Part shown: piece by piece, positions 1-64,000 of the stretch
Layout of the letters: each line of letters starts with the position of its first letter
Numbering within the stretch: the first letter of the stretch is position 1
Virus record (IMG/VR): IMGVR_UViG_3300012928_003423
Location: 6,932-70,931 of that record
DNA length: 64,000 nt
DNA from: a virus
Direction: 5' to 3' (one strand)
Program-made: the position numbers and the translations under genes
The notes under the pieces: model-generated
Databases searched by the model: none
Told to the model about the DNA's origin: nothing
Seen by the model: the letters and a program-made list of their open reading frames with translations, nothing else

Positions 1-247
1 TCATATTTACTTCTATTATTTTTTTAGTAGAATAAATAGCTCTTCCGCTTAAATCATAATCAATTACGCAAGAATCAAAATCCTTTCTAGGTTCAATTAG
101 GATAAAAGATTGTTCTAAACCTATGTTATATTCTTCTATTTCATTAATCAAGTCTTCATTTAATGTATCCATATCTTCTAATGTAATCGCTCTTAAATCT
201 TTTAATTCTTCTAATAATGGTAATCCTTTTGAATTTAAACAGATCAT
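1..247 (-). CDS. Hypothetical phage protein (3' end truncated by window edge)
   Basis: Manually translated open frame from ATG at 247: MICLNSKGLPLLEELKDLRAITLEDMDTLNEDLINEIEEYNIGLEQSFILIEPRKDFDSCVIDYDLSGRAIYSTKKIIEVNM..., no stop before base 1. Confidence 0.7.
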   Translation of the reverse strand, partial: MICLNSKGLPLLEELKDLRAITLEDMDTLNEDLINEIEEYNIGLEQSFILIEPRKDFDSCVIDYDLSGRAIYSTKKIIEVNM

Positions 248-254
248 AACAAAT

Positions 255-491
255 TTATTTCTCTGATTCTTTCGTCATTTCAAATTTTATTTCTTCATAT
301 ATTTTATATATTAAATCTTTTTGAGTGTTATATCTCTCAAACTCAAAAGACCAATCTTCTTGAGAGAAATCTTTTCTTTTGGGCAAATTTATTTGCTTAT
401 CTACATTTCTAACTGCAAACAATGCCCTGTTAAATCCATGCCTTACTCCCTTTTGGAATCCTGCATCATGATCATCCATTATTTCACCCAT
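255..491 (-). CDS. Hypothetical protein
   Basis: ORF track; in the co-oriented minus-strand gene run. Confidence 0.7.
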   Translation of the reverse strand: MGEIMDDHDAGFQKGVRHGFNRALFAVRNVDKQINLPKRKDFSQEDWSFEFERYNTQKDLIYKIYEEIKFEMTKESEK

Positions 492-741
492 ATTTATTTA
501 AAGTTCCTTCTTCCATATTTAATTCTCTTTCAATTTCCTTGGCAACATTTTCACCAATAGATATTTCGTGATCTTTCGATAAGGTATCTAATAACTGAAT
601 TAAATTTTTTCCTGTTTTAATTCTATTTTCTTCTCCTATGAGGAATAAATTGTCAGCAGTTACAAGCATAAGATCATCTATTTTAATGATGATATGATTG
701 ATTGCATCTGTGCTTCCTCGTACTCCTAATTGTATTTTCAT
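484..741 (-). CDS. Hypothetical protein
   Basis: ORF track; overlaps neighbours by a few bases (translational coupling). Confidence 0.7.
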   Translation of the reverse strand: MKIQLGVRGSTDAINHIIIKIDDLMLVTADNLFLIGEENRIKTGKNLIQLLDTLSKDHEISIGENVAKEIERELNMEEGTLNKYG

Positions 742-944
742 TATTTATCTCCCCAAAATCCACAAAGACAAGGTTTATCTTTTGCTTCAGTAACAATTAA
801 ATTAATTAATTTTTCTCTGTTCCTAAATATTTGCCTTGACAAATGAATTATTTGTTCGTCCGATAAGACACAATTTTCAGTACCTAGTGGCTCATCTATC
901 TCATAGAGAAATTCTTTTATTTCGCATTCTGTAATCATTTTCAA
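741..944 (-). CDS. Hypothetical protein
   Basis: ORF track; probable ATG start at 938. Confidence 0.6.
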   Translation of the reverse strand: MKMITECEIKEFLYEIDEPLGTENCVLSDEQIIHLSRQIFRNREKLINLIVTEAKDKPCLCGFWGDK

Positions 945-948
945 TATT

Positions 949-1119
949 TCATTTCTTTATAGGTGGAAACCTGCCCCAATCTCCCATTCCATCATAATCT
1001 GCATCATCGCCTATTAACTCAAGAATTTTTTCATTTTTTATCATAGAGTCTTTTATTGCTTTATTCACTCTCTTCCTGTGAATAAATCTATGAATCCATT
1101 TTTTCACTAAACTTATCAT
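949..1119 (-). CDS. Small hypothetical protein (56 aa)
   Basis: Manual translation MISLVKKWIHRFIHRKRVNKAIKDSMIKNEKILELIGDDADYDGMGDWGRFPPIKK; fills the gap between ORFs, ATGA overlap with the upstream ORF. Confidence 0.7.
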   Translation of the reverse strand: MISLVKKWIHRFIHRKRVNKAIKDSMIKNEKILELIGDDADYDGMGDWGRFPPIKK

Positions 1120-1232
1120 TTCTTAAACTTGTTATCTATCCAAACTTTATAGGTATAAAGCCCCATAAGTATAAATGTCAACATGAATCCATCAGACCAA
1201 GATAAATCCCATAATTCTTTTACTTCGCTCAT
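1116..1232 (-). CDS. Small single-TM membrane protein (38 aa)
   Basis: Manual translation MSEVKELWDLSWSDGFMLTFILMGLYTYKVWIDNKFKK; one hydrophobic segment. Confidence 0.65.
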   Translation of the reverse strand: MSEVKELWDLSWSDGFMLTFILMGLYTYKVWIDNKFKK

Positions 1233-1244
1233 ATTTAAACTTTA

Positions 1245-1586
1245 CTATACTATTGTTTCTTTGTCAAGATTTATTTCCCAAGTATGAACCTGTTTTCCGT
1301 AATTGCCTTTTTTCATTACAGATGTTTTATTTAAATGACCTTCTTTGCATAAATTTGTTATCGCTCTTCTTACGCTTGTTATAGGAACAGGCTTACCGAA
1401 ATCAACTTGATTTATGACATCTTCGGGGCTAAATTTTGAATGAGCATTGGCTTTAAAATAATTTAATATAATCATTTCTTGCCTACTAGCCTTTGTATTA
1501 CTTTTTATAAGAGTATTACCTGTCTCTTTATTTGTATTATGGTAAGATTTTCTTTTAAAAAATTTAAATAATGTTTGCATACTCAT
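1245..1586 (-). CDS. Winged helix-turn-helix DNA-binding protein
   Basis: ILNYFK...FSPEDVINQV...PITSVRRAITNLCKEGHLNKT pattern typical of a wHTH; likely start at the second ATG (1580). Confidence 0.6.
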   Translation of the reverse strand: MSMQTLFKFFKRKSYHNTNKETGNTLIKSNTKASRQEMIILNYFKANAHSKFSPEDVINQVDFGKPVPITSVRRAITNLCKEGHLNKTSVMKKGNYGKQVHTWEINLDKETIV

Positions 1587-1615
1587 AAAGTAGCAAAAAA
1601 TAAAACTTATGTCAA
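1587..1615 (-). promoter_or_regulatory. sigma70-like promoter TTGACA-N17-TACTTT
   Basis: -35 at 1610-1615, -10 at 1587-1592, ATG (1580) 6 nt downstream. Confidence 0.7.
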
Positions 1616-1622
1616 GGGAAAA

Positions 1623-1856
1623 TTAAAAATTATTTTCCGCTTTATCAAATAGCCATTTTAGTAAACATCTTAATGTATCTTGATATCTCGCAGGATTTTT
1701 TCTTTCTAACCAAAATACAAGCTCTTCAATGGAAAATTTTATTTTATTAAGAATAACTTCTAATTCTTCTTCGTCACAATCTTCTAACAGATGATCTGAG
1801 AATATAATTATATATTTAGTTAATTCTTTATTTTGTCTTGAATTGACAAAATTCAT
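1623..1856 (-). CDS. Hypothetical protein
   Basis: ORF track. Confidence 0.65.
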   Translation of the reverse strand: MNFVNSRQNKELTKYIIIFSDHLLEDCDEEELEVILNKIKFSIEELVFWLERKNPARYQDTLRCLLKWLFDKAENNF

Positions 1857-1957
1857 CTTAGATCAATTAATAATCCAAAAAATAAAATTGATAGAGTGAC
1901 ATATACGAATAATTCAAGCACATATACATTTACACTTATCTCATTCTCATTTTCCAT
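1853..1957 (-). CDS. Small membrane peptide (34 aa)
   Basis: Manual translation MENENEISVNVYVLELFVYVTLSILFFGLLIDLR; ATGA overlap with the next gene. Confidence 0.5.
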   Translation of the reverse strand: MENENEISVNVYVLELFVYVTLSILFFGLLIDLR

Positions 1958-1994
1958 ACTTTTTTATTTTTATCTAGTTTTAAACTGAAGAGCA

Positions 1995-2069
1995 TTATTT
2001 GCTTATAAAATGGATAAAGCCAACTAAAGCAATTAAAATGAAGAAACTTACCAACCAAATCTCCCACAT
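1995..2069 (-). CDS. Putative micro membrane peptide (24 aa)
   Basis: Manual translation MWEIWLVSFFILIALVGFIHFISK; entirely TM-like. Confidence 0.4.
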   Translation of the reverse strand: MWEIWLVSFFILIALVGFIHFISK

Positions 2070-2100
2070 AATAAAATAATTTACTCAATAAGGTACTCAC

Positions 2101-2298
2101 TTAATTTTTCTTACTTTTAATCGAAGCTATAATTGATTTCACTCCACCTTCATTTTTGGTATGTAATTGCTCTCCATTAACAAAAGTTATCTTCCACCAT
2201 TTTTCTTTTTTCATAGGATCAATCCTTGCTTTTACATAGACAACATTTTTAGGATTAATAAAATATTCTTCGTTGTTTGAATCTTCTATCTGTATCAT
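2101..2298 (-). CDS. FlbD-like small beta protein
   Basis: MIQIEDSNNEEYFINPKNVVYVK...KITFVNGEQLHTK resembles the FlbD-family pattern; start moved to ATG 2298. Confidence 0.45.
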   Translation of the reverse strand: MIQIEDSNNEEYFINPKNVVYVKARIDPMKKEKWWKITFVNGEQLHTKNEGGVKSIIASIKSKKN

Positions 2299-2303
2299 AA
2301 TGT

Positions 2304-2639
2304 TTATGAGAAAATATCTTCTTGATCGCAATCTTGTTTATACATATTATCTTGAAATTCTTGAACCTTTCGATCTCTCGCAAGCCTCTCTAAATCTTCT
2401 AAACCTTTGGACACATCTTCTTTATTAAATAAATGCCCCTGCATATTGCCATCCCTTTCTTCTTGAGTGAACCATTGGTATTCTGTATTGAACATATCAT
2501 CCACATTGCTTGGATGAAATCCTGCTCCGACTAATAACCCCTTGAATTGCTCTACCAACTCATTGAGGTTTGATCCGTCATAACCCTCATCGGATTCAAC
2601 GCTATGAGTTTTATTATGTATTGTAAGTGATAGTTTCAT
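2304..2639 (-). CDS. Hypothetical protein
   Basis: ORF track; upstream promoter at 2671-2699. Confidence 0.7.
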   Translation of the reverse strand: MKLSLTIHNKTHSVESDEGYDGSNLNELVEQFKGLLVGAGFHPSNVDDMFNTEYQWFTQEERDGNMQGHLFNKEDVSKGLEDLERLARDRKVQEFQDNMYKQDCDQEDIFS

Positions 2640-2640
2640 A

Positions 2641-2886
2641 TTACCAAAAATTTATTGTTATATTTTCTCTATTATGAGGATGATTCTTTAATTTGTCAAG
2701 GACTTTTTTCAAAACCTTTATTTGGTAAGTTTTTCCTTTCGAGTCAGACGACTCTAATTCAGAAATCATATCTGATATTATTTGCCTGTCGAATCTTCCT
2801 TTGTAACTCCAACCTAAATCAAAACCTCTTGTTAAACCTCTTTGATGAGCCTCTTCAAAACTATTATTTACCCCATCATCAAACAT
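2641..2886 (-). CDS. Hypothetical protein
   Basis: ORF track. Confidence 0.7.
   Translation of the reverse strand: MFDDGVNNSFEEAHQRGLTRGFDLGWSYKGRFDRQIISDMISELESSDSKGKTYQIKVLKKVLDKLKNHPHNRENITINFW
2671..2699 (-). promoter_or_regulatory. sigma70-like promoter TTGACA-N17-CATAAT
   Basis: -35 at 2694-2699, -10 at 2671-2676. Confidence 0.6.
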
Positions 2887-2889
2887 ATT

Positions 2890-3027
2890 TTATTTCTTTT
2901 CCCAATTAATGTCTTCGTAGTTTTTTTTAAACTTTTCAGATATGTTTCTAGGAGAAGAACCCTTGCCGTTTTGATGTTTAGGCTTAGATTTTTTTGGTTT
3001 AGTCGGTTTCTTTGATTTCTCCTTCAT
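2890..3027 (-). CDS. Small basic hypothetical protein (45 aa)
   Basis: Manual translation MKEKSKKPTKPKKSKPKHQNGKGSSPRNISEKFKKNYEDINWEKK; GKG.sPR...F..N...I motif common in small phage proteins. Confidence 0.65.
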   Translation of the reverse strand: MKEKSKKPTKPKKSKPKHQNGKGSSPRNISEKFKKNYEDINWEKK

Positions 3028-3301
3028 TGCCGTACAACTCTATTATATCTTCTTTTTCTGATTCATCTACAAGTGGAGCAAATTTTATTTCATCATACTT
3101 TAATATATTATAATAACTTTTATTAGCATCATCAAGCATTAATCTTAAAGTTTGCAATATGCCTTCGGGACTTTCTTCAACTAATTCGGGTTCTTCTGAA
3201 TGAGCGGATATTTTTCCCTCATCGTTATAAATAACTTCAAATAATCCGTATTGATCGGGTTGACCCTCTACCTCTCGTTTAATTATTCTATAATTCCACA
3301 T
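2999..3301 (-). CDS. Conserved phage hypothetical protein (WNYRII type)
   Basis: MWNYRIIKR...YGLFEVIYNDEGKI N-terminus seen in many phage hypotheticals. Confidence 0.7.
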   Translation of the reverse strand: MWNYRIIKREVEGQPDQYGLFEVIYNDEGKISAHSEEPELVEESPEGILQTLRLMLDDANKSYYNILKYDEIKFAPLVDESEKEDIIELYGNEGEIKETD

Positions 3302-3304
3302 ATT

Positions 3305-3751
3305 TTAATAAATACAAAATGATCCTTCTCTTAAAAATTTAATAAATTTTTTAAGATAATCTTTGTTTGATTCTCCCGAAAACCTAGTGACTAAAGCAGA
3401 TTGCTCTTGATTCCAAATCTTAGCTCTCTCTTTAAGAAATTCATCATCAATAGGTATCGACTCTCTCTTCTCTACTTTTTGGTCGGGTATGTCATCAAGT
3501 GAGGTTTCTAAAGCATCGCTAAATGCTTTGGCATCTTCACTACCAACTATTTGACCATCGTTCCCGAAATAAGAACCTTCGTATTCGTCTTTAAATTCCT
3601 CGTAATCTTGATAACTTTCAAATCTTTCCATAGGAATAGTAGTTCCTTTGGGTTGCCAATTATAAGCTAAAGCTAAATTAATAACTTCTGCCCAACCCCA
3701 CATATTCCATCTGAAATATTCACCTTTTTCGTTTGTTAAATCGTAGCCCAT
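3305..3751 (-). CDS. Hypothetical protein
   Basis: ORF track, 148 aa. Confidence 0.75.
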   Translation of the reverse strand: MGYDLTNEKGEYFRWNMWGWAEVINLALAYNWQPKGTTIPMERFESYQDYEEFKDEYEGSYFGNDGQIVGSEDAKAFSDALETSLDDIPDQKVEKRESIPIDDEFLKERAKIWNQEQSALVTRFSGESNKDYLKKFIKFLREGSFCIY

Positions 3752-3778
3752 ATCTATAACCTTTCTATCTAGTTCCTT

Positions 3779-4081
3779 CTAGTTCCAATCAAAGTCTATA
3801 TTGTAACCTACCGCACGACGTTTGTCAATGTTTTTCGATGGACAAGTTACTTCAATACAAATATCCCTGCAAAGATGGTCATCTTCTATGATCGGCGCAC
3901 CTTCTTTGTCCATCTCTTCTACCCAATCTATGTTCATGTCATCTTCTTGCCAAAGATTATCTTCGGACATATCATCTAACCACATAATTGGCGCAGATAA
4001 ATCGTCTCCAACTAAGTCTTGTCTAATTGTTAACCAACTATACCATCCTTCTTCTCCTATTTTTGCATCTTTATTTTTCAT
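3779..4081 (-). CDS. Acidic hypothetical protein
   Basis: ORF track, D/E/W rich. Confidence 0.65.
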   Translation of the reverse strand: MKNKDAKIGEEGWYSWLTIRQDLVGDDLSAPIMWLDDMSEDNLWQEDDMNIDWVEEMDKEGAPIIEDDHLCRDICIEVTCPSKNIDKRRAVGYNIDFDWN

Positions 4082-4244
4082 CTTCTACCAACTCCAACCT
4101 AACATATCTTTTCTTTTCTCCATTCAACAATAATTGTTTATTTAATTTAAATGCCTCTTCCTTGTTCATCTTGATTGGTTTTTCGGGCAATCTCTCATGT
4201 CCATGTGGGCGATCCCAATCAACTGCAATGTACTCTACTCTCAT
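4071..4244 (-). CDS. Small hypothetical protein (57 aa)
   Basis: Manual translation MRVEYIAVDWDRPHGHERLPEKPIKMNKEEAFKLNKQLLLNGEKKRYVRLELVEDEK. Confidence 0.6.
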   Translation of the reverse strand: MRVEYIAVDWDRPHGHERLPEKPIKMNKEEAFKLNKQLLLNGEKKRYVRLELVEDEK

Positions 4245-4809
4245 TTTTATGCTCCATTAATTGTTTAATTTTATCTCTAGCTTGATGCCAAAGCTCTTTT
4301 TTTTCTTTCTCGTTATTCGCTTTTAATTTCTTTATTCCATAAGAATACCACGCATCACATATCTTGTCAATGTTTTTATCATCGGGTTTTACATTATAAT
4401 GATTCCAATTTTTTTCTCCATCAATTATTTCTTCCTCTATCCATTCAGCAGGGAAACCATTTGGAAAATACATTAAATTATAATCTTCTGCAAATTTTCT
4501 AGCAAGAGAAACAAAACTATCTTCAACTTCGTGTGATTCGTACAAGTCTGCATCTTCATGCCAAGACTCATAGACACTAATTTCAAATTGAAAAGTATCT
4601 TTAATTGCAACATATTCTTGCTCAAACTTTTGTCGATTGTCATCGCCATGTTCTAATATGTCAAGAGTATGGGCTTTGCCATACCATTTCATATGTTTCA
4701 TCACTCGACTGCGATAAACAATATTTTGAAATTTTTCAAGAAGTTCGCTATTGGACATTGGAGTCCTTGACGTTCTCCTAAAACTTACTGATAATCCTTC
4801 TCCGCTCAT
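4219..4809 (-). CDS. Hypothetical protein
   Basis: ORF track, 196 aa. Confidence 0.75.
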   Translation of the reverse strand: MSGEGLSVSFRRTSRTPMSNSELLEKFQNIVYRSRVMKHMKWYGKAHTLDILEHGDDNRQKFEQEYVAIKDTFQFEISVYESWHEDADLYESHEVEDSFVSLARKFAEDYNLMYFPNGFPAEWIEEEIIDGEKNWNHYNVKPDDKNIDKICDAWYSYGIKKLKANNEKEKKELWHQARDKIKQLMEHKNESRVHCS

Positions 4810-4810
4810 A

Positions 4811-5146
4811 TTAAATTTCTATTTCTGATTTTTGAGTTACAGGGTAATAAAAAGCTAAAAACAATGTATGATTGGTATTAATAGAGTAATATTTATTATC
4901 TTCTGTTGGTGGATCAACAGGATAAACTTCGCAAGTCCAACTTCTATCGGGGTCATCCCAATCCGACATCATGTGGAAATTATAATCAACGAAACTGCCA
5001 TCGTCTAATTTTAAAGCATTCCAATAATCTGTATTATCACCATCGGTTTTAACATCGTGATCTGCTTCAACTTTTTTAGCATGATCGAAAAACAATTTAA
5101 GTATTTTCTCTTTATATTTTTGCTCTAATTCTAAATAAGTATTCAT
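4811..5146 (-). CDS. Hypothetical protein
   Basis: ORF track. Confidence 0.7.
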   Translation of the reverse strand: MNTYLELEQKYKEKILKLFFDHAKKVEADHDVKTDGDNTDYWNALKLDDGSFVDYNFHMMSDWDDPDRSWTCEVYPVDPPTEDNKYYSINTNHTLFLAFYYPVTQKSEIEI

Positions 5147-5149
5147 ATT

Positions 5150-5407
5150 TTATTCTCCCTTTTCTTCTGTAAATCCTTCTACATTTTTACTTGAAATAAC
5201 CCCATTGGAAACTAAAGCCTCAAAGGTATTCCATAACTTTTCATATCTAACTTTATTTAATTCGATAATTCCAATAAGAATATTCATAATCTCGTCTTCT
5301 GATGGAACAACAGGAGAGTCTCCTATTCTATACAAAAGAACTTCTAATTCTTCGTTAGTTGTAAACACTTCGCTTATCGCTTCTTCTAAATCAAATCTAT
5401 CATTCAT
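5150..5407 (-). CDS. Hypothetical protein
   Basis: ORF track. Confidence 0.7.
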   Translation of the reverse strand: MNDRFDLEEAISEVFTTNEELEVLLYRIGDSPVVPSEDEIMNILIGIIELNKVRYEKLWNTFEALVSNGVISSKNVEGFTEEKGE

Positions 5408-5939
5408 GGTATCTGACTATATAGGTTTTTATAGGGCTGTCAATAAAAATATTATTTATCATTGCAAAAATTATTCCCCAATCTCCACCTGCAAGACCGC
5501 ATGATATACCCCAAGGTAATCCGAGAACAGGTGGGGGAGAAGGATCATATTCATGCTTGCTTACATTCATTTCAAAAAGATCATTTTCGACACCTTTCAA
5601 TGCTTGCCAAAATTTTTCGTAATCAACTTCTCTTTCTCTTCCAATACTCGCTTGAGTATACATATTATAAATCAAGCCATTATTAACTTGAGCTTTGGAA
5701 AACTTGCCTAACCAATGAACATATTGACCATTTTTATCGTACTCAGTATTAAAAGCCTTTGTATCTGCTTCGTATGCTTCGGGATAACGATCTTTTATTT
5801 GTTTTGCAATACCCGCTCCCATAATATTTCTAGTATTACAAGAGTGTGCAATAACATTAATATCATTCGGGAAGTCTAATAAGTTCCCATCTATTATCGT
5901 AATTGAGTTTGAATGTGCCTTGGTATCCTTCATTTCCAC
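5400..5939 (-). CDS. Macrodomain protein (ADP-ribose binding / glycohydrolase, TARG1/DarG-like)
   Basis: DGNLLD...VIAHSCNTRNIMGAGIAKQIKDRYP and LPWGISCGLAGGDW macrodomain motifs. Confidence 0.9.
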   Translation of the reverse strand: MEMKDTKAHSNSITIIDGNLLDFPNDINVIAHSCNTRNIMGAGIAKQIKDRYPEAYEADTKAFNTEYDKNGQYVHWLGKFSKAQVNNGLIYNMYTQASIGREREVDYEKFWQALKGVENDLFEMNVSKHEYDPSPPPVLGLPWGISCGLAGGDWGIIFAMINNIFIDSPIKTYIVRYHE

Positions 5940-6273
5940 CTATCTTCTCATAAGGTGAAAATAAAGTCAAGAAAAAAGTTTTATCTTTTTTTTGATAAAG
6001 GTAATATTCTTTGCCGATCACAGGTTTAAAGCGAAACTCCGCATTAAATATTATTTCATTCCATTTGTAGTCTTCAGCTAATTCCTCAAACTCTCTCTTT
6101 AACTTATTGAAGCGCTCTTGATAATGTTTATTTGCAGTATGAACTGCTCCTAACTTCCACCCACCAAGACTATGATCGGGTCGAATAACAGGAGCGCCTA
6201 CATTACTTGCATAGGGCAAAGAATGTGGGTTAGGCGCAACATTATCGGGCAAATCCTTTTCGCTCATTACCAA
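5863..6273 (-). CDS. DUF2452-like protein
   Basis: LPYASNVGAP...FNAEFRFKPVIGKEYYLY...FLTLFSPYE...GTFKLNYDNRW. Confidence 0.7.
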   Translation of the reverse strand: MVMSEKDLPDNVAPNPHSLPYASNVGAPVIRPDHSLGGWKLGAVHTANKHYQERFNKLKREFEELAEDYKWNEIIFNAEFRFKPVIGKEYYLYQKKDKTFFLTLFSPYEKIGGNEGYQGTFKLNYDNRWELIRLPE

Positions 6274-6458
6274 TTTTTAATTATATTCGCTATAATAAAT
6301 AAGCAAGTAACCATATTTAGAACGACTATAATAGTTCTAAGGATTAAACTAAATCTAGCTTCTTTTAGAGATAATATTGGTATATCGGGCTGATCCTCAT
6401 CTGTTTTACCAACTCGATGATCTAATGTTCTAGCCCATATCAACCAAAGTTTTTTCAT
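6267..6458 (-). CDS. Small membrane protein
   Basis: LWLIWARTL...C-terminal hydrophobic helix LRTIIVVLNMVTCLFIIANII. Confidence 0.7.
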   Translation of the reverse strand: MKKLWLIWARTLDHRVGKTDEDQPDIPILSLKEARFSLILRTIIVVLNMVTCLFIIANIIKNW

Positions 6459-6727
6459 GGATTATTGTACAAATATTCGCTTACTTGAGAAAGAATGAAT
6501 CTACCCTCTCTTGTGGAATGCAAACTTTCTGATGTATAATTAGTGCCTAATTCTTTATTTATTGTTTTGGTGATTTTTTCTAATGAAGACTTTTTTAATG
6601 ACTCTATTTCCTCCGCATCTATACCTGTTGCATCTGATATTTCTTCGGCACTCATTGCTGAGTAGTCTTCTTTTTCACGTTTAGAGGAGACTAATCCTCT
6701 TAGTCTTTTTTGTTGTTCTTTATTCAT
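6455..6727 (-). CDS. Small protein with a sigma-70 region-4-like HTH
   Basis: MSAEEISDATGIDAEEIESLKKSSLEKI resembles sigma region 4.2; start placed at ATG 6727, 7 nt after the -10 box. Confidence 0.5.
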   Translation of the reverse strand: MNKEQQKRLRGLVSSKREKEDYSAMSAEEISDATGIDAEEIESLKKSSLEKITKTINKELGTNYTSESLHSTREGRFILSQVSEYLYNNP

Positions 6728-6734
6728 GCAAAAA

Positions 6735-6763
6735 AACATAGCATGATATTCTGTTCATGTCAA
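6735..6763 (-). promoter_or_regulatory. sigma70-like promoter TTGACA-N17-TATGTT
   Basis: -35 at 6758-6763, -10 at 6735-6740. Confidence 0.7.
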
Positions 6764-7216
6764 GTCTCTTCTCTTTTTCACTATTTTATCATAATATTTT
6801 TTATCCCAAAAATTATAATAATTTGTTTTATGTAATTTGTCAGAATATTTATTTAATTCATTTAAAGGTTGAATAAGTAATATTGCATATTCTTTATTGT
6901 TAGTCTCTACCCCATTTATTTTATTTATTTGATTGGGATGATCCCATATTAACCAAAGATTTTTATGTGCTGAATATTCTTCATGTATATTGCAGAACCA
7001 CTCAAGCCAACTAACATCATATTTATGCTTGTCTCCATATATAAGATATAACATTGGATGCTCTTTATTATCCATACATTTTATTGCATCAACCCAAAAA
7101 TCCTCAGATTGTATTATTTGAATTTTATCTAAAAAACTTTTAGCAAATGGACAGATTGCATGACCGCCAAGCTCATCTCGCTTTAAAGAGATATAATCTA
7201 TATAATCGTTAATCAT
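6755..7216 (-). CDS. DUF1415-like protein
   Basis: GGHAICPFAK motif corresponds to the conserved LCPFA motif of DUF1415. Confidence 0.55.
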   Translation of the reverse strand: MINDYIDYISLKRDELGGHAICPFAKSFLDKIQIIQSEDFWVDAIKCMDNKEHPMLYLIYGDKHKYDVSWLEWFCNIHEEYSAHKNLWLIWDHPNQINKINGVETNNKEYAILLIQPLNELNKYSDKLHKTNYYNFWDKKYYDKIVKKRRDLT

Positions 7217-7965
7217 TTAAAAAAATGATGATCATCATATTTTTTTATTTTATCTAAATCTTTTGTCTTTTCTATTTTAGAATCTCTTTCGCAAAGCCAT
7301 TTATAATGATTGACATCATTAGACCAATTCTCTCCTGTCCAAAATTCAAAACCTTGGTAATCAGATTTATATATACAACATTTTTCATAACCTAAACCAA
7401 GATACATATAATCTTTGCCTTTAGATATACAATAATCTATTTCCGCTAAATTTGCATACTTGCCAAGGTATAGCTTCGGATTCTCATAATCCCATGCAAA
7501 TTGAGTAGAGAAAACGCTATTTGAACCAACATCTCTTAGGAATGTAAAAGCTATTGGCTTATCTTCTAAATAATATAACAAGAAAAACTTTCTATCAGCT
7601 TCAGTTTTTGTTAAAGGTTCTAAATCCCAATCTTTAAAACTTCTGTAAGAAATATATTTTTTAAATATATTTTTTAAAATATTATGATCTACATCTTTTG
7701 ATTTAAAATCTTTTACAACAATATTCTTGCATTTTTTTCTGCATTTTTTATTTTGCTTTGTGTCTGAAAAGTTATTTAAGTTTATCCTTGTTTGTCTAGC
7801 TTGATACCAATGCGACCTATCTCCTTTTAATAAATAGTCATCGGGCAACCATCCTTCTTTTAACGCAGTATCTTCTTCTTCAAGAGAAACTTCAGCCATA
7901 CAATCAAAGAATAAATAATCATACTCTGTTATAGCTCCCGAATAATGCTTAAAGTATATCCTCAT
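7213..7965 (-). CDS. Aminoacyl-tRNA-protein transferase, ATE1/Bpt family
   Basis: ALKEGW...WYQARQTRINL (ATE_N-like); LYYLEDKPIAF...SVFSTQFAWDY...YLGKYANLAEIDY...YMYLGLGYEKCCIYKSDYQGFE (ATE_C-like, conserved YK..Y..E). Confidence 0.75.
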   Translation of the reverse strand: MRIYFKHYSGAITEYDYLFFDCMAEVSLEEEDTALKEGWLPDDYLLKGDRSHWYQARQTRINLNNFSDTKQNKKCRKKCKNIVVKDFKSKDVDHNILKNIFKKYISYRSFKDWDLEPLTKTEADRKFFLLYYLEDKPIAFTFLRDVGSNSVFSTQFAWDYENPKLYLGKYANLAEIDYCISKGKDYMYLGLGYEKCCIYKSDYQGFEFWTGENWSNDVNHYKWLCERDSKIEKTKDLDKIKKYDDHHFFK

Positions 7966-8336
7966 TTATTGCTAAAATTTATATCATCAAAATTATCTCT
8001 ATCAATTATTTTATGCTTTAAGGATGTCGGGTTAAATTTATTTAATTCATTTATTACTAAATTTACATCATAATCTTTGCAACTATAAACATCTAATTGA
8101 ACTAAATTAGGGTCAGTCGTATCCCAAGAATGCAAGCATATATGGCTAGTAGTTATTAAACAGAATGCACTAATACCCTCATTACCCTTTTTGTCGCACA
8201 TAACTGCTCTTGGAGAATATAGTATTTCCATATCTATAATTCTAACTAAATTTTTAATCCATTCTTGAGTAAATATAGTTGACCTAAAAGGAGTTTTTTT
8301 AAAATTGCAACTTACTAATAAATGTTTATGATTCAC
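7962..8336 (-). CDS. speD: Pyruvoyl-dependent S-adenosylmethionine decarboxylase-family proenzyme (SpeD/SpeH-like)
   Basis: HKHLL N-terminus, GISAFCLITTSHICLHSW...LDVYSC; T-S-H self-cleavage site; GTG start. Confidence 0.85.
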   Translation of the reverse strand: MNHKHLLVSCNFKKTPFRSTIFTQEWIKNLVRIIDMEILYSPRAVMCDKKGNEGISAFCLITTSHICLHSWDTTDPNLVQLDVYSCKDYDVNLVINELNKFNPTSLKHKIIDRDNFDDINFSNK

Positions 8337-8356
8337 TAATAATAATTACACTAAAA

Positions 8357-8442
8357 TGGTGCGGATGGTGGGAATTGAACCCACACGCCCTATGGGCAAC
8401 AGATTTTAAGTCTGTAGCGTCTACCGATTCCGCCACATCCGC
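8357..8442 (-). tRNA. tRNA-Leu(UAA)
   Basis: GCGGATGTGGCGGAATCGGTAGACGC...ACAGA-CTTAAAA-TCTGT...long variable arm...GTTCAATTCCCACCATCCGCACCA; encoded CCA. Confidence 0.95.
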
Positions 8443-8443
8443 A

Positions 8444-8520
8444 TGGCACGAGAGGTGAGACTTGAACTCACGACATTCTGCTTAGAAGGCAGATGCTCTA
8501 TCCAACTGAGCTACTCTCGC
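8444..8520 (-). tRNA. tRNA-Arg(UCU)
   Basis: GCGAGAGTAGCTCAGTTGGATAGAGC-TCTGC-CTTCTAA-GCAGA...GTTCAAGTCTCACCTCTCGTGCCA; encoded CCA. Confidence 0.95.
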
Positions 8521-8528
8521 ATAAAGTG

Positions 8529-8601
8529 AGCCACTTGTCAGACTCGAACTGACGACATCCTCATTACAAGTGAGACGCTCTACCAACTGAGCTAAAGTGG
8601 C
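8529..8601 (-). tRNA. tRNA-Thr(UGU), CCA not encoded
   Basis: GCCACTTTAGCTCAGTTGGTAGAGC...CTCA-CTTGTAA-TGAG...GTTCGAGTCTGACAAGTGGCT followed by CAC. Confidence 0.93.
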
Positions 8602-8602
8602 A

Positions 8603-9664
8603 TTAAAAAAAATCATTTAACAATTTTCTAATTGCTTTATCTTTGGCTTTTACTTCGCACTCCCACTTAGCTTCTTTACTTGGTTCTATAGCTATAGTAG
8701 GTGGAAAATTTCTATAACTAAAATAATCGCCATGTGCGCGAGGATTTTTAGTTCCATCATTCTTCCCTTCAGACCAATGAAAAACAGGAGCAATAAAATT
8801 AGACTCATCTAATAAGGTTGAGTCTTGATTCACCCATGTATATGCACAACGTTCAGCTTGCCAACTGATGTTTATAACTTCAGAAGGGTTACATATGTCG
8901 TGCAAATTGTCATAGCAAACAGGTAGATTGAATTTATATTTATTAAAGATGTAATCTGAGAATTTTAAAATATTATCTACATTCCATTGTCCTTTATCTT
9001 CGTTTTCTATGGTAAGACGATTATACACACCCGAATCACATCTCATTAAGTTATTATAAAATCTGTCTGCAATTTCAGACATTAGAAAGTTTTCTCTGAT
9101 TTCGGGATCAACATTTAAAGATGAAAGTGATTTACTTGGACTTGGGAAAGAACAATTAATATGAATGTTCATTGGGCAAGAATGATCTTGAGGTAATCCC
9201 ATGTAGTCAAGTATCATTGACTGAAAGTTTAATTCTTTTATTGTTTGATTAACTGAATCTTCTTTTAAAGATGCAAGAACATTGAATTGATCGGGATGAA
9301 TGCTAGTAGACATCCCATAACTCATGAATAAAATACCAATCATTCTAAGCTCTTCAATCATCTTTCTTTCATTCGGCAATGAATTAAAATTGAGTCCCAA
9401 AATTGGGTCAGTAACGAGAGGGAAAAGAGCGGAACTAATCCTATAGTGCTTAATATTATTGTCGCCACAATGCCTAATAATATGCTGAGTGACAATAAGA
9501 TTATGATTAATACGAATACACAATTCTTTAATAGCTTCATCTCTACCTAACCTTTCTGATAAATCAAGAAATCTTTTTCTTGTCATAGTGCGAAAAGAAT
9601 AAACTTTTTTATCTTTTTCTTTCAACTCTTCGCTTATGCAAGTTAAACCTAATGTTGTTTCCAT
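8603..9664 (-). CDS. uvsE: UV damage endonuclease (UVDE)
   Basis: YRISSALFPL, SIHPDQFNVLAS, TIENEDK, YDNLHD, PVFHWSEG, RAHGDY, ECEVKAKDKA motifs. Confidence 0.92.
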   Translation of the reverse strand: METTLGLTCISEELKEKDKKVYSFRTMTRKRFLDLSERLGRDEAIKELCIRINHNLIVTQHIIRHCGDNNIKHYRISSALFPLVTDPILGLNFNSLPNERKMIEELRMIGILFMSYGMSTSIHPDQFNVLASLKEDSVNQTIKELNFQSMILDYMGLPQDHSCPMNIHINCSFPSPSKSLSSLNVDPEIRENFLMSEIADRFYNNLMRCDSGVYNRLTIENEDKGQWNVDNILKFSDYIFNKYKFNLPVCYDNLHDICNPSEVINISWQAERCAYTWVNQDSTLLDESNFIAPVFHWSEGKNDGTKNPRAHGDYFSYRNFPPTIAIEPSKEAKWECEVKAKDKAIRKLLNDFF

Positions 9665-9671
9665 GCCTCAT

Positions 9672-9700
9672 AACATGGCATAAAAAAGATTTTAAGTCAA
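9672..9700 (-). promoter_or_regulatory. sigma70-like promoter TTGACT-N17-CATGTT
   Basis: -35 at 9695-9700, -10 at 9672-9677, uvsE ATG 7 nt downstream. Confidence 0.6.
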
Positions 9701-10269
9701 GCTTTTTTTTTGTCTCTATGATTTAATATAGATTTACACAATTCATAAAGCTCGTCTAAACTTAAATCATTTTTTGCATAATTTGCTTCTTTTAAACAAA
9801 TTCCTAAATTAGACAGGTCATTAGTTCCACCTCTTGAAGTAGGAATAATATGATCAAAGTGATATGTTTCGGGCTTATTTAGGTCTATAGGAGTGCCTGT
9901 TAGGTAGCAAACTGGATTGTCTCCAAATTTATCTAAAACATCTTGAGTTGTGAAATTTTCAGATAGATTATTTACTATTGTATGAGTTCTACTTTTAGGG
10001 TTTCTTCTTTTAAATGTTTTTAATTTGCCTCTAAAAATCTTTCTAGATATTCTACATTTGAACGCGCTTACTTTTCTTGATAGCTTATGTTGCGTCGATT
10101 GATTTCTTTTTTTAACTCTTTGTTTCTCTGTCTTGCCTTCTCCGCAATGATATGATATAACAGATTTAGAACAACCTAATATATCTTTTATTTCATTATA
10201 TGTCTTACCTAATTCTCTTAGCCTAAGAATTTCTTCTTTTCTTCTTGTATTGTTCCTTTTCCTCTTCAA
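9697..10269 (-). CDS. HNH endonuclease with N-terminal HTH (free-standing homing-endonuclease-like)
   Basis: EILRLRELGKTYNEIKDILGCSKSVISYH (HTH); CYLTG...HFDHIIPTSRGGTNDLSNLGICLKEANYAK (HNH). Confidence 0.85.
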   Translation of the reverse strand: MKRKRNNTRRKEEILRLRELGKTYNEIKDILGCSKSVISYHCGEGKTEKQRVKKRNQSTQHKLSRKVSAFKCRISRKIFRGKLKTFKRRNPKSRTHTIVNNLSENFTTQDVLDKFGDNPVCYLTGTPIDLNKPETYHFDHIIPTSRGGTNDLSNLGICLKEANYAKNDLSLDELYELCKSILNHRDKKKA

Positions 10270-10633
10270 AACAATTAATTATTTCCCATAGTACAAAAGA
10301 TATTAGATTATCTTGAGATAATTTTTCTTTGTTTATAATATCAAGATGAATGTAATATTCTATTTTTTCGCAAACAAAATATTCTTCTTCAACACTCTGA
10401 GGATCAAATTGTAATATTTGAAATATTCCATATTCATTTTTATTGACAATAAGTTTATGGTTTATATCAAAATCTCTCTCTGATTCAGTTATATAGTCAA
10501 ATATTTTATAAAATTTTATAAAATATTTTTTAATTTCTTGTTGAGATAAATCGTGGGAAAGAAAGTTTTCATAAATTCTGTTTAATGTTGATTTCGGCGT
10601 TTTGCTTCGGAGTAGGGTTTTTAAGTTTTTCAT
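10223..10633 (-). CDS. Hypothetical protein
   Basis: ORF track. Confidence 0.6.
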   Translation of the reverse strand: MKNLKTLLRSKTPKSTLNRIYENFLSHDLSQQEIKKYFIKFYKIFDYITESERDFDINHKLIVNKNEYGIFQILQFDPQSVEEEYFVCEKIEYYIHLDIINKEKLSQDNLISFVLWEIINCFEEEKEQYKKKRRNS

Positions 10634-11111
10634 TTTTTACACCTATTGTTATGGGCTTGACTCCATTTAAAAATCTACCTTGATTATCTCTAGCTTGAGA
10701 AAATAATCCATTGTTATCTTTTTTTACCATTCTCATTTTTAAATTTTTATTCCAAGGGGTAAATCCTTTTTTAAATGTTCCATTTAAGTTTCTAAACTTA
10801 AATGGCTGTTTCTTGAACCAAGCATCTTTCTTTAATCTTAAAAGTTTATGTCTAGTATTCGGATAAGATATTGACTTTAAAGTCTCCCATTCTTTATCAG
10901 ATAAACTTTTACCTTTATACTTTTTCCTGTTTATTTTGATAACTCTTATGTTATTTATAGTAAAGCCTTTTAAATCTTTCTTTATTTTTTTTTGGAATAA
11001 TACTCTAGCTTCCTCTTTATTTTCCGTAGATATAATAGATTTATAAAACCTTTCTTTCTCTATAATTACACTAAAATAAACTACAAAAAGATATTTTTCT
11101 GTATAGTCCAT
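10569..11111 (-). CDS. Novel N-terminal domain (paralog of 18463 and 19540 genes) fused to a NUMOD3-like motif
   Basis: N-half aligns by eye with 18463..18882 (W..l+...fPN....L motif); FKKGFTPWNKNLK is a NUMOD3-type motif. Confidence 0.65.
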   Translation of the reverse strand: MDYTEKYLFVVYFSVIIEKERFYKSIISTENKEEARVLFQKKIKKDLKGFTINNIRVIKINRKKYKGKSLSDKEWETLKSISYPNTRHKLLRLKKDAWFKKQPFKFRNLNGTFKKGFTPWNKNLKMRMVKKDNNGLFSQARDNQGRFLNGVKPITIGVKNEKLKNPTPKQNAEINIKQNL

Positions 11112-11144
11112 AATATTATGTAATTAGTTAGAGCAAAAAAAACA

Positions 11145-11176
11145 AGAAAAAAAACCCCCCTCTTTCGAGGGGGGTT
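11145..11176 (-). terminator. Intrinsic terminator (10-bp stem, GAAA loop, U-tract)
   Basis: Minus strand reads AACCCCCCTC-GAAA-GAGGGGGGTT-TTTTTT, just downstream of 11201..11461. Confidence 0.9.
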
Positions 11177-11200
11177 AGCAAATCGTGCTAGATCAAGAAG

Positions 11201-11461
11201 TTACTTCTTGTTGTTAGCACAATTAGTATCTCCTGTCTGCTTGGATAAAACCGAAACAAGCAAAACCAAGGTGACGATACCTGCAAGGCTAGCGCCTGGA
11301 CCGACAAATCCATTAACAATACCTTGAAGGTTGCCAATGACATCGATACCTGCCTCTGCCCCAAATACTACTTGGGATAGTACCAAGAGTCCAATTACGG
11401 ACAATAGTACGGCGCTAATGCCACAAACGGCACACTTTATTTTGTTTACTACTTCGTTCAT
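11201..11461 (-). CDS. Small two-TM membrane protein
   Basis: Hydrophobic helices ISAVLLSVIGLLVLSQVVFG and LAGIVTLVLLVSVL; followed by a terminator. Confidence 0.8.
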   Translation of the reverse strand: MNEVVNKIKCAVCGISAVLLSVIGLLVLSQVVFGAEAGIDVIGNLQGIVNGFVGPGASLAGIVTLVLLVSVLSKQTGDTNCANNKK

Positions 11462-11483
11462 TTTATTACTTTGGGTTAATAAA

Positions 11484-12128
11484 TTAGAAATTAATAGAAA
11501 GAGATAAGCCTAATACGGACTCACCATCAGCCATTAAATCAGAGTCAAAATAATCATAGGAGAGAGCTAAATCAGCATTATCAGAAACCGACTTAGAAGC
11601 AATAGCTCCAACTCCATAATAATCTTCATTAATAGAAGCACTTGCATCTGTATTTCCATACAATCCATGAACACAGAGTTTAGCGAACTCTACATCAAAA
11701 CCATGCTTTGCAGATAGTTCAAATGTATATAGATCATCGCTAGTATTTCTGTATAGAGTAACGGATGGAGACAAGATTGTATCAAATCCAACAGATACTC
11801 TAGCATCAAGCATTGCATCTCCTGCGACTTCTTCAAAATGCTCTAGTCCCACATAGACATTAAGCAGTTCTCCTAGTTGCTTAGAAGCACCAAACTCAAT
11901 GGTATATGCATCAGAGCCACCTGTAACTGATTGATTAGTAGAAGCACCTACAGATGCATTAAATCCACTAACATCAGTATCGAGGGATACTGAAGACTGA
12001 ACTGCTTCTGAAGATAGGATAGCTCCCCTTCTGAAGTAATCAGATGCATAACCAACAGATACAGAACCTGCGGTTGCGACGTTAGAAATTAGACACAAAA
12101 GTGCCGTAATATATGTTGTTGTTTTCAT
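11484..12128 (-). CDS. Outer-membrane beta-barrel protein, TorF/TIGR02001 porin-like
   Basis: Signal peptide (MKTTTYITALLCLISNVATA), mature start GSVSVGYASDYFRRG matching the SDY.FRG motif, alternating beta strands, C-terminal ...LSLSINF beta-signal. Confidence 0.8.
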   Translation of the reverse strand: MKTTTYITALLCLISNVATAGSVSVGYASDYFRRGAILSSEAVQSSVSLDTDVSGFNASVGASTNQSVTGGSDAYTIEFGASKQLGELLNVYVGLEHFEEVAGDAMLDARVSVGFDTILSPSVTLYRNTSDDLYTFELSAKHGFDVEFAKLCVHGLYGNTDASASINEDYYGVGAIASKSVSDNADLALSYDYFDSDLMADGESVLGLSLSINF

Positions 12129-12155
12129 AGTTTAATTATGTGATTAATTAAAAAG

Positions 12156-12389
12156 TTATTCTCCAAAGAAGTCTTCGTCTACTTCAAATTCGATATCTTC
12201 TCCGAGTAATTCTATTTTCTTATCCTCTATAGTACTTAAAATTCTAGAAAATTCAAGTTTTTTTTCTTCTAGCGCTCCAATTAAGGTAAAAGTATTAATG
12301 TCAAACTCTTCTAGATACCTATCACAAAGATCATCAAGATCAAATCTAAATGCATCTGTTTGTTCGTCAAAGTCCATTATTTTTTCCAA
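12156..12389 (-). CDS. Acidic hypothetical protein
   Basis: ORF track. Confidence 0.65.
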   Translation of the reverse strand: MEKIMDFDEQTDAFRFDLDDLCDRYLEEFDINTFTLIGALEEKKLEFSRILSTIEDKKIELLGEDIEFEVDEDFFGE

Positions 12390-12886
12390 ATTGATTTTCT
12401 TTTTATTTTTTTTAAATCAGAAGTTTTTATTAAACTAATTTCTTCTTCGTCTCTCCTTTGATATATTCTATATTTTGCTTCGTAGCAATGCTTTACAAAT
12501 TCTTTATTTCTATCTATTATTTTTTCGCAAAGGTTTTTTAAAGAAATTCTATCTACTACGATAAAATAATCCTTCTTTTCAAAGGCTATATAATCTGCCT
12601 CTCCATACATCCAACCGCCAAAGCCATCTGCATTTTTAAACTCAACCCAAGTCCAATCATCGTTATAGTCTTTATCATAATAGCAAATCTTCTTCCTTGA
12701 TTTTACATCAAAACCTTTAATTTGAGAATTTTTTTCTAAATAATAATCTACTCTTTGGATTTTATTTTGAGAAGTTGTTGATGGTTTTATTTTGTAACCT
12801 CTTTTACCTGCGAGAGATACAAAAATTCTTTCAGCTTTATTGCCTATTGAAGCTGCGTTCCTATTATCATACTTATGTATAAACAT
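12377..12886 (-). CDS. PD-(D/E)XK restriction-like nuclease
   Basis: GNKAERIF...RVDYYL...GFDVKSRKK...WVEFKN...GWMYGEADYIAFE. Confidence 0.7.
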   Translation of the reverse strand: MFIHKYDNRNAASIGNKAERIFVSLAGKRGYKIKPSTTSQNKIQRVDYYLEKNSQIKGFDVKSRKKICYYDKDYNDDWTWVEFKNADGFGGWMYGEADYIAFEKKDYFIVVDRISLKNLCEKIIDRNKEFVKHCYEAKYRIYQRRDEEEISLIKTSDLKKIKRKSIWKK

Positions 12887-12889
12887 AAA

Positions 12890-13834
12890 TTAAGGTAAAG
12901 ACCTTACGAGTTTTCTACCAAGAGGTGTGATTTTTCTCTTGACATCTATTTCCATTAAGTTTTGTTTTAATAAATACTTCTCATGATCACTCCTTAAAGA
13001 AGTATTGCTTAAACCTGTTTTTGCCGCCAACATTGATAAAGTGCAAGCACCTTTGTCTTCTAGAACTTCTAGAATCTGTTTCTCTGTGCAAGTGATGCCA
13101 AATGGCAAAACTCCAAGTATATTGCAAAAATTCTCGTAATGCTTCATTGTAAAGTGAGATACATTTTCAGAAGCCAAATATAAATTTATATCTTTAGCTC
13201 TCATCATCGCATTTCTAGCATTACCTCTAACAACAGAGCTGAGTTGCTTGATTACATCCTTATCAATACTATCGCACTCTATAACTCTTGAGATAATTTC
13301 TCCCAATTCTTTAGAGGAATATGAATCAAAATCAACAGATGTAAGTCTATCCTTGAGGGGTGGAAATAACTTATCACTCTCAGTAGTTGCGAACAAAAAA
13401 GTTTGTTGCTTAAAATTAAAAGGATACCTAGTCTGTTTCCAAGTGAAATCTCTAACATGAGTAGTTCTTGTATCTAAAATAGACAACAATGCCATAGTTA
13501 AATCATTTGGCAACTCATGAGCTTCATCAAACAAAACAGTTATTTCATTATTTAATATTACAGGAATAAAGATTTGCTCAAAGAAATTGTCATTATTCTT
13601 AATTGTTGAAGAATTTAATTCCAAGAGAGTTCTTTTAGTGCCATCTTGGTTTGTTAAATTTCTAGCATAAGCATTTGCAAACTCAGTTTTACCTAAACCT
13701 TTTGCTCCGAAAAAACCCAAAAAAGGGCTTAGACTTGTTTTATTAAAGGCTTTTAAGTAAAAATTAAGTTTTTTCTTAACGTTTTCTTGACCTACTAAAT
13801 GTGCGAATGGATCTTTCATAATATTATTCCTCAT
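12890..13834 (-). CDS. ruvB: Holliday junction branch-migration AAA+ ATPase RuvB-like
   Basis: FAHLVGQENVK, GAKGLGKT Walker A, LFDEAHEL Walker B, FATTE...PLKDRL, RGNARNA, C-terminal wHTH (EKYLLKQNL...RKITPLG). Confidence 0.85.
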   Translation of the reverse strand: MRNNIMKDPFAHLVGQENVKKKLNFYLKAFNKTSLSPFLGFFGAKGLGKTEFANAYARNLTNQDGTKRTLLELNSSTIKNNDNFFEQIFIPVILNNEITVLFDEAHELPNDLTMALLSILDTRTTHVRDFTWKQTRYPFNFKQQTFLFATTESDKLFPPLKDRLTSVDFDSYSSKELGEIISRVIECDSIDKDVIKQLSSVVRGNARNAMMRAKDINLYLASENVSHFTMKHYENFCNILGVLPFGITCTEKQILEVLEDKGACTLSMLAAKTGLSNTSLRSDHEKYLLKQNLMEIDVKRKITPLGRKLVRSLP

Positions 13835-14105
13835 CGTTGAAGTTTTTTAAAGTATAGAGAATCGTATCAGACTCTGTTTCGTCTGTCAATTCTATTTTTG
13901 GCTTTTTCTTGATTTCAGAATGAGATGACAAAACACCCAAGTTTTCTAACCAAACTCTACTGACTGACATTGGAGTTTTTTCTCCAATGTACTCTTTTAA
14001 TTCTTCAAAGGTAACTCTCACAAAAGAATTAGAGCCAACTCTGCGTCCGCTTCCTTTCTTTCTAGGAGTTCCGTCTTTATTATAGGTCACTTTTTTATCT
14101 TTCAT
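13824..14105 (-). CDS. Small basic putative DNA-binding protein
   Basis: PRKKGSGRRVGSNSF (AT-hook-like) N-terminus; TTGACT box upstream near 14133. Confidence 0.6.
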   Translation of the reverse strand: MKDKKVTYNKDGTPRKKGSGRRVGSNSFVRVTFEELKEYIGEKTPMSVSRVWLENLGVLSSHSEIKKKPKIELTDETESDTILYTLKNFNDEE

Positions 14106-14173
14106 GCCTAACTATTACAAAAATTAAACACGAAGTCAAGGTTTTTTTTAAAAAAAATAAAATTTTAAAAAAA

Positions 14174-14464
14174 TTAACTTATAAAGCTATCGGGAATCTC
14201 ATCATGATCTTTTTCATGGGAGATGAAAGATGCGTTCTGCTCTGTTGATTCATAAACAATCAAATCGGGAGCTTTCTCATTGTTCTTCATTTTGTTTAGA
14301 AAGATAACGACTCTAACCTCTTTTTCTTGGTCTGTCCCTTTATTGATTTTTACAAAACCCGAATAAAATTGTTGAGACTTGCCTTCTTTTCTCCAAAGCG
14401 CTCCCATTTCTCTTTTTCTCCATTCGGACGTTGTTTTATTTTCGGTGCTATGTGTATTATCCAT
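14174..14464 (-). CDS. DUF736-like putative ssDNA-binding protein
   Basis: EMGALWRKEGKSQQFYSG...VIFLNKMKNNEKAPDLIVY; acidic tail ending DEIPDSFIS. Confidence 0.65.
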   Translation of the reverse strand: MDNTHSTENKTTSEWRKREMGALWRKEGKSQQFYSGFVKINKGTDQEKEVRVVIFLNKMKNNEKAPDLIVYESTEQNASFISHEKDHDEIPDSFIS

Positions 14465-14535
14465 AATATTTTTAAAATTTCCTAAATGATAATAACATTT
14501 ATTTTGAAAAATTCAAGGGTTTTTTATTATAAGGT

Positions 14536-15195
14536 GTGAATGCTCCATATTCAGTTGTTTTAATTGGGAATTGTCAAGCAGAGGCTTTAGCTTGGTATAT
14601 TAGAAGATTGCCTAAAGCTAAAAATTTAGCTCAACAAGGAAAGTTCGTGTGCAACTGGATCGTTGCAGAAAGATTTAAAAAACATTTAAAGAAGATTTAT
14701 AAAAAAGATTTTAAAAAATACCCTTTCCTTCATGCCGATGCACTAAGTAGACATAGGCTTTTAACAGAAGGGTATGGAGACACTCAGTACAATATATATA
14801 ATGAAAGAGTATCTATTGGTAAAATAAAGAATGCAGATTTAATTATTTTTCAAAAAATATCAAAAGAAACTTCTGATTTATTTAATTATGATAATGTAAA
14901 AAGGTTGGCTAAGGATGAAGCCGAACTAATTTCTATAAGCTCGTTTTTTTACTCTGAAAAAGACCCATCTCATTTAAATGGAATGATGGAAAGAGAAGAA
15001 ACATTAAGAGTAAGATTAAGGGCTTCTGAATTAATTTTTAATAACAAAAAAATTAACTGCCATATTAGACCAGAGCATCCAAATGTACATTATTTTTTAG
15101 ATTTGATGAAAAATATATGTAAAATCTTGGGGTGGGAGTATTATAAAGAAGGGCAGTTGAAACAATTTTTAAATTTAAAATTTCCTTTTGGATAA
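14536..15195 (+). CDS. WcbI-like polysaccharide biosynthesis protein
   Basis: VVLIGNCQAEAL N-terminal motif, ADLIIFQ, C-terminal EHPN; GTG start. Confidence 0.55.
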   Translation: MNAPYSVVLIGNCQAEALAWYIRRLPKAKNLAQQGKFVCNWIVAERFKKHLKKIYKKDFKKYPFLHADALSRHRLLTEGYGDTQYNIYNERVSIGKIKNADLIIFQKISKETSDLFNYDNVKRLAKDEAELISISSFFYSEKDPSHLNGMMEREETLRVRLRASELIFNNKKINCHIRPEHPNVHYFLDLMKNICKILGWEYYKEGQLKQFLNLKFPFG

Positions 15196-15197
15196 AA

Positions 15198-15398
15198 ATG
15201 AACGAACAAAAAGAATTATTAAAACAAGTAATGCAAAAAGATAAGCAAATTGATGATTTGCATGTTTTGATAGACACACTTCAGACAAATCTAAGATCAG
15301 CGGTATCTATGCTAGACGAAGATAGCAAAAGTAAAATAGAGGGCGTGCAAAGCTACAGATGGGTCACGAGCTTTAGAAGAGGCGATGAGCTTGATTAA
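15198..15398 (+). CDS. Small coiled-coil hypothetical protein
   Basis: ORF track; directly follows 14536..15195. Confidence 0.6.
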   Translation: MNEQKELLKQVMQKDKQIDDLHVLIDTLQTNLRSAVSMLDEDSKSKIEGVQSYRWVTSFRRGDELD

Positions 15399-15643
15399 CT
15401 AATTCGTCTATTGATTTTTTCAAAAATCTTAATAGCATCCTGCCTTCTATCTTCTAGCAGTCTTTGAGTCTGCTCCCATCTTTCACTATCTCTAGCTCCA
15501 TTTTTAGCTAGGTCTATTTCTATTTCTCTAAGTTTTCCGCTAATTTTTTCAACTTTCGCATTTTCTTTTTTCAAGAAAAAGGCAATAAGGGAAATCATAG
15601 CGCCAAAAGCAACTAATATAATTTTTTCCATTTCCACCTCCAT
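15395..15643 (-). CDS. Small membrane + coiled-coil protein (holin/XhlA-like)
   Basis: N-terminal TM IILVAFGAMISLIAFFL then a coiled coil; GTGTA motif 10 nt upstream. Confidence 0.55.
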   Translation of the reverse strand: MEVEMEKIILVAFGAMISLIAFFLKKENAKVEKISGKLREIEIDLAKNGARDSERWEQTQRLLEDRRQDAIKIFEKINRRIS

Positions 15644-15703
15644 ACATTATATATACACTTTTTTGTATATAAAAAAGGATTTTATTTTATTATAAATAGC
15701 AAA

Positions 15704-16075
15704 ATGGAAACGTATATTTATAAAAATTGCTATGATTATTACGAAAACTTATTAGAAAAATTCCATAAAAAATTTAACACTAAGTTGTTGATATCTGGAC
15801 GCATAGGAAAAAATAAGATTGCAATAGCAGCGTGTCAAAAACCTTTAATAGGTCTATTGTCTCCTTTTTTCATAAATGAAATTATAGATATGGAGGCAAG
15901 GGTTAAGACTATATTTGAAGAAGATGGTGAAGTAAATTACCTATGTGAGATAAAAGATGTTATGGGCGACTCTTTATTTGTCTCTAAATCATATGTCGAG
16001 CCAAAAAAAACTTACATATTTAAAATATATTCCATTCAAGGTTCAAAAAACAAAATAGATTCATATTGGTCATAA
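15704..16075 (+). CDS. Hypothetical protein
   Basis: ORF track. Confidence 0.6.
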   Translation: METYIYKNCYDYYENLLEKFHKKFNTKLLISGRIGKNKIAIAACQKPLIGLLSPFFINEIIDMEARVKTIFEEDGEVNYLCEIKDVMGDSLFVSKSYVEPKKTYIFKIYSIQGSKNKIDSYWS

Positions 16076-16079
16076 AACG

Positions 16080-16107
16080 TTGAAAAAACCTCCTTGAAAT
16101 GTATTAT
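16080..16107 (+). promoter_or_regulatory. sigma70-like promoter TTGAAA-N16-TATTAT
   Basis: ATG of the methyltransferase (16114) lies 6 nt after the -10 box. Confidence 0.55.
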
Positions 16108-16113
16108 AGGAGG

Positions 16114-24907: not shown

Positions 24908-25444
24908 TTATCTATATTTTTCATTCAAAAGCCTCCATCTGTCTGAGTCCATTTTTTTCTTACCATTATTTATAGAATATATCATGTCAATAACCTCATC
25001 TATACTATTATAAATATATTTATGAGGCAACATTCCTAATATCCATAAAGGTGTTTTAGTTTTTCCACCCTCTATACTAATAAAAATTGGTTTTTTCATT
25101 CTGACTGCCGTAACTAACTCTTCTGCACTTCCCCAACTAGCGACATCGGGAGTTAAATGAGCTATTATAAAGTCACTTCTATCAACAAGGTTTAAATCAT
25201 ATGATCTTATGACTTTCATCCTCTCCGTCACTTCTTCATATTTTTCAGACTTCATCCATTTATCCATCTGGCTTCTTGTTTCTTCATCTTCTTCAACGTC
25301 TTTTACAAAAGGTTTTTTGTAAGGATCGAAGCAAATAATTCCTAGAGGCTCTAATTTGGAGGAAACTTCCTCTCTCCAATTTCGACCACTTAAATATTGC
25401 ATATGACCTACTAAGTAGGTTTTAGTTTTATTTAATAAGTTCAT
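24908..25444 (-). CDS. Nucleoside 2-deoxyribosyltransferase / NMP N-glycosidase-like
   Basis: TYLVGHM, WREEV, FDPYKKP, YDLNLVDRSDFIIA, SWGSAEEL (catalytic Glu region), KKPIF. Confidence 0.8.
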   Translation of the reverse strand: MNLLNKTKTYLVGHMQYLSGRNWREEVSSKLEPLGIICFDPYKKPFVKDVEEDEETRSQMDKWMKSEKYEEVTERMKVIRSYDLNLVDRSDFIIAHLTPDVASWGSAEELVTAVRMKKPIFISIEGGKTKTPLWILGMLPHKYIYNSIDEVIDMIYSINNGKKKMDSDRWRLLNEKYR

Positions 25445-26057
25445 TTATCAAATTAACTACATTGCAATTTTTTTCTTCGTTGTAATCTGAGCAGAATCTT
25501 TCTATTTTAATATTATTACCTTTTATTAACTCCCAATATTCATTAGAGTCTAATTCGGAGACTTTATCAACATCATGACCCGCTCCAATAATTAATGGAA
25601 AATATTTTAAAATATCAGAATCAACCATATCTTTAAATAATGGAAATTCCGCTCCTTCAATATTAACCTTCATGATATTTAAGTCTTCGGTAAAAGAAGG
25701 TACATTTTCTTTTAGCCATTTAGAAAAAATAACAGAATCTACTTCTTCAAAATTATCTGTAACGTTATTTTTAGTTCTATAAATAGAATTGCCCACCTGA
25801 CCAGGTTGAATCTCTGGATCAACCAAATAAAGTTTTATTTTTTCTTCTTTGTCTGATATCGCTTTATGATAAGTTTTTACGTTATCGTAATTTTGAAAAC
25901 TATATTCATTATAGTCTGCAAATTTCTTGCATGCTTCAAACCCATAACAAAAATAATTACTTATATCTATATTTAAAGTGGGAAAAATTCTAAGAACAAA
26001 TTCCCTTAATTCAAGGCCATTATGCAACCCTAAATCAAAATAATTAACCCTTTTCAT
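25428..26057 (-). CDS. FkbM-family SAM-dependent methyltransferase
   Basis: YFDLGLHNG, YGFEA, KAIS, IMKVNIEGAEF. Confidence 0.85.
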   Translation of the reverse strand: MKRVNYFDLGLHNGLELREFVLRIFPTLNIDISNYFCYGFEACKKFADYNEYSFQNYDNVKTYHKAISDKEEKIKLYLVDPEIQPGQVGNSIYRTKNNVTDNFEEVDSVIFSKWLKENVPSFTEDLNIMKVNIEGAEFPLFKDMVDSDILKYFPLIIGAGHDVDKVSELDSNEYWELIKGNNIKIERFCSDYNEEKNCNVVNLINELIK

Positions 26058-26059
26058 TC

Positions 26060-26866
26060 TTATTCGGGTCTTTTACCTAATAGATTGCCTTCTTGGTCTA
26101 TATGTCCTTCTCTGATTTTTGTAGCAGAAACTTCTTGAAGCTCTTTGCTCAATTCTAATTGCTCGATGTTGTAACCAACCCCTCTTCCATAGAATACATC
26201 CGTAATATTTGGAAGTTCTACTACTTTTATTTTATTTCCAAACTCTATACATGCAGAGTGTATTTCTTTTTTTACCCTTTCAAAATCATAAGGGTTACTG
26301 TCGTCTGTTCCGCCAACATCTCTTAACGCTATGCAACATTGACCAGTTCTTTTTATAGCTTCAGCAACAAGGTTCTTGTGTCCGATATGAAATGGCTGAT
26401 ATCTTCCTATCAATAAGGCGGTTGGAGCTTGATTGTCCCAAGCTTCTGTTCGGTTTAATTTTTCAAGAACCATTTGGCACCATTCGTCTGGAGTGCCTTC
26501 ATTTAATTCTATATCGTGATTATCTGGCTTTTCAAAAAGCTTATTTGTGTCTGCAAATCTACCTTTTTCAATCCTATTAACCCATATTATAAAGTCTGGA
26601 TTAAAAGCTTCTCGCGTTTCTTTCGTAGGACAAATAAAATCTGCAATTACATAGCATCCTCCCATTTTACTCCAATCGCAAAGTTTACCCATTCTTGTGG
26701 CATGCTTTAATCTATCTTGAGGCTCGAAACCTAATTCAGAATAAATATCCTGTCTTACTGCATCAGCATTAAACCAAGCGGCGTTAAGCTTTGGCACTAA
26801 TTTTTCAGCCAAAGTCGTTTTTCCAGAGCCAGGAAGGCCCATGATTAATATTTTTCTTTTTAACAT
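26060..26866 (-). CDS. Adenylylsulfate-kinase-like P-loop kinase fused to a HIGH-motif nucleotidyltransferase
   Basis: GLPGSGKTT, NADAVR, VIADFICPT (APS-kinase-like); IGRYQPFHIGH, DSNPY, VSATKIR (cytidylyltransferase-like). Confidence 0.85.
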   Translation of the reverse strand: MLKRKILIMGLPGSGKTTLAEKLVPKLNAAWFNADAVRQDIYSELGFEPQDRLKHATRMGKLCDWSKMGGCYVIADFICPTKETREAFNPDFIIWVNRIEKGRFADTNKLFEKPDNHDIELNEGTPDEWCQMVLEKLNRTEAWDNQAPTALLIGRYQPFHIGHKNLVAEAIKRTGQCCIALRDVGGTDDSNPYDFERVKKEIHSACIEFGNKIKVVELPNITDVFYGRGVGYNIEQLELSKELQEVSATKIREGHIDQEGNLLGKRPE

Positions 26867-26871
26867 AAAAA

Positions 26872-27699
26872 TTATTCTTTTACTAGTTTTAGAAACTCCC
26901 TAGCTTGTTTTGCAGGAATATCTTCAAAGTCATTCCAATCTTTTGGATTTATATCTTCGGGGACTTTGTATACCCCTGTAGTGTGCCAAGTTCTTAAAAT
27001 ATCGATAAAATCTTCAAACTTTGAATAGCCAAGATCTATACATATATTTTTTAATATGCCTTGTGGGGATAAAGAGTTAGACTTAGAAAGAGATGACACT
27101 ACAGGTCCACTATCAGATTTATCTATTTCATCATCGCCTACAATATGAACATTCAAAAAGTTCCTAACACATCTCACGAAAGCTCTATTACATGCAATAG
27201 TTTCTAAAAATTTTGTAGCAAAACTACTTGTGTTATTAAGGGTTGCATTAGCCATATCTTCATAAAATACAGATTGATTGTTAGTTTCATAGTTGGCTAT
27301 GAAAGCAATAGAACAACTTACTGCGACATGGTCTTGTTCGCACTTTACCGTATTATAGTTAATAGACGAAAAACCCCTTAATCTAGCCAACTCTTTTATT
27401 CCGCTGAGTTTTATTAAAAGCTGATGGTCTTTTAAGCCATCAATGGATCTAGGGACACTTTTTTTTCTAGATTCAAACCAACCCTTGTTTGGGAAAAGAT
27501 GCTCCTCTTTTATCATTGACCTCCAGTCAACAGAGCCATCTTCGTTAAATACATAGTCTACATTAATCAATAATCCGTTTTCGTCTCTTTTGTAAAGTGA
27601 TGGACCTTTATTATTCATATTTTTATTTTTTTCAATTCTTTTTACTGCTTCTCTCATTGAATCTTCGATGTCTTGTTTAACTTCTATTTTTGTATCCAT
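26872..27699 (-). CDS. Rad52/Rad22-like ssDNA-annealing protein
   Basis: LLIKLSGIKELA, ANATLNN...FLETIACNRAFVRCVRNFLNVHIVGDDEI pattern. Confidence 0.55.
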   Translation of the reverse strand: MDTKIEVKQDIEDSMREAVKRIEKNKNMNNKGPSLYKRDENGLLINVDYVFNEDGSVDWRSMIKEEHLFPNKGWFESRKKSVPRSIDGLKDHQLLIKLSGIKELARLRGFSSINYNTVKCEQDHVAVSCSIAFIANYETNNQSVFYEDMANATLNNTSSFATKFLETIACNRAFVRCVRNFLNVHIVGDDEIDKSDSGPVVSSLSKSNSLSPQGILKNICIDLGYSKFEDFIDILRTWHTTGVYKVPEDINPKDWNDFEDIPAKQAREFLKLVKE

Positions 27700-28853
27700 T
27701 ATTTTTTTGACTCGTATATTGTTAAGAAATCAGAGTCTTCCCAAAAATCAGATGTATCTATAAAAGTTTGAAGATCAGAGGATGTTTCTTGATTTGTTAT
27801 CCAGTGAGCTTTTGATGCATAAGTTTTACCTTTAGATATTAGAATTTTGGATGACTTCACACCAAGACTGTAATCAGATTTAACAGAAAAATCAATAGGT
27901 TTTTTCTTTTTTTCATAAAACTCTATTGTTTCATCTATATTTTTGAGCCTAATTTCATTTAAGCCTTCTTTTATAGTGGTGAATAATTCGTAATGTATTC
28001 CAAATTTTTTTAAATTTTTTAAAAAGACTGCATCAAGCCCACCATCACAATTTACCGAAATTCTTTGTATTCTTGACCTGATTGACAAAAGTAAATTTTC
28101 AGAAAGAGGTTTATCTGTAATAATACCCATTTGCCTGTTTTGAGAAAATGCAAAAAGTAAATTTTCATCTAAAAAATAATCCGCCCTAACATTAATTAAT
28201 GAATTTGTCATTAAATCAGCGGGAGGCATAAAGTCAGGAATAATTTCTATTGTTTTTATATGCGACATATCGCCATTAAAAACCCTTTTTAAAGAAGATA
28301 AATTATTATTTATACCTAGGCTATTTAAAATAGCTGAAGCGATTTGATTAGGAGATATATTATCTATAGTCTTGGGTGATTCAGCTTTTGCAAAAGTTCT
28401 ATTTTTTCCATCTTGAGGAGCATCTATAAAAAAATCTTTAGCCCCTTTCTTGAAAGGAAAAAAATCAGAAGGAGAGCTTGAGAATATGCACACTAAAGGA
28501 ATATTTAACTGGTTCGCAACTAATGAAAGGCAACTATTTGCATTAAAATGAAGCATGGATTTGCTTATTATATAAGCATTTTGACCAAAAGTCTTATCGG
28601 TGTATTGATAAATGCCATCTATCTGCTTCTTATTATGGCTTCCTATTCTTAGTATTTTTATACCCTCTGCTTCTAAAAAAGGAGATATGAAGTCAATAAC
28701 ATCTTGCCAAAATTTATAATCTTTAGATTGCTCTTTTGAGAAGAACTCGAAAGTTATATATTTATCAAAAGGTATTGGAAAAAAACAAAGATTTATAGGA
28801 GGCTTTGAAGTTTTTAAAGCTGAGTGTAGGCTTATTTTTTCAAGCTTATTCAT
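27699..28853 (-). CDS. GT9 (heptosyltransferase-like) C-terminal half plus unknown domain
   Basis: SKDYKFWQDVI, IKILRIG, TFGQNAYIISKSMLHFNANSCLSLVANQLNIPLVCIF (degenerate DSG..H.A motif). Confidence 0.6.
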   Translation of the reverse strand: MNKLEKISLHSALKTSKPPINLCFFPIPFDKYITFEFFSKEQSKDYKFWQDVIDFISPFLEAEGIKILRIGSHNKKQIDGIYQYTDKTFGQNAYIISKSMLHFNANSCLSLVANQLNIPLVCIFSSSPSDFFPFKKGAKDFFIDAPQDGKNRTFAKAESPKTIDNISPNQIASAILNSLGINNNLSSLKRVFNGDMSHIKTIEIIPDFMPPADLMTNSLINVRADYFLDENLLFAFSQNRQMGIITDKPLSENLLLSIRSRIQRISVNCDGGLDAVFLKNLKKFGIHYELFTTIKEGLNEIRLKNIDETIEFYEKKKKPIDFSVKSDYSLGVKSSKILISKGKTYASKAHWITNQETSSDLQTFIDTSDFWEDSDFLTIYESKK

Positions 28854-30759
28854 GTGTTTTAAATGTCTTGTTATTTATAGAAATATAATTATTCACATCC
28901 TTCAAAACAGAATTAAAATTATAGCAATAATCAAAATATTTTTCACCTTCTTTTAATCCTGCACCTATCATGGCTCTTTCATTTTCTAGTTCGTCTTGAT
29001 AGGGAATACATTTAAATATATAAGGGTTGCATTGCACCATGGAAAAAAAAGAGGGATCTGTGGCGAAAAATATATCACAATCTTTATTTTTATCTTTAAA
29101 AGATTTTAGAACACTAGAAACAAGCAGAACGTCTTCTTCAGAAGTATTTACAGAAAATAGAGCTTTTTTGTTGCCTGAATTGTTTAACAATTTATTAAAG
29201 TCAACTGTCTTTTGTGTGTTAATGTTATTATTTTCTTGAACGGCAACTGATCTAAAATAATCTATTATTGATTGTCTAGTTGCTCCATTTTTTAACGAAG
29301 CCATCCAATGCTTGTGACCTTCATCGTTGTGATCTAAATCAACCTTTAAAATATTTTTATAAAGATCCACTAACCATTCAGAATCATCATCTATTTGAGG
29401 AGGATTGTAATTGGGGTCTCTTTTTTCAGGTTCAAATGAAAAGTTATAATCATGATCGGGCATTGCATCAATAATATTTTCAATCTTTTTTCCTATAACT
29501 TCTATTGAGTAGTTTTCTAATACAAATTTCCTAGCTTTTTTTCCTAGGCTAGATCTTTTTAACAAATCCATTTTAAAAACTTTTTCTAAATTTTTAGATA
29601 TGTCAATTGGGCATGTACTAGCTTTTATGAATTGAGTTCCTGGCTCTCTGTATTCGTTCCACTTTAATGGAAATCCACCACTATCTTCAGTACACATATC
29701 CTCTCCGCAAGAATAATTAGTAACTAATGTTACTAGTTCGCATAACTTAGCTTCTTGAATGGGTATTTCTTGACCTCCAGAAGTAAATGCATGACAATAA
29801 ACATCCATCAAATTGTAAACTTCATTTAATTGATGTTCGTTTACCCCACTAGCTATACTTACAGTATTTTGGCTTTCTTTAGTTCCGCAATAATTGCAAT
29901 TTAACTTCTGACCTTGAAATGGCTTCACTTCATACCTTTTGCAGGCTGAGCAATAATAAGTGCATAAAATATCATTAATATCAAGCCCTTTTTCTTCTAC
30001 TAATGCTGGTATATTCCAGCCTTCAGCAAAATTTGTATGAAGTAACAATTTAGCTTTAGATTTAGGGTTTTTTTCTTTAAATATTTTAAAGCCTTCTATT
30101 AAATTAGGAACTGTTTTTCTTAATTGATTTCTAAAAACATAACCTATGATAAAGGCATCTTGATCTATAGAAAAAGACCTTCTTAACTCTGACCTTCCTT
30201 CTGAGCCTACATTTTTAAAATTAGCACAATCTACCGCTCCATGAAGAGTTTTTACATGATTGTGACCTAATTTATGCATAGCTTTTTCCGCAAAAGATGC
30301 CCAAACATAATAATTTTTTATTTTTGGAGCCACTTTTACGGCATCGGGTAAAAGTGGAAGACTATCTAAAGTAGTCCAAATCATACAGTTTATTTTATTC
30401 CACCAAGTTTTTTTGGTAAAAGGAGATAGTCCCCATATATCCTCGACACCCATGTATATGTCTGGCTTTTCTTCTTTTATAATGTCGTCTATCCCAAGCA
30501 TGCCGTATTGAGCCTGCCTAGATAAATTTGGGTCTTTATTTATTTTGTCAATAACTGACTGATCTGCAGGTATGCCCCCTACACATTTCCAAGGCAATTT
30601 TGTTAGATCTTCATGGCCCTTTGATACTCCATTGGATAACTCAACTACCTCATATTTTCCTGTAGAAACAAGGTACTTTATTACATTTTTAGCATTTTTC
30701 CCAAAACCAGTTAGTATTTTTGAGAAATTGCTATGGTAAAGTATTTTCTTTTTTCGCAC
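28846..30759 (-). CDS. GT4 glycosyltransferase with Cys4 insert, DUF4214-like domain and GT9 N-terminal domain
   Basis: TGFGKNA, RNQLRK, YNLMDVYCHAFTSGGQEIPIQEAKLC (GT4); CSAC...CNYC; LYKNILKVDLDHNDEGHKHWMASLKNGATRQSIIDYF (DUF4214-like); EDVLLVSSVLKSFK...DIFFAT...QCNPYI (GT9-N). Confidence 0.85.
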   Translation of the reverse strand: MRKKKILYHSNFSKILTGFGKNAKNVIKYLVSTGKYEVVELSNGVSKGHEDLTKLPWKCVGGIPADQSVIDKINKDPNLSRQAQYGMLGIDDIIKEEKPDIYMGVEDIWGLSPFTKKTWWNKINCMIWTTLDSLPLLPDAVKVAPKIKNYYVWASFAEKAMHKLGHNHVKTLHGAVDCANFKNVGSEGRSELRRSFSIDQDAFIIGYVFRNQLRKTVPNLIEGFKIFKEKNPKSKAKLLLHTNFAEGWNIPALVEEKGLDINDILCTYYCSACKRYEVKPFQGQKLNCNYCGTKESQNTVSIASGVNEHQLNEVYNLMDVYCHAFTSGGQEIPIQEAKLCELVTLVTNYSCGEDMCTEDSGGFPLKWNEYREPGTQFIKASTCPIDISKNLEKVFKMDLLKRSSLGKKARKFVLENYSIEVIGKKIENIIDAMPDHDYNFSFEPEKRDPNYNPPQIDDDSEWLVDLYKNILKVDLDHNDEGHKHWMASLKNGATRQSIIDYFRSVAVQENNNINTQKTVDFNKLLNNSGNKKALFSVNTSEEDVLLVSSVLKSFKDKNKDCDIFFATDPSFFSMVQCNPYIFKCIPYQDELENERAMIGAGLKEGEKYFDYCYNFNSVLKDVNNYISINNKTFKTHE

Positions 30760-30761
30760 TA

Positions 30762-31358
30762 TTAAAATGGGGCATCTTCAAACTCATCAACTTCTTCTGA
30801 GTCTTTTGAGTTAGGTTTTGAGCTAGGTTTTGAACTATAGTTTTCAGACTGCTTTATCTTAAAGTTAAGGTAATCAGTTATAAAAATTTCAAATAAATTC
30901 TTAACAACTTCAACCTCTCCTGGATCAAGAGCAATTTTTATTGAATTACCTTTTCCTTTTGATAGAGTAAATCCAAATGCAGGAACTTCGATAGAAGAAT
31001 CTTCATACTGCTTAGTTGAAGGATTGTATTTTGAAATTTTTGTATTTTTATCCCAAGGCGTTGCTTTTATAGTAGTATTGTTACCTTCGTAGGAATGAAA
31101 AGCGGTGTATTCATATCTAGAATTAAACGCACTGATAAAAGATCCAGCTTCTATTTCGCTAATCTTTACATTGATAGTTTTTTCTGGGTTTTTTGAATTA
31201 CCAGCAAAAGAACCAGTTTTGGTCTCATCATTCCAAGAATGTTGAGCTATCGCGCTAATGTAAAAAACTGGAGAGCCATCTTTTTTATCTTTACTTTTTG
31301 AAAAAGTATAAGCTGATCCTGTGTTTTTACTGTTTGGTTTGTATATTTGTATTGACAT
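30762..31358 (-). CDS. Putative ssDNA-binding protein (PC4/Whirly-like) with an SSB-type acidic tail
   Basis: Beta-rich body with KISEIEAG and IALDPGEV; C-terminus EEVDEFEDAPF resembles the SSB tail DDDIPF. Confidence 0.55.
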   Translation of the reverse strand: MSIQIYKPNSKNTGSAYTFSKSKDKKDGSPVFYISAIAQHSWNDETKTGSFAGNSKNPEKTINVKISEIEAGSFISAFNSRYEYTAFHSYEGNNTTIKATPWDKNTKISKYNPSTKQYEDSSIEVPAFGFTLSKGKGNSIKIALDPGEVEVVKNLFEIFITDYLNFKIKQSENYSSKPSSKPNSKDSEEVDEFEDAPF

Positions 31359-31361
31359 AAT

Positions 31362-31886
31362 TTATAGTTGAATTAAAATGTTGACTATTTTTTGCTCATA
31401 TTCTCTAGCTAAGATAGCTAAAGCTTCTTGATCTTCAGGGTTAATTTCGCTTTGTTTTTGATCAAACTCCTGATGTAGCTCTCTAGCTCCAGGAAAGAAA
31501 CATTTTTCATTTCGAAAGAATTTTTCGATCTGAATTTTAGAATCTTCATCTAGTAAATTTGATGATGCTAAAAGGTTATTTTTTTGTATATAATCTTCGG
31601 CATCTTCTCTTGAATTAAATACATGTTCTTCGGGAACAGGGGCTCCTTCAATATTTGGAGCCATACCAATATGAATAATTTTATTTGTTTGATCTTGCGT
31701 GATGCAAACAATTCTCAAATCATCCATTAAGGAAGGTTTATTTTTTTTGCTCTTTAAAAAGCTTTCTAAAGATTTTAAATCGTCAAAGATATGCCAATTT
31801 CTAGGCATATAGTCTTCTCCAATCTCGTTAAATTCCATTACATGCTCTCCAGCAACACAAATTTGATATTTTTTTGTTTTAGTCAT
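31362..31886 (-). CDS. Hypothetical protein
   Basis: ORF track. Confidence 0.7.
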   Translation of the reverse strand: MTKTKKYQICVAGEHVMEFNEIGEDYMPRNWHIFDDLKSLESFLKSKKNKPSLMDDLRIVCITQDQTNKIIHIGMAPNIEGAPVPEEHVFNSREDAEDYIQKNNLLASSNLLDEDSKIQIEKFFRNEKCFFPGARELHQEFDQKQSEINPEDQEALAILAREYEQKIVNILIQL

Positions 31887-34317
31887 TCAGCTCTTCTTCT
31901 ATGATTTTTTTGTTAATTTTTAAAGGTCCAGTTTGACCATTTATAATCCATTTTGAAGCTATATTTTCTATATTTTTTTGAATAATTCTTTTAACTGGTC
32001 TAGCTCCTAGATTTTTACTATAAGCTTCTTCTGTTAAAAAATCAAGGCATTCTTCATCTATGGAAAGGTTGATGCTATGATCTTTCTTTAATTTGGATTT
32101 TAATATATTTATCTCTTTCTTAAGGAAGCATTTAATATCACCAAGTTCAAAGTCATTAAACACTATTATTTCATCAAGCCTATTTATTAATTCTGGGCTA
32201 AGAAATTTCTGAGCTTCTTTTTTAACGTCTAGTTTTAATTGTTTGTTAGATGGATTAGAGGCAAATCCTACAGAATTTGTTTTAGCAAGTAAATTGGCTC
32301 CAATGTTTCCTGTAAGCATCACTATGCAGTTTGAAAAATCAGAAACACGACCAAAGTTATCTGTTAATCTACCTTCTTCGAGCAATTGAAGTAAAATATT
32401 TAATACTTCTGGGTGAGCTTTTTCTATTTCATCAAACAAAAGAACTGAGTAAGGTTTTGCTTTAATTTTATCAGTAAGTTGACCTCCATCTTCATACCCA
32501 ACATATCCAGGCGATGAACCTATTAACCTTGATATGTTTATTTTTTCGGAATATTCGGACATATCCACATGAATTAAATTGTCTGCACTTCCAAAAACTG
32601 TGTCAGCTATGGTTTTAGCCATAAAAGTTTTTCCTACCCCTGTTTTGCCCAACATTAAAAATGAACCGATTGGTTTTGAGCTTGAGTCTAAACCGCTTTT
32701 GGAGCGAATAATACAGTCTGAGATAGTTTTGCAAGCCTGTTTTTGTCCAAAAATAATTTTGTTTAAATTTTTATTTAAATTTAAAAGTAAGTTAGATTCT
32801 TTTTCCGTTAAATTACCTACAGGAATGCCAGTTCTCGAAGAGATTACTTCATAGATATCTTCTCTGGTTACAAAAAACTTTTTTCTTTCATACGATTCCG
32901 CCCAAGAGTCTAAAACTTTTTTATATTCAGCGATAAGTTTATCTTGTTTCATTGATATTCTTTTTAATTCTAAATCGCTATCTACATTAGACTCTTTTTC
33001 CATATATTGTTCTATATCTTTTTCTAGTTTTAAAGCTTTTGGAGGTTTATGTAAATTTTTCATTTTTACTTTAGCCCCAGCTTGGTCTATAACATCAATT
33101 GCTTTGTCTGGCAACTGCCTGTCTGGTATGTACCTTACAGACAAATCTACCGCTAATTTTAATGCATTTTTGCGATATATAACATGGTGAAATTGTTCAT
33201 ATTGTTGAGATATGCCATTTATTATTTTATAAGCTTCGGTAGGAGTAGGTTGAATTATATCTATCTGCTCAAATCTTCTTTCTAATGCAGGATCTTTAGT
33301 TATAAATTTTTTATATTCTTTAGGGGTTGTAGCTCCTATGCATTTTATTTTATTTCTAGCGAGAGCTGGTTTTAATATGTTGGCAGCATCCATACTGCCT
33401 TCTGCCGCACCAGCACCTATTATCGTATGTATTTCATCTACAAACAAAATGATATTAGAAGAATTAGAGACTTCTTGAATTAAATTTTTAAGCCTCTCCT
33501 CAAATTGACCCCTGTATTTTGTTCCAGCTATCATTGCAGCCATATCTAATTCATAAATGATTTTATTAGACAAAAAACTTGCACAAGTTCCATTAACTAT
33601 AGACTGAGCCAAACCCTCCACTAAGCTAGTTTTACCTGTTCCTGGTAATCCAACTAATATAGGGTTGTTTTTATTTCTTCTACAAAGTATTTCAGATATT
33701 TTTTCAATTTGTTTTTCTTTGCATATAACCTCGTCAAAAGTACCTTTTAAAGCTAATAAATTATAATTTTTTGCATACTGATCTAATATGCTGTTTGCTG
33801 AATTTTCCTGAATGGAGGGAGGAGAAATATCTTTATTTTTTCTAACCTTTGTCCTGTCCCATTCCCCTGTTTTGAAAAACTTTTTTAATTTTTTTTCCGA
33901 CTTAGATAAATCAATATGAAATGTTTTAAAAAGATCTTTAAGGGGTGAGTCAGGATAAACTATTAAAATATAAAAAAGATGCTCAACACCTATGTAATTA
34001 TGATTTAAGTCATCAGATAAACTTTTAGCTCTTTTAAATACATTTTTAAAATCGACAGAATACTTTGGATTTTCTATATCGACTTCTGGGGTTTCGCTAA
34101 AAAAATTGCCATCAATAGTATTGAAAACAAAAGTTTTAAAATCTTCCATAGATATATTTAAGTCCTCAAAAAAGTTAATTACTGTAGATTGTCCGCAATC
34201 TAATATAGCAAAAAGAAGATGATTAAGATCAATGGTGTCGCATCTAAGGTTAATGGATGTTTCTCTCGAAATTCCAATTATTTTTTGAACTCTTGGTGTT
34301 AAGTTGTACTTTTGCAT
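31879..34317 (-). CDS. clpC: ATP-dependent Clp protease ATP-binding subunit, ClpC/ClpA-like
   Basis: Clp_N repeats (YIGVEHL), AAA1 GLPGTGKT/FVDEIH, short coiled-coil middle domain, AAA2 GKTGVGKT/FDEIEKAHP, GYVGY pore loop, VGF ClpP-docking tripeptide. Confidence 0.93.
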   Translation of the reverse strand: MQKYNLTPRVQKIIGISRETSINLRCDTIDLNHLLFAILDCGQSTVINFFEDLNISMEDFKTFVFNTIDGNFFSETPEVDIENPKYSVDFKNVFKRAKSLSDDLNHNYIGVEHLFYILIVYPDSPLKDLFKTFHIDLSKSEKKLKKFFKTGEWDRTKVRKNKDISPPSIQENSANSILDQYAKNYNLLALKGTFDEVICKEKQIEKISEILCRRNKNNPILVGLPGTGKTSLVEGLAQSIVNGTCASFLSNKIIYELDMAAMIAGTKYRGQFEERLKNLIQEVSNSSNIILFVDEIHTIIGAGAAEGSMDAANILKPALARNKIKCIGATTPKEYKKFITKDPALERRFEQIDIIQPTPTEAYKIINGISQQYEQFHHVIYRKNALKLAVDLSVRYIPDRQLPDKAIDVIDQAGAKVKMKNLHKPPKALKLEKDIEQYMEKESNVDSDLELKRISMKQDKLIAEYKKVLDSWAESYERKKFFVTREDIYEVISSRTGIPVGNLTEKESNLLLNLNKNLNKIIFGQKQACKTISDCIIRSKSGLDSSSKPIGSFLMLGKTGVGKTFMAKTIADTVFGSADNLIHVDMSEYSEKINISRLIGSSPGYVGYEDGGQLTDKIKAKPYSVLLFDEIEKAHPEVLNILLQLLEEGRLTDNFGRVSDFSNCIVMLTGNIGANLLAKTNSVGFASNPSNKQLKLDVKKEAQKFLSPELINRLDEIIVFNDFELGDIKCFLKKEINILKSKLKKDHSINLSIDEECLDFLTEEAYSKNLGARPVKRIIQKNIENIASKWIINGQTGPLKINKKIIEEELND

Positions 34318-36891
34318 TTATTTTAAATCGGATAATTTCATATATATTTTTTCATCTATAATAGACGCTTCATCGATAAATAATATATCGTCCCCCTTTT
34401 TCCCAAGCAATACAATTATATTGTTTTTTTCTGGAGTCCTGTTCTTATTTAAAAATTTAGAGAGGTTTTTGTTTCTGCCGTCTAAAAGTAACACATCATA
34501 CCTTCCGTATTCATCACCTATGGTCATCTTTATGTAGTCATTATTTTTTTTACTTTTTCTTGAAATTACATCTTCGACTACTCCTATGTATTTAGCTTGC
34601 TCACCCACCTCACAACTGTTAAAGTGTAAAGAATTTTTAAATCTTTGAGTCCCGCCAAAACAATCTGCAAGATTTTTACTATAACTAAATCCTAACAAAT
34701 TTTTTTCAAAAAACCAGTTTGCGAAATCTTCATATTTTTTATTTTTGTCGTAAATAGTTTTATAGGAGGCGTACTTCTTTTTTAATGTATCAAATCTAGA
34801 CTCTTTCATAATAGGCTTTTTATCATCACCTATTATTTGATTTTTAACTGCATCATGTATTGAATTTAGTATATCAAAATTGTAACGATCAGCTATTAAT
34901 ATAAAATTTCTTTTTTCCCTCTCTGTTAAAAGGTTAAAAACTTGAGCCTCCAAAACTAATCTAGGTCTATTGGTTTTAAATGAAGACAATGCTCCAGCTT
35001 GTATTAATGCAGATACAACTCCTATATTTAATCCAGATTCTTTTGCAGATAAGAAAGTATCATATTTGTTTGGCTGTTCGGAATTTCTAAAATCTTTTAA
35101 TTTTTCTAAAGATTTTGCGCTAATTCCTTTGATGCTATTTAACCCAAATCTAATATTTTTTCCTTGTATTGAAAAATCCATCTCAGATAAAGCTAAATCT
35201 GGAGGAAGGAGTTCTATATCAAAAAAAGATAACTCTTGGGAAACTTTATTTATCTCTTCTTGAGGAGAGGGTTCATATTTAGTCATTCTTAAAAGACTAA
35301 GAAAAAATTGTTGTGGGTGTTTAAACTTTAAATAAATAGTCCAAGCCGCAAGTATAGCATAAGAAATAGAGTGGCTTTTGTTGAAAGAATAATTCGCACT
35401 ATCTTCTGCTACTTTCCATAAAACTTCACCCACTTCAATATCTAAGTCATTTTCTTTTATTTTTTCTTCTATCTTAGCTTTCCATTTTGGCATTTCCTTT
35501 ACTTTTTTCTTTCCTACTATCCTTCTTAATTGCTCAGATTCTTCTAAGCTAAATCCAACCTTTACTGCCATTTTCATAAGCTGTTCTTGGTACAAAGGTA
35601 TACCTCCTGTGTAGGAAAGTACATCGTCATAAAATGAATTTAAACTTTGATGGACTCCTGTTTCTGAATAATTTTTATATAAATCAGCGAAATCCATAGC
35701 TCCTGGCCTAGCTATCGCTATTACAGCGCTTAATTGTTCTAAATTCTTTGGTTTTATTTTTTTACAAACCATATAGTTAGCGCTAGCCTCGATCTGAAAT
35801 AATCCATGAGGTGTATTTAATTCTAAAAGATTAGAGTATATAATCTCGTCCTCTAAGTCGATTTTATTAGGGTTTAATTCTAGCCTGTTGCAAGTAGAGT
35901 GGATTGCGGAAAGAGTTCTTAAACCTAAAATATCAAACTTAACCATTAATTCTGATACCCAATTCATATCATACCCAGTAACCAAAGATCCATCGTTACT
36001 TTTTTGAAGTGGGCAAATATCTGATATCTCACTAAATGATATAGCTATTCCCGATGGATGAATGCCTGTATTCTTTTTTAAACCTTCTAGTTTTAATGCA
36101 ACATCATATACTTTTGAATTTTTTTTAGAAAAAGATTTAAATTTTTCGCTTTCATTTTTTGCCTCTTCAAGCTTCATTACATTACCAAATTGCTTGGGTA
36201 TCATATCGCTAATATAATTAGCTTCTTGATCTGAGAGTTGACCAACTAGCTTACAACATTCCTTGATGCATAATTTACCGCTTAAAGTGTTTAATGTTAA
36301 TATTTTAGATGTTCTTGCTGGGTATTTTTGTTCAATATAGTCAATAACAGACTGTCTGTGCTCATATGCGATGTCGTTATCAATATCAGCTAAAAGGCTT
36401 CCATCTAAATAAGTTATACCATCCTTTTTAGTTTTTTTAGCTCTGCTTTTTGAAACAAAACGCTCAAAGAAAAGCTCGTACTTAATTGGATCAACTTTCG
36501 TTACATCAATTAAAAATAAAACCAAAGATCCAGCGGCAGAACCCCTTCCTGGTCCAGTTGGAATACTATTTTCGTGACAAAAGTTTAATATGTCCCAATT
36601 TAGTAAAATATAATCTGTGAACCCTAAGTCTTCTAAAGTATTTAACTCGTACTCTAAACGAGACTCATAATCTTTTAAATTTTTTTTAGATTTTATTTTT
36701 TTTGTTTCTAAACCTATGTCGCAAATTTTTTTTAAGAAATCAAAATTAGATATTTTTTTATCTTTTATGCTGTATTTTTTATAATACTTGTCTTCTATTA
36801 TAATTTCAGGAAGCCTGACGCCAGGAGGAATACAATCCTCGTAACTATCAAATTGATTATAAAAATCTTTAATTAAATCTCTATTTGCCAT
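34318..36891 (-). CDS. dnaE: DNA polymerase III alpha subunit, lacking the N-terminal PHP domain
   Basis: GPGRGSAAGSLV, FERF, ADIDND, GIHPSG, KFDILGL, YQEQLM, YSFNKSH, C-terminal OB fold; begins after the PHP region. Confidence 0.95.
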   Translation of the reverse strand: MANRDLIKDFYNQFDSYEDCIPPGVRLPEIIIEDKYYKKYSIKDKKISNFDFLKKICDIGLETKKIKSKKNLKDYESRLEYELNTLEDLGFTDYILLNWDILNFCHENSIPTGPGRGSAAGSLVLFLIDVTKVDPIKYELFFERFVSKSRAKKTKKDGITYLDGSLLADIDNDIAYEHRQSVIDYIEQKYPARTSKILTLNTLSGKLCIKECCKLVGQLSDQEANYISDMIPKQFGNVMKLEEAKNESEKFKSFSKKNSKVYDVALKLEGLKKNTGIHPSGIAISFSEISDICPLQKSNDGSLVTGYDMNWVSELMVKFDILGLRTLSAIHSTCNRLELNPNKIDLEDEIIYSNLLELNTPHGLFQIEASANYMVCKKIKPKNLEQLSAVIAIARPGAMDFADLYKNYSETGVHQSLNSFYDDVLSYTGGIPLYQEQLMKMAVKVGFSLEESEQLRRIVGKKKVKEMPKWKAKIEEKIKENDLDIEVGEVLWKVAEDSANYSFNKSHSISYAILAAWTIYLKFKHPQQFFLSLLRMTKYEPSPQEEINKVSQELSFFDIELLPPDLALSEMDFSIQGKNIRFGLNSIKGISAKSLEKLKDFRNSEQPNKYDTFLSAKESGLNIGVVSALIQAGALSSFKTNRPRLVLEAQVFNLLTEREKRNFILIADRYNFDILNSIHDAVKNQIIGDDKKPIMKESRFDTLKKKYASYKTIYDKNKKYEDFANWFFEKNLLGFSYSKNLADCFGGTQRFKNSLHFNSCEVGEQAKYIGVVEDVISRKSKKNNDYIKMTIGDEYGRYDVLLLDGRNKNLSKFLNKNRTPEKNNIIVLLGKKGDDILFIDEASIIDEKIYMKLSDLK

Positions 36892-37514
36892 AACATTTTA
36901 TGTAAAACCTCATTTGTCTTCTCAACATCATAAAGAGCTTCATGAAGTTTTTTATCGTCAAACTCTATTGAGTAATCCTTGCATAATTGCTTTAAGTTAG
37001 TTTTAACCCCTCTTTTTCTGAAATTTAATAACTTATACTGCCAAGAAAGTAAATCGTCATTTTTTGTAAAAGCTATTTCGTTTTTTATAGCTCTAGCTAT
37101 ACAGTTTGTATCTAGAACCCTGTTTATGTAAGAATAATCAGAAGGCTTCCCTAGCAGGAGTCTATGAATATTATGCATATAAACATCAAAACCAAGAATA
37201 TTATGACCAACAATGATATAATCTTTATTGTAGAGATATTTCTCAAAGGCATCAATGCATTTTTTAGGATTCTGTTTTAATTTATCGTATTTTATTCTAG
37301 AGAAATTAGTTACTACTTGAGCCTCTTTAGATATATTTAAATCTTCCCATGATATGTATAAGTCTTGTCTATCTAAAATTTTAGAACCTTCTGAGATTAC
37401 AAAACCTAATTGCCAAGGTTTATTTTCTAATGAACTCAGATTTAAGTTACATGTCTCGTAATCAAAAATTAAATACTTTTGATTTTTTTTAAATCTCAGC
37501 AGCTCTTCATTCAT
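36873..37514 (-). CDS. DEDDh 3'-5' exonuclease (DnaQ/epsilon-like)
   Basis: IFDYET (ExoI), VGHNILGFD (ExoII), LHEALYD (ExoIII). Confidence 0.9.
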   Translation of the reverse strand: MNEELLRFKKNQKYLIFDYETCNLNLSSLENKPWQLGFVISEGSKILDRQDLYISWEDLNISKEAQVVTNFSRIKYDKLKQNPKKCIDAFEKYLYNKDYIIVGHNILGFDVYMHNIHRLLLGKPSDYSYINRVLDTNCIARAIKNEIAFTKNDDLLSWQYKLLNFRKRGVKTNLKQLCKDYSIEFDDKKLHEALYDVEKTNEVLHKMLWQIEI

Positions 37515-37656
37515 GTTTTTTGAACGCTTTTTTTAAATCTTCAATTAAATTAACCTTAGAACCTTTCGGGAGTTTTTGATACTCTTTTTTTAATCTTCTT
37601 AATATCCTTCTATGTTCCTCTATAGAATCATCATAATCTATTATATCTTTGATCAT
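37507..37656 (-). CDS. Small hypothetical protein (49 aa)
   Basis: Manual translation MIKDIIDYDDSIEEHRRILRRLKKEYQKLPKGSKVNLIEDLKKAFKKHE. Confidence 0.6.
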   Translation of the reverse strand: MIKDIIDYDDSIEEHRRILRRLKKEYQKLPKGSKVNLIEDLKKAFKKHE

Positions 37657-37673
37657 TTTTATTTTTTTCTTAT

Positions 37674-37916
37674 TCATGGTTCTAAATTTGGATCAATGTT
37701 AGGATTCGAACTATTATTAGCACATCTTTCGAAAATTTTTTTTAATTCAAAAATTCTCGATTCAACATCATCTATTTCCTCAAAAATTTTTTCTTCATAA
37801 CTTTTTTTCTTATTCACATGTTGAAGTATTCTAGATGTCAACTCACTAAGTTCTTCAGCAACCTTTAGCATTTTGTTATTAAATTCTTTTTCACACTTCA
37901 TAATATTCGACCTCAT
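37674..37916 (-). CDS. MazG-like all-alpha NTP pyrophosphohydrolase
   Basis: KVAEELSEL...FEEIDDV, the paired EExxE / ExxD motif. Confidence 0.6.
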   Translation of the reverse strand: MRSNIMKCEKEFNNKMLKVAEELSELTSRILQHVNKKKSYEEKIFEEIDDVESRIFELKKIFERCANNSSNPNIDPNLEP

Positions 37917-38844
37917 TTAGTGAATCTATTTTACTTCCCCCAGCATAACTAATGGAGCTTTGTAGATCTTGAGTTATTTCATTTAACTTTTCACCGTAAG
38001 TCATTCCATTGTTTGGTATTTGATTTAATTTACCTTCTACATTATTGTTGTGACCTTTATTTTCGGCACTAGCAGAACCAAAATAAGCTTTATGATCAAG
38101 CCCATTAATGCTAATGACTGAAGCTGGACTATCGGTACAAGCGGCGAATAGACCGCCAGCCATTACCATAGTAGCTCCAGCAACTAAAGCTTTAGCTATA
38201 TCACCATTACAACGAATACCACCATCGGCTATAATTGGTACAATATATTCGTTGTCAAGAGTTACATTTGAGCATAACTTAACACAGCTAAACATAGGCA
38301 TGGTAAATCCAGTCTTATCTTTTGTAGTGCATGGAGATCCTTGACCAATCCCGACTTTAACTATATCTGCCCCCCAGTTAGCTAATTCTCTTACTGCAGA
38401 TGAAGTGGCGACATTCCCAGCAATAATCTTGGTATTAGGTAAGTGCTTTTTTATCCACTTAATCATTGTCTTCATTCGCGCAGAATAACCATGAGCTATA
38501 TCGATAGTTAAGTAATCAACTCGATGACCCCTCTTCATAATTTTTTGAATAGCCATCTTGTCTTTAGTTTTAACGCCAACACTAAATGAAATGTTATCCC
38601 AATCTTGAGCATTCGCTACATCTTCAGCTAGATCACGATCAAACCGATGCATAATATAGAAGAAACCATGAGAGCTCATCCATTCACATGTATGCATATC
38701 TATTACAGATTTCATGTTAGCAGGAATAATAGGTAGTAAAAATTTTTTACCAAAAAGATCTACTGAAGGATCGCAGTCAACTCTACTATGAACCTCGCTG
38801 TAGTTAGGAACTAAACAAATGTCTGAATATTTAAGAGCTTTCAT
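37891..38844 (-). CDS. guaC: GMP reductase (type 2)
   Basis: PANMKSV, IDIAHGYS, IIAGNVAT, KVGIGQGSPCTTKDKTGF, IIADGGIRCNGDIAKAL. Confidence 0.92.
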   Translation of the reverse strand: MKALKYSDICLVPNYSEVHSRVDCDPSVDLFGKKFLLPIIPANMKSVIDMHTCEWMSSHGFFYIMHRFDRDLAEDVANAQDWDNISFSVGVKTKDKMAIQKIMKRGHRVDYLTIDIAHGYSARMKTMIKWIKKHLPNTKIIAGNVATSSAVRELANWGADIVKVGIGQGSPCTTKDKTGFTMPMFSCVKLCSNVTLDNEYIVPIIADGGIRCNGDIAKALVAGATMVMAGGLFAACTDSPASVISINGLDHKAYFGSASAENKGHNNNVEGKLNQIPNNGMTYGEKLNEITQDLQSSISYAGGSKIDSLNEVEYYEV

Positions 38845-39571
38845 ATTCTAAAAAACTTTCGAAAGAAAAATCCGAACTTGAGCAATGGTCTAAATTAGGA
38901 TTTTCTATTGTAGATTTGTTTGAGAAGCTTCTAGAGCATAGGCATTTATATACTTGATATGCAGAAAAATCACTTCTCTTATTATAATAAATACTTTTTG
39001 ACAAAATTGTATCAAAATTATTTTTGCTACAGTAATTTATAACTAATTTTTTTAATAAATTATCGAACGGAAGATTGTTATCTTCAATAAAAAAGATTGG
39101 TTTAAAAAAAGTTAGATCGCAAAGGTTATTAGAAAAATACATAAAATTATTGAACAAAAAAGAGTCATAAAAAGGAACGTATAATAACAAGTCTTTGGTC
39201 CAATATTTTTTTAAATTTAAAAAATCTATAAATCCCTCCCCCTCTGTTTCAGAAAAGCTGTATATTTTATTTAGTAACTTGCAACCTTGAGGGTTTTTTG
39301 AAAAAATAGAAATTTTACTTCCTAAATCATCTTGAAGATTAGGTTTGTAAGAAATATTTAATCCAAAAATTAATTTTACATCTAGATCTTTACAATTATG
39401 ATAAGCTTCAAGAAAACCTATCATTGTATCTTCAAGTAATACTAAATTTTTTAAATCGTTATCTTTTAATATTTTAAAAATACTTGAGTCAGAACCTTCC
39501 TCGAAAGATTTTTTATCTAACCTAAGAATACTCTTTCCTATAGAAAAATCAGATTTAAAAAGTGGAAGCAT
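38831..39571 (-). CDS. Stand-alone PHP domain of DNA polymerase III alpha (split DnaE N-part)
   Basis: PLFKSDFSIGKSIL, LVLLEDTMIGFLEAY...KLIFG, FSKNPQGCKLLNKIYS pattern of phage DnaE PHP domains. Confidence 0.8.
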   Translation of the reverse strand: MLPLFKSDFSIGKSILRLDKKSFEEGSDSSIFKILKDNDLKNLVLLEDTMIGFLEAYHNCKDLDVKLIFGLNISYKPNLQDDLGSKISIFSKNPQGCKLLNKIYSFSETEGEGFIDFLNLKKYWTKDLLLYVPFYDSFLFNNFMYFSNNLCDLTFFKPIFFIEDNNLPFDNLLKKLVINYCSKNNFDTILSKSIYYNKRSDFSAYQVYKCLCSRSFSNKSTIENPNLDHCSSSDFSFESFLEYESS

Positions 39572-39578
39572 GCATCAT

Positions 39579-39607
39579 ATCATGCTTAAGTATTAGAAAA
39601 AAGTCAA
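39579..39607 (-). promoter_or_regulatory. sigma70-like promoter TTGACT-N17-CATGAT
   Basis: -35 at 39602-39607, -10 at 39579-39584, PHP ATG 7 nt downstream. Confidence 0.65.
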
Positions 39608-39610
39608 CCT

Positions 39611-40816
39611 TTATTTTCTAAACTCGTAATAAGCGTAGCCATTCTTTTTTACTAAAATTTTCTCTTTAGTTTTTTTTTCCTCTTTAGGCTTAGTAGGCTC
39701 AGGAGATTCAGCTTCAACAATTATATTTTGAGCTTCCTCTTTTTTGGGTTCTTGTGGTTTTTTTTGTTTACCTATGAATCCAGATGCAGCGCAAATTACC
39801 ATAACTATAGCTAGAGGGTCAAATACAGAAACTATAAATACAATGACTAATCTAACAGCCCCTTCTGTGTTCATTTTAGGACCTCCAAAGTCTTCAATAA
39901 CTTGACCAATATATTTTAATGGCCCTAGCTCATTTTCTATTGCTAAAGTTTTTGTTTCTATTTCGAATTTTTGAAGATTTAATTGTTCTATTTTTGATAA
40001 GCTATCCTTAATTTTTTCTTCGTGTGATAAAATTGAATCCAAGTCAGCTTCACTTAATTCTATTTTTTCATTTTGAAGAGATAGTATTTGAGATCTTATT
40101 TGTTCTACTTTCTCATTAGATTCTTTTCTTTGATTTACAATAGAATCACTCGCAATTTTTAATTGAGAAGATATAAAAGATCTTTCTTCTTTTTGCGAAT
40201 CCTCTAATGTTTGTATTTTTTTAGTATTACTAGAAAAAAGCCCAGTTTTTTGATTTCTTAAAACTTCGACTGCATTATCAAGAATTTTTAGCCTAGATTG
40301 AAGTCTATCTATTTTTTCGTTACCGTCTTTTATATCAACATCCAGCCTAGTATAGATAGTATCTACATCGTTTTTTAATTGATCTATTATTTTCTGATTT
40401 TTATTCTCTGAAAATTCTGTTACTGATTTCTTATCAGAAATGAATGAATTTTGTCTGCTAATAGAGTCTTCTTCTAATTGTATTTTGCGATTAATTTCTT
40501 TAATTGAATTTTGCGAAAATGAAACGCTAGATGCATGTTCAATATGAGACTTGCTGAGAAAACCAAATATTCCTCCACTAGTAATAATCATTAATATAAA
40601 AATTGAAAACGATAAATAAAACTTTGTCAACTTTGATATCTTCTTCCAATTTTGATGCGTCCATACAGCTACTACAATTTTGGCTAATTCTAAAGCTACA
40701 GCCATTACAATTATAGAAATAATTGAACCTGGGAAAATAGTAGAAAGTCCTACTATACTAAAATAAGCGGCTATCGAAGAAAGCGATAAGGCCGAGAGAA
40801 GTAATAAATATTTCAT
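39611..40816 (-). CDS. Conserved phage membrane / coiled-coil protein
   Basis: Three N-terminal TMs (IAAYFSIVGL, ALELAKIV, ITSGGIFGFLSKSH), long coiled coil, GPLKYI...VFDPLAI. Confidence 0.8.
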   Translation of the reverse strand: MKYLLLLSALSLSSIAAYFSIVGLSTIFPGSIISIIVMAVALELAKIVVAVWTHQNWKKISKLTKFYLSFSIFILMIITSGGIFGFLSKSHIEHASSVSFSQNSIKEINRKIQLEEDSISRQNSFISDKKSVTEFSENKNQKIIDQLKNDVDTIYTRLDVDIKDGNEKIDRLQSRLKILDNAVEVLRNQKTGLFSSNTKKIQTLEDSQKEERSFISSQLKIASDSIVNQRKESNEKVEQIRSQILSLQNEKIELSEADLDSILSHEEKIKDSLSKIEQLNLQKFEIETKTLAIENELGPLKYIGQVIEDFGGPKMNTEGAVRLVIVFIVSVFDPLAIVMVICAASGFIGKQKKPQEPKKEEAQNIIVEAESPEPTKPKEEKKTKEKILVKKNGYAYYEFRK

Positions 40817-41049
40817 GATGCATTTTTTCGCTTTTTTGTTCTATTTTTTGTTCTTAATTGCATACTTGCAGTATATCCAGCTCCAATATAAGATATAGCA
40901 TCTGCGGTTATATCATCCTTGGCAAAGATAGCTTTCCCTTTTAGGGTAGGTAAAGCTTCATCAAGTTTAAGGCTTCTATTGAGGCTATCTAAATGGCTTG
41001 ATATTGGGGTAATATCAGGATTTACAATTTGATTTTTATGAAAATTCAA
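40813..41049 (-). CDS. Hypothetical protein
   Basis: ORF track. Confidence 0.6.
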   Translation of the reverse strand: MNFHKNQIVNPDITPISSHLDSLNRSLKLDEALPTLKGKAIFAKDDITADAISYIGAGYTASMQLRTKNRTKKRKNAS

Positions 41050-41051
41050 TT

Positions 41052-42056
41052 TTAAAACGAAGTACTCAAAGAAATGCCGAAGAAGCTATTACTAGATTGA
41101 TCTAATATTTCAACTTCGGGACTATATTCTGCTTCAAAACCTATAGTTACGTGTTCGTCACCGTCTAATGAGCCAAGTGATGCTGCATCAAGGATAGTGG
41201 AAGCTGTTGAATGTAATACTGAAGTCGCTAAATTCTCAGATCCATCTACTTGAATAGCGACTGCCGCTTCAAAACCTATAAGATCATCAACACTTTCCAC
41301 ATTAGTTTCTGTAGTTAATGAAGTGTAACCATTATTTGAATCAGCGCCAGAAGTGTAATCAAGGCTCTGAGTGGATTCAAATATCGAAGCACTTGTTAAG
41401 CTTGGGGTTGCAAAAAAAGCATAATTGACTTCTCCATCGTTGTGATCAGTATTGTATGAGAAATCCATAACCATTTCACTTAAAGTTAAGGGATCGCCAG
41501 ATTCAGAAGTCAAGCCTGAGAAATGACCTTCATTTACATCAGTACTAAATGTATGATTTGATCTATCATTAGGATCTGCTGTTTCATTATTGCCTGTATT
41601 AGCAAACCCTATTGAGGGAAGAATAGTGGTACTTATAGTCTGTTCTGATATTTCAACTACTTCATTTCCTTCTGGACTACCATCAGCATCTGCATTTGTA
41701 TCTTCTAGTGCTTCTTGAGTTGGAGTAGATTCAGGCGGAGCTTCAATATCAGAAAGTATATTATCTTCAACTGTTTGCTCTATAGCTTCTGTTGTAGCCT
41801 CCGCAACCGCTTCGCTAGCATCTCCTAAAGCAGAAAGAGTAGGCCCGCTTACATTAGTAGAAGTGCTTGTGCTATTGTCATTATTGGATTCTGGACATGG
41901 ATCTGGTAGATTTGTTATAATATCATCTACGATTTCATTTAACTGATCGAAATCGACAGTATTTCCTGTAGCATTATTTACATTAGTTCCGATCTGCGTT
42001 TGATCGACAGTATCCTCGCTGACTTGCGGTGCTCCTAATAGTGCTGATAAGTCCAT
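41052..42056 (-). CDS. Highly acidic, lysine-free Ser/Thr-rich protein
   Basis: 334 aa with no Lys and one Arg; strong SD AAGGAGGA 4 nt before the ATG. Confidence 0.8.
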   Translation of the reverse strand: MDLSALLGAPQVSEDTVDQTQIGTNVNNATGNTVDFDQLNEIVDDIITNLPDPCPESNNDNSTSTSTNVSGPTLSALGDASEAVAEATTEAIEQTVEDNILSDIEAPPESTPTQEALEDTNADADGSPEGNEVVEISEQTISTTILPSIGFANTGNNETADPNDRSNHTFSTDVNEGHFSGLTSESGDPLTLSEMVMDFSYNTDHNDGEVNYAFFATPSLTSASIFESTQSLDYTSGADSNNGYTSLTTETNVESVDDLIGFEAAVAIQVDGSENLATSVLHSTASTILDAASLGSLDGDEHVTIGFEAEYSPEVEILDQSSNSFFGISLSTSF

Positions 42057-42069
42057 ATTTTCCTCCTTT

Positions 42070-43899
42070 TTATTTTATCATAAAAGTATTAGGGAATCTA
42101 TTGAATGATGGTGGTAGATTAGAGCTCCGAACTGTTCCCTTTGCAGATTGAGCTTGTGTATAATCATTATTTTTTCTACCAATAACTCTTGAAGATATTG
42201 AAAAATCACTAGGTCTATTTGCTAAATTTCTTAATTTTCTTGGATTTTTATTATCAGCTAGAATAGGGTTAGTCCCCAAAGGTCTAGCAAAATTAATAAG
42301 GTTAGCGATAGATTTGCCTGTGCTTGTTTTTCTTCCTGGTAGATTCTGTTCTACGATTGAATAGTTATTATTGTAATATTTATTAATAATAGATTGAGAT
42401 AATACTAACTCTGGCCTAGCACTTCCACAGAAAAAAGATAGACCAGGCTTGGTAGAATCGACCATTGGGTAAGAGTTGATTGACGAGATAAAGGTTTGTC
42501 TATTATCTCTATTATTACCTTCTGTACTTAATTTTGTAGATAAATATGATCTATTTGAATCAGCTAAAAATAAATGACCAAAAACTTTATCAACAGCACC
42601 ATCATAAAAAGAAAGAGATGGCTCGAAAGGCACATGTGTATATCCAGCATCATTGTAATTTAATGTATGACCGCCTTTTCTTGATGGTGCATGCTTAGAA
42701 TAAGAAAAAGATATTTCTTCATTAGATGATCTGTAATTTAATGTGCTCGTTTGATCTCCAGGAAATCTTTTAGCCTCTTTCTGTTCATATGTATAATAAA
42801 TGCCTTTTACTTTAGAACCAACAACCGTGAAATCCCAGCCATTTGCTGGAACTATATATGCTAAAGAAGGAAAAATATGATATTCGGGGTTACTCCCAAT
42901 GAAACCTTCATGATCTCGATCTTTAATATTAAAATCAAACATCATGTTGCAATTAAATTCTTTTTTGCTTCCAAAAGTAGGCAAACCTTCCAAATGCTCA
43001 GCTACCGATTTATCAAAAGTTATAGTAAAAGCTCCTGTATTTTCTGGCTGAATAGTTAATGGAAGAAAAAGATCAGCATAACTACCTGTGTTATGACCAT
43101 GAACAAAAGCAGAAGAATACATTTCCCCAGAACCATTTACTAAATTATCATTAGGATCAATTACTTGAAGCTGGGTTTCTCCTGTTGGGTCTGGATACTG
43201 CCGTAAATGAGGAAGAAAAGAGTCTTCGTTGTAAGAATTAACTACTTCAAAGTCTTCTGTTACAATCTGCAAACCGTCTGACGAACTAAAATCTGGATTA
43301 TTAGCATAGCCTGTTGTATATGTAGCAGGTATCGAGCGAGTTTGAATAACAAAACTTGTCTCTATAGCGGCTAAATTCCAAAAGTTATGACATGTAACTG
43401 CTCTATTATCATCTTTTCTTTCACTTGGAGAAAAATAACCCTGATTGCCATTTAAATCAAAACCTCCTCCTAAAGTATTAATTGCAGTATAATTTTCGAC
43501 TAAAATATCTTCATTGGCTTTATTAGCTATTCCGCTGCCAAGATGAGTCTTGATCCCATTGGATATTACATAATTATTAGGTAAATCAAGATATTCATTA
43601 TTTTCTTGTAAATAGAAAGGGAAGCCATTAAAATATCCGTGATCATTAAAATCTACAGAAGGATAACGAACTTCTGTTGGTTTTATAAAGTTTTCTCTGT
43701 TTGGTATTGGTAATGATTGTTTTTCTGAATTAGAAAATCTTTTTTGTCCAAATTTATTTACATAAACTTCTGTTACATAAGAGTTTGTGGCATTAGGAAC
43801 AGATTGATGTATAATAGCTTGTTGAATGTGTGTAACATTACCTTTTGTCCTTATACCCCAATTTCTATTGGCAATATTATTATGATCAGGAGCCTTCAT
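42070..43899 (-). CDS. Large Asn/Ser/Phe-rich protein, probable virion structural
   Basis: 609 aa, beta-rich composition, no recognisable enzyme motif. Confidence 0.7.
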   Translation of the reverse strand: MKAPDHNNIANRNWGIRTKGNVTHIQQAIIHQSVPNATNSYVTEVYVNKFGQKRFSNSEKQSLPIPNRENFIKPTEVRYPSVDFNDHGYFNGFPFYLQENNEYLDLPNNYVISNGIKTHLGSGIANKANEDILVENYTAINTLGGGFDLNGNQGYFSPSERKDDNRAVTCHNFWNLAAIETSFVIQTRSIPATYTTGYANNPDFSSSDGLQIVTEDFEVVNSYNEDSFLPHLRQYPDPTGETQLQVIDPNDNLVNGSGEMYSSAFVHGHNTGSYADLFLPLTIQPENTGAFTITFDKSVAEHLEGLPTFGSKKEFNCNMMFDFNIKDRDHEGFIGSNPEYHIFPSLAYIVPANGWDFTVVGSKVKGIYYTYEQKEAKRFPGDQTSTLNYRSSNEEISFSYSKHAPSRKGGHTLNYNDAGYTHVPFEPSLSFYDGAVDKVFGHLFLADSNRSYLSTKLSTEGNNRDNRQTFISSINSYPMVDSTKPGLSFFCGSARPELVLSQSIINKYYNNNYSIVEQNLPGRKTSTGKSIANLINFARPLGTNPILADNKNPRKLRNLANRPSDFSISSRVIGRKNNDYTQAQSAKGTVRSSNLPPSFNRFPNTFMIK

Positions 43900-43907
43900 G
43901 GTCTATA

Positions 43908-44024
43908 TTATTGGGGAGGTGGAGGTGCTACAAAAAAAGATATTTTTCTGTTCTTCTTTTTCAGAAGCAAATGACCTTTTAAAAAAATTAAATTATTACT
44001 GTCTTTGTCCTTTGTAATTGCCAT
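43908..44024 (-). CDS. Putative small protein (38 aa) ending in a poly-Pro tract
   Basis: Manual translation MAITKDKDSNNLIFLKGHLLLKKKNRKISFFVAPPPPQ; GTGTAAT motif 7 nt before the ATG. Confidence 0.45.
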   Translation of the reverse strand: MAITKDKDSNNLIFLKGHLLLKKKNRKISFFVAPPPPQ

Positions 44025-44032
44025 ATTTTTAA

Positions 44033-45097
44033 TTACACTAAAAAAACTGAATTGAATTTATAAAAGTGGGGACAGCCTTCATAATGTTTCTCTATTATAG
44101 ATTCTGATTTTTTAATTTCAAAATCAGGCTTGTCTTTGTAGCATTTTATAATTTTACCAGCGGAGTCTAAATGAGCATAGTATTTAAATGGCTGACGATG
44201 TTCACATATAAAATTTTTAATTTTATTCCCTTCTTTATCAAGAACATAATTCCCTCTCGACTTTTTGAAACCTTCCTTTCCGCACATAAGCGGGCCTCCA
44301 AAAGTTCCGTCTGATGGGTAATCTTTATTTGCAGCGAAATCACTTTGAGCATCTTCCTCTGTGAAATCTTCTAAAAATTCTTGTATCGATGTTAGTTGAT
44401 ACTCAAATCCCTCAAGCTCCTCTGCGGATATTCTTTCCATAGTTACGACTCCATTTCCAGAGTGACCTAACAAATCAGACTCTAAATCAAATTTTAAGAA
44501 TAAAAACTCAACTTCAACATCTTGTGTTTTAGGAAAATTTTTCTTTACAGCAAGGCAGTACATTAAATTCTGAAGATTGTCAGTAATTTCTTTTCCTTTA
44601 AAAAGCTGTTTACTAGTTTTGAAATCTCTAATTAATGCTTTTTTTCCTCTGTCGTATAAAAACAACTTATCTATAAACCCTCTTATTTTATATTTTTTTC
44701 CATCTTCATCTATAGACATATTGAACTCATGTTCTGATATTGATTTTGTAATAGTACCCCTATCTTTTCCAAAAAAATCGAACAGCAATCCTTTTACTGT
44801 CATCATATCTATCAGCTCTAAATTTTCTTCATCATAAACATCTAATTTTCTAGCATGATAATCTATTAATTTAGAAACAGCCTTAGAAGCTCTTACTGTG
44901 CCTGATTTTATTATAGATTTATAATGTTTGGAATGTTTTTTTTCTCCAAGAAGCTCGTAAATTAAATGACAAATCCAACCTCGACTTGCTCCGTCGTTGG
45001 ATGTTTGAGGTAACTTTAGAACGTAGGAAGTCCAGTATTTCCATGAACAACTTTGAGCGGTTTTTATTTTGCTTGCAGACAGTATAACTTCATTCAT
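44033..45097 (-). CDS. PD-(D/E)XK exonuclease (RecB/AddB/Cas4-like)
   Basis: LSASKIKTAQSCSWKYW, RGWICH, RGFIDKL, IRDFKTSK, QNLMY. Confidence 0.88.
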   Translation of the reverse strand: MNEVILSASKIKTAQSCSWKYWTSYVLKLPQTSNDGASRGWICHLIYELLGEKKHSKHYKSIIKSGTVRASKAVSKLIDYHARKLDVYDEENLELIDMMTVKGLLFDFFGKDRGTITKSISEHEFNMSIDEDGKKYKIRGFIDKLFLYDRGKKALIRDFKTSKQLFKGKEITDNLQNLMYCLAVKKNFPKTQDVEVEFLFLKFDLESDLLGHSGNGVVTMERISAEELEGFEYQLTSIQEFLEDFTEEDAQSDFAANKDYPSDGTFGGPLMCGKEGFKKSRGNYVLDKEGNKIKNFICEHRQPFKYYAHLDSAGKIIKCYKDKPDFEIKKSESIIEKHYEGCPHFYKFNSVFLV

Positions 45098-46136
45098 TGT
45101 AAATTTGTTTTTTAAATTTTTTTATTTTTTCATGAAAGGTTTTTGGTTGAGATGTTTTTGCGCAAATTTTTTCAGCCACATCTATAATTTTTTTATAATC
45201 AAAATCTTTAATAGCATTTTCTTTTTTTGTAAGCCATTGCTCGTAGTCATGTTTGTCCATGTCTCCGAAATCATTTTTTACAGGTAAAACTATTTTGACT
45301 TTATTGTAATCAACCAAAGATATTAAACTGAAAAAGCTTTTTATCGAACCAATCAACCCTGCATTTGTAGAACTTTTAGAATCATTATTTAAACTAATTA
45401 AAATATTTTGAGGATTAACCTTTACTATGTAAGAAATTAAAGATGGAGAAACTTGAGTTCCAAAACAACAAAGTGTATTTTCAATATTATTTTGATATAG
45501 GCTTAAAATATCCCCTATACTTTCAACTAATATTAGTTCTTTAGAATCCAATATAGACTTTTCAGACAAGTTCCAAGGAAAAATCCACTTCGTTTTTGTT
45601 CCGATATGCTTCCATTTTGGCCTATTGTCAGAAGGATTCATATCTCGACCAGAAAATCCATGTATTTTTTTATTTAAATTAAATACTGGAAAGACAAACC
45701 TTTGATACATCTTTCCCTCTGTAGACAGCCCGCCTTTAAACTTTTTTATTATATCCGAACTGATACCTTTTTTCTCATAAAAATCAAAGTGAGGAAGTAG
45801 TCTATCTAGACATGATATATCATATGTTTTTTCCATTTTTATCCTTGGAGCTATAGGTTTTGAAATAGCACTACTAAATAGTGTATTTTGAACTATTGAT
45901 TTTTCTATAAAATCTTCATCATTAGATCCTAATGTAGCTTGAACTAACTTATTAAATGGCATGAAGGGAGTTTGGTTTACATAATCTTTCCATACTCCGC
46001 TATCTTTATAAATCTGAATAGCTGTTTTATTGTCTCCCCCTCTAAATAGAGCATTAGTTTGCCAATAAGGACCTCGATCAACTAATTTGTAGCCAAGTTG
46101 AAGGAGAGTTTCTTTTACATTTATATTATTCATCAA
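45090..46136 (-). CDS. dnaG: DnaG-like DNA primase (TOPRIM) with a degenerate N-terminal Zn domain
   Basis: RFVFPVF...IHGFSGR, KWKH, LILVESIGDILSL, LNND, NDFGDM; adjacent to DnaB. Confidence 0.8.
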   Translation of the reverse strand: MMNNINVKETLLQLGYKLVDRGPYWQTNALFRGGDNKTAIQIYKDSGVWKDYVNQTPFMPFNKLVQATLGSNDEDFIEKSIVQNTLFSSAISKPIAPRIKMEKTYDISCLDRLLPHFDFYEKKGISSDIIKKFKGGLSTEGKMYQRFVFPVFNLNKKIHGFSGRDMNPSDNRPKWKHIGTKTKWIFPWNLSEKSILDSKELILVESIGDILSLYQNNIENTLCCFGTQVSPSLISYIVKVNPQNILISLNNDSKSSTNAGLIGSIKSFFSLISLVDYNKVKIVLPVKNDFGDMDKHDYEQWLTKKENAIKDFDYKKIIDVAEKICAKTSQPKTFHEKIKKFKKQIYNE

Positions 46137-47646
46137 AAAGAGCGGGCAAATCTGTTCTTCCGTCTTCTTCTGGAGTTAACCCCTCTACTCTTATATGTTC
46201 AACAAGGTCTCTTAAGTCTCCTCTTTCTGTAATATTAAAGTTGTTAAAATCTAAATTTAAATAATTTCTTTTTAAAGTTCCGTCAGGCATTCTTACAGGT
46301 TCTATTTCGCCCATTGGGTCTTGACCTAGGTGTCTAGCTTTGATATTTGTTAATTTATGTGTTCCAAAATTTGCATCCTCTGCAATTTCGGAAGGCTCTT
46401 TGCTTCTTAATAGAAACATATGAGAACAAAATTGAGTTATTCTGTCAGATAAAGAAACTACCGTTTCATCTTCAACAATATTATCAGAACTTCTATTTCT
46501 ACTAGTTCCAACACGATTCATTTGAACACTTGTAAGCATAGAAACAACAGGTTTTTTATCAAAAAGCAGATCTTTAGCTATAAGCCTTTTGAATCTATCT
46601 ACCATTTCTCCTACAACTTGCCATTCAGTTTTATTTCCCGAAGGTTGAAATGTAGTTTTTATATAATCAAAACTAAATATCATTTGATTCCCTCTGCCAA
46701 CTTGAGAAAAATAAAATCTCTTTACCATATTAACCATTTCATCAATACTCATACCCCCACAATTGTAGTAATAAAACTTCATGCCCTTTAATTTTTTCCA
46801 TACCGCTCTAACTCTATTAACAGTTTGCTCTCCAGCATTTCTCCACCTTCCGCTTTCAAGCAAGTTTAATTGAACTCCCGAAAGAGCCGCACACTGCCTC
46901 ATCGTCAACTCCTCAAGGCTCATTTCTCCATTATCAAAGTGCAAAATAGGGACATCTTCATTCATTGAAGAAACTTTTGTACAAAAATCCATGCAAAATT
47001 GAGTTTTTCCTATTCCCGATCTAGCTACAATAACACTTATATTTCCAGGTCTAAGTAATGATCCATATATTTCATGCAGTCTTTGATGGGGGCCTTCTAA
47101 ACCGTGATCATCTACAGGATTTTCGCCTCTTTCCTCTATCATTTCTTCCATATTGTCATATATATTTTCAGGAAGATCTGAGCCTACTTCATAAAAATTC
47201 ACTTTTTCATTATAAATAGAATCGGCTTTATCTATTATATCTTGATAGTTTTTTAAACTAGGAGAGTGCATGCTTTCGTTTAAGTCTCGACCTATTCCGC
47301 ATATGTCTCTTTTAAGTGTTAGTATTTTTAACTCTTTAGCTGAATCTATAACCGATTTATCTGAAACTTTTCTAAGCAATAGGCTCTGTAAATATTCTAG
47401 GCAATCAATGCCTTCTTCGAAAGTTATCCCTAGATCTTTAACTTTTTCAGAAATTAGATATTCATCTACCGAACTATTATTTTCAATACAAGATCTTAAA
47501 ACTAAAAAAATACTCCTATTAATAGAAGTGCTTTCTGAATAAAAATCTTTTTCAGAGATAAAACCAGATATTTTGAAAAACACATCTGGGTTTTGTATCA
47601 ATCCACTTAAAAGATGTTGCTCTAATTCGTAATTATACAACTGCAT
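46126..47646 (-). CDS. dnaB: Replicative DNA helicase DnaB-like
   Basis: ELEQHLLSGLI N-domain, ARSGIGKT Walker A, NGEMS, FDYIKT, VQMNR, SDRI, KARH. Confidence 0.9.
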   Translation of the reverse strand: MQLYNYELEQHLLSGLIQNPDVFFKISGFISEKDFYSESTSINRSIFLVLRSCIENNSSVDEYLISEKVKDLGITFEEGIDCLEYLQSLLLRKVSDKSVIDSAKELKILTLKRDICGIGRDLNESMHSPSLKNYQDIIDKADSIYNEKVNFYEVGSDLPENIYDNMEEMIEERGENPVDDHGLEGPHQRLHEIYGSLLRPGNISVIVARSGIGKTQFCMDFCTKVSSMNEDVPILHFDNGEMSLEELTMRQCAALSGVQLNLLESGRWRNAGEQTVNRVRAVWKKLKGMKFYYYNCGGMSIDEMVNMVKRFYFSQVGRGNQMIFSFDYIKTTFQPSGNKTEWQVVGEMVDRFKRLIAKDLLFDKKPVVSMLTSVQMNRVGTSRNRSSDNIVEDETVVSLSDRITQFCSHMFLLRSKEPSEIAEDANFGTHKLTNIKARHLGQDPMGEIEPVRMPDGTLKRNYLNLDFNNFNITERGDLRDLVEHIRVEGLTPEEDGRTDLPALFDE

Positions 47647-47685
47647 CCCATATGATAACTAGGAAGGCCGCAAAAAACAAAGAAA

Positions 47686-47934
47686 TTATGTAAGGTCTAT
47701 TGAGGCTTCGCCTTCTTCCATCTGTATTAAATACTTCTCTAAAGCTTTTCTTAAGCCCATCTCAACTATTTGAGAACTAGCTCTAGTATAAACCATAGCT
47801 TTGCCTTCATCATCAACATAACTTAGGACAAAACCAGATTGACCTTCGCTACCTCCAGTAAACTCATATAGTTTATCTAAAAATTCAGCTGGAATTTGAA
47901 AATTACATTCGGTATTTGGATCAAAGTCTTCCAT
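47686..47934 (-). CDS. Hypothetical protein
   Basis: ORF track; GTGTA motif at 47956-47960. Confidence 0.7.
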   Translation of the reverse strand: MEDFDPNTECNFQIPAEFLDKLYEFTGGSEGQSGFVLSYVDDEGKAMVYTRASSQIVEMGLRKALEKYLIQMEEGEASIDLT

Positions 47935-47961
47935 TTTATAGTGTTACATATAATATATACA

Positions 47962-48372
47962 CTATAAATTTATTCCAAACTTTTCGAATAAAGACTTTTT
48001 TAATACATCATTATCGTACACTTCTACTAATTTTATACCGTTTATTTTACAAAATTCAAGTTTCTGCTTGTCCCTCCTGAGCTGATCCAAATAATTTGAT
48101 TTATGCCCTCCATGAAAATGAGGTACATATTTTCTGTGTTGAGCTCCTTGAACTTCTACAGCGATATTTTTAGTAGCATTATAGAAATCTAAAGAAAGTC
48201 TTGTGCCAGCAACAGGAAACTCTTCAAATACTACATGATTAATCCAGTAGTCTTTTAGAAACTGTTTTGTATTAAATTGTATTTTGCTCTTACTTTCCGC
48301 TTCCCAATCTATTATGTAATTCCTAACTTTAGGGACTCTTTTTAAATTTCCAGCTATAGTTTTAAACTTCAT
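47962..48372 (-). CDS. DUF559/Vsr-like endonuclease
   Basis: LDFYN...IAVEVQGAQH...RDKQKLEFCKINGIKLVEV. Confidence 0.8.
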   Translation of the reverse strand: MKFKTIAGNLKRVPKVRNYIIDWEAESKSKIQFNTKQFLKDYWINHVVFEEFPVAGTRLSLDFYNATKNIAVEVQGAQHRKYVPHFHGGHKSNYLDQLRRDKQKLEFCKINGIKLVEVYDNDVLKKSLFEKFGINL

Positions 48373-49453
48373 TAAAATTAGATTGAATTTGATTTAACAT
48401 AAAATTAGTAAAATCTTTATTATCTTCAATAAACTGAGTTAGCTTACCTTCTCCTTGTATTTTTTCTGGACATTCAATTTTTTTGCTTTTTGCAAGTTCA
48501 ATTATTTCTTGATCAAAAGAAATCCAAGCTCCTTTTTGTTCGATATATCCCCATAATTTCATCATGTCTATGACTTCTTTTTCTACCCATATACTATTTC
48601 CATTTTTTTGACCATATCTTATTGGGTATCTAACTACTCCTCCAGTTTTTTCATTTACACTTTTTCTAAATATAATTTTGCATACATGCCCAATGGGATC
48701 TCCTTTATCTTCAATTTTTGTTGCAGATGGATTTGAATACATTATATCATTAGAGTACCTTTCTTGAAACTCTAATATAAAGTTTGCATAGTGTTTTACA
48801 GCATTACCTCCAGCTTGTTTAACTTTCGGACCACCTCTACTAGCGTAAGGGTTAGCAGCCACTTCAACCCTGACTTGAGATGTGAGTATCATCATATGCC
48901 CCATCTTAGTTATAGGCAGAACCATTTTTTTTAAAAATACAGATGTAACTAAAGCTCCTCCAGCAACCTGCTCGCTTTCGTCAAAAGGTTTATCAAAATC
49001 TCCAATTCTGCATAATGCATCAACACTATCTATGATAAATAAATATTTTTTATCATCAGGATTTTCTTCTACTAAAGTTCTTATTAATTGAAAAACTTTT
49101 TCAAATATATTACAATCAAATTTAAAAAACCTTTCTGGAGTTTGGTCTACGCCACATCTATTTAAAAGTTCTGGACTTAACCTGCCTTCACTTCTAATAT
49201 AAACAACCATACCTTTGTCTCCAAAATGTTTCTGGAAGTTTTTGGCGACAGTTAATGCACAACTAGTTTTACCTCCTTCATTGACTCCAGTAAATCTGTG
49301 AGCTCCAGAAGGAAAACCTCCTCCTAATGCTAAATCTAAGTTTATGCTTCCAGAAGAGATTTTATAATTATCATCCTCGTAATTATTGTAATGGTATTTT
49401 TTGTTTTCTTTATCTTGAAGAAAATCGTCAATTATTTTTAATGTATCACTCAT
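48362..49453 (-). CDS. recA: RecA/UvsX-like recombinase
   Basis: ISSGSINLDLALGGGFPSG, GVNEGGKTS, IIDSVDAL, ILTSQVR, GGNAVKHYA. Confidence 0.9.
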   Translation of the reverse strand: MSDTLKIIDDFLQDKENKKYHYNNYEDDNYKISSGSINLDLALGGGFPSGAHRFTGVNEGGKTSCALTVAKNFQKHFGDKGMVVYIRSEGRLSPELLNRCGVDQTPERFFKFDCNIFEKVFQLIRTLVEENPDDKKYLFIIDSVDALCRIGDFDKPFDESEQVAGGALVTSVFLKKMVLPITKMGHMMILTSQVRVEVAANPYASRGGPKVKQAGGNAVKHYANFILEFQERYSNDIMYSNPSATKIEDKGDPIGHVCKIIFRKSVNEKTGGVVRYPIRYGQKNGNSIWVEKEVIDMMKLWGYIEQKGAWISFDQEIIELAKSKKIECPEKIQGEGKLTQFIEDNKDFTNFMLNQIQSNFNEV

Positions 49454-49790
49454 TTGTTAAAAAATCTTTAATTGTTTTTATTTTTTTTGGTTTGTTATAA
49501 TTCTTTCCAGTTTTCTTTCCTAGAATTATTTTTTCTGAGACAGAGGGTTTATATGAAAATTCAAGATATCTTTTTTTTAATTCTACAGCTCCATATTGAC
49601 CTTTAAGGAAAACTAAAGAATCATATTTTTTTTTAAAATTTAACAGTATCCAAAAATCTACATTAGGAAAGCGCTCATATAAATCATTTAAAAATTTAAT
49701 TTCTCTTGCCCAGAAAAATCTTTTATTTTTTTCTGGAATATTCACTAGGCGAGATATGATCTCTTTCTTTTCGGACTGTTTTAACTTCAC
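49446..49790 (-). CDS. Hypothetical protein
   Basis: ORF track. Confidence 0.7.
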   Translation of the reverse strand: MKLKQSEKKEIISRLVNIPEKNKRFFWAREIKFLNDLYERFPNVDFWILLNFKKKYDSLVFLKGQYGAVELKKRYLEFSYKPSVSEKIILGKKTGKNYNKPKKIKTIKDFLTNE

Positions 49791-51022
49791 TAAATTGTAT
49801 AAAAATTAAAATCATTAAAGTTGAAATACATAAAATAATCTCTATCTCCATAAGTAGATATTGCTTTATGTTTTTTGTTTTTAATTAGTTTCTTTTGCAA
49901 ATTTAAATTGTATTTTTCTATTGAACTATCGCAGTAATCATAGCCATTTACAGAATCAAATGCAACCCTTTTTACTAATAAGGTAGAATCTATCATAACA
50001 TGGTTATTATCGCTAGACAAAAGAGACATGCCAGAGTTGCTAGTACTTACTTTTACAACTGATTCTTGATCCCAAAAACAGATTACAGATCCTTCTGCTG
50101 GATAAATACAATTATTAATTTTATCTTTTAATTTATTGGGAGTTTTACTGCAAAAATATATATTTAAAAATTTAGATTTGATGTATTTTTTGAAATTAAA
50201 ATAAAGATTACTTGAAATTTCTTTATGAAAATCCCCGAAAAGAACTACTGTAAAGTCCAAAACAGATCTTAATAAAAAATTGTTACTCAAGCTTTGGTTT
50301 AGAGTTGTAAAATTTATATCTTCAAGCTTCTCCGCAAAGATGCAAAAACTCATTTTTTTTCTAGAATTAGAATTTTCAAGAAAAGTAAAGTAATTGTTTC
50401 TTTCGTTCTCTTTTTTGGCTGGAGGATGATATAGATGAACTCCATTTAAATTTTTTACAACAAAGGGATCGATGTTAGAAATTTTATTTTCAACAAAATC
50501 TAAATCTTCCCATCCCCATCCGTAAAATTTTTCATCAAAACCTCCAACTTTGCAAAAAATATCGGAAGATACTATCAGAGAATGTTTGCCGTAATAATTA
50601 TCTTCATCGTATTTTTTGTAATCTACAGGTCTACCTAGAGCAAATTCATTAGAATCTTGTTCGTTTAATTGGAATATAGAAGAAAACGGTCTTATTGCAT
50701 CTTGATTATTTATTTGACCTAAGACTTTATTAAAGTTAAGAAAAATATCTGAATCCAGAAACCAAACATAAGGAGTTTTTACATATTTAAATGCTAAGTT
50801 ATATAAAAAAGATTTTTTAAAAAAACAGTTAGAATAATGTTTAATTAAAATGTATTTACCTTTATTTTCTACTGAGTCATCTTTGTTTTTACCTTTTACT
50901 TGCTCTGCAATAATAAAAGGTATATCTAATTCAAGCAGATGAGATAATAAAAATTTATAATTCCTTTCTCTGTATGGGCAGGAATTAAGATAAGATATGA
51001 CAATAGTAACTTTTTTAATCAA
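49790..51022 (-). CDS. Glycosyltransferase (GT2 / galactosyltransferase GT7-C-like) with a second degenerate GT-A domain
   Basis: RERNYKF, FKKSFLYN, WFLDSD, VGGFDEKFYGWGWEDLDF, HLYHP; later FDSVNGYD. Confidence 0.8.
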   Translation of the reverse strand: MIKKVTIVISYLNSCPYRERNYKFLLSHLLELDIPFIIAEQVKGKNKDDSVENKGKYILIKHYSNCFFKKSFLYNLAFKYVKTPYVWFLDSDIFLNFNKVLGQINNQDAIRPFSSIFQLNEQDSNEFALGRPVDYKKYDEDNYYGKHSLIVSSDIFCKVGGFDEKFYGWGWEDLDFVENKISNIDPFVVKNLNGVHLYHPPAKKENERNNYFTFLENSNSRKKMSFCIFAEKLEDINFTTLNQSLSNNFLLRSVLDFTVVLFGDFHKEISSNLYFNFKKYIKSKFLNIYFCSKTPNKLKDKINNCIYPAEGSVICFWDQESVVKVSTSNSGMSLLSSDNNHVMIDSTLLVKRVAFDSVNGYDYCDSSIEKYNLNLQKKLIKNKKHKAISTYGDRDYFMYFNFNDFNFYTI

Positions 51023-52032
51023 AAATCGTCTTCCAATGAGCCACTTTGTTGATATTCTCTAACTCGTCTTTCAAAAAAGTTACCCATGGCTTGAACATCA
51101 ACCACTTCACCTAACCAAGGAAATGGATTATTGTCACTTGGAAAACGATAGTCAAGCCCGATTGCTTCAAGCCTTCGATTTCCTATGTAATACATATAAT
51201 CCACGAACATTTCAGCGTTTAAGCCAAGTATACCTGTAGGCAAGACATCGTGAGCATAAGCTATCTCAAGCTCTACTGCTTTTTTAATATGCTCTACAAA
51301 TTCATCTTGTATTTTCTTTGTCCATATAGAAGGATTTTGTTCGATCAATGTGTTAATTAAGTAAGTTCCAAAAGCAATATGAGAACTTTCATCTCTTAAT
51401 GTGTATTTAATCTGATCGGATATTCCTTGTAGTTTGTTTTGCCTACCTAAAGCTAGAAGCATAGCAAACCCACTGAAAAAGAATGTACCTTCACAAACAA
51501 TCCAATATGTTAAGAAGTTTCTTAGAAGCTCTTGTTTGCCCTCTTTGGTTTCAGTAGAAAAATCTGCACGACTAATATCGTTAGTAATTTCCATTAAGAA
51601 ATCATCTTTTGCTTTTATGCTCGGAATATTTTCATAAGCTGCGAAAACTTCTTCGATATCAAGGTCCAAGCTGTCGCAAATATATACAACGGTAAGGTTG
51701 TGTAAACTTTCTTCAAAAGCTTGACGCAAAATGTACTGGCGACATTCAGCATCCGTAACATATCTGAAAGCCGAAAGCAAAAGGTTATTACCAACCAAAG
51801 ACTCGCTTCCAGCAAAAAATCCAAGACAGCGTTTGACGAGGAGTTTTTCATCTTCCGTGATTTCATCATTTTTCCATTGTTTAATATCATTCTGCATGCT
51901 TATTTCAGTAGGCATCCAGTTATTCGCACAACTCTTTAAAAAAAGATCCCATGCATATTTGTGTTTATGAGGTAATATTCTATTTACCCCAGCTATATTC
52001 TTAGTTAATAATTCGCCTGTTTTTGTTTCCAT
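51019..52032 (-). CDS. nrdB: Ribonucleotide reductase beta subunit with class Ic (R2c) signature
   Basis: Ligands E77, E108, H111, E181, E215, H218; Val115 at the radical-Tyr position; C-terminal NFFERRVREYQ. Confidence 0.93.
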   Translation of the reverse strand: METKTGELLTKNIAGVNRILPHKHKYAWDLFLKSCANNWMPTEISMQNDIKQWKNDEITEDEKLLVKRCLGFFAGSESLVGNNLLLSAFRYVTDAECRQYILRQAFEESLHNLTVVYICDSLDLDIEEVFAAYENIPSIKAKDDFLMEITNDISRADFSTETKEGKQELLRNFLTYWIVCEGTFFFSGFAMLLALGRQNKLQGISDQIKYTLRDESSHIAFGTYLINTLIEQNPSIWTKKIQDEFVEHIKKAVELEIAYAHDVLPTGILGLNAEMFVDYMYYIGNRRLEAIGLDYRFPSDNNPFPWLGEVVDVQAMGNFFERRVREYQQSGSLEDDF

Positions 52033-52044
52033 ATATAAAGAACG

Positions 52045-52073
52045 AATATAACGAGATTATAGTTCTTAGTCAA
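52045..52073 (-). promoter_or_regulatory. sigma70-like promoter TTGACT-N17-TATATT upstream of nrdB
   Basis: -35 at 52068-52073, -10 at 52045-52050. Confidence 0.7.
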
Positions 52074-52080
52074 GTATAAA

Positions 52081-52671
52081 TTATTTTATACGAACTTCTT
52101 TCCAGGCAACTTTTCCCTCTATGATTTGATCTCTAATCTTTCTTTGTTTAGAGCTTAACTGGCTTTTGCCGCTTTTGACTTCTATAAATGTAATCTCTTC
52201 TTGACCAAAAGAAACATAGTCTATTGGTTGACCTAAAAAGCTACATTCCTCTGGTTCAAATTCAAATTGATCTAAAAAAGGAGCTAATGTTTCTGCGATA
52301 TGACCCAATCTAACTTCACTACTTTTTTTCTGAGATGTAACTTTGGTTTTTAAATCTCTTTGCTCTTCTAAATCTTCTGTGAGTTTCGCTATAGAAATTT
52401 CAAAGTCCTTTTCTTTGGTTTGTATTTCTATCTTTTTTTCTTCTATAGATTTTCTTTCATGCTCGAAAGATTCTTTTAACGATTCCATACTAAGTCTATG
52501 CTGACTTTCTTTTAGCTCTAAATTTTTTTCTAAATCTTTGAATCTAGCTTCCATTAAAAAATTATCATTTTCTATCTCTTTTAAATAATTAAAAGTTTTT
52601 TTAAATTTTAAATAAAACCCTAAGCAAACTAAGCTTAATAAAAAAAGAGCTGCTGAAAGTGTAAAAATCAA
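52081..52671 (-). CDS. Holliday-junction-resolvase-like endonuclease (Endonuc_Holl type) with an N-terminal TM and coiled coil
   Basis: GHIAETLAPF...FLGQPIDYVSF...FIEVKSGKSQLSSKQRKIRD. Confidence 0.85.
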   Translation of the reverse strand: MIFTLSAALFLLSLVCLGFYLKFKKTFNYLKEIENDNFLMEARFKDLEKNLELKESQHRLSMESLKESFEHERKSIEEKKIEIQTKEKDFEISIAKLTEDLEEQRDLKTKVTSQKKSSEVRLGHIAETLAPFLDQFEFEPEECSFLGQPIDYVSFGQEEITFIEVKSGKSQLSSKQRKIRDQIIEGKVAWKEVRIK

Positions 52672-53696
52672 GAGGGAGCAGATTCTTTGTAAGGGTGCGA
52701 ACCAGATAATAGGCTTTCAATACCCCATTTGTGAGCTAGGTAACCTTCGACTTTTTGACGAACCGTATTGTCCGTATTGTCCAAAAGAATGACTTCTGCA
52801 ATTTTCCCCTCAGGAAATTTATTTTCACTACGATTTGCAAAAAGATAGAACTCTACATTTGATGCCAATTTGGCAGTGTAGTTCCGCACAAGAGTTCCTG
52901 GAAGCGTCTCTCCGTCAACGAGCAATTGATACTTTCCATCATCAGTGAAATCAAGATCGGCACAAAACATGCGAAATCCTGCGAGGCCACTATTACTAGC
53001 AACAGTTGTAGACCCATGAGGAGTTTGATCATTAAAAGTTAAAATTCCTCTAAATTGATTATGATTGCCCGCACCTATCTGCCAATCATGCGAAGCCGCA
53101 TCCATGGATATGACTGCATCTGCGTTGTGGTTAACAGTATCAACACTACACACAATAAAAGCCTGAAGGTTTCCGCTTGTTGGTGTCGAAAAAACATCTT
53201 TCTTGAAAAAGTCATCACCATCCAATTTGATAACATTTAAAGAATTTTGCTTACTTGTTCCTGTAATTGGATTACTACCCGCCTCTGCATTTCCTGCGAG
53301 ATTATTGGAATTGGCCGACTTGTCTGACCATAAGGTTACCTCATTTGATCCGTTCTTTGTAATTGTAGAAGAATCGCTTGCGTCATACCAGGCTAATAAA
53401 ACAGCTGAATCTATATCTGATGGGTCAAATAATGAAGCTACAGAACTTTTTATTCCAGCAACTGTTAATGGTCTAAATCCATTATCATGAGCATCTCCAA
53501 TTGAAGTAATTTCAGAACCTAGGCCAAAATTATGTAACTTCCTGTATAACTCTCTACCTGTGTGGTTTTTATAATAAGCTTCTGATTCTCCTTCAGTTAA
53601 AGCATTTGCTATAGCAGTTTTAAAAGTCTCTAAATTCGCAACTAACTCGGATTTAGAAGCTTGATGGATTTTTTTATTTAATTGCTGAAGGCTCAT
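52668..53696 (-). CDS. Concanavalin-A-like (LamG-type) domain protein, probable virion/receptor-binding
   Basis: LAWYDASDSSTI...VTLWSDKS...GKIAEVI...RQKVEGYLAHKWG...HPYK; GTGTAAT 7 nt upstream. Confidence 0.7.
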   Translation of the reverse strand: MSLQQLNKKIHQASKSELVANLETFKTAIANALTEGESEAYYKNHTGRELYRKLHNFGLGSEITSIGDAHDNGFRPLTVAGIKSSVASLFDPSDIDSAVLLAWYDASDSSTITKNGSNEVTLWSDKSANSNNLAGNAEAGSNPITGTSKQNSLNVIKLDGDDFFKKDVFSTPTSGNLQAFIVCSVDTVNHNADAVISMDAASHDWQIGAGNHNQFRGILTFNDQTPHGSTTVASNSGLAGFRMFCADLDFTDDGKYQLLVDGETLPGTLVRNYTAKLASNVEFYLFANRSENKFPEGKIAEVILLDNTDNTVRQKVEGYLAHKWGIESLLSGSHPYKESAPS

Positions 53697-53714
53697 GTAG
53701 AATATTACACCAAA

Positions 53715-54152
53715 TCAACGCCTCTTACTAGGAATAGCATAAAATCCTACGACCATAAAACATAAATCGATAAAAGAACTAAGCATAAGCCCGCCAGTTA
53801 GAGTTACTACTTCCCAATCTTTTCCACCAAATATATAACTAAAAAATCCCCATTTGGAACCCTCTCCTCTTGGTACTATGATGTCATAAGTTATGTCTGG
53901 ATTATGAGCATAATAAACCATTAAATAACATAGTGTAAAAGTTATACTCATAAATAAAATTCTACGAGTTACTTTTACAAAAGGGTCGGAAGCTTGAGTG
54001 GCTTGATTCTTAGCCATAGCCTCAAACATTTTTTCATCTCTAATAGCAAGCATCATTTGATCTTGCCTTTTCTGCTCTAACCATGCATTTACAAGGTTAC
54101 AAGCGAGTTTTATGCCCGCACCTAATACAGTGTTTAGGATAGGACCCATCAT
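53715..54152 (-). CDS. Membrane protein (holin-like)
   Basis: N-terminal amphipathic helix, TMs ILFMSITFTLCYLMVYY and GGLMLSSFIDLCFMVVGFY. Confidence 0.6.
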   Translation of the reverse strand: MMGPILNTVLGAGIKLACNLVNAWLEQKRQDQMMLAIRDEKMFEAMAKNQATQASDPFVKVTRRILFMSITFTLCYLMVYYAHNPDITYDIIVPRGEGSKWGFFSYIFGGKDWEVVTLTGGLMLSSFIDLCFMVVGFYAIPSKRR

Positions 54153-54155
54153 TTA

Positions 54156-54344
54156 TCAAATACTATCAAATGCCTCTTTACTGCAAAACTTAGTTAATTT
54201 TGTGCCATCATCATCAACGGCAGCAAAAGCATATCTAATGGTTTTTTTTCCAGCTTTAGAGACTTTTTCATAAGTTTTTTTCTCAACTTTAGATTCGTCG
54301 ATACTGACTTTAGTTTTTTTCTTTACATTGTAAAATTCAATCAT
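54156..54344 (-). CDS. Small basic beta protein (Cc1/DUF5679-like)
   Basis: IEFYNVKKKTKV...TIRYAFAAVDDDGTKLTKF; Lys-rich, 62 aa. Confidence 0.55.
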   Translation of the reverse strand: MIEFYNVKKKTKVSIDESKVEKKTYEKVSKAGKKTIRYAFAAVDDDGTKLTKFCSKEAFDSI

Positions 54345-54375
54345 GTTATTATCGGGTTATTATTATAATAAAATA

Positions 54376-54801
54376 TTATTTGTATTTTTCTAAATGTTTT
54401 TTAATTTTTTCAAATAATTTTTCTTCTATCTTGTAAGGAAAATTCTCAACAGAATCAACACTCCACCACATATATGCAGTATGCTCTGCATTTAAGCAAA
54501 CATTTGGCAAGTAGTTTAAGTTGCAAAAATGTAAATGAAAAATATTTTTTTCAAAATTTTTTAAATGACCTGCATACTCAAGATCTTCAACAGATATTTT
54601 TATTTTAGATTCTTCATATAGTTCTCTAACCGCACATTCAGCAGGAGTCTCGCTACCCTCCATCGATCCGCAAAATATAGACCAATGCTCTGGAAAAGGT
54701 ACTGGAATTTTTTTCTCCCCCCAATATTTGGGTCTTTTCGCAAGGAGAAATGATTTTCCTTGAGATATAACACAAACTCCAGCAGACTTCTTTATTGGCA
54801 T
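54376..54801 (-). CDS. Nudix hydrolase
   Basis: WSIFCGSMEGSETPAECAVRELYEESKI Nudix box; LNAEH. Confidence 0.9.
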   Translation of the reverse strand: MPIKKSAGVCVISQGKSFLLAKRPKYWGEKKIPVPFPEHWSIFCGSMEGSETPAECAVRELYEESKIKISVEDLEYAGHLKNFEKNIFHLHFCNLNYLPNVCLNAEHTAYMWWSVDSVENFPYKIEEKLFEKIKKHLEKYK

Positions 54802-57236
54802 GATTCGCAGATTTCTCCATTTTTCATAGCTTCAATACTGCAAGCTTGAGATTCTTGATCTGAAGACCCTGTGGACTTCTCCACTTTACTTGCAGCCCTA
54901 TTTCTTAAATAGTAAGTGGTTTTTAAGCCAGCCTCCCAAGATGCAGTATATATGTCATTTAAATACTTTAAAGAAGTGGTTTTATTGTAAAGATTAAAGC
55001 TCACAGCTTGATCTATCCATTTTTGACGAACTGAATTACATTCGATTAATTTAAACATATCTCTGTCAAATGCAGTTTTATACTTTTCTTTAAACTCTTG
55101 AGGGATATTTCCATTCGCTAGAGATAAATCCCCATCTATACTTTTAACAAAAGATGCTATCTCAGGATTCCATAGCCCCTTAGATTTCATGTCATTAACA
55201 AAATGATCGTTAGTTATATAGAAGTTGCCACTTTTATTTTCATAAACAAAGAGGACGGAAAAGTTTGGCTCTATACTCTGCTCCACTCCATTGATATATC
55301 CTATTGTAGCCGTAGGAGCAATAGCCATAACATTTGAATTTCGCATTCCAAATTCAGCAACATGTTGACGAACTCTAGCCCAATCTTCTAAAGTTTGACC
55401 TTTACCTGTTTTGGGTTGTTTTTGTTTGCCCCTGTAAGCCATTAAATTATTATAAGAGTCAATTGGAAATACATTTCCACTCCAAAGAGAGCCTTCATAA
55501 GTTTCGTACTTACCTCTTTCAGCAGCTAAAAGAGAGCTAGCATATATGGCGTGCATTGAGTAAAATTCAAAAATTTCATTATTAAACTTAACTGCCTCGT
55601 CACTATCAATAGATATATTTAATTTATGCAATACATCGTGAAGCGACATCATGCCTAATCCTATAGGTCTATTTCTTAAGTTAGAGTTTTTTGATTCTTT
55701 TGTTGGGTAAAAATTAAGATCTATTACATTGTCCAACATTCTAATAGCTGTATGTATAGTCTTTTCTAACTTTTTATAATTTATAGAATTATCTTTATTA
55801 AGATGGTTTAATAAATTTATAGAACCTAGATTGCAAACAGCAGTCTCTCCGATTTCAATTTTCTCCCCTTCTTTATATTTAGAAGGTTTAGTATGCAAAG
55901 TAATTTCAGTACATAGATTGGAACTTCTAACAGCTCCTTCATGTTGATTCGTATACCTGATGTTGCAAGCATCCTTAAATGTGTTCCATGGGTGAGAAGT
56001 TTCAAATAAAACCTTGAGCATTTTTTTCCAAAGCTCTTTTGCTGGCATTTTTCTAAAATTCTTAATGTCGCCATATTCTGCCGCTCGACATGCATCTTCA
56101 TATCGATCATCAAAATCTTTACCAAAATAATCATGCAAGGTTTTTCCGTCTTCATAAACCATTTCACTTGGATCGAAGAAATACCAATCTTCTTCTTTCT
56201 GAACTCTCCTCATGAACTCATCAGGTATCCAAGATGCAGTATTCATGTCATGGCAACGAAGCCTGTCATCCCCAGTATTTCTTCTTAAATTGAGAAAGTC
56301 TTCAAAATCAAGATGCCAAGGCTCAAGATATGCACACCCAGCACCTGGCCTTTTCCCACCTTGATTTACTGCCACTAATAAATCGTTATATATTTTTAAC
56401 CAAGGGACAAGTCCACTAGATATTCCATTTGTGCCTTGAATGTGAGCGCCTGTAGATCTAAAAGGCGTAACATCTAAACCTAAGCCACCTGCATATTTTG
56501 ATTTTCTGGCTTCTTGCCAAGCTCCATCAAAAATTCCATCTATACTATCATCAAAAGTATTTAAATAACAAGAGCTAAGCTGAGATCTAACTGTACCACT
56601 ATTAAATAATGTGGGAGTTGATGATGTGTAAAGAAATTGACTAAATAAATTATAAAATTCAATAGCCTTAGCATCTTTATTTCTTTCATTTATTGCAAGC
56701 CCCATAGCTACTCTCATCCAAAAAGACTGAGGAGCTTCCATGATTTTATCATCTTGCCTTATAAAATATCTATCAGTTAAAATCTGTATGCCTAAATATT
56801 TGAAAGATAGATCTCTTCTTATTTTTATAGCTTCAGATAACTTAACTAAATCAAAATCCAAAAGCCTATTGTCTAGTCTGCCGTCTTTAACTAACTTTTT
56901 AGTATTTTGTATAAAACTTTTTCTGTACTGAAGTTTAAATGTATCTGAATCAACGCCCTCTTTAAAAACTTCTTTATATACCGTGTTTAATAGTAGTCTA
57001 GCTGCAACAAAACTATAGTTTGGCTCTTTTTGTATTTTTTCACGAGAGCTTAATATTAAAGCTTGATCTATTTCTGTAGTCTTAATTTTATCATAAAGTT
57101 GGAGTTGAGCATCCAATACAATCTCGCTAGCCGAAACTTCTTCTATATCATCACAAGCCCTTTGTGCTATCTTATTTATTTTTTCTACATTAAATTGCTC
57201 TAATCTACCGTTTCTTTTTTTTACTTTTATGTCCAT
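54792..57236 (-). CDS. nrdA: Ribonucleotide reductase alpha subunit (class I) with an N-terminal ATP cone
   Basis: VKKRNGR ATP cone, STPTLFNSGT, LSSCYL, SNLCTEI, VCNLGS, APTAT, TTYYLR, C-terminal CESC. Confidence 0.96.
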   Translation of the reverse strand: MDIKVKKRNGRLEQFNVEKINKIAQRACDDIEEVSASEIVLDAQLQLYDKIKTTEIDQALILSSREKIQKEPNYSFVAARLLLNTVYKEVFKEGVDSDTFKLQYRKSFIQNTKKLVKDGRLDNRLLDFDLVKLSEAIKIRRDLSFKYLGIQILTDRYFIRQDDKIMEAPQSFWMRVAMGLAINERNKDAKAIEFYNLFSQFLYTSSTPTLFNSGTVRSQLSSCYLNTFDDSIDGIFDGAWQEARKSKYAGGLGLDVTPFRSTGAHIQGTNGISSGLVPWLKIYNDLLVAVNQGGKRPGAGCAYLEPWHLDFEDFLNLRRNTGDDRLRCHDMNTASWIPDEFMRRVQKEEDWYFFDPSEMVYEDGKTLHDYFGKDFDDRYEDACRAAEYGDIKNFRKMPAKELWKKMLKVLFETSHPWNTFKDACNIRYTNQHEGAVRSSNLCTEITLHTKPSKYKEGEKIEIGETAVCNLGSINLLNHLNKDNSINYKKLEKTIHTAIRMLDNVIDLNFYPTKESKNSNLRNRPIGLGMMSLHDVLHKLNISIDSDEAVKFNNEIFEFYSMHAIYASSLLAAERGKYETYEGSLWSGNVFPIDSYNNLMAYRGKQKQPKTGKGQTLEDWARVRQHVAEFGMRNSNVMAIAPTATIGYINGVEQSIEPNFSVLFVYENKSGNFYITNDHFVNDMKSKGLWNPEIASFVKSIDGDLSLANGNIPQEFKEKYKTAFDRDMFKLIECNSVRQKWIDQAVSFNLYNKTTSLKYLNDIYTASWEAGLKTTYYLRNRAASKVEKSTGSSDQESQACSIEAMKNGEICESCQ

Positions 57237-57328
57237 GAATTTATTTTTAAGTTTAGGGATAACACGACTTTACTAGTTACACAATGATTCAAGCTAAATC
57301 CAGCTTAAAACAAAATAAAATTTAAGTT

Positions 57329-57357
57329 ATGTTACAAAAAAAATTGCAACAAGTCAA
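57329..57357 (-). promoter_or_regulatory. sigma70-like promoter TTGACT-N17-TAACAT upstream of nrdA
   Basis: -35 at 57352-57357, -10 at 57329-57334; a GTGTA motif also lies at 57278-57282 in the leader. Confidence 0.65.
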
Positions 57358-57366
57358 CAAGAAAAA

Positions 57367-58329
57367 TCACAAATTTTTTAAAAACCAAGAATAGGTTTCC
57401 GCAATACCTTTGTTTAAAGGAGTTTGTGGTAAAAATCCTAGATTAACCAATCTTGTATTATCCATTTTTTTTCTATAAGTGCCGTCTGGCTTATCTTTAT
57501 CAAAAATTATTTCACCATTATAATTTAAAATTTTTTTAATTTTTAATAAAAGATTTAAAATTGTAATTTCTTCATTTGACCCGCAGTTTAAATGAGATAT
57601 GCCTTGGTCGTATATATCTTTAGCTTCAACATTCTCCATGCAGAAAACAATTGCTTTAGCGACATCTTTGGAATATAAAAATTCTCTCAATGGACTTCCT
57701 GTACCCCATAAAGTTATATTTTCTTTTTTCTCTAATATAGCTTTATGAACTTTATTTATTAATGCTGGTAAAACATGAGAAGATTTTAAATCAAAATTAT
57801 CTCCAGGGCCATAAAGATTGCACGGCATTAATGAATAAAAATTGTTTTGATGCTGGTCATAAAAACTTTGGCACATTTTTAGTATAGCTATTTTTGCAAT
57901 GGCATAAGGTTCATTTGTTGGTTCTAATAATCCAGTTAGCAAAGACTCCTCTTTTATGGGTATTTGAGCTTCTTTGGGATAAATACATGAAGAACCTAAG
58001 TTTATTAACTTTTTAATTTCAAATTTATGGCAAGCTTGAACAACATTCGTTCCAATCTTAATGTTATCATATATGAAATCTGCTTTAAAATTATTATTCG
58101 CTAATATGCCTCCTACCTTTGCAGCACATAAAATTACAATATCAAAATTAAGATTTTTAAATAAGAGATTGACTTCACTTTCTTTTCTTAAATCTACCTC
58201 TTCCTTTGAACGTGTATGAATGTTGTTGTAACCCTGTTTTTTTAATTCTGAAACTACAGCCGAGCCAACCATTCCATTATGACCAGCAACAAAAATAGAA
58301 CTATCTTTGTGATAATTTTGTATAATCAT
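57367..58329 (-). CDS. fcl: GDP-L-fucose synthase
   Basis: IFVAGHNGMVGSA, AAKVGGI, LGSSCIYP, LEPTNEPYAIAK, MPCNLYGPGDNF, WGTGSPLREF. Confidence 0.95.
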   Translation of the reverse strand: MIIQNYHKDSSIFVAGHNGMVGSAVVSELKKQGYNNIHTRSKEEVDLRKESEVNLLFKNLNFDIVILCAAKVGGILANNNFKADFIYDNIKIGTNVVQACHKFEIKKLINLGSSCIYPKEAQIPIKEESLLTGLLEPTNEPYAIAKIAILKMCQSFYDQHQNNFYSLMPCNLYGPGDNFDLKSSHVLPALINKVHKAILEKKENITLWGTGSPLREFLYSKDVAKAIVFCMENVEAKDIYDQGISHLNCGSNEEITILNLLLKIKKILNYNGEIIFDKDKPDGTYRKKMDNTRLVNLGFLPQTPLNKGIAETYSWFLKNL

Positions 58330-59374
58330 TCTGGTACATTTTTTTTACAAGACCTTTAAAGTCGGTTTTTCTTTGCCATCCAAGCTCTCTTTCTGCTTTA
58401 GATGGATCGCCACATAATTCATGAACTTCTGCTGGTCTGTAAAATTTAGGATTAACTTCCATGATTACATGATCGCCTTTTTTAGAAATGTATTTTTCTT
58501 GATCTCCTGATCCTGTTTTATAATATTCTATGCAAGCATTTTTTAATGTTTCTTCCAGGAACTCTCTTATTGTGTGCATTTTGCCACTGCCTAAAACATA
58601 GTTTTTAGGATCTCCTTTCTGATTGAGCATCAACCAGACCCCCTCCATAAAATCTTCTGCATCGCTCCAATCTCTTTTAGCTTCTAAATTGCCGAGTGAA
58701 AATTTAGGAAATTCGATATGATGTAAATTTGACTTCTCCAAGGCAAGCTTAAATTTAGCCACATTGTAGGTTATCTTTCTTGTTACAAAATCAATACCTC
58801 TTCTTACTCCCTCATGATTGAATAACCAACCCTGAACTGCATATAATCCATATGATTCTTTATATACTCTTACCAAATGCCTAGCCGCACATTTTGCAGC
58901 TCCATAAGGAGATTGAGGACGCAAAGGATGATCGTCATTTTGAGGCGAATAAATTACATCCCCAAACTCTTCAGATGATCCTGCATTATAAAACTTACAT
59001 TGAGGAGCGAACCTCCTTAATGACTCAAGAATATGAAGAACTGCATCTGCATCTGTTCCCCAAGTTTGAATTGGATATTTCCAACTGCCAGCCACAAAAG
59101 ATTGAGCAGCAAAATTAATAAAATAATCTGGGTCAATGTCAATTATACAATCTCTTATACTATGAGCATCATTTAAATCTAAATCTAACATCTCAAAATT
59201 AGGATGATTTTCAAGATGTAATATATTTTCATGATTTTTAACACTTAACCTTCTAACGGTTCCATAAATTTTAAAATCAGAATCTCCGAGTTTATTTAAA
59301 AATAAATCAATTAAATAATCACACATGTGACTACCATCTTGACCAGTTATTCCTGTTACTATTATTTTTTTCAT
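58301..59374 (-). CDS. gmd: GDP-mannose 4,6-dehydratase
   Basis: TGITGQDGS, NFAAQSFV, AGSSEEFG, PQSPYGAAK, FNHE, FVTRKIT, LGNLEAKRDW, RPAEV. Confidence 0.95.
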   Translation of the reverse strand: MKKIIVTGITGQDGSHMCDYLIDLFLNKLGDSDFKIYGTVRRLSVKNHENILHLENHPNFEMLDLDLNDAHSIRDCIIDIDPDYFINFAAQSFVAGSWKYPIQTWGTDADAVLHILESLRRFAPQCKFYNAGSSEEFGDVIYSPQNDDHPLRPQSPYGAAKCAARHLVRVYKESYGLYAVQGWLFNHEGVRRGIDFVTRKITYNVAKFKLALEKSNLHHIEFPKFSLGNLEAKRDWSDAEDFMEGVWLMLNQKGDPKNYVLGSGKMHTIREFLEETLKNACIEYYKTGSGDQEKYISKKGDHVIMEVNPKFYRPAEVHELCGDPSKAERELGWQRKTDFKGLVKKMYQNDYTKLSQR

Positions 59375-59377
59375 TTA

Positions 59378-60331
59378 TTAATCAATATATAATTCTTTTT
59401 TGTAAGAAGGAATCCAGTCTTCAACACTGACACTGGGACTCCATTTTAATAGACTTTTAGCTTTGCTGTTATCAGCTAATGTTTCTCTAGGCTCTAAACG
59501 TTTTTCTATATATTTTCGCTCGCCACCCATTAAATCTGCTATTTGATTTATTGATCTATTATCTCCATTACCAATATTTATAACTTCTCCATTAAATTTT
59601 TCAGAAGATTTCATGGCTAGCAAGTTTGCTTTAGCCACATCACCAACATAAGTAAAATCTCTTCTCTGTTCTCCATCTCCAGTTATAGTTATAGGATCTC
59701 CCGCTATTCTTTGTTTTGCGAAAGTACTAATCACCAAAGCATAAGCTCCTTCTAGAACTTGCCTAGGTCCAAATACATTAAAATATCTTAGAGAAACCGT
59801 ATCAAGATTATAGCAATGGGAGAAAACTCTACAATATTGTTCTCCCACTAATTTTTGTAAACCATATGGGCTAAGAGGATCAGTTGGAGCAGTTTCTGGA
59901 GTAGGAAGAATATCAGTATCGCCATAAGCCGATGAAGATGCACTATAAACAAATCTTTTAGCTCCAATATCTTTGCATAAGGAAAGTGCATTTAATGTTC
60001 CATCTATATTCGCTTTATGGTATTTAAAAGGTTCTTCTATTGAAGGTTGAACTCTAGCAAGAGCTGCAAAATGGAAAACTCCATCTGCACCATCTATTGC
60101 CTGCATCATAATGTCGTAAAAGCCATTCAATGCTTTTCCTTCTGCATTTTGGTTTTTACAAAAATCATACAAGCTTATATCGAAATTATGAAAATGACTT
60201 TTTTCATTAACATTACTCATAAATCCTGTAGATAAATTATCTATCACATAGACTTCATGACCATCTTCGATTAAAGCGTCAACTACATTTGAGCCAATAA
60301 AACCAGCTCCTCCAATTACTACATATTTCAT
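59378..60331 (-). CDS. NAD-dependent nucleotide-sugar epimerase (GalE/WbpP-like)
   Basis: GGAGFIGS, HFAALARV, ASSSSAYG, SPYGLQK, RYFNVFGPRQ, RDFTYV. Confidence 0.9.
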   Translation of the reverse strand: MKYVVIGGAGFIGSNVVDALIEDGHEVYVIDNLSTGFMSNVNEKSHFHNFDISLYDFCKNQNAEGKALNGFYDIMMQAIDGADGVFHFAALARVQPSIEEPFKYHKANIDGTLNALSLCKDIGAKRFVYSASSSAYGDTDILPTPETAPTDPLSPYGLQKLVGEQYCRVFSHCYNLDTVSLRYFNVFGPRQVLEGAYALVISTFAKQRIAGDPITITGDGEQRRDFTYVGDVAKANLLAMKSSEKFNGEVINIGNGDNRSINQIADLMGGERKYIEKRLEPRETLADNSKAKSLLKWSPSVSVEDWIPSYKKELYID

Positions 60332-60340
60332 ATTATTTTA

Positions 60341-61240
60341 TTATACATGATCGTGACCACATCCTGATGGATCTTCATTTCCAGATTTAGTAACCGCAGA
60401 AGAAAAATTTTCCCAATCTTTCTCTGGTCTAACTTTTATATTAGTTTTCCAAGCTCCTTCTAACACATTAGGAGTTATATTATTAGATTTCATTAAATTA
60501 ATAAAGGAATTTATATCTTTGGGAAAACAAGTTCCTCCAAACCCAGCTTTACCATCATGCCCTGGTACTTGATAATGGCTAATCCCAATCCTTCCATCAG
60601 ACAGTACTCCTTCCATAATTTCATTATAATTCAAACTTAATTTTTCGCATAGTAAATTGACTTCATTGAAATAACTAATTTTTGTAGCAAAAAAACAATT
60701 TGCTACATACTTAATCATCTCACTAGAATCACTATCAACTAAAAAAGTTTTTGTTCCTGGAAATCTTTTTTCAAAAAGCTCTACAGCTTTGTTAGGAACA
60801 GCATGAAGGTTTGAATAAAAACTTTTTGGGTATCCTATTATATTTCTTGCAGGAGTTATAAAATCAAGTAAGGCTGTTCTTGCTGTAAGAAACTCAGGAG
60901 AATGCAATATTTTTAATTTTTTAAACTTTGTTTGTAATTTCAAAGTGGTTCCTATCGGAACTGTAGATTTTATAACAAAAATTGCATCAGATCCTATTGA
61001 TGATATCTCTTCAAATACAGAATTTATAATAGACAAGTCGCATTTACCATTTTGAGATAAAGACATGGGAGTAGGGACACAAACAAATACTAAATCTTGT
61101 TTTATACAATCTCTTAAACTGTCTTTGCTTTTATTTTTATCTTTGTCAAAAATTTTTAAATCATTAACATAATGAACAAACCCTTGAAAAACCGCAGATC
61201 CTACAAATCCGTTTCCTATAATGCCAAGTGTTATATCCAT
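60341..61240 (-). CDS. ugd: UDP-glucose/GDP-mannose dehydrogenase family protein, lacking the C-terminal domain
   Basis: GIIGNGFVG, CVPTP, KSTVPIG, HSPEFL, SEMIKYVAN.FFATKISYFNE, GFGGTCFPKD; only 299 aa. Confidence 0.85.
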   Translation of the reverse strand: MDITLGIIGNGFVGSAVFQGFVHYVNDLKIFDKDKNKSKDSLRDCIKQDLVFVCVPTPMSLSQNGKCDLSIINSVFEEISSIGSDAIFVIKSTVPIGTTLKLQTKFKKLKILHSPEFLTARTALLDFITPARNIIGYPKSFYSNLHAVPNKAVELFEKRFPGTKTFLVDSDSSEMIKYVANCFFATKISYFNEVNLLCEKLSLNYNEIMEGVLSDGRIGISHYQVPGHDGKAGFGGTCFPKDINSFINLMKSNNITPNVLEGAWKTNIKVRPEKDWENFSSAVTKSGNEDPSGCGHDHV

Positions 61241-61276
61241 TATTTTATAATAAATTTATATAAAAATTTTCAAAAA

Positions 61277-61996
61277 TTATATTTTACTTCTAGCTAAACC
61301 TAATTCAGAAATCTCTTTTGAGTCTTGTGGTCTAGAAACAAAAAGAGCTTTTGATCTATCTGTAGTTTCTTCTTTTTTGAGGAATGCTGATATAATAGAT
61401 TTTCTTTCTGATTTGACTAAAGGGACTCCATGATAAGATTTTGAAGAATCCTCAAAAATTAATAATCTGTTATTTATAGGCTCAATTTCTATAATTTTTT
61501 CTGAAACATTATCGTTCCATATTTCTAGGCATCCTTCGTCCCTTTCTCTGTTATAATCTTTATTTAAATAATAAATTAAAGTCAACTTCTTTTTAAGGCC
61601 GCTTTCTGGATGAACATCAGCATCGCTATGTATCATTTGCTTCGAGTCTTTTAACATAGACCTTACTCCAGCCCACCTTCTCGTTTTATCGATTATTAGA
61701 TTTTGAATATTAGTGACTTCTTCTATGATGTTCTTGAAGTTTTCTGAATGAAAATAATCTAAGACAGAGAGGGGGCTACTGGGAATGTCTTCACAATTAT
61801 CAATTGCAATCATCCCTGTTTCTAGAATATTTTCTTTTTCACCTATTTTTTTATGCCCCCCATGCCAAACACTTGAATTGGAATCAGGCCAATCTTTTAG
61901 GATTGATTCATTAACTTCTGATTTCAAGAAGCTATCAATAACCCAAACATTATACGGTTTACTGTAGTGATTTATTGAGTATTCAGAATTAATCAT
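61277..61996 (-). CDS. 2OG-Fe(II) oxygenase
   Basis: MIHSD (HxD), LTLIYYLN, GCLEIW, PINNRLLIF, SYHGV, RKSI. Confidence 0.88.
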   Translation of the reverse strand: MINSEYSINHYSKPYNVWVIDSFLKSEVNESILKDWPDSNSSVWHGGHKKIGEKENILETGMIAIDNCEDIPSSPLSVLDYFHSENFKNIIEEVTNIQNLIIDKTRRWAGVRSMLKDSKQMIHSDADVHPESGLKKKLTLIYYLNKDYNRERDEGCLEIWNDNVSEKIIEIEPINNRLLIFEDSSKSYHGVPLVKSERKSIISAFLKKEETTDRSKALFVSRPQDSKEISELGLARSKI

Positions 61997-63159
61997 AACA
62001 TCTTTTCAAAAAAATATTTATTGTATTCATTTTTTAATATACCTAAAAGTTGATTGGATATAAAGTCTATGTCTTGAGTCGTTAACCACCACCCACAAGG
62101 AAGAGAAATTTGATGCTTGTTAAAATAATCTGTTTCTGGTAGATCTTTGATGCTTTGAGAAAAACAACTATAATTATGATTTGGTATATGTACAACGCCA
62201 GCACCTATTCCAATTTTATTTAAAGATTCAAGGACATCATCTCTATTAATTTTATCATTTAATAATATTGTAAAGACCCAATAGCTAGGGTTGCATTCAT
62301 CAGGTTTAGATAAAAAAGATAAGAAATCATTATCTGACAAAAACCTCTCATATAGTAACGCGTTTTTTCTATGAGAATTGATTATTATCTCTAAATGAGG
62401 TATTTGAGACAAGCCAATAGCTGCTGAGATATTATTCATGTGAAACTTATATCCAGGTTCTTTAATGTCAGTCTCCCACCTCTGACCTTTCCATTCACCT
62501 TTTTCATCTTTAGATAACTCTCTATCTATGCCAAACCACTTTAATGGCTTAGCTCTTTTGAAGTCTTCATCATTTCTACACATTAATAAACCACCATCTC
62601 CGCTGGTAATATGTTTGATGGCTTGTAAACTATAGCATGTAAAGTCGGAGTAATGGCATAATTGTTTTTCCTTGTAGGTCGATCCAAAAGAATGAGCCGC
62701 GTCCTGAATTAATTTTATATCATTATCTTTACAAAATTTATCCAACTCTATTAGATCACATGGGTAGCCAGCCCAATTAACACAAACTAAAGCTTTTGTT
62801 TTTTTTGTTATTGATTTTTCTAAATTTTCAAAGTCAATATTTCCTGTATTTCTGTCAATATCCACCCAAACAGGATTCGCTCCTAAATTACATATAGGCA
62901 TATTTGTCGCAACACATGTCATTGATGTAGTTAGTACATCGTCCCCATCTTGGACTCCAGAAATTTTCAAAGCAAGTGTTAAGGCTGATGTGCAAGAATT
63001 AACAGCGAGCAAATTATTGAAATTAAAATAGTTTTTAAATTGATTTTCTAATTCTATCACCCATTCGCCTTCATTAAGAAAACCGCTCTCTAGCACTTCT
63101 TCTAGATTTTTTAGAGCTAAAGTTTTATCGGTATGAACTTTAAAGAGTGGGAATTTCAT
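61993..63159 (-). CDS. DegT/DnrJ/EryC1/StrS PLP sugar aminotransferase (perosamine-synthase-like)
   Basis: AVNSCTSAL, DAAHSFG, SLQAIKHITSGDGG (PLP Lys), GYKFHMNN. Confidence 0.93.
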   Translation of the reverse strand: MKFPLFKVHTDKTLALKNLEEVLESGFLNEGEWVIELENQFKNYFNFNNLLAVNSCTSALTLALKISGVQDGDDVLTTSMTCVATNMPICNLGANPVWVDIDRNTGNIDFENLEKSITKKTKALVCVNWAGYPCDLIELDKFCKDNDIKLIQDAAHSFGSTYKEKQLCHYSDFTCYSLQAIKHITSGDGGLLMCRNDEDFKRAKPLKWFGIDRELSKDEKGEWKGQRWETDIKEPGYKFHMNNISAAIGLSQIPHLEIIINSHRKNALLYERFLSDNDFLSFLSKPDECNPSYWVFTILLNDKINRDDVLESLNKIGIGAGVVHIPNHNYSCFSQSIKDLPETDYFNKHQISLPCGWWLTTQDIDFISNQLLGILKNEYNKYFFEKML

Positions 63160-63845
63160 ATTTTAGAAAATTTAAATTCTATTTTTTGGTTCCCCATTTT
63201 GATATAAGGTAAAGGTTTTCCTTTAAAAGTTAAAGCTCGAACTTTTCTGAAGAATTTTTTTTCATCATCTAATTCTTTAAATTTTAATTCATGAATTAAA
63301 TCTTTTTTCCGATGCATGATGCTTTCTTTGTCGGAAGGTATTGGTTTTAAACAAGAGCCGTTTATTATTTTTTTAAAATTTTTTTTAAGTAAAGATAATC
63401 CTAGATTATGAGCTTTGTAAAAAATATCTTCGGCTGTGTCGCTGTCTTCTATTTTAAAGAAATTAGTATCTATAATCGCTCCATCATCTAATTTTTTATT
63501 AATAAAATGCATTGAAGCTCCATGTTTTTTGTCTTGATTTAATATGGGGTAAGAAGAGCAGTTAGACCCCCTATGTTTTAATCTATAGGAATTATGGAAA
63601 TTTATTATTCCCATTGGCACTTTTAATATATTACTTTCGGAAATAATTTTGTCAAAACCAAAAGATAAAATCACATCCGAAATTTCGAAAAGTTTGCTGG
63701 GCTTTTCTTCTGGCAAGCCAACATCAACAGGGGGATTCCATATCCCGCACAGAGTGTAATTAGAATCAATAGAATCTTTCTTTATCCAATTTATGTATGG
63801 ATTCCAGTATGATTGACCTCCACAAAGTATGCTACAGTTAATCAT
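63156..63845 (-). CDS. Sugar N-formyltransferase (FMT-like)
   Basis: INFHNSYRLKHRG (catalytic N,H), GASMHFINKKLDDGAII (catalytic D). Confidence 0.88.
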   Translation of the reverse strand: MINCSILCGGQSYWNPYINWIKKDSIDSNYTLCGIWNPPVDVGLPEEKPSKLFEISDVILSFGFDKIISESNILKVPMGIINFHNSYRLKHRGSNCSSYPILNQDKKHGASMHFINKKLDDGAIIDTNFFKIEDSDTAEDIFYKAHNLGLSLLKKNFKKIINGSCLKPIPSDKESIMHRKKDLIHELKFKELDDEKKFFRKVRALTFKGKPLPYIKMGNQKIEFKFSKI

Positions 63846-64000
63846 TATGCTTGTTTAAATTTATTTTTCTAATAGCTGAATATTTTGCACCTTCAGCCTC
63901 TTCGAATTTATCAATATTTTTTTCTAACATATTTAATTTTGATAGGTAAGACAAAAGCTGTTCTTTATCTAAAATCAAATCCTCTATTCCGCTATTAAAA
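63838..64000 (-). CDS. C-terminal end of a gene starting beyond the window
   Basis: Open frame ...FNSGIEDLILDKEQLLSYLSKLNMLEKNIDKFEEAEGAKYSAIRKINLNKHND*, overlapping the formyltransferase start. Confidence 0.6.
   Translation of the reverse strand, partial: FNSGIEDLILDKEQLLSYLSKLNMLEKNIDKFEEAEGAKYSAIRKINLNKHND

Follow-up and report, generated by a model that had tools for sequence, protein, structure and literature searches.

An apparently phage-specific homologue of Bpt/ATE1 transferases, encoded between a SpeD-like decarboxylase and a probable haem protein, may serve a non-canonical acceptor

Introduction

To our knowledge, enzymes of the Bpt/ATE family are known solely as N-degron writers on cellular proteins, so what would a homologue do in a marine phage? 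The window (the whole 64,000-nucleotide stretch of viral DNA analysed here) encodes such a protein, which we refer to as ATE-like. An initial annotation read it as part of an operon that couples the transferase to its own donor tRNAs (Leu, Arg) in order to tag N-terminal Asp/Glu residues, with a non-protein acceptor as the fallback. We ask which aminoacyl group the protein is likely to transfer, and to what. Should it arginylate proteins, phages would own a post-translational tagging chemistry; should it arginylate an amine, the chemistry of the family would reach small molecules and phage polyamine-type metabolism would gain a tRNA-dependent step.

Results

The genes concerned all lie on the minus strand, and in the direction of transcription they are:

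8528-8601, minus strand, tRNA-Thr(UGU), anticodon tgt (ARAGORN)
8444-8520, minus strand, tRNA-Arg(UCU), anticodon tct (ARAGORN)
8357-8442, minus strand, tRNA-Leu(UAA), anticodon taa (ARAGORN)
7962-8336, minus strand, SpeD-like pyruvoyl decarboxylase, 'type A', 124 aa (Pfam AdoMet_dc)
7213-7965, minus strand, ATE-like protein, 250 aa (Pfam ATE_C, Bpt/ATE1 fold)
6755-7216, minus strand, p153, 153 aa (phrog_10325; DUF1415/DUF6875-type fold)

ARAGORN placed exactly three tRNAs at the locus, the last of them 20 nt ahead of the GTG start of the SpeD-like reading frame, and 4-nt overlaps (ATGA) join SpeD-like to ATE-like and ATE-like to p153, so the gene order and close spacing first described hold. 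No terminator-like site was found between UvdE and p153, and the stretch turned up in no RNA run. One 2249-nt contig of the probable source run covers positions 6258-8506 with zero differences and fragments identical to the locus occur in a second study; the arrangement of tRNAs, SpeD-like, ATE-like and p153 is therefore no assembly artefact. A contig joint running from 7141 to 8613, which skips ATE-like, SpeD-like and the tRNAs, is unreliable (low depth, with 22 nt on one side). Hints as to the host differ between genes: the SpeD-like protein points to pelagiphages, the DnaE polymerase of the phage to Bacteroidota phages, and one p153 homologue carries a Crocinitomicaceae MAG label.

The ATE-like protein matches Pfam ATE_C (PF04377) over residues 109-208 at 36.7 bits (cut-off 25, E 7.4e-9), yet the N-terminal model of the same enzymes, ATE_N (PF04376), finds neither it nor any of 86 relatives at E <= 0.01, while scoring canonical Bpt at 69-74 bits; of the two Pfam domains proposed as a check, only the C-terminal one is thus recognisable. 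The best of the NCBIfam Bpt models (NF002346, residues 55-214) reaches 43.8 bits, under its cut-off of 170. Profile-profile and fold comparison show that the N-region is still homologous to ATE1/Bpt. Aligned with hhalign, the protein matches canonical Bpt at 97.2% (E 4.8e-11), and the AF2 model (pLDDT 95.7) matches human ATE1 with a VIA Z of 17.2 (225 aligned residues, rmsd 4.4) and KlAte1 with Z 15.6-15.8, both matches extending over model residues 1-250. In a fold search of Swiss-Prot the best 30 matches are all Bpt (TM 0.63-0.71). Sba18/Sbb17, GNAT peptide synthases that depend on tRNA and use small-molecule amines as acceptors, also appear among the fold matches (Z 12.6). Judged by profile and predicted structure, the protein is a genuine full-length Bpt/ATE1 homologue and a phage-specific offshoot, which bears out the family assignment of the initial annotation.

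Residues on the donor side are largely retained. The expected C-terminal motif is present (Y188-L-G ... Y199-K200 .. Y203 ... E207), and K200, a Lys in 85 of 86 family members, aligns with the Lys of the ATE1 YK; by this alignment it is the equivalent of the catalytic Lys, K304 in klAte1 and K305 in FemX (residue roles from PMC9351520). W158 and Y199 are retained in the family, and a basic helix spans K70-K80, with positions 73, 74, 77 and 78 mostly Lys/Arg across the family (n=86); a helix of this kind has a tRNA-binding role in PMC9351520. E175 aligns with ATE1 E277/D277 at the arginine-pocket position, a role read from the alignment, and is Glu in 63 of 86 representatives and at all 88 of 88 marine loci, whilst the canonical Bpt sequences compared have Leu. 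The side-chain pocket of clade 2 reads T/S-A-E-Y against S-S-E-Y in ATE1. Since the ATE-like family retains a Glu at the point of ATE1 that holds the side chain of arginine, Arg-tRNA is the probable donor.

The acceptor side is different. G38-W-L40-P41 replaces the GW(R/K)(R/K) of the known enzymes (GWRRSG in klAte1, GWRKFG in Bpt), position 40 being Leu/Ile in 62 and position 41 Pro in 46 of the 86 members, and klAte1 R80, which reads acidic Asp/Glu N-termini, gives way to Leu-Pro across the family. The metal site of ATE1 is built from four Cys (C23, C26, C95 and C96 in klAte1) and that of Bpt from CxxCxxC; Bpt C57/C60/C63 align with R50/W53/A56 of ATE-like, and the N-regions of the 86 family members have no conserved Cys, in agreement with the missing metal motif remarked on earlier. 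Read from the alignments, the acceptor site is rebuilt, with neither the zinc/Cys motif nor the Arg for acidic N-termini, which argues that the classical N-degron substrate, an Asp/Glu N-terminus, is not what the protein acts on.

The upstream gene was also correctly named a pyruvoyl decarboxylase: its product matches Pfam AdoMet_dc (PF02675) at 42.9 bits (cut-off 25) and keeps the pyruvoyl-forming Ser, His and Cys, with S64, H65, H69 and C86 invariant in 22 sequences and T-S-H as the presumed cleavage site. The TIGR03330 AdoMetDC equivalog model gives 32.9 bits, below its cut-off of 75.65. The motifs (TTSH...HSWDxxDP, where a bona fide AdoMetDC has AESH...HTWPE) are as in the validated ADC of HTVC201P and differ from those of the canonical type-B copies. 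Pelagiphage SpeD homologues, at 33-46% identity, are its closest matches among cultured proteins, and the alignment with HTVC201P AXH71538, which has been shown to be an arginine decarboxylase (PMC9992855), is gap-free at 36% identity. Going by its sequence, SpeD-like probably decarboxylates arginine or ornithine and not AdoMet.

The downstream product, p153, matches phrog_10325 (E 2e-20), and its AF2 model (pLDDT 90.8) resembles ESM Atlas clusters carrying DUF1415/DUF6875 (TM 0.81-0.83; feature matches 0.91-0.93) and AFDB clusters (E 3e-4 to 4e-3). Neither HMM searches of Pfam nor profile searches of PDB sequences returned anything for p153, no HMM connects it to DUF1415, DUF6875 or YqcI, and one of 27 p153 relatives matches the DUF1415 HMM, at E 0.27; the earlier label 'DUF1415-like' therefore holds at the level of fold and not at that of the HMM. 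Foldseek against the PDB returned nothing below E 0.1. VIA aligned 137 of 153 residues with AglA (9ub3_A) at Z 7.1, the next match being 4.4. C22, P23, D92 and H93 are invariant, residue 21 is always I/V, and R13 and G17 are nearly invariant, at a spacing that differs from RxGxVCP, the haem-binding motif of P422; the haem-ligating Cys of AglA is Cys44. Both P422 and AglA hydroxylate amino-acid substrates by means of a thiolate-ligated haem (bioRxiv 10.64898/2025.12.11.692455; PMC12866846), and the predicted fold of p153 makes a P422/YqcI-like thiolate-haem oxygenase its probable identity. A natural fusion of SpeD-like and p153 (P0401) is present on two contigs, and p153 homologues also occur in cultured cyanophages that have no ATE-like gene.

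At 50% identity the ATE-like family falls into at least 259 clusters; it was found solely on phage contigs, drawn from many marine metagenomes. Searching 50,697 GenBank phage records by tblastn with ATE-like and the short clade-3 form gave no match, no relative turned up in a pattern scan covering 185,579 species genomes, and the literature searched on phage arginyltransferases, Bpt and ATE_C yielded nothing relevant and no paper on the family. The order SpeD-like, ATE-like, p153 is kept in 16 of 16 close relatives, on contigs of up to 217 kb. In an unrelated T4-like lineage a truncated ATE-like gene, with Met in place of the catalytic Lys, lies with the c1, p153 and SpeD genes in a single operon of overlapping genes, an association that may be a relic. 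The c1 product (212-221 aa; phrog_3704, labelled 'ferredoxin') accompanies the family in clades 2 and 3, and neither the window nor the clade-1 genomes encode it; it has no Pfam match, its profile resembles none of ATE-like, p153, SpeD and Bpt, and its atlas leads are weak and beta-trefoil-like. Neither SpeD nor p153 lies near the gene in the largest clade (57 loci, small marine phages) or in other members, so the core function of the family does not depend on them. Complex prediction of ATE-like with SpeD-like (median 0.02, a single run at 0.42) counts neither way on binding.

The tRNAs do not belong to this arrangement. None adjoins the ATE-like gene in any of the 16 close relatives, leaving this genome alone among 17, nor do tRNAs flank any of ~70 more distant ATE-like loci. 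Of two complete relatives, one (G001, 203 kb, CheckV-complete) has no tRNA gene and the other (G003, 138 kb) has tRNA-Cys as its sole tRNA, so both lack tRNA-Arg and tRNA-Leu, and in a further relative (L007) a tRNA cluster lies behind UvdE, 7.5 kb away from the ATE-like gene. Since the adjacency is not conserved it is incidental, and codon usage explains why the tRNAs are present: TTA makes up 54% of the Leu codons of the phage and AGA 68% of its Arg codons, and its commonest Arg, Leu and Thr codons are those the three tRNAs decode. They are ordinary codon-supply tRNAs, neighbours by chance and not members of the cassette, and the supposed coupling of the transferase to its donors, along with the expected co-occurrence of ATE-like genes with tRNA-Leu/Arg, has to be given up.

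Discussion

Because the ATE-like gene is translationally coupled between a SpeD-type decarboxylase and p153, we propose a three-enzyme cassette that would decarboxylate, aminoacylate from aminoacyl-tRNA and then oxidise, probably in that order. SpeD-like would turn an amino acid into an amine, for example agmatine or putrescine; ATE-like would take the aminoacyl group from a charged tRNA, probably Arg-tRNA, and hand it via K200 to the primary amine of this or a related amino-acid-derived compound; p153, presumably with bound haem, would oxidise the aminoacyl product. The logic would be that of argolaphos biosynthesis, in which AglC arginylates an amine and AglA carries out a haem N-hydroxylation. 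The reading we prefer, and hold tentatively, is that ATE-like still depends on charged tRNA, probably for arginyl transfer, and serves a non-canonical acceptor that is plausibly an amine. Gene context now favours the non-protein acceptor that the initial annotation kept in reserve. Several points weigh against our reading: every characterised Bpt/ATE enzyme works on proteins, the largest clade does without SpeD and p153, cultured cyanophages have p153 homologues and no ATE-like gene, gene overlap is common in phage accessory islands regardless of function, and the match of the p153 model to AglA is modest. The entire self-contained pathway, in which the SpeD-like amine would be arginylated from Arg-tRNA by ATE-like and N-hydroxylated or otherwise oxidised by p153 as a miniature haem-thiolate enzyme, is speculative and on balance improbable.

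If true, such a small-molecule pathway would supply the first case of a Bpt/ATE-family enzyme acting on something other than a protein and the first natural-product-like, aminoacyl-tRNA-consuming pathway of a virus, and it might give a modified polyamine or antimetabolite for use in infection. The cassette would take its place beside the phage decarboxylases derived from SpeD, themselves recognised only recently, and the new P422 haem enzymes, and as it consists of three small soluble proteins its function is directly testable.

ATE-like could instead be an aminoacyl-tRNA-protein transferase whose protein acceptor has changed, so that it places Arg or another residue onto non-acidic N-termini or another protein amine of phage or host targets, for instance altering their stability or activity in infection, with SpeD-like and p153 as unrelated cargo. 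The known Bpt/ATE enzymes all modify proteins (PMC9351520), the fold match to ATE1/Bpt is full-length and includes the N-domain that shapes the peptide pocket, the clade-2 pocket resembles that of ATE1, and most family members lack the SpeD and p153 neighbours. We nevertheless think this rather unlikely, as the features that hold the peptide N-terminus in ATE1 (R80 and the Zn-Cys4 scaffold) are lost, strict translational coupling between two small-molecule enzymes, themselves found fused, would be a coincidence, and no candidate substrate is known.

It is improbable that ATE-like has given up aminoacyl-tRNA, whether to use acyl-CoA as a GNAT (e.g. one that acylates polyamines) or to bind its ligand without catalysis. 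The GNAT core does match acetyltransferases, polyamine acetyltransferases included, at Z 11-12, a classical GNAT acetyltransferase gene is inserted directly after the ATE-like gene in two relatives (L002 and L003), and phage spermidine N-acetyltransferases are known (PMC9992855). Against this, the best fold matches are all tRNA-dependent transferases (ATE1, Bpt, A-PGS/MprF, FemX), ATE_C is matched by 66 of the 86 family members and Acetyltransf_1 by only three, and both the basic helix, a typical feature of tRNA-dependent GNATs, and the FemX/ATE1 catalytic Lys, with roles described in PMC9351520, are conserved.

We give very little credence to a phage N-degron writer that adds Leu/Arg to N-terminal Asp/Glu, draws on the adjacent tRNAs and delivers its targets to ClpS-ClpAP. 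The Bpt/ATE homology is real, same-strand tRNA genes lie just upstream in a terminator-free interval, the phage encodes a ClpC-like unfoldase (812 aa, 31879-34317) and one relative a tmRNA. Yet the tRNA adjacency is restricted to one genome in 17, complete relatives do without tRNA-Arg and tRNA-Leu, codon usage accounts for the tRNAs, and the klAte1 Arg that binds the acidic residue is missing family-wide. Neither ClpS nor ClpP was found in the 73-kb record of the phage, nor ClpS in five relatives (four of them >=90% complete), and the ClpC-like gene, present in three of five cassette-carrying relatives, is missing from the other two. Comparative genomics has thus largely refuted the N-degron writer put forward at the outset.

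Least probable is a device acting on the tRNA pool, which would deacylate or divert host Arg-tRNA for host takeover or anti-defence with the acceptor unimportant: the family does occur in unrelated phages, within early or recombination regions where no metabolic genes lie beside it, and donor-side residues are the best conserved part, but the fold offers no precedent, and a defined second substrate is suggested by the invariant residues R57, R60, G211 and W214 and by conservation of the N-domain.

Comparison with known systems

ATE-like and its relatives form a sizeable, apparently phage-only branch of Bpt/ATE in which the tRNA-donor machinery is kept and the acceptor determinants are lost. 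With Bpt and ATE1 the protein shares its two-domain architecture, its length (Bpt ~240 aa), the ATE_C GNAT core, the catalytic Lys, the YK...E...G..W C-terminal motif and the basic helix before the GNAT core; its Arg60 is the conserved counterpart of Bpt R67, and ATE1 also has a Glu at the side-chain pocket position. Unlike both, it has no HMM-recognisable ATE_N and no metal Cys, and it carries GWLP for GW(R/K)(R/K); unlike Bpt, it lies far under the equivalog cut-offs, is found in phage contigs only and has a context that is metabolic, not proteolytic. FemX, MprF/A-PGS, Aat and Sba18/Sbb17, all tRNA-dependent, have the GNAT core and catalytic Lys in common with it and show that the fold accepts peptidoglycan precursors, lipids or small amines; they align with residues ~24-213 only, and ATE1 and Bpt alone cover the whole protein.

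Among the partners, SpeD-like has the type-A insertions and the pyruvoyl-forming/catalytic Ser/His/Cys in common with the pelagiphage ADC (HTVC201P), SpeDA and SpeDC. The residue preceding the cleavage Ser is Thr in SpeD-like and Glu in those enzymes, and the pelagiphage SpeD gene sits among replication genes, without an ATE-like or p153 partner. The predicted alpha/beta sandwich of p153, with its four-stranded sheet, is that of cytochrome P422 (DUF6875) and DUF1415, and its invariant (I/V)-C-P, with a conserved Arg and Gly ahead, resembles the P422 RxGxVCP; p153 differs in its size (~150 aa against 180-300 aa), in having no Pfam HMM match and in its motif spacing.

The closest analogy for the cassette as a whole is argolaphos biosynthesis in Streptomyces monomycini, where AglC makes AMPn-Arg from Arg-tRNA. 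The cluster table lists two GNATs of ~340-356 aa, AlpF (Pfam PF13480) and AlpO (COG3146) (PMC8976061); on our reading of that description AglC is one of these two and, if so, is not of the Bpt type. PF13480 is also matched by 17 of the 86 ATE-like family members. AglA is twice the size of p153, and the YqcI/YcgG HMMs do not match p153, which has its invariant Cys towards the N-terminus and a structural match to AglA. By analogy, the phage cassette may follow the same two steps, GNAT-type arginylation of a small primary amine and then hydroxylation by a thiolate-haem sandwich-fold protein, with the amine coming from a phosphonate pathway in the case of AglC and from the pyruvoyl decarboxylase in that of the phage.

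Layout of the cassette

The source record (73.4 kb, about 54% complete, 31% G+C) carries phage replication genes in the window, namely a DnaE-type polymerase, DnaB and RNR. On the minus strand, three tRNA genes are followed by three overlapping open-reading frames, an arrangement described in the initial annotation and upheld in every element by ARAGORN, the ORF coordinates and Pfam.

Features of the cassette and its flanks (window coordinates)
9697-10269, minus: HNH endonuclease (flank)
8603-9664, minus: UvdE UV-endonuclease (flank)
8528-8601, minus: tRNA-Thr(UGU), ARAGORN
8444-8520, minus: tRNA-Arg(UCU), ARAGORN
8357-8442, minus: tRNA-Leu(UAA), ARAGORN
7962-8336, minus: SpeD-like protein, Pfam AdoMet_dc above curated cut-off
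7213-7965, minus: ATE-like protein, Pfam ATE_C above curated cut-off
6755-7216, minus: p153, a PHROG of unknown function as sole family match
5863-6273, minus: DUF2452 (flank)
5400-5939, minus: macro-domain/phosphatase-like (flank)

The gap between tRNA-Leu and the first ORF is 20 nt, consecutive ORFs overlap by 4 nt, and no terminator-like site was found within the run. The junction is real, since in the probable source run a single contig of 2249 nt spans 6258-8506 with zero differences. In run X1, a low-depth contig fuses 7141 to 8613 and bypasses the tRNAs together with the SpeD-like and ATE-like genes; one side of the joint is just 22 nt, and it is probably spurious or derived from a related phage. 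The UvdE, macro and DUF2452 genes accompany the cassette in relatives, in varying order.

The ATE-like protein

The ATE-like protein is a phage-specific new variant of a known enzyme kind. Its ATE_C match is limited to residues 109-208, and the NCBIfam Bpt models cover residues 55-214 at 44 bits (cut-offs 170 or more); ATE_N matched no family member in an HMM search. We compared 86 full-length relatives with canonical Bpt, represented by three bacterial genes, and hhalign aligned the phage family with canonical Bpt at 97.2% probability (E 4.8e-11, family columns 30-205). Structure prediction agreed with ATE1/Bpt over the full length: with an AF2 model built from the family alignment (pLDDT 95.7, pTM 0.91), the top 30 Swiss-Prot fold matches were bacterial Bpt throughout (full length, TM 0.63-0.71), the best PDB match was ATE1 (Foldseek E 3.6e-10), and exhaustive PDB comparison with VIA aligned ~225 residues, spanning 1-250, both to human ATE1 (Z 17.2) and to KlAte1 (Z 15.6-15.8). 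In contrast, A-PGS/MprF, FemX, Aat and Sba18/Sbb17, the last being tRNA-dependent peptide synthases, resemble the model over the GNAT core only.

The KlAte1 residues tested by Kim et al. (PMC9351520) were transferred onto the protein via HMMER and hhalign alignments. The catalytic lysine equivalent is K200 (Lys in 85/86 members), the tRNA-binding basic helix is kept (K70-K80, with positions 73, 74, 77 and 78 mainly Lys/Arg), and W158 and Y199 are conserved in the family. The ATE1 side-chain pocket, S255/S273/E277/Y289 (PMC9351520), reads S153/A171/E175/M187 in the window protein and T/S-A-E-Y in clade 2. The E175 position is Glu in 63/86 representatives and in 88/88 marine loci examined, whereas it is Leu in the canonical Bpt sequences used for comparison and Gln in the Bpt analysed by Kim et al. 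(PMC9351520). On the acceptor side, GW(R/K)(R/K), the site of essential R80, is replaced by GWLP; the Bpt cysteines correspond to R50, W53 and A56, bearing out the earlier remark that the canonical metal motif is absent.

The kept donor-side residues and the lost acceptor motif point to a tRNA transferase with a non-Asp/Glu acceptor site: judged from its residues, the protein looks like a working aminoacyl-tRNA transferase that would prefer a basic donor such as Arg, and its acceptor site cannot be of the classical Asp/Glu type. A protein acceptor recognised with a new specificity is an alternative that we consider rather unlikely. Loss of tRNA dependence, against which the kept donor-side residues argue, is improbable.

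tRNAs and the N-degron proposal

The initial annotation saw in the tRNA-Leu and tRNA-Arg genes the likely donors of a possible phage N-degron writer. We surveyed tRNA adjacency by tblastn and ARAGORN at 85 loci. Among the 16 close relatives, which are 62-76% identical and lie on contigs as long as 217 kb, none has a tRNA adjoining the cassette: one has a tRNA cluster beyond UvdE, 7.5 kb away (L007), and two a single tRNA-Thr 4 kb away (L002, L003). ARAGORN found no tRNA on the flanks of ~70 more distant loci. Two CheckV-complete relative genomes, G001 (203 kb; zero tRNA genes, tmRNA present) and G003 (138 kb; tRNA-Cys the sole tRNA), both retain the SpeD-like, ATE-like and p153 genes. The adjacency on which the proposal had been staked is thus not conserved (0/16), and codon usage in the window (AGA 68% of Arg, TTA 54% of Leu and ACA 42% of Thr codons) means that translation explains the three tRNAs.

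Neither ClpS nor ClpP is encoded in the 73.4-kb record, nor ClpS in five relatives. The window does encode a ClpC-like unfoldase (31879-34317, minus; 812 aa), a double AAA+ protein (Clp_N, AAA, AAA_2, ClpB_D2-small) with 37-44% identity to actinomycetotal, bacillotal and cyanobacterial ClpC. Its gene has no ClpP or ClpS gene next to it; it occurs in 3/5 large relatives and is missing from 2/5, though these keep the cassette. With GWLP in place of the acidic-N-terminus motif, ClpS absent from the record and five relatives, and enzyme and tRNAs uncoupled, the tRNA-coupled N-degron writer is now highly improbable; an effect on the tRNA pool is less probable still. Separately, G001 (reached through L008) carries a tmRNA (G001:C1:66699-67062, tag GNKNRVKAFGLKAKKLALAA) ~6 kb from its ClpC-like gene; the window has no tmRNA.

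The SpeD-like and p153 proteins

The SpeD-like protein falls below the AdoMetDC equivalog cut-off, and its nearest relatives are pelagiphage SpeD homologues. It aligns gap-free, with insertions in common, to HTVC201P AXH71538, a demonstrated arginine decarboxylase, not AdoMetDC (PMC9992855; PMC10407285). The Ser, His and Cys of pyruvoyl chemistry are invariant in SpeD-like sequences, and Thr precedes the Ser. The pyruvoyl decarboxylase of the initial annotation is supported as a prediction.

The AF2 model of p153 (pLDDT 90.8) had no solved relative in the PDB by Foldseek. Against Atlas clusters with DUF1415 and DUF6875 it reached TM 0.81-0.83 (feature search and AFDB gave such matches too), so the label 'DUF1415-like' holds for the fold but not for the sequence family, which is a PHROG of unknown function with no Pfam match. 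Exhaustive PDB comparison returned AglA (Z 7.1, 137 residues; runner-up Z 4.4). DUF6875 proteins, recently described as 'cytochrome P422', are hydroxylases of sandwich fold that bind a thiolate-ligated haem through the motif RxGxVCP (bioRxiv 10.64898/2025.12.11.692455), and AglA is a thiolate-haem (Cys44) N-hydroxylase acting on the arginyl conjugate AMPn-Arg (PMC12866846). In p153 the motif (I/V)-Cys22-Pro23 is invariant, and Arg13 and Gly17 ahead of it are conserved.

A 265-aa natural fusion (P0401) on two contigs (L179:4934-5731, L180:3235-4032) joins a type-A SpeD-like domain (45% identity to the window) to a p153-like one (31%), which suggests that decarboxylase and p153 work together; clade 1 has the ATE-like gene exactly between the two. 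No ATE-like gene lies near the fusion on either contig; its neighbours are radical SAM, fatty-acid desaturase and 2OG-Fe(II) oxygenase genes. Another protein (P0394, 186 aa) joins a p153-like N-terminal part (60% identity) to a HesB/IscA Fe-S cluster biosynthesis domain (PF01521), and is either a true fusion or an artefact of gene calling.

Distribution of the family

An exhaustive profile-free search gave at least 259 ATE-like clusters at 50% identity, and every inspected context was a phage contig. No match was found in 50,697 GenBank phage records (tblastn), no relative in 185,579 species genomes (pattern scan), and no account of a phage enzyme of this kind in a literature search. Gene neighbourhoods were compared by clustering every ORF up to 3.5 kb from the ATE-like gene.

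In clade 1, the large DnaE-type phages of the window, the order SpeD-like, ATE-like, p153 occurs in 16/16 loci. Between ATE-like and p153, two of these have a classical GNAT acetyltransferase (L002:10777-11214, L003:10777-11214; RimI-like, with weak spermidine acetyltransferase matches) and one a DUF2452 gene (L015). In five, a further SpeD gene of the canonical type (AESH...HTW) follows p153 at a distance of two or three genes downstream (L008:11458-11859, L009:11638-12039, L010:4236-4637, L011:11638-12039, L012:11277-11678), so that these phages have SpeD paralogues of two types. Clade 2 (57 loci) comprises small phages from marine samples that carry terminase and SU10 portal genes; another gene, c1, overlaps the ATE-like start, and neither SpeD nor p153 lies within 3.5 kb. 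In T4-like phages (clade 3), at a site adjoining gp25/gp6, a truncated 149-aa ATE-like gene, c1, p153 and, in four loci, a SpeD gene all overlap; Met replaces the catalytic Lys, so this short protein may, from its sequence, be a relic. Other distant members are located in recombination or early regions.

The c1 family (212-221 aa; phrog_3704, labelled 'ferredoxin', no Pfam match) is translationally coupled to ATE-like in two unrelated phage clades (L004-L075, e.g. L037:9366-10004; L077-L085, e.g. L082:3835-4500), is absent from the window's clade, and may be a partner or substrate. Distant ATE-like genes share a conserved ORF of 63 aa that overlaps their 3' end (L091:5734-5925, L093:3198-3389, L094:987-1178) in phages without SpeD or p153, and a 46-aa ORF holds the corresponding position in many clade-2 loci. 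Elsewhere in the window lie genes for an APS-kinase/cytidylyltransferase-like protein (26060-26866, minus) and a large glycosyltransferase (28846-30759, minus), and sulfotransferases and a family-25 glycosyltransferase occur in relatives (L002:1198-3205); the set may amount to a module for glycan synthesis or sulfation.

A putative arginyl-transfer pathway

The best-supported reading is a tRNA-dependent transferase, probably arginyl, with a rebuilt acceptor site in a decarboxylase-transferase-oxygenase cassette. The SpeD-like protein would decarboxylate, the ATE-like protein would probably transfer arginine from tRNA onto a small amine, and p153 would act last as an oxygenase. A small amine as acceptor is the likeliest of the readings but a tentative proposal, with the odds somewhat against it. 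The weak points are that decarboxylase and p153 are missing from most family members, overlapping genes are commonplace in phage islands, and the p153-AglA match is modest. If the amine reading is true, phages would encode a pathway of a new kind.

In function, the nearest precedent is the biosynthesis of argolaphos, in which AglC arginylates a small primary amine from Arg-tRNA before AglA hydroxylates the guanidine of the arginyl group. AglC is, as read from the cluster table, one of two GNAT proteins of that cluster (PMC8976061), and AlpF, one of the two, belongs to Pfam PF13480, a family also matched by 17/86 phage ATE-like proteins.

Follow-up and report, generated by a model that had tools for sequence, protein, structure and literature searches.

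The window, that is the whole 64,000-nucleotide stretch of DNA analysed here, corresponds to bases 6932-70931 of a 73,444-bp IMG/VR virus record (IMGVR_UViG_3300012928_003423, termed G000) and encodes, on its minus strand, the predicted beta (NrdB) and alpha (NrdA) subunits of a ribonucleotide reductase (RNR). The genes and features of the locus are the following, where Ct denotes the R2c protein of Chlamydia trachomatis:

51019..52032, minus strand: nrdB, 337-aa ribonucleotide reductase beta subunit of predicted class Ic type, NrdBz family (PF00268, NF005550, Ct R2c match)
51802..51804, minus strand: Glu77 codon (GAG), first metal ligand, Glu in place of the class Ia Asp, equivalent to Ct E89 (alignment)
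51688..51711, minus strand: E108-x-x-H111-x-x-x-V115, the ExxH motif of the metal site, then Val (GTT) at the position of the radical Tyr, Ct Phe127
51379..51492, minus strand: second half of the metal site, E181, Y210 (Ct Y222), E215 and H218
51022..51054, minus strand: C-terminal tail, from Tyr327 (Ct Y338) to the acidic end ...SLEDDF (Ct alignment)
52045..52073, minus strand: sigma-70-like TTGACT-17-TATATT in the 48-nt gap upstream of nrdB (pattern match only)
52081..54801, minus strand: the five genes between nrdA and nrdB, given in the next five lines
52081-52671, minus strand: Holliday-junction-resolvase-like endonuclease
52668-53696, minus strand: 342-aa ORF, no assigned function
53715-54152, minus strand: small 145-aa ORF, no assigned function
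54156-54344, minus strand: small 62-aa ORF, no assigned function
54376-54801, minus strand: NUDIX hydrolase
54792..57236, minus strand: nrdA, 814-aa alpha subunit with one ATP-cone, NLC(442)TE, Y775-Y776 and a C-terminal CESC (Pfam, motifs)
57357-57329, minus strand: sigma-70-like TTGACT-17-TAACAT in the gap upstream of nrdA (pattern match only)

The nrdB product matches the Pfam family Ribonuc_red_sm (PF00268, E-value of 1.8e-76) and the NCBIfam model NF005550 (454 bits against a curated cut-off of 309). A phmmer search of PDB sequences revealed that its best match is C. trachomatis R2c (PDB codes 1syy, 2ani and 4d8f; E-value of 6e-115), followed by the R2c of Saccharopolyspora erythraea (PDB code 6y2n; E-value of 8e-106), with the remaining matches at 1e-36 or worse. 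The phage protein and Ct R2c share 52-53% identity and align without gaps from query residue 8 (chain residue 20) to about query residue 295 with an offset of +12, while a one-residue gap near the C-terminus shifts the offset to +11 and places Y327 opposite Ct Y338, the counterpart of E. coli Y356, through which the radical reaches the alpha subunit. The earlier note had listed a set of residues under the +12 offset, and all of them are present: a script check recovered E77, E108, H111, V115, Y117, E181, Y210, E215 and H218, and, beyond that set, W39 and Y327. The six metal ligands (E77, E108, H111, E181, E215 and H218) are complete, and W39 and Y210 are the equivalents of Ct W51 and Ct Y222, respectively. 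The stretch HNLTV(115)VY pairs with HTHTF(127)LY of Ct R2c, and the Tyr of the F127Y mutant (PDB code 2ani) falls in the Val115 column, in agreement with the earlier placement of Val115 at the radical-Tyr position. An AlphaFold2 model of NrdB (pLDDT of 85.9) retrieved Ct NrdB chains, Mn/Fe-loaded forms among them, as its top 13 Foldseek matches (TM-score of 0.86-0.92, rmsd of 1.4-1.6 Å, identity of 52-53%). As would be expected, the model shows the C-terminal tail as disordered, and from its sequence the acidic ...SLEDDF end should bind NrdA.

The partner subunit is encoded 2.8 kb upstream of nrdB on the same strand. NrdA comprises the ATP-cone, the all-alpha lgN and the barrel domains of Pfam, scores 1008 bits with NF005544 (cut-off of 965), and finds its best PDB match in Pseudomonas aeruginosa NrdA (PDB code 5im3; E-value of 7e-238). 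Its catalytic motifs are all present, with SSNLC442TE, the relay pair Y775-Y776 and a redox pair in the C-terminal CESC. The two genes are separated by five minus-strand ORFs, the number given previously. The claim that nrdA and nrdB each possess their own promoter did not gain support from the two hexamer pairs, as sigma-70-like patterns occur in this AT-rich region at chance frequency (26 found versus 26.2 expected from shuffling). Separate nrdA and nrdB promoters may plausibly exist, and gene order in related genomes, where the two genes are 15-46 kb apart and in one case on opposite strands, fits independent transcription.

No structural hallmark genes were found within the 64-kb window. 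Among its genes are those of replication and nucleotide metabolism (DnaE, a DnaB-type helicase, a RecA-like protein and a Clp-type ATPase), along with three tRNAs and numerous genes for sugar modification. Fifty-five of the 85 ORFs of G000 have homologs in G003, where their order is largely preserved, and G003 belongs to a set of three records of ~204 kb with a CheckV completeness of 100%. G003 encodes a large terminase (phrog_2, E-value of 6e-25; PF03237 above cut-off), rIIA, tail-fibre/baseplate proteins and minor tail proteins. G000 represents part of the genome of an uncultured tailed marine phage (Caudoviricetes) of about 204 kb, and the lineage is marine, many NrdB homologs originating from Tara and other ocean assemblies. 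With DnaE as query no close cultured phage was found (best match at or below 31% identity), and this comparison gave no lead to host or lineage.

NrdB is the most conserved protein between this contig and G003 (203 kb), with 95% protein identity, while other shared proteins range from 22 to 81% (NrdA 81%, DnaE 62%, helicase 57%). Within identical residues, however, the third codon positions of nrdB are only 53% identical, as in the other genes, a combination that indicates very strong purifying selection. Recent horizontal transfer as the source of the 95% identity was rejected, since synonymous sites are saturated as in other genes. Conservation of this degree in spite of saturated synonymous sites argues, from the sequences compared, that NrdB is a working enzyme subunit and speaks against a decoy or a decaying gene. 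In three related complete genomes exactly one NrdB was found in each, with neither a second NrdB nor an NrdI flavodoxin.

The residues at the metal site were compared across 121 close homologs with at least 81% identity to NrdB. Val occupies position 115 in 76 of them and Ile in the other 45, with Tyr in none; E77 and the terminal Phe are present in all 121, while W39, Y327 and Tyr117 are each kept in 120. Cellular relatives at ~50% identity were gathered with a 4-sequence alignment, and in the resulting set of 39 cellular NrdBz homologs Glu as first ligand pairs solely with Phe, and Asp solely with Tyr. The same association holds in the 51 rows used for tree building, where Glu-first rows have Phe, Val or Ile and Asp-first rows all have Tyr. 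A few distant sequences that combine Glu with Tyr (32-38% identity) occur among representatives of clusters formed at 50% identity, and presumably fit the class Id pattern. The earlier note's central observation, that a phage encodes an NrdB with the two sequence hallmarks of class Ic, Glu77 and Val115, was upheld. Under the RNRdb rule, an NrdBz protein belongs to subclass Ia if its radical site holds Tyr and to Ic if it holds Phe, Leu or Val (Harrison et al. 2019, PMC6370689). Alignment and phylogeny, the check proposed at the outset, place the phage protein within NrdBz, and by this rule its sequence is class Ic. The Ile that sister phages carry at position 115 falls outside the classical Phe/Leu/Val list.

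A comparison of the diagnostic features of each type points the same way. NrdB displays the ferritin-like R2 fold, NrdBz family membership, an inert residue at the radical site, the Glu ligand and the relay residues and tail of class Ic. It has Glu77 and Val115 where class Ia (NrdBza) has Asp as first ligand and a radical Tyr. Class Id (Mn2, NrdBi) combines the Glu ligand with a retained Tyr, which is missing at position 115, and the class Id structures 8dq3 and 5olk show only 19-20% identity to NrdB. The model NF006200 of R2-like ligand-binding oxidases (R2lox) yields 74 bits against a cut-off of 194, and phage NrdB has the alpha-binding tail and the cognate NrdA that an R2lox would lack.

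The ancestry of the gene was addressed with a maximum-likelihood NrdBz tree of 51 rows, from which the two trait columns were removed. Phage NrdB falls inside NrdBz, and the viral sequences with Glu and Val/Ile form a monophyletic clade (support of 100/100) on a stem of 1.2 changes per site. This long stem sets the viral clade off from every characterised R2c. Its sister, with moderate support (87/85), is the R2c clade of Chlamydiota, Verrucomicrobiota, Planctomycetota and Bdellovibrionales, and two changes along the tree are required to account for the Ic state. A single clade of all NrdBz with Glu and a residue other than Tyr was rejected by the AU test (p-AU of 0.007), while joining the viral clade to the R2c clade of Alphaproteobacteria and Actinobacteria gave a borderline AU p of 0.054 and was not rejected. 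Thus, the phage gene may share an old origin with PVC-type R2c, judging from these alignments.

A host of PVC lineage, which the earlier note had considered consistent with this enzyme, finds no backing in these data. Identity of NrdB to Chlamydiota R2c, present in 64 of 80 sampled genomes, is 49-53%, and the class Ia NrdB of Betaproteobacteria is just as similar (48-52%). R2c-type NrdB proteins also occur in Bradyrhizobium and Devosiaceae (Alphaproteobacteria), in Saccharopolyspora and Nocardiopsis (Actinobacteria), in Halothiobacillus/Guyparkeria, and in Bdellovibrionales (Bdellovibrionota), Planctomycetota and Verrucomicrobiota. What is left is the deep sister link, which concerns gene ancestry and is not evidence on the present host.

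The frequency of such proteins in viruses depends on where they are sought. In deposited phage genomes (INPHARED, August 2025; tblastn) the nearest NrdBs are 42-45% identical and belong to class Ia, with Asp and Tyr (Pseudomonas phages Peetri, Lauda and others). Two top INPHARED matches labelled 'Acinetobacter phage MD-2021a' were discarded as phage relatives, being bacterial chromosome contigs. In metagenomes, relatives of NrdB are present on at least 283 IMG/VR contigs, the 80 best of them sharing 91-96% identity with it, and matches at an E-value of 1e-30 or better extend to 3906 protein clusters. A separate phage lineage has a Glu and Ile NrdB of 55% identity, and inteins split its NrdA and terminase. 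A single-protein scan of cellular genome contigs returned three MAG contigs only, which look like mis-binned phage. A 2026 bioRxiv preprint (PMC12918982) reports, from marine viruses, an RNR clade termed 'subclass Ic-like' with Ile/Val at the radical-Tyr site, comprising 269 sequences, or 1.44% of the GOV 2.0 viral RNRs. There the abundance of the clade is anti-correlated with modelled iron and peaks at the deep chlorophyll maximum, and assignment to Ic is withheld as Ile/Val is unlike the Phe/Leu references and no member is characterised (PMC12918982). The clade of the phage NrdB is very probably the same one, matched by description and not by shared sequences. The earlier statement that such an enzyme is unusual among phage RNRs consequently stands for deposited phages and does not extend to metagenomes, given the IMG/VR contigs and the clade described in PMC12918982.

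Taken with the intact ligands and the selection pattern, the sequence signature suggests that NrdB is quite probably the radical-generating beta subunit of the phage's own class I RNR, of the tyrosyl-radical-free class Ic (R2c, NrdBzc-like). In such an enzyme O2 (or H2O2) would oxidise the dinuclear metal site, by analogy with C. trachomatis most likely Mn/Fe, to a high-valent state, Mn(IV)/Fe(III). The metal site itself would then store the oxidising equivalent in place of a tyrosyl radical, and this equivalent would pass via Y327 into NrdA, through Y775/Y776 to C442, starting nucleotide reduction. The likely gain to a marine phage would be iron saved, or a cofactor devoid of a fragile Tyr radical, and would not be linked to a PVC host. 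The tolerance of class Ic RNRs to H2O2 and NO, a rationale taken from work on Chlamydia, might extend to this enzyme; an economy of iron would be no less plausible in a phage of the ocean.

The choice of metal is where the class Ic reading meets its main competitor. Class Id also has Glu at the first ligand position but uses Mn2, so Glu by itself does not fix the metal, and NrdB might be a tyrosine-less catalytic subunit with another metallocofactor, either Mn(IV)/Mn(III) as in class Id or high-valent Fe/Fe, with a Val/Ile pocket that might tune the metal. Such a departure would fit the distinctness of the viral clade, which sits on a long branch and carries Val/Ile where every cellular R2c sampled has Phe. 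Against it, the sequence and fold of NrdB are nearest to Mn/Fe R2c, and class Id, whose proteins belong to another RNRdb group, keeps its Tyr, Glu and Tyr being combined only in distant representatives (32-38% identity). Another cofactor is for these reasons judged unlikely, although the preprint (PMC12918982) leaves that of the 'Ic-like' clade undecided. In a further version, which we consider doubtful, the Val/Ile viral clade would constitute a distinct, virus-specific tyrosine-less RNR, whose smaller pocket shifts metal selectivity or potential, for example towards a stricter Mn preference by which iron would be saved, as an adaptation to iron-poor water.

Two other explanations dispense with a class Ic radical generator altogether. 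The missing radical Tyr is what would be seen in a non-catalytic R2 homolog, acting as a decoy or regulator of the host RNR or as an R2lox-type oxidase; yet NrdB retains its six ligands, W39, Y327 and the tail, a complete cognate NrdA is encoded 2.8 kb away, the R2lox score is far under its cut-off and purifying selection is very strong, making this explanation highly improbable. The retention of Tyr117 in 120 of the 121 close homologs could instead signal a conventional tyrosyl-radical enzyme with a shifted radical site, an arrangement that the earlier note had named as contrary to its reading. This is not so, and we find the idea scarcely credible: a Tyr is also present at the corresponding position of Ct R2c (Y129) and does not become a radical, the position is Thr in the viral-clade relatives L090 and P0126 and Val or Asp in distant Glu-type representatives, and a Glu first ligand never accompanies a radical Tyr among the 39 cellular NrdBz. 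The class Ic assignment consequently remains the one that we favour.

The type of RNR mirrors the metals and oxidants that a replicating phage needs, and a tyrosine-less, probably Mn/Fe enzyme in abundant ~200-kb marine phages would tie viral DNA synthesis to the supply of Mn and Fe. If true, the virus-specific Val/Ile variant would be the first viral heterobimetallic RNR and would reflect adaptation in giant phages that abound in the ocean. NrdB is so extremely conserved that it lends itself well both to use as a marker gene and to the first biochemistry of a viral class Ic enzyme. Since the enzyme class is known and the clade already appears in PMC12918982, the gain in knowledge is incremental.

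Among known systems, Ct R2c (PDB codes 1SYY, 4D8F, 4D8G, 4M1H and 4M1I) resembles the phage protein in belonging to NrdBz/NF005550, in its six ligands with Glu first, in a redox-inert residue at the Tyr site and in W51, Y222 and Y338, which have equivalents in phage NrdB. The two differ in that the inert residue is Phe127 in Chlamydia and Val (Ile in sisters) in the phage, and in the viral nature of the phage gene. The alpha subunits also diverge: Ct NrdA is of the ~1046-position type (NF009029), while phage NrdA lies below the NF009029 cut-off and, with one ATP-cone, is of the Pseudomonas type (NF005544) and not the chlamydial one. S. erythraea R2c (6Y2N) and the R2c proteins of Alphaproteobacteria, Actinobacteria and Halothiobacillus share the same signature of Glu and a residue other than Tyr at ~48-49% identity; their Ic state arose separately from that of the phage protein on the tree. 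The class Ia NrdBza proteins of Betaproteobacteria, Pseudomonas, Acinetobacter and phage vB_PpuM-Peetri belong to the same NrdBz family (42-52% identity) but have Asp as first ligand and Tyr at the radical site. The GOV 2.0 'Ic-like' clade (PMC12918982) is likewise carried on marine viral contigs, with an alpha subunit nearest NrdAz and Ile/Val in beta. As far as its text was available, PMC12918982 gives the missing Tyr only, to which the present analysis adds the Glu ligand and the relay residues, together with the setting in a phage genome of ~204 kb, the pattern of selection and the sister relation to PVC-type R2c.

The class Ic-type NrdB of the window (51019-52032, minus strand) shares 95% amino-acid identity with its counterpart in G003, a related 203-kb phage genome record (G003:C1:45753-46763, locus L199), by far the highest value among the ORFs common to the window contig and G003, the others of which range from 22 to 81%. 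Synonymous sites of the two nrdB genes are saturated despite this protein conservation, and third-position identity is 53%. The spacing between nrdA and nrdB varies within the lineage, as revealed by comparison of the window with G003 and two further related phage records, G001 and G002 (loci L083-L085 for the three records):

Window: nrdA-nrdB distance of 2.8 kb
G003: nrdA-nrdB distance of ~15 kb
G001: nrdA-nrdB distance of ~27 kb, genes on opposite strands
G002: nrdA-nrdB distance of ~46 kb

Downstream of the window nrdB lies a 410-aa glycosyltransferase-like ORF, whose listed TTG start overlaps the nrdB stop codon (51019-51022, TTTTTGATT), an arrangement that suggests translational coupling of the two genes, provided that this start is the real one. 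In G003, a 3565-aa ORF (G003:C1:35004-45698, spanning loci L198 and L199) ends 55 bp upstream of nrdB, and further large ORFs, of 2940 and 2003 aa, are located at 176-191 kb.

NrdB proteins with a glutamate first ligand and a residue other than tyrosine at the radical site were also identified in other viruses. The deposited hot-spring genome of Aquificae Joseph's Coat Spring virus (BK013346.1, L195:2944-3858) encodes an NrdB with Glu and Phe at these positions and 34% identity to the query; judged by this signature, the deposited viral genomes include at least one with an R2c-like subunit. A separate phage-like lineage (L173 and L174, from JGI 3300045354 and 3300045356) displays a Glu/Ile NrdB, 55% identical to the query, which adjoins genes for DHFR, thymidylate synthase and RNA ligase. 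This lineage has an intein-bearing NrdA of 1570 aa and a large terminase of 1592 aa containing several inteins. Among the 50%-cluster representatives closest to the query, many are NrdBs of 640-660 aa (P0123, P0124, P0129, P0130, P0131, P0134 and P0135), each matching the query in two stretches, the pattern expected for intein insertions; most retain the Glu plus Val/Phe signature.

L091 (CAKLQH020000007.1) and CAKLQF020000011.1, which the phage collection lists as "Acinetobacter phage MD-2021a", contain ordinary chromosomal genes (rstAB, metE, LysR and TetR regulators) and an Asp/Tyr class Ia NrdB, and look like Acinetobacter chromosome contigs. Three contigs carrying query-type phage NrdB (L088, L089 and L090, one of 210,818 bp) reside in MAG bins labeled Cellvibrionales, Woesebacteria and Pseudomonadales, and probably represent phage genomes binned in error. 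Gammaproteobacterial taxa account for two of these labels, at most a weak lead to the phage host.

The window NrdA (54792-57236) contains a single ATP-cone, at residues 3-87. The alignment to P. aeruginosa NrdA (963 residues) starts at residue 148 of that protein, and the one to the chlamydial-type model NF009029 (1046 positions) starts at model position 237; thus, the N-terminal parts of these longer proteins have no counterpart in the window NrdA.

What the first reader, a model, noticed from the sequence alone, without database searches (positions are those of the whole stretch)
57367..63845. Complete-looking GDP-N-formyl-perosamine and GDP-fucose pathway in a phage
Seen: a contiguous coupled run of formyltransferase, DegT aminotransferase, 2OG oxygenase, Ugd, epimerase, gmd and fcl, plus at least five GT-like genes, FkbM and a WcbI-like gene elsewhere in the window. 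Known: Gmd + Per + a formyltransferase (WbkC-type) yield GDP-4-formamido-4,6-dideoxymannose, the Brucella O-antigen sugar, and Gmd + Fcl yield GDP-fucose. Inference: the phage builds its own complex glycan, for virion glycosylation as in giant viruses, host-surface conversion, or DNA hypermodification. The aminotransferase substrate (GDP- vs dTDP/UDP-keto sugar) cannot be fixed from sequence alone.
Basis: partly seen in the sequence, partly recalled or inferred. Interest (0 to 1): 0.72.

Follow-up and report, generated by a model that had tools for sequence, protein, structure and literature searches.

The report
Phage formamido-sugar cassette plus GDP-fucose genes

Summary
The seven genes exist at the stated coordinates with catalytic motifs intact. 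The "Ugd" is a short form that lacks the nucleotide-sugar-binding domain.

The run continues past the window edge. [quoted passage not shown] Before that come an unknown 290-aa gene and a GT2.

Dehydratase, formyltransferase, aminotransferase and 2OG oxygenase form a cassette. It is 91% identical in DNA between two phages whose backbones are only about 72% alike. The same four genes recur, in other orders, in further marine phage lineages, once with formyltransferase and oxygenase fused.

Short-Ugd, epimerase, Gmd and Fcl form a separate, conserved block next to ribonucleotide reductase, and this block also occurs without the cassette.

The best reading is three routes:
- a UDP-2-acetamido-4-formamido-2,4,6-trideoxyhexose, further tailored by the oxygenase;
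- GDP-L-fucose;
- probably a UDP-uronic acid.

GDP-N-formylperosamine is not supported.

The contig is a genuine phage fragment: a colinear 163-kb relative has terminase and tail genes. It is not a host chimera. No exporter-like membrane protein is encoded, and the glycan's target is unknown.

Sugar islands in marine phages, and Gmd plus Fcl in particular, are already known. Earlier notes of this scan describe similar islands on other phage DNA.

The parts
63838..64000 (-). [quoted passage not shown] The rest lies beyond the window edge, at G000:C1:70769-71806 = L002:770-1807. Further upstream come an unknown 290-aa gene (L002:1804-2676) and a GT2 of 206 aa (L002:2673-3293).
   Evidence: Polysacc_synt_2, E 3e-81. 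Best NCBIfam model is PseB at 273 bits, below its cut-off. Best solved structure is 4TQG, Megavirus Mg534, at 296 bits; then FlaA1/PseB 201, and retaining PglF only 128. GGSGSLG, STDKA and YGLCK motifs are present. It overlaps the formyltransferase gene by 8 nt.
63156..63845 (-). Sugar N-formyltransferase, 229 aa
   Evidence: Formyl_trans_N. The N-x-H and Asp catalytic residues are present. Best solved structures are the sugar N-formyltransferases QdtF and WlaRD at about 65 bits; WbkC scores 34.5 and PseJ 31.8. Only 9 cluster representatives reach E<=1e-30 among 1.84 billion proteins. Its nearest relatives sit next to DegT genes, usually with an SDR dehydratase nearby.
61993..63159 (-). DegT-family PLP sugar aminotransferase, 388 aa
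   Evidence: DegT_DnrJ_EryC1, E 2.9e-87. Best NCBIfam model is PseC at 264 bits, below its cut-off. PLP lysine (SLQAIK) and DAAH motifs are present. Homologues at 51-61% identity sit beside the 2OG oxygenase in 11 of 23 phage loci, 9 of which also carry a PseB-like dehydratase.
61277..61996 (-). 2OG/Fe(II) oxygenase, 239 aa, last gene of the cassette; reaction unknown
   Evidence: 2OG-FeII_Oxy_3. H123-x-D125, H189 and R198 are invariant in 38 homologues. AlphaFold2 pLDDT 96.6. Fold matches are OGFOD1/Tpa1, PolD/PasI and PHD2, with TM about 0.6. It is linked to PseB-like dehydratases in 17 of 23 loci and fused to the formyltransferase in L075.
60341..61240 (-). Short UDP-glucose/GDP-mannose-dehydrogenase-family enzyme, 299 aa, without the C-terminal nucleotide-sugar-binding domain; first gene of the conserved backbone block
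   Evidence: Only the N and central Pfam domains are found. GNGFVG and GGTCFPKD motifs are present. The catalytic set is invariant in 39 homologues of 275-320 aa. The AlphaFold2 model has two domains only, and all fold matches are full-length enzymes.
59378..60331 (-). GalE/WbpP/TviC-like NDP-sugar 4-epimerase, 317 aa
   Evidence: Epimerase, E 1.6e-58. GalE scores 169 bits and TviC 165 bits; ArnA scores only 43. Best solved structures are GalE, WbpP and WbgU (172-189 bits); UDP-GlcA 4-epimerase scores 150 and UXS1 134.
58301..59374 (-). GDP-mannose 4,6-dehydratase (Gmd), 357 aa
   Evidence: GDP_Man_Dehyd, E 4.8e-96. TIGR01472 scores 288 bits, below its cut-off of 415. All 11 solved structures at E<=1e-40 are Gmd or Gmd-family proteins; one carries only a code name.
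57367..58329 (-). GDP-L-fucose synthase (Fcl/WcaG), 320 aa
   Evidence: NF047922 GDPFucSynFcl, E 2.2e-123, 412 bits (cut-off 500), matched end to end. It overlaps gmd by 29 nt.
49790..51022 (-). GT-A-like glycosyltransferase, 410 aa, after the RNR beta gene; part of the conserved backbone
   Evidence: Glyco_transf_7C at 5.2e-7 and Glyco_tranf_2_2 at 4e-6. Present in relatives.
28846..30759 (-). GT4-like domain plus DUF4214 protein, 637 aa
   Evidence: Glycos_transf_1 at 2.5e-6 and DUF4214 at 1.9e-4, both weak.
21773..22729 (-). GT2 glycosyltransferase, 318 aa
   Evidence: Glycos_transf_2, E 8.6e-14.

Best explanation
The region is the promoter-distal part of an operon of at least ten genes in a fragment (about half) of an uncultured marine phage of roughly 160 kb and 31% GC. 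The operon has two evolutionarily separate modules.

Module 1 is a mobile four-gene cassette:
- A PseB/Mg534-type inverting dehydratase turns UDP-GlcNAc into UDP-2-acetamido-2,6-dideoxy-L-arabino-hex-4-ulose.
- The DegT enzyme aminates C4.
- The formyltransferase formylates that amine with N10-formyl-tetrahydrofolate. The product is a UDP-2-acetamido-4-formamido-2,4,6-trideoxyhexose, as in the first three steps of the PseB-PseC-PseJ route to Pse5Ac7Fo.
- A 2OG/Fe(II) oxygenase adds a further oxidative tailoring step, not yet described, on this 6-deoxy-L-HexNAc scaffold.
- No nonulosonate synthase or CMP-transferase is present, so the UDP-sugar is probably used directly by a glycosyltransferase.

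Module 2 is a conserved backbone block next to ribonucleotide reductase:
- Gmd plus Fcl make GDP-L-fucose.
- The short dehydrogenase plus the 4-epimerase probably make a UDP-uronic acid or its C4 epimer.

Soluble phage glycosyltransferases then assemble a glycan. Its target is inferred only. I lean toward phage proteins over the host envelope.

What is shown: gene content, intact motifs, coupling, cassette inheritance, recurrent linkage and phage context. What is inferred: every substrate, the sugar stereochemistry, the oxygenase reaction and the target.
For: 1. Coupling. GT2, unk290, PseB-like, FT, AT and 2OG overlap each other by 4-8 nt. A 36-nt gap follows, then short-Ugd, epimerase, Gmd and Fcl.

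2. Dehydratase identity. Best solved structures are Megavirus Mg534 (4TQG) at 296 bits, FlaA1/PseB at 201, FnlA at 190 and CapE at 182; retaining PglF scores only 128. [quoted passage not shown]

3. Cassette inheritance. G000 68198-71806 matches G001 12493-16101 at 91.3% nt. The block begins at the dehydratase start codon and ends about 10 nt past the oxygenase stop. The rest of the two genomes is mostly 65-78% alike, apart from one other ~1-kb block at 90%. Protein identities in the cassette are 93-95%. In G001 nine other genes separate the cassette from short-Ugd and Gmd.

4. Recurrence in other phage lineages.
- PseB-AT-FT-2OG in a Tara contig.
- 2OG-AT-FT-(501 aa)-PseB in several IMG/VR contigs.
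- AT-FT-2OG in L018.
- Of 23 loci holding an oxygenase homologue, 17 carry a PseB-like or Polysacc_synt_2 gene, 11 an adjacent AT (51-61% identity), and only 3 a Gmd-like gene.
- In some loci a hexapeptide acyltransferase takes the place of the formyltransferase.

5. FT-2OG fusion. A 491-aa FT::2OG fusion sits in L075. The fused A8 form occurs in contigs of two studies and the split A7 form in a third.

6. Backbone block. Short-Ugd, epimerase, Gmd, Fcl and RNR-alpha are conserved in five relatives, including ones without the cassette.

7. No onward pathway. No NeuB or CTP_transf_3 is found in G000, G001 or G002.

8. Precedents. A PseJ formyltransferase is described for the Pse5Ac7Fo route (PMC11040635). 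Gmd plus Fcl are annotated in an isolated cyanophage (PMC9602691).

9. Phage context.
- G000 is colinear with 95-161 kb of G003, a 163,424-bp contig that CheckV rates 100% complete.
- G003 has a large terminase (phrog_2, 2e-26), a protease and tail or virion proteins.
- Cluster GC is 0.28-0.34 against 0.312 for the genome.

10. No exporter. No protein with more than six predicted membrane helices is found in G000, G001 or G003.
Against: - No enzyme here has been assayed.
- The aminotransferase scores below every NCBIfam equivalog cut-off. PseC is best at 264 bits against a cut-off of 423.
- Its best solved relatives are sugar aminotransferases of the AT2433 and calicheamicin pathways (AtmS13 205 bits, CalS13 172) and ArnB (161). 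By my recollection these act on 4-keto-pentoses. PglE (150) and PseC (149) rank just below.
- The formyltransferase is closest to enzymes that formylate dTDP-3-amino sugars (QdtF, WlaRD) and is only remotely like PseJ.
- A Gmd that could supply GDP-4-keto-6-deoxymannose lies 3 kb downstream in the same transcription direction, so cross-feeding cannot be excluded.
- The contig ends about 150 nt upstream of the GT2, so further pathway genes may be missing in this genome.
- The fold of the oxygenase is equally close to protein prolyl hydroxylases.
- The membrane-helix scan is a crude hydropathy window.
Confidence: 0.65

Rival explanations
1. First reader's reading. Gmd supplies GDP-4-keto-6-deoxymannose, the DegT enzyme is a perosamine synthase, and the formyltransferase is WbkC-like. 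The product is GDP-4-formamido-4,6-dideoxymannose.
For: Gmd, aminotransferase and formyltransferase are co-directional within 6.5 kb. Perosamine synthase is a significant match to the aminotransferase at 130 bits. WbkC is a detectable match to the formyltransferase.
Against: - Perosamine synthase ranks 14th among solved structures and WbkC about 12th.
- The cassette brings its own UDP-GlcNAc dehydratase.
- The cassette and the Gmd-Fcl block are inherited separately.
- Aminotransferase homologues sit next to PseB-like genes. A Gmd-like gene is present in only 3 of 23 loci.
Confidence: 0.1
2. The cassette makes the first intermediates of a 7-N-formyl pseudaminic-acid-type nonulosonic acid (Pse5Ac7Fo-like). 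The remaining steps (PseG, PseI, PseF) are encoded beyond the contig end or supplied by the host.
For: - The order of chemistry matches PseB, PseC and PseJ.
- A relative of the same lineage (L015) carries NeuB, CTP_transf_3, PIG-L and a formyltransferase in the same island position.
- This contig ends just upstream of the cluster.
Against: G001 carries the same cassette at 91% nt identity. It has 12.5 kb upstream and 6.3 kb downstream sequenced, and no NeuB or CTP_transf_3 anywhere in its 99 kb. None of the other cassette loci was seen to carry them, but those loci were compared only with this cluster's own proteins, so the check is weak.
Confidence: 0.12
3. An Arn-like route. Short-Ugd makes UDP-GlcA, the SDR decarboxylates it to UDP-4-keto-arabinose, the aminotransferase (ArnB-like) aminates it, and the formyltransferase (ArnA-N-like) formylates it. 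The product is UDP-4-formamido-4-deoxy-L-arabinose.
For: Three of the aminotransferase's best solved relatives are AtmS13, CalS13 and ArnB; by my recollection these act on 4-keto-pentoses. A dehydrogenase, an SDR, an aminotransferase and a formyltransferase are all in one operon.
Against: - The SDR is GalE/WbpP/TviC-like (165-189 bits). It scores only 43 bits on ArnA and 44 on the UDP-xylose synthase model.
- The short-Ugd and SDR pair persists in relatives without any aminotransferase.
- The cassette occurs in other phages without a Ugd.
Confidence: 0.06
4. The cluster is a host (bacterial) surface-polysaccharide island joined to phage DNA by misassembly.
For: No virion gene lies on this 73-kb contig. 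The gene content resembles bacterial O-antigen loci.
Against: - The same backbone with the island in the same place occurs in at least five independently assembled contigs, one of them complete with terminase and tail genes.
- Composition is uniform.
- The island is flanked on both sides by phage genes in the relatives.
- There is no Wzx, Wzy or priming-transferase-like membrane protein.
Confidence: 0.02

Closest known systems
PseB-PseC-PseJ steps of the bacterial pseudaminic acid (Pse5Ac7Fo) pathway
   Same: [quoted passage not shown]
   Different: - PseG, PseI and PseF are absent.
- All three enzymes score below the equivalog cut-offs.
- The formyltransferase is only remotely like PseJ (31.8 bits).
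- A 2OG oxygenase, which the Pse pathway lacks, is an integral cassette member.
- The setting is a phage.
Megavirus chilensis Mg534-Mg536 UDP-L-RhaNAc/L-QuiNAc cluster (giant-virus fibril glycosylation)
   Same: The dehydratase is most similar to Mg534 (4TQG, 296 bits, aligned over 314 residues). Both are virus-encoded, clade-specific sugar clusters with soluble glycosyltransferases (PMC10117803).
   Different: Here the 4-keto intermediate is aminated and formylated, not reduced. The virus infects bacteria. Some phage relatives (L023, L068, L069) do pair the dehydratase with an RmlD-like reductase, as Megavirus does.
Hypervariable glycan or 'host recognition cluster' islands of marine T4-like myophages (pelagimyophages, cyanomyophages), and Gmd-Fcl genes of cyanophage S-SCSM1
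   Same: Island content is swapped between close relatives. It includes glycosyltransferases and sugar-nucleotide enzymes, among them a 'UDP-glucose 6-dehydrogenase', Gmd and Fcl (PMC7029224; PMC9602691).
   Different: - This lineage has a split DnaE-type polymerase and no close cultured relative; the best phage match to DnaE is about 29% identity.
- The island lies beside ribonucleotide reductase in the replication half of the genome, not among tail-fibre genes.
- The specific four-gene cassette has not, to my knowledge, been described.
Brucella/Caulobacter GDP-perosamine route (Gmd, Per, WbkC)
   Same: A Gmd, a DegT aminotransferase and a sugar formyltransferase lie in one operon.
   Different: Per and WbkC are not the closest relatives. 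The aminotransferase and formyltransferase travel with a UDP-GlcNAc dehydratase and independently of Gmd.
ArnA (formyltransferase fused to a second pathway enzyme)
   Same: In L075 the sugar formyltransferase is fused to another enzyme of the same pathway, as in ArnA.
   Different: The fusion partner is a 2OG oxygenase, not an SDR decarboxylase. The fusion is toggled by a one-base change in an A7/A8 run. In this window the two genes are separate.

Membership tests
GDP-L-fucose de novo pathway (Gmd + Fcl/WcaG) | A GDP-mannose 4,6-dehydratase orthologue | tested here: met
   TIGR01472 scores 288 bits end to end, though below the equivalog cut-off of 415. All 11 solved structures at E<=1e-40 are Gmd or Gmd-family proteins. 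GITGQDG and Y..K motifs are present.
GDP-L-fucose de novo pathway (Gmd + Fcl/WcaG) | A GDP-4-keto-6-deoxymannose 3,5-epimerase/4-reductase orthologue adjacent to gmd | tested here: met
   NF047922 scores 412 bits over 2-304 of 308 positions, below the cut-off of 500. It overlaps gmd by 29 nt. The pair is conserved in five relatives.
GDP-N-formylperosamine pathway (Gmd, Per, WbkC) | Aminotransferase orthologous to GDP-perosamine synthase | tested here: not met
   Perosamine synthase (3bn1, 3dr4) scores 127-130 bits and ranks 14th, behind enzymes acting on TDP- and UDP-sugars.
GDP-N-formylperosamine pathway (Gmd, Per, WbkC) | Formyltransferase orthologous to WbkC | tested here: not met
   WbkC (5vys) scores 34.5 bits against about 65 bits for QdtF and WlaRD.
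GDP-N-formylperosamine pathway (Gmd, Per, WbkC) | Aminotransferase and formyltransferase co-inherited with Gmd | tested here: not met
   The cassette and the Gmd block have different histories. A Gmd-like gene occurs in 3 of 23 related loci, against 17 with a PseB-like gene.
Pseudaminic acid pathway (PseB, C, H/J, G, I, F) | [quoted passage not shown] | tested here: met
   Best matches are Mg534 and FlaA1. The STDKA and YxxxK motifs are present. The score is below the TIGR03589 cut-off (273 against 408).
Pseudaminic acid pathway (PseB, C, H/J, G, I, F) | PseC-type C4 aminotransferase | tested here: inconclusive
   PseC is the best NCBIfam model, but at 264 bits against a cut-off of 423. Solved PseC scores 149 bits, below ArnB and AtmS13.
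Pseudaminic acid pathway (PseB, C, H/J, G, I, F) | Nonulosonate synthase (PseI/NeuB) and CMP-transferase (PseF) | tested here: not met
   PF03102 and PF02348 give no match in G000, G001 or G002. G000 is only 54% complete, but G001 covers both flanks of the same cassette.
UDP-glucose/GDP-mannose dehydrogenase family | Three-domain architecture with a C-terminal nucleotide-sugar-binding domain | tested here: not met
   Only the N and central domains are found. The model ends after the helical domain. All fold matches are targets of 377-468 aa, of which it covers about half.
UDP-glucose/GDP-mannose dehydrogenase family | NAD-binding GxGxxG and the catalytic Cys, Lys, Asn, Asp set | tested here: met
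   G9, G11, G14, E116, K177, N181, C238 and D242 are invariant in 39 homologues.
Arn (UDP-L-Ara4FN) pathway | UDP-GlcA C4-oxidative decarboxylase (ArnA C-terminal domain type) | tested here: not met
   The SDR scores 43 bits on the ArnA model against 165-169 bits on TviC and GalE. Its best solved structures are 4-epimerases.
Hypervariable glycan islands of marine phages | Island content differs between otherwise colinear relatives | tested here: met
Hypervariable glycan islands of marine phages | Location among tail-fibre genes (host recognition cluster in the strict sense) | tested here: not met
   The island abuts RNR-alpha in the replication half. Structural genes lie at least 17 kb away in the complete relative.

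The most novel reading that the evidence does not exclude
The four-gene cassette makes a nucleotide sugar not yet described. The 2OG/Fe(II) oxygenase would carry out a new oxidative step on the UDP-6-deoxy-L-HexNAc scaffold, for example C-H hydroxylation of the C6 methyl or of a ring carbon. The site would be one shared by the amino-formyl, amino-acetyl and reduced variants. Marine phages of several lineages would exchange this cassette to vary a glycan that they put on their own proteins. Separately, the short dehydrogenase family may be a working uronic-acid-forming enzyme that does without the canonical nucleotide-binding domain.
Probability: 0.3. Interest if true: 0.7.

Novelty: new variant of a known kind. 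Interest (0 to 1): 0.5.

Why it matters
Sugar-building islands are among the most variable parts of abundant ocean phages, yet nobody knows what they make or what they decorate.

This case breaks one such island into a conserved block (GDP-fucose and a probable uronic acid) and a mobile cassette with a concrete, testable product (a UDP-linked formamido-acetamido trideoxyhexose).

It also shows that a 2OG oxygenase of unknown reaction is a regular, sometimes fused, member of that cassette. That gives enzymologists a defined four-protein system to reconstitute.

It corrects a tempting misannotation as well. Seeing Gmd, DegT and a formyltransferase together does not imply N-formylperosamine.

Tried and rejected
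- Megablast of the region against 50,697 phage records found nothing. The lineage has no close cultured relative; the best phage match to DnaE is about 29% identity.
- The contig is not circular and has no terminal repeat. The ORFs at its two ends do not join in frame.
- A word-based homologue search with the formyltransferase gave only two hits. The exhaustive search was needed.
- PHROGs on ten unknown proteins of the contig gave almost nothing.
- Sigma-70 promoter and terminator scans were at chance level: 51 promoter-like sites found against 46 expected, and no minus-strand terminator. They say nothing about operon structure.
- A T4-type major capsid search (PF07068) gave no significant match in five relatives.
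- PSI-BLAST of the 290-aa unknown among all fetched loci found only its orthologues. Language-model neighbours are virus-only clusters, one with GT2 in 13% of members. This is a lead only.
- The NUDIX gene after RNR-alpha is not recognisably a GDP-mannose hydrolase.
- I did not build a reference phylogeny of the aminotransferase or formyltransferase, because sequences of characterised Per, PseC, PglE, VioA and WbkC could not be fetched with these tools. Bit-score ranks against all solved structures were used instead.
- I ran no complex prediction, because I claim no protein-protein binding.

Full report
**Observation**

The minus strand of window 57367-63845 carries seven ORFs.
- formyltransferase, 229 aa;
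- DegT aminotransferase, 388 aa;
- 2OG/Fe(II) oxygenase, 239 aa;
- a UDP-glucose/GDP-mannose-dehydrogenase-family protein, 299 aa;
- an SDR epimerase, 317 aa;
- Gmd, 357 aa;
- Fcl, 320 aa.

Cofactor and catalytic motifs are intact in every one:
- the PLP lysine and DAAH in the aminotransferase;
- N-x-H and Asp in the formyltransferase;
- HxD...H in the oxygenase;
- GxGxxG and GGxCxxKD in the dehydrogenase;
- the Rossmann motif and YxxxK in the three SDRs.

Two corrections are needed. First, the 'Ugd' has only the NAD-binding and central domains. It lacks the entire C-terminal nucleotide-sugar-binding domain. Second, the run does not start at 63845.

**What lies beyond the window**

The window is bases 6932-70931 of a single 73,444-bp virus contig. 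Upstream in the last 2.5 kb, with each gene overlapping the next by 4-8 nt, lie:
- a GT2 of 206 aa;
- an unknown 290-aa protein;
- a 345-aa Polysacc_synt_2 enzyme whose stop overlaps the formyltransferase start.

The 345-aa enzyme scores best on the PseB model. Among solved structures it scores:

| Structure | Bits |
|---|---|
| 4TQG (Megavirus chilensis Mg534) | 296 |
| H. pylori FlaA1/PseB | 201 |
| FnlA | 190 |
| CapE | 182 |
| Retaining PglF | 128 |

[quoted passage not shown] The aminotransferase and formyltransferase therefore have a dedicated supplier of a UDP-4-keto-6-deoxy-HexNAc right in front of them.

**Two modules with different histories**

A relative, G001 (IMG/VR, 99 kb), is colinear with this contig at mostly 65-78% nucleotide identity. 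The stretch from the dehydratase start codon to about 10 nt past the oxygenase stop is 91.3% identical. Its proteins are 93-95% identical. One other block of about 1 kb, at the far end of the contig, is also 90% identical.

In G001 nine unrelated genes sit between that cassette and the short dehydrogenase. They include a TylF-like and another methyltransferase, a WbqC-like protein and a DegT fragment.

The block short-Ugd, epimerase, Gmd, Fcl, RNR-alpha is present in five relatives. These include a 198-kb contig whose island instead holds NeuB, a CMP-transferase-type gene, a PIG-L deacetylase and a different formyltransferase. Another relative has a GNAT, a different SDR and a 43%-identical aminotransferase.

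In this genome a 36-nt gap separates the cassette's last gene from the backbone block. The aminotransferase and formyltransferase are thus inherited with the UDP-GlcNAc dehydratase and independently of Gmd.

**The cassette recurs elsewhere**

The formyltransferase belongs to a small subfamily: 9 cluster representatives at E<=1e-30 among 1.84 billion proteins. Its nearest relatives sit next to DegT genes, usually with an SDR dehydratase nearby. The closest relative (45% identity) lies in the order aminotransferase, formyltransferase, 2OG oxygenase.

I surveyed 23 phage loci that hold a homologue of the oxygenase. Some are near-duplicates. The counts:
- 17 have a PseB-like or Polysacc_synt_2 dehydratase within a few genes;
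- 11 have an aminotransferase, 51-61% identical to this one, directly beside the oxygenase, and 9 of these also have the dehydratase;
- 6 have the formyltransferase;
- 3 have any Gmd-like gene.

A Tara contig has the four genes in the order dehydratase, aminotransferase, formyltransferase, oxygenase, each overlapping the next by 4 nt. In some loci a hexapeptide-repeat acyltransferase stands where the formyltransferase would be. In others the dehydratase and oxygenase go with an RmlD-like reductase, the Megavirus arrangement.

In one 193-kb phage contig, formyltransferase and oxygenase are a single 491-aa ORF. The fused and split forms differ by one A in an A8/A7 run. Assembled contigs of two studies carry the fused form; one of those studies may be the source of the contig, and the other differs at 10 positions. 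A third study carries the split form.

**What the enzymes most likely do**

Cassette steps, all inferred from family and context:
1. UDP-GlcNAc is converted to UDP-2-acetamido-2,6-dideoxy-L-arabino-hex-4-ulose.
2. That is aminated to the 4-amino sugar.
3. That is formylated to the 4-formamido sugar.

This is the chemistry of PseB, PseC and the formyltransferase PseJ on the way to Pse5Ac7Fo (PMC11040635). However, there is no nonulosonate synthase or CMP-transferase in this contig. Nor is there one in G001, which covers both flanks of the same cassette. The UDP-sugar is therefore probably a direct donor. The C4 stereochemistry cannot be read from sequence.

The oxygenase:
- It folds with very high confidence (pLDDT 96.6) into a prolyl-hydroxylase-like double-stranded beta-helix.
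- Its fold is about equally close to ribosomal and HIF prolyl hydroxylases and to PolD/PasI, which oxidise sugar-nucleoside phosphates.
- It travels with the dehydratase whatever happens at C4, and it can be fused to the formyltransferase.
- On that basis I infer it acts on the nucleotide sugar at a position common to all variants, and not on a protein acceptor. The reaction itself is unknown.

Backbone block:
- Gmd and Fcl are clear. All solved structures matching Gmd at E<=1e-40 are Gmd or Gmd-family proteins, and Fcl matches its model end to end.
- The SDR between them and the dehydrogenase is a GalE/WbpP/TviC-type 4-epimerase, not an ArnA- or UXS-type decarboxylase.
- The short dehydrogenase belongs to a large marine family of 275-320 aa in which the NAD motif and the Cys, Lys, Asn, Asp and Glu catalytic set are invariant.
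- Its model has two domains and a disordered tail. No solved structure has this short form.
- I read the pair as a UDP-uronic acid route with low confidence, because it is unclear how the enzyme would hold the nucleotide.

**Rivals**

*GDP-N-formylperosamine.* It fails three tests:
- Per and WbkC are not the nearest characterised relatives.
- The aminotransferase is not co-inherited with Gmd.
- The cassette has its own dehydratase.

It cannot be fully excluded without an assay, since the aminotransferase is below all equivalog cut-offs.

*An Arn-like UDP-Ara4FN route.* It is suggested by the aminotransferase's best solved relatives (AtmS13, CalS13, ArnB), which by my recollection act on 4-keto-pentoses. 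It is contradicted by the epimerase-type SDR and by the independent distribution of the parts.

*A nonulosonic-acid end product.* It remains possible if the missing steps lie beyond the contig end or in the host.

*A chimeric host island.* It is very unlikely.

**Is it a phage?**

The contig itself has replication and nucleotide-metabolism genes but no virion genes:
- a split DnaE;
- DnaB and primase;
- a RecA-like protein;
- RNR alpha and beta;
- sigma factors;
- a ClpB-like ATPase.

It is colinear with 95-161 kb of G003, a 163,424-bp IMG/VR contig that CheckV rates 100% complete. G003's other half has a large terminase (phrog_2, E 2e-26), a protease, tail or virion proteins and giant ORFs. 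GC content of the cluster (0.28-0.34) matches the genome (0.312).

**Target of the glycan**

A simple hydropathy scan found no protein with more than six predicted membrane helices in this contig, in G001 or in the complete relative. So there is no phage-encoded flippase, polymerase, ligase or polytopic priming transferase. The glycosyltransferases look soluble.

This fits cytoplasmic glycosylation of phage proteins, as in giant viruses. It equally allows host machinery to use the phage-made donors. The pelagimyophage literature favours host O-chain modification (PMC7029224). I rate virion or other protein targets somewhat above host-surface conversion, and DNA modification as unlikely. None of this was tested.

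**Novelty**

Already known:
- variable sugar islands in marine phages;
- phage Gmd-Fcl pairs (PMC7029224, PMC9602691).

Earlier notes of this scan describe comparable swappable islands on other phage DNA.

New here:
- the resolution into a conserved block and a mobile cassette;
- the UDP-GlcNAc-based reading of the formamido branch;
- the regular membership, and occasional fusion, of a 2OG oxygenase;
- the domain-lacking dehydrogenase family.

Noticed in passing
window 60341-61240 (and L031-L046): The 'Ugd' belongs to a large marine family of 275-320-aa dehydrogenases. They keep GxGxxG and the catalytic Cys, Lys, Asn and Asp but lack the nucleotide-sugar-binding domain, and no solved structure has this form. 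In a second phage lineage the gene always follows a 378-aa GT1 glycosyltransferase instead of preceding an epimerase.
   Followed up: partly
L075:5236-6711 (IMGVR_UViG_3300025127_000009): Formyltransferase and 2OG oxygenase are one 491-aa ORF. An A8 run gives the fusion. An A7 run gives two genes with an ATGA overlap. Both forms occur in contigs of different studies. The A-run might also allow ribosomal or transcriptional slippage.
   Followed up: partly
G000:C1:1-1045 (L001:1-948, outside the window): This is a second block of about 90% nucleotide identity to G001, against a backbone of about 72%. It covers a GHKL-ATPase (HATPase_c_3) gene at the contig start. It may be another recently exchanged gene.
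   Followed up: no
window 26060-26866: A 268-aa protein joins an APS-kinase-like P-loop domain to a cytidylyltransferase-like nucleotidyltransferase motif. It may be a sugar-phosphate kinase/nucleotidyltransferase that feeds the glycan genes beside it.
   Followed up: no
window 54376-54801: The NUDIX gene directly after RNR-alpha is conserved in all relatives. It shows only weak MutT/Ap4A-hydrolase-like matches, so it is not recognisably a GDP-mannose mannosyl hydrolase despite lying near gmd-fcl.
   Followed up: partly
window 14536-15195: The 'WcbI-like' call rests on an 18-residue match below the Pfam cut-off. The protein is of unknown family.
   Followed up: yes
G003 (L051:3288-14018 and 58629-67256 of the contig): The complete relative encodes giant ORFs of 3576 and 2875 aa in its structural half. 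These are candidate fibre or decoration proteins that could be glycan acceptors.
   Followed up: no
L082:7682-8686: In the Tara phage that carries the cassette in the order PseB-AT-FT-2OG, an adenylosuccinate-synthase-family gene lies 1.2 kb downstream. It may be PurZ-like, which would point to 2-aminoadenine DNA.
   Followed up: no
L015:5877-8542: A relative of the same phage lineage carries CTP_transf_3, a short NeuB (243 aa), a PIG-L deacetylase and a formyltransferase at the same island position. This looks like a nonulosonic-acid-type module.
   Followed up: no
window 39611-40816: This is the only multi-helix membrane protein of the contig: 401 aa, about 4-5 predicted helices, no family match. 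It is conserved in G001 and G003.
   Followed up: no
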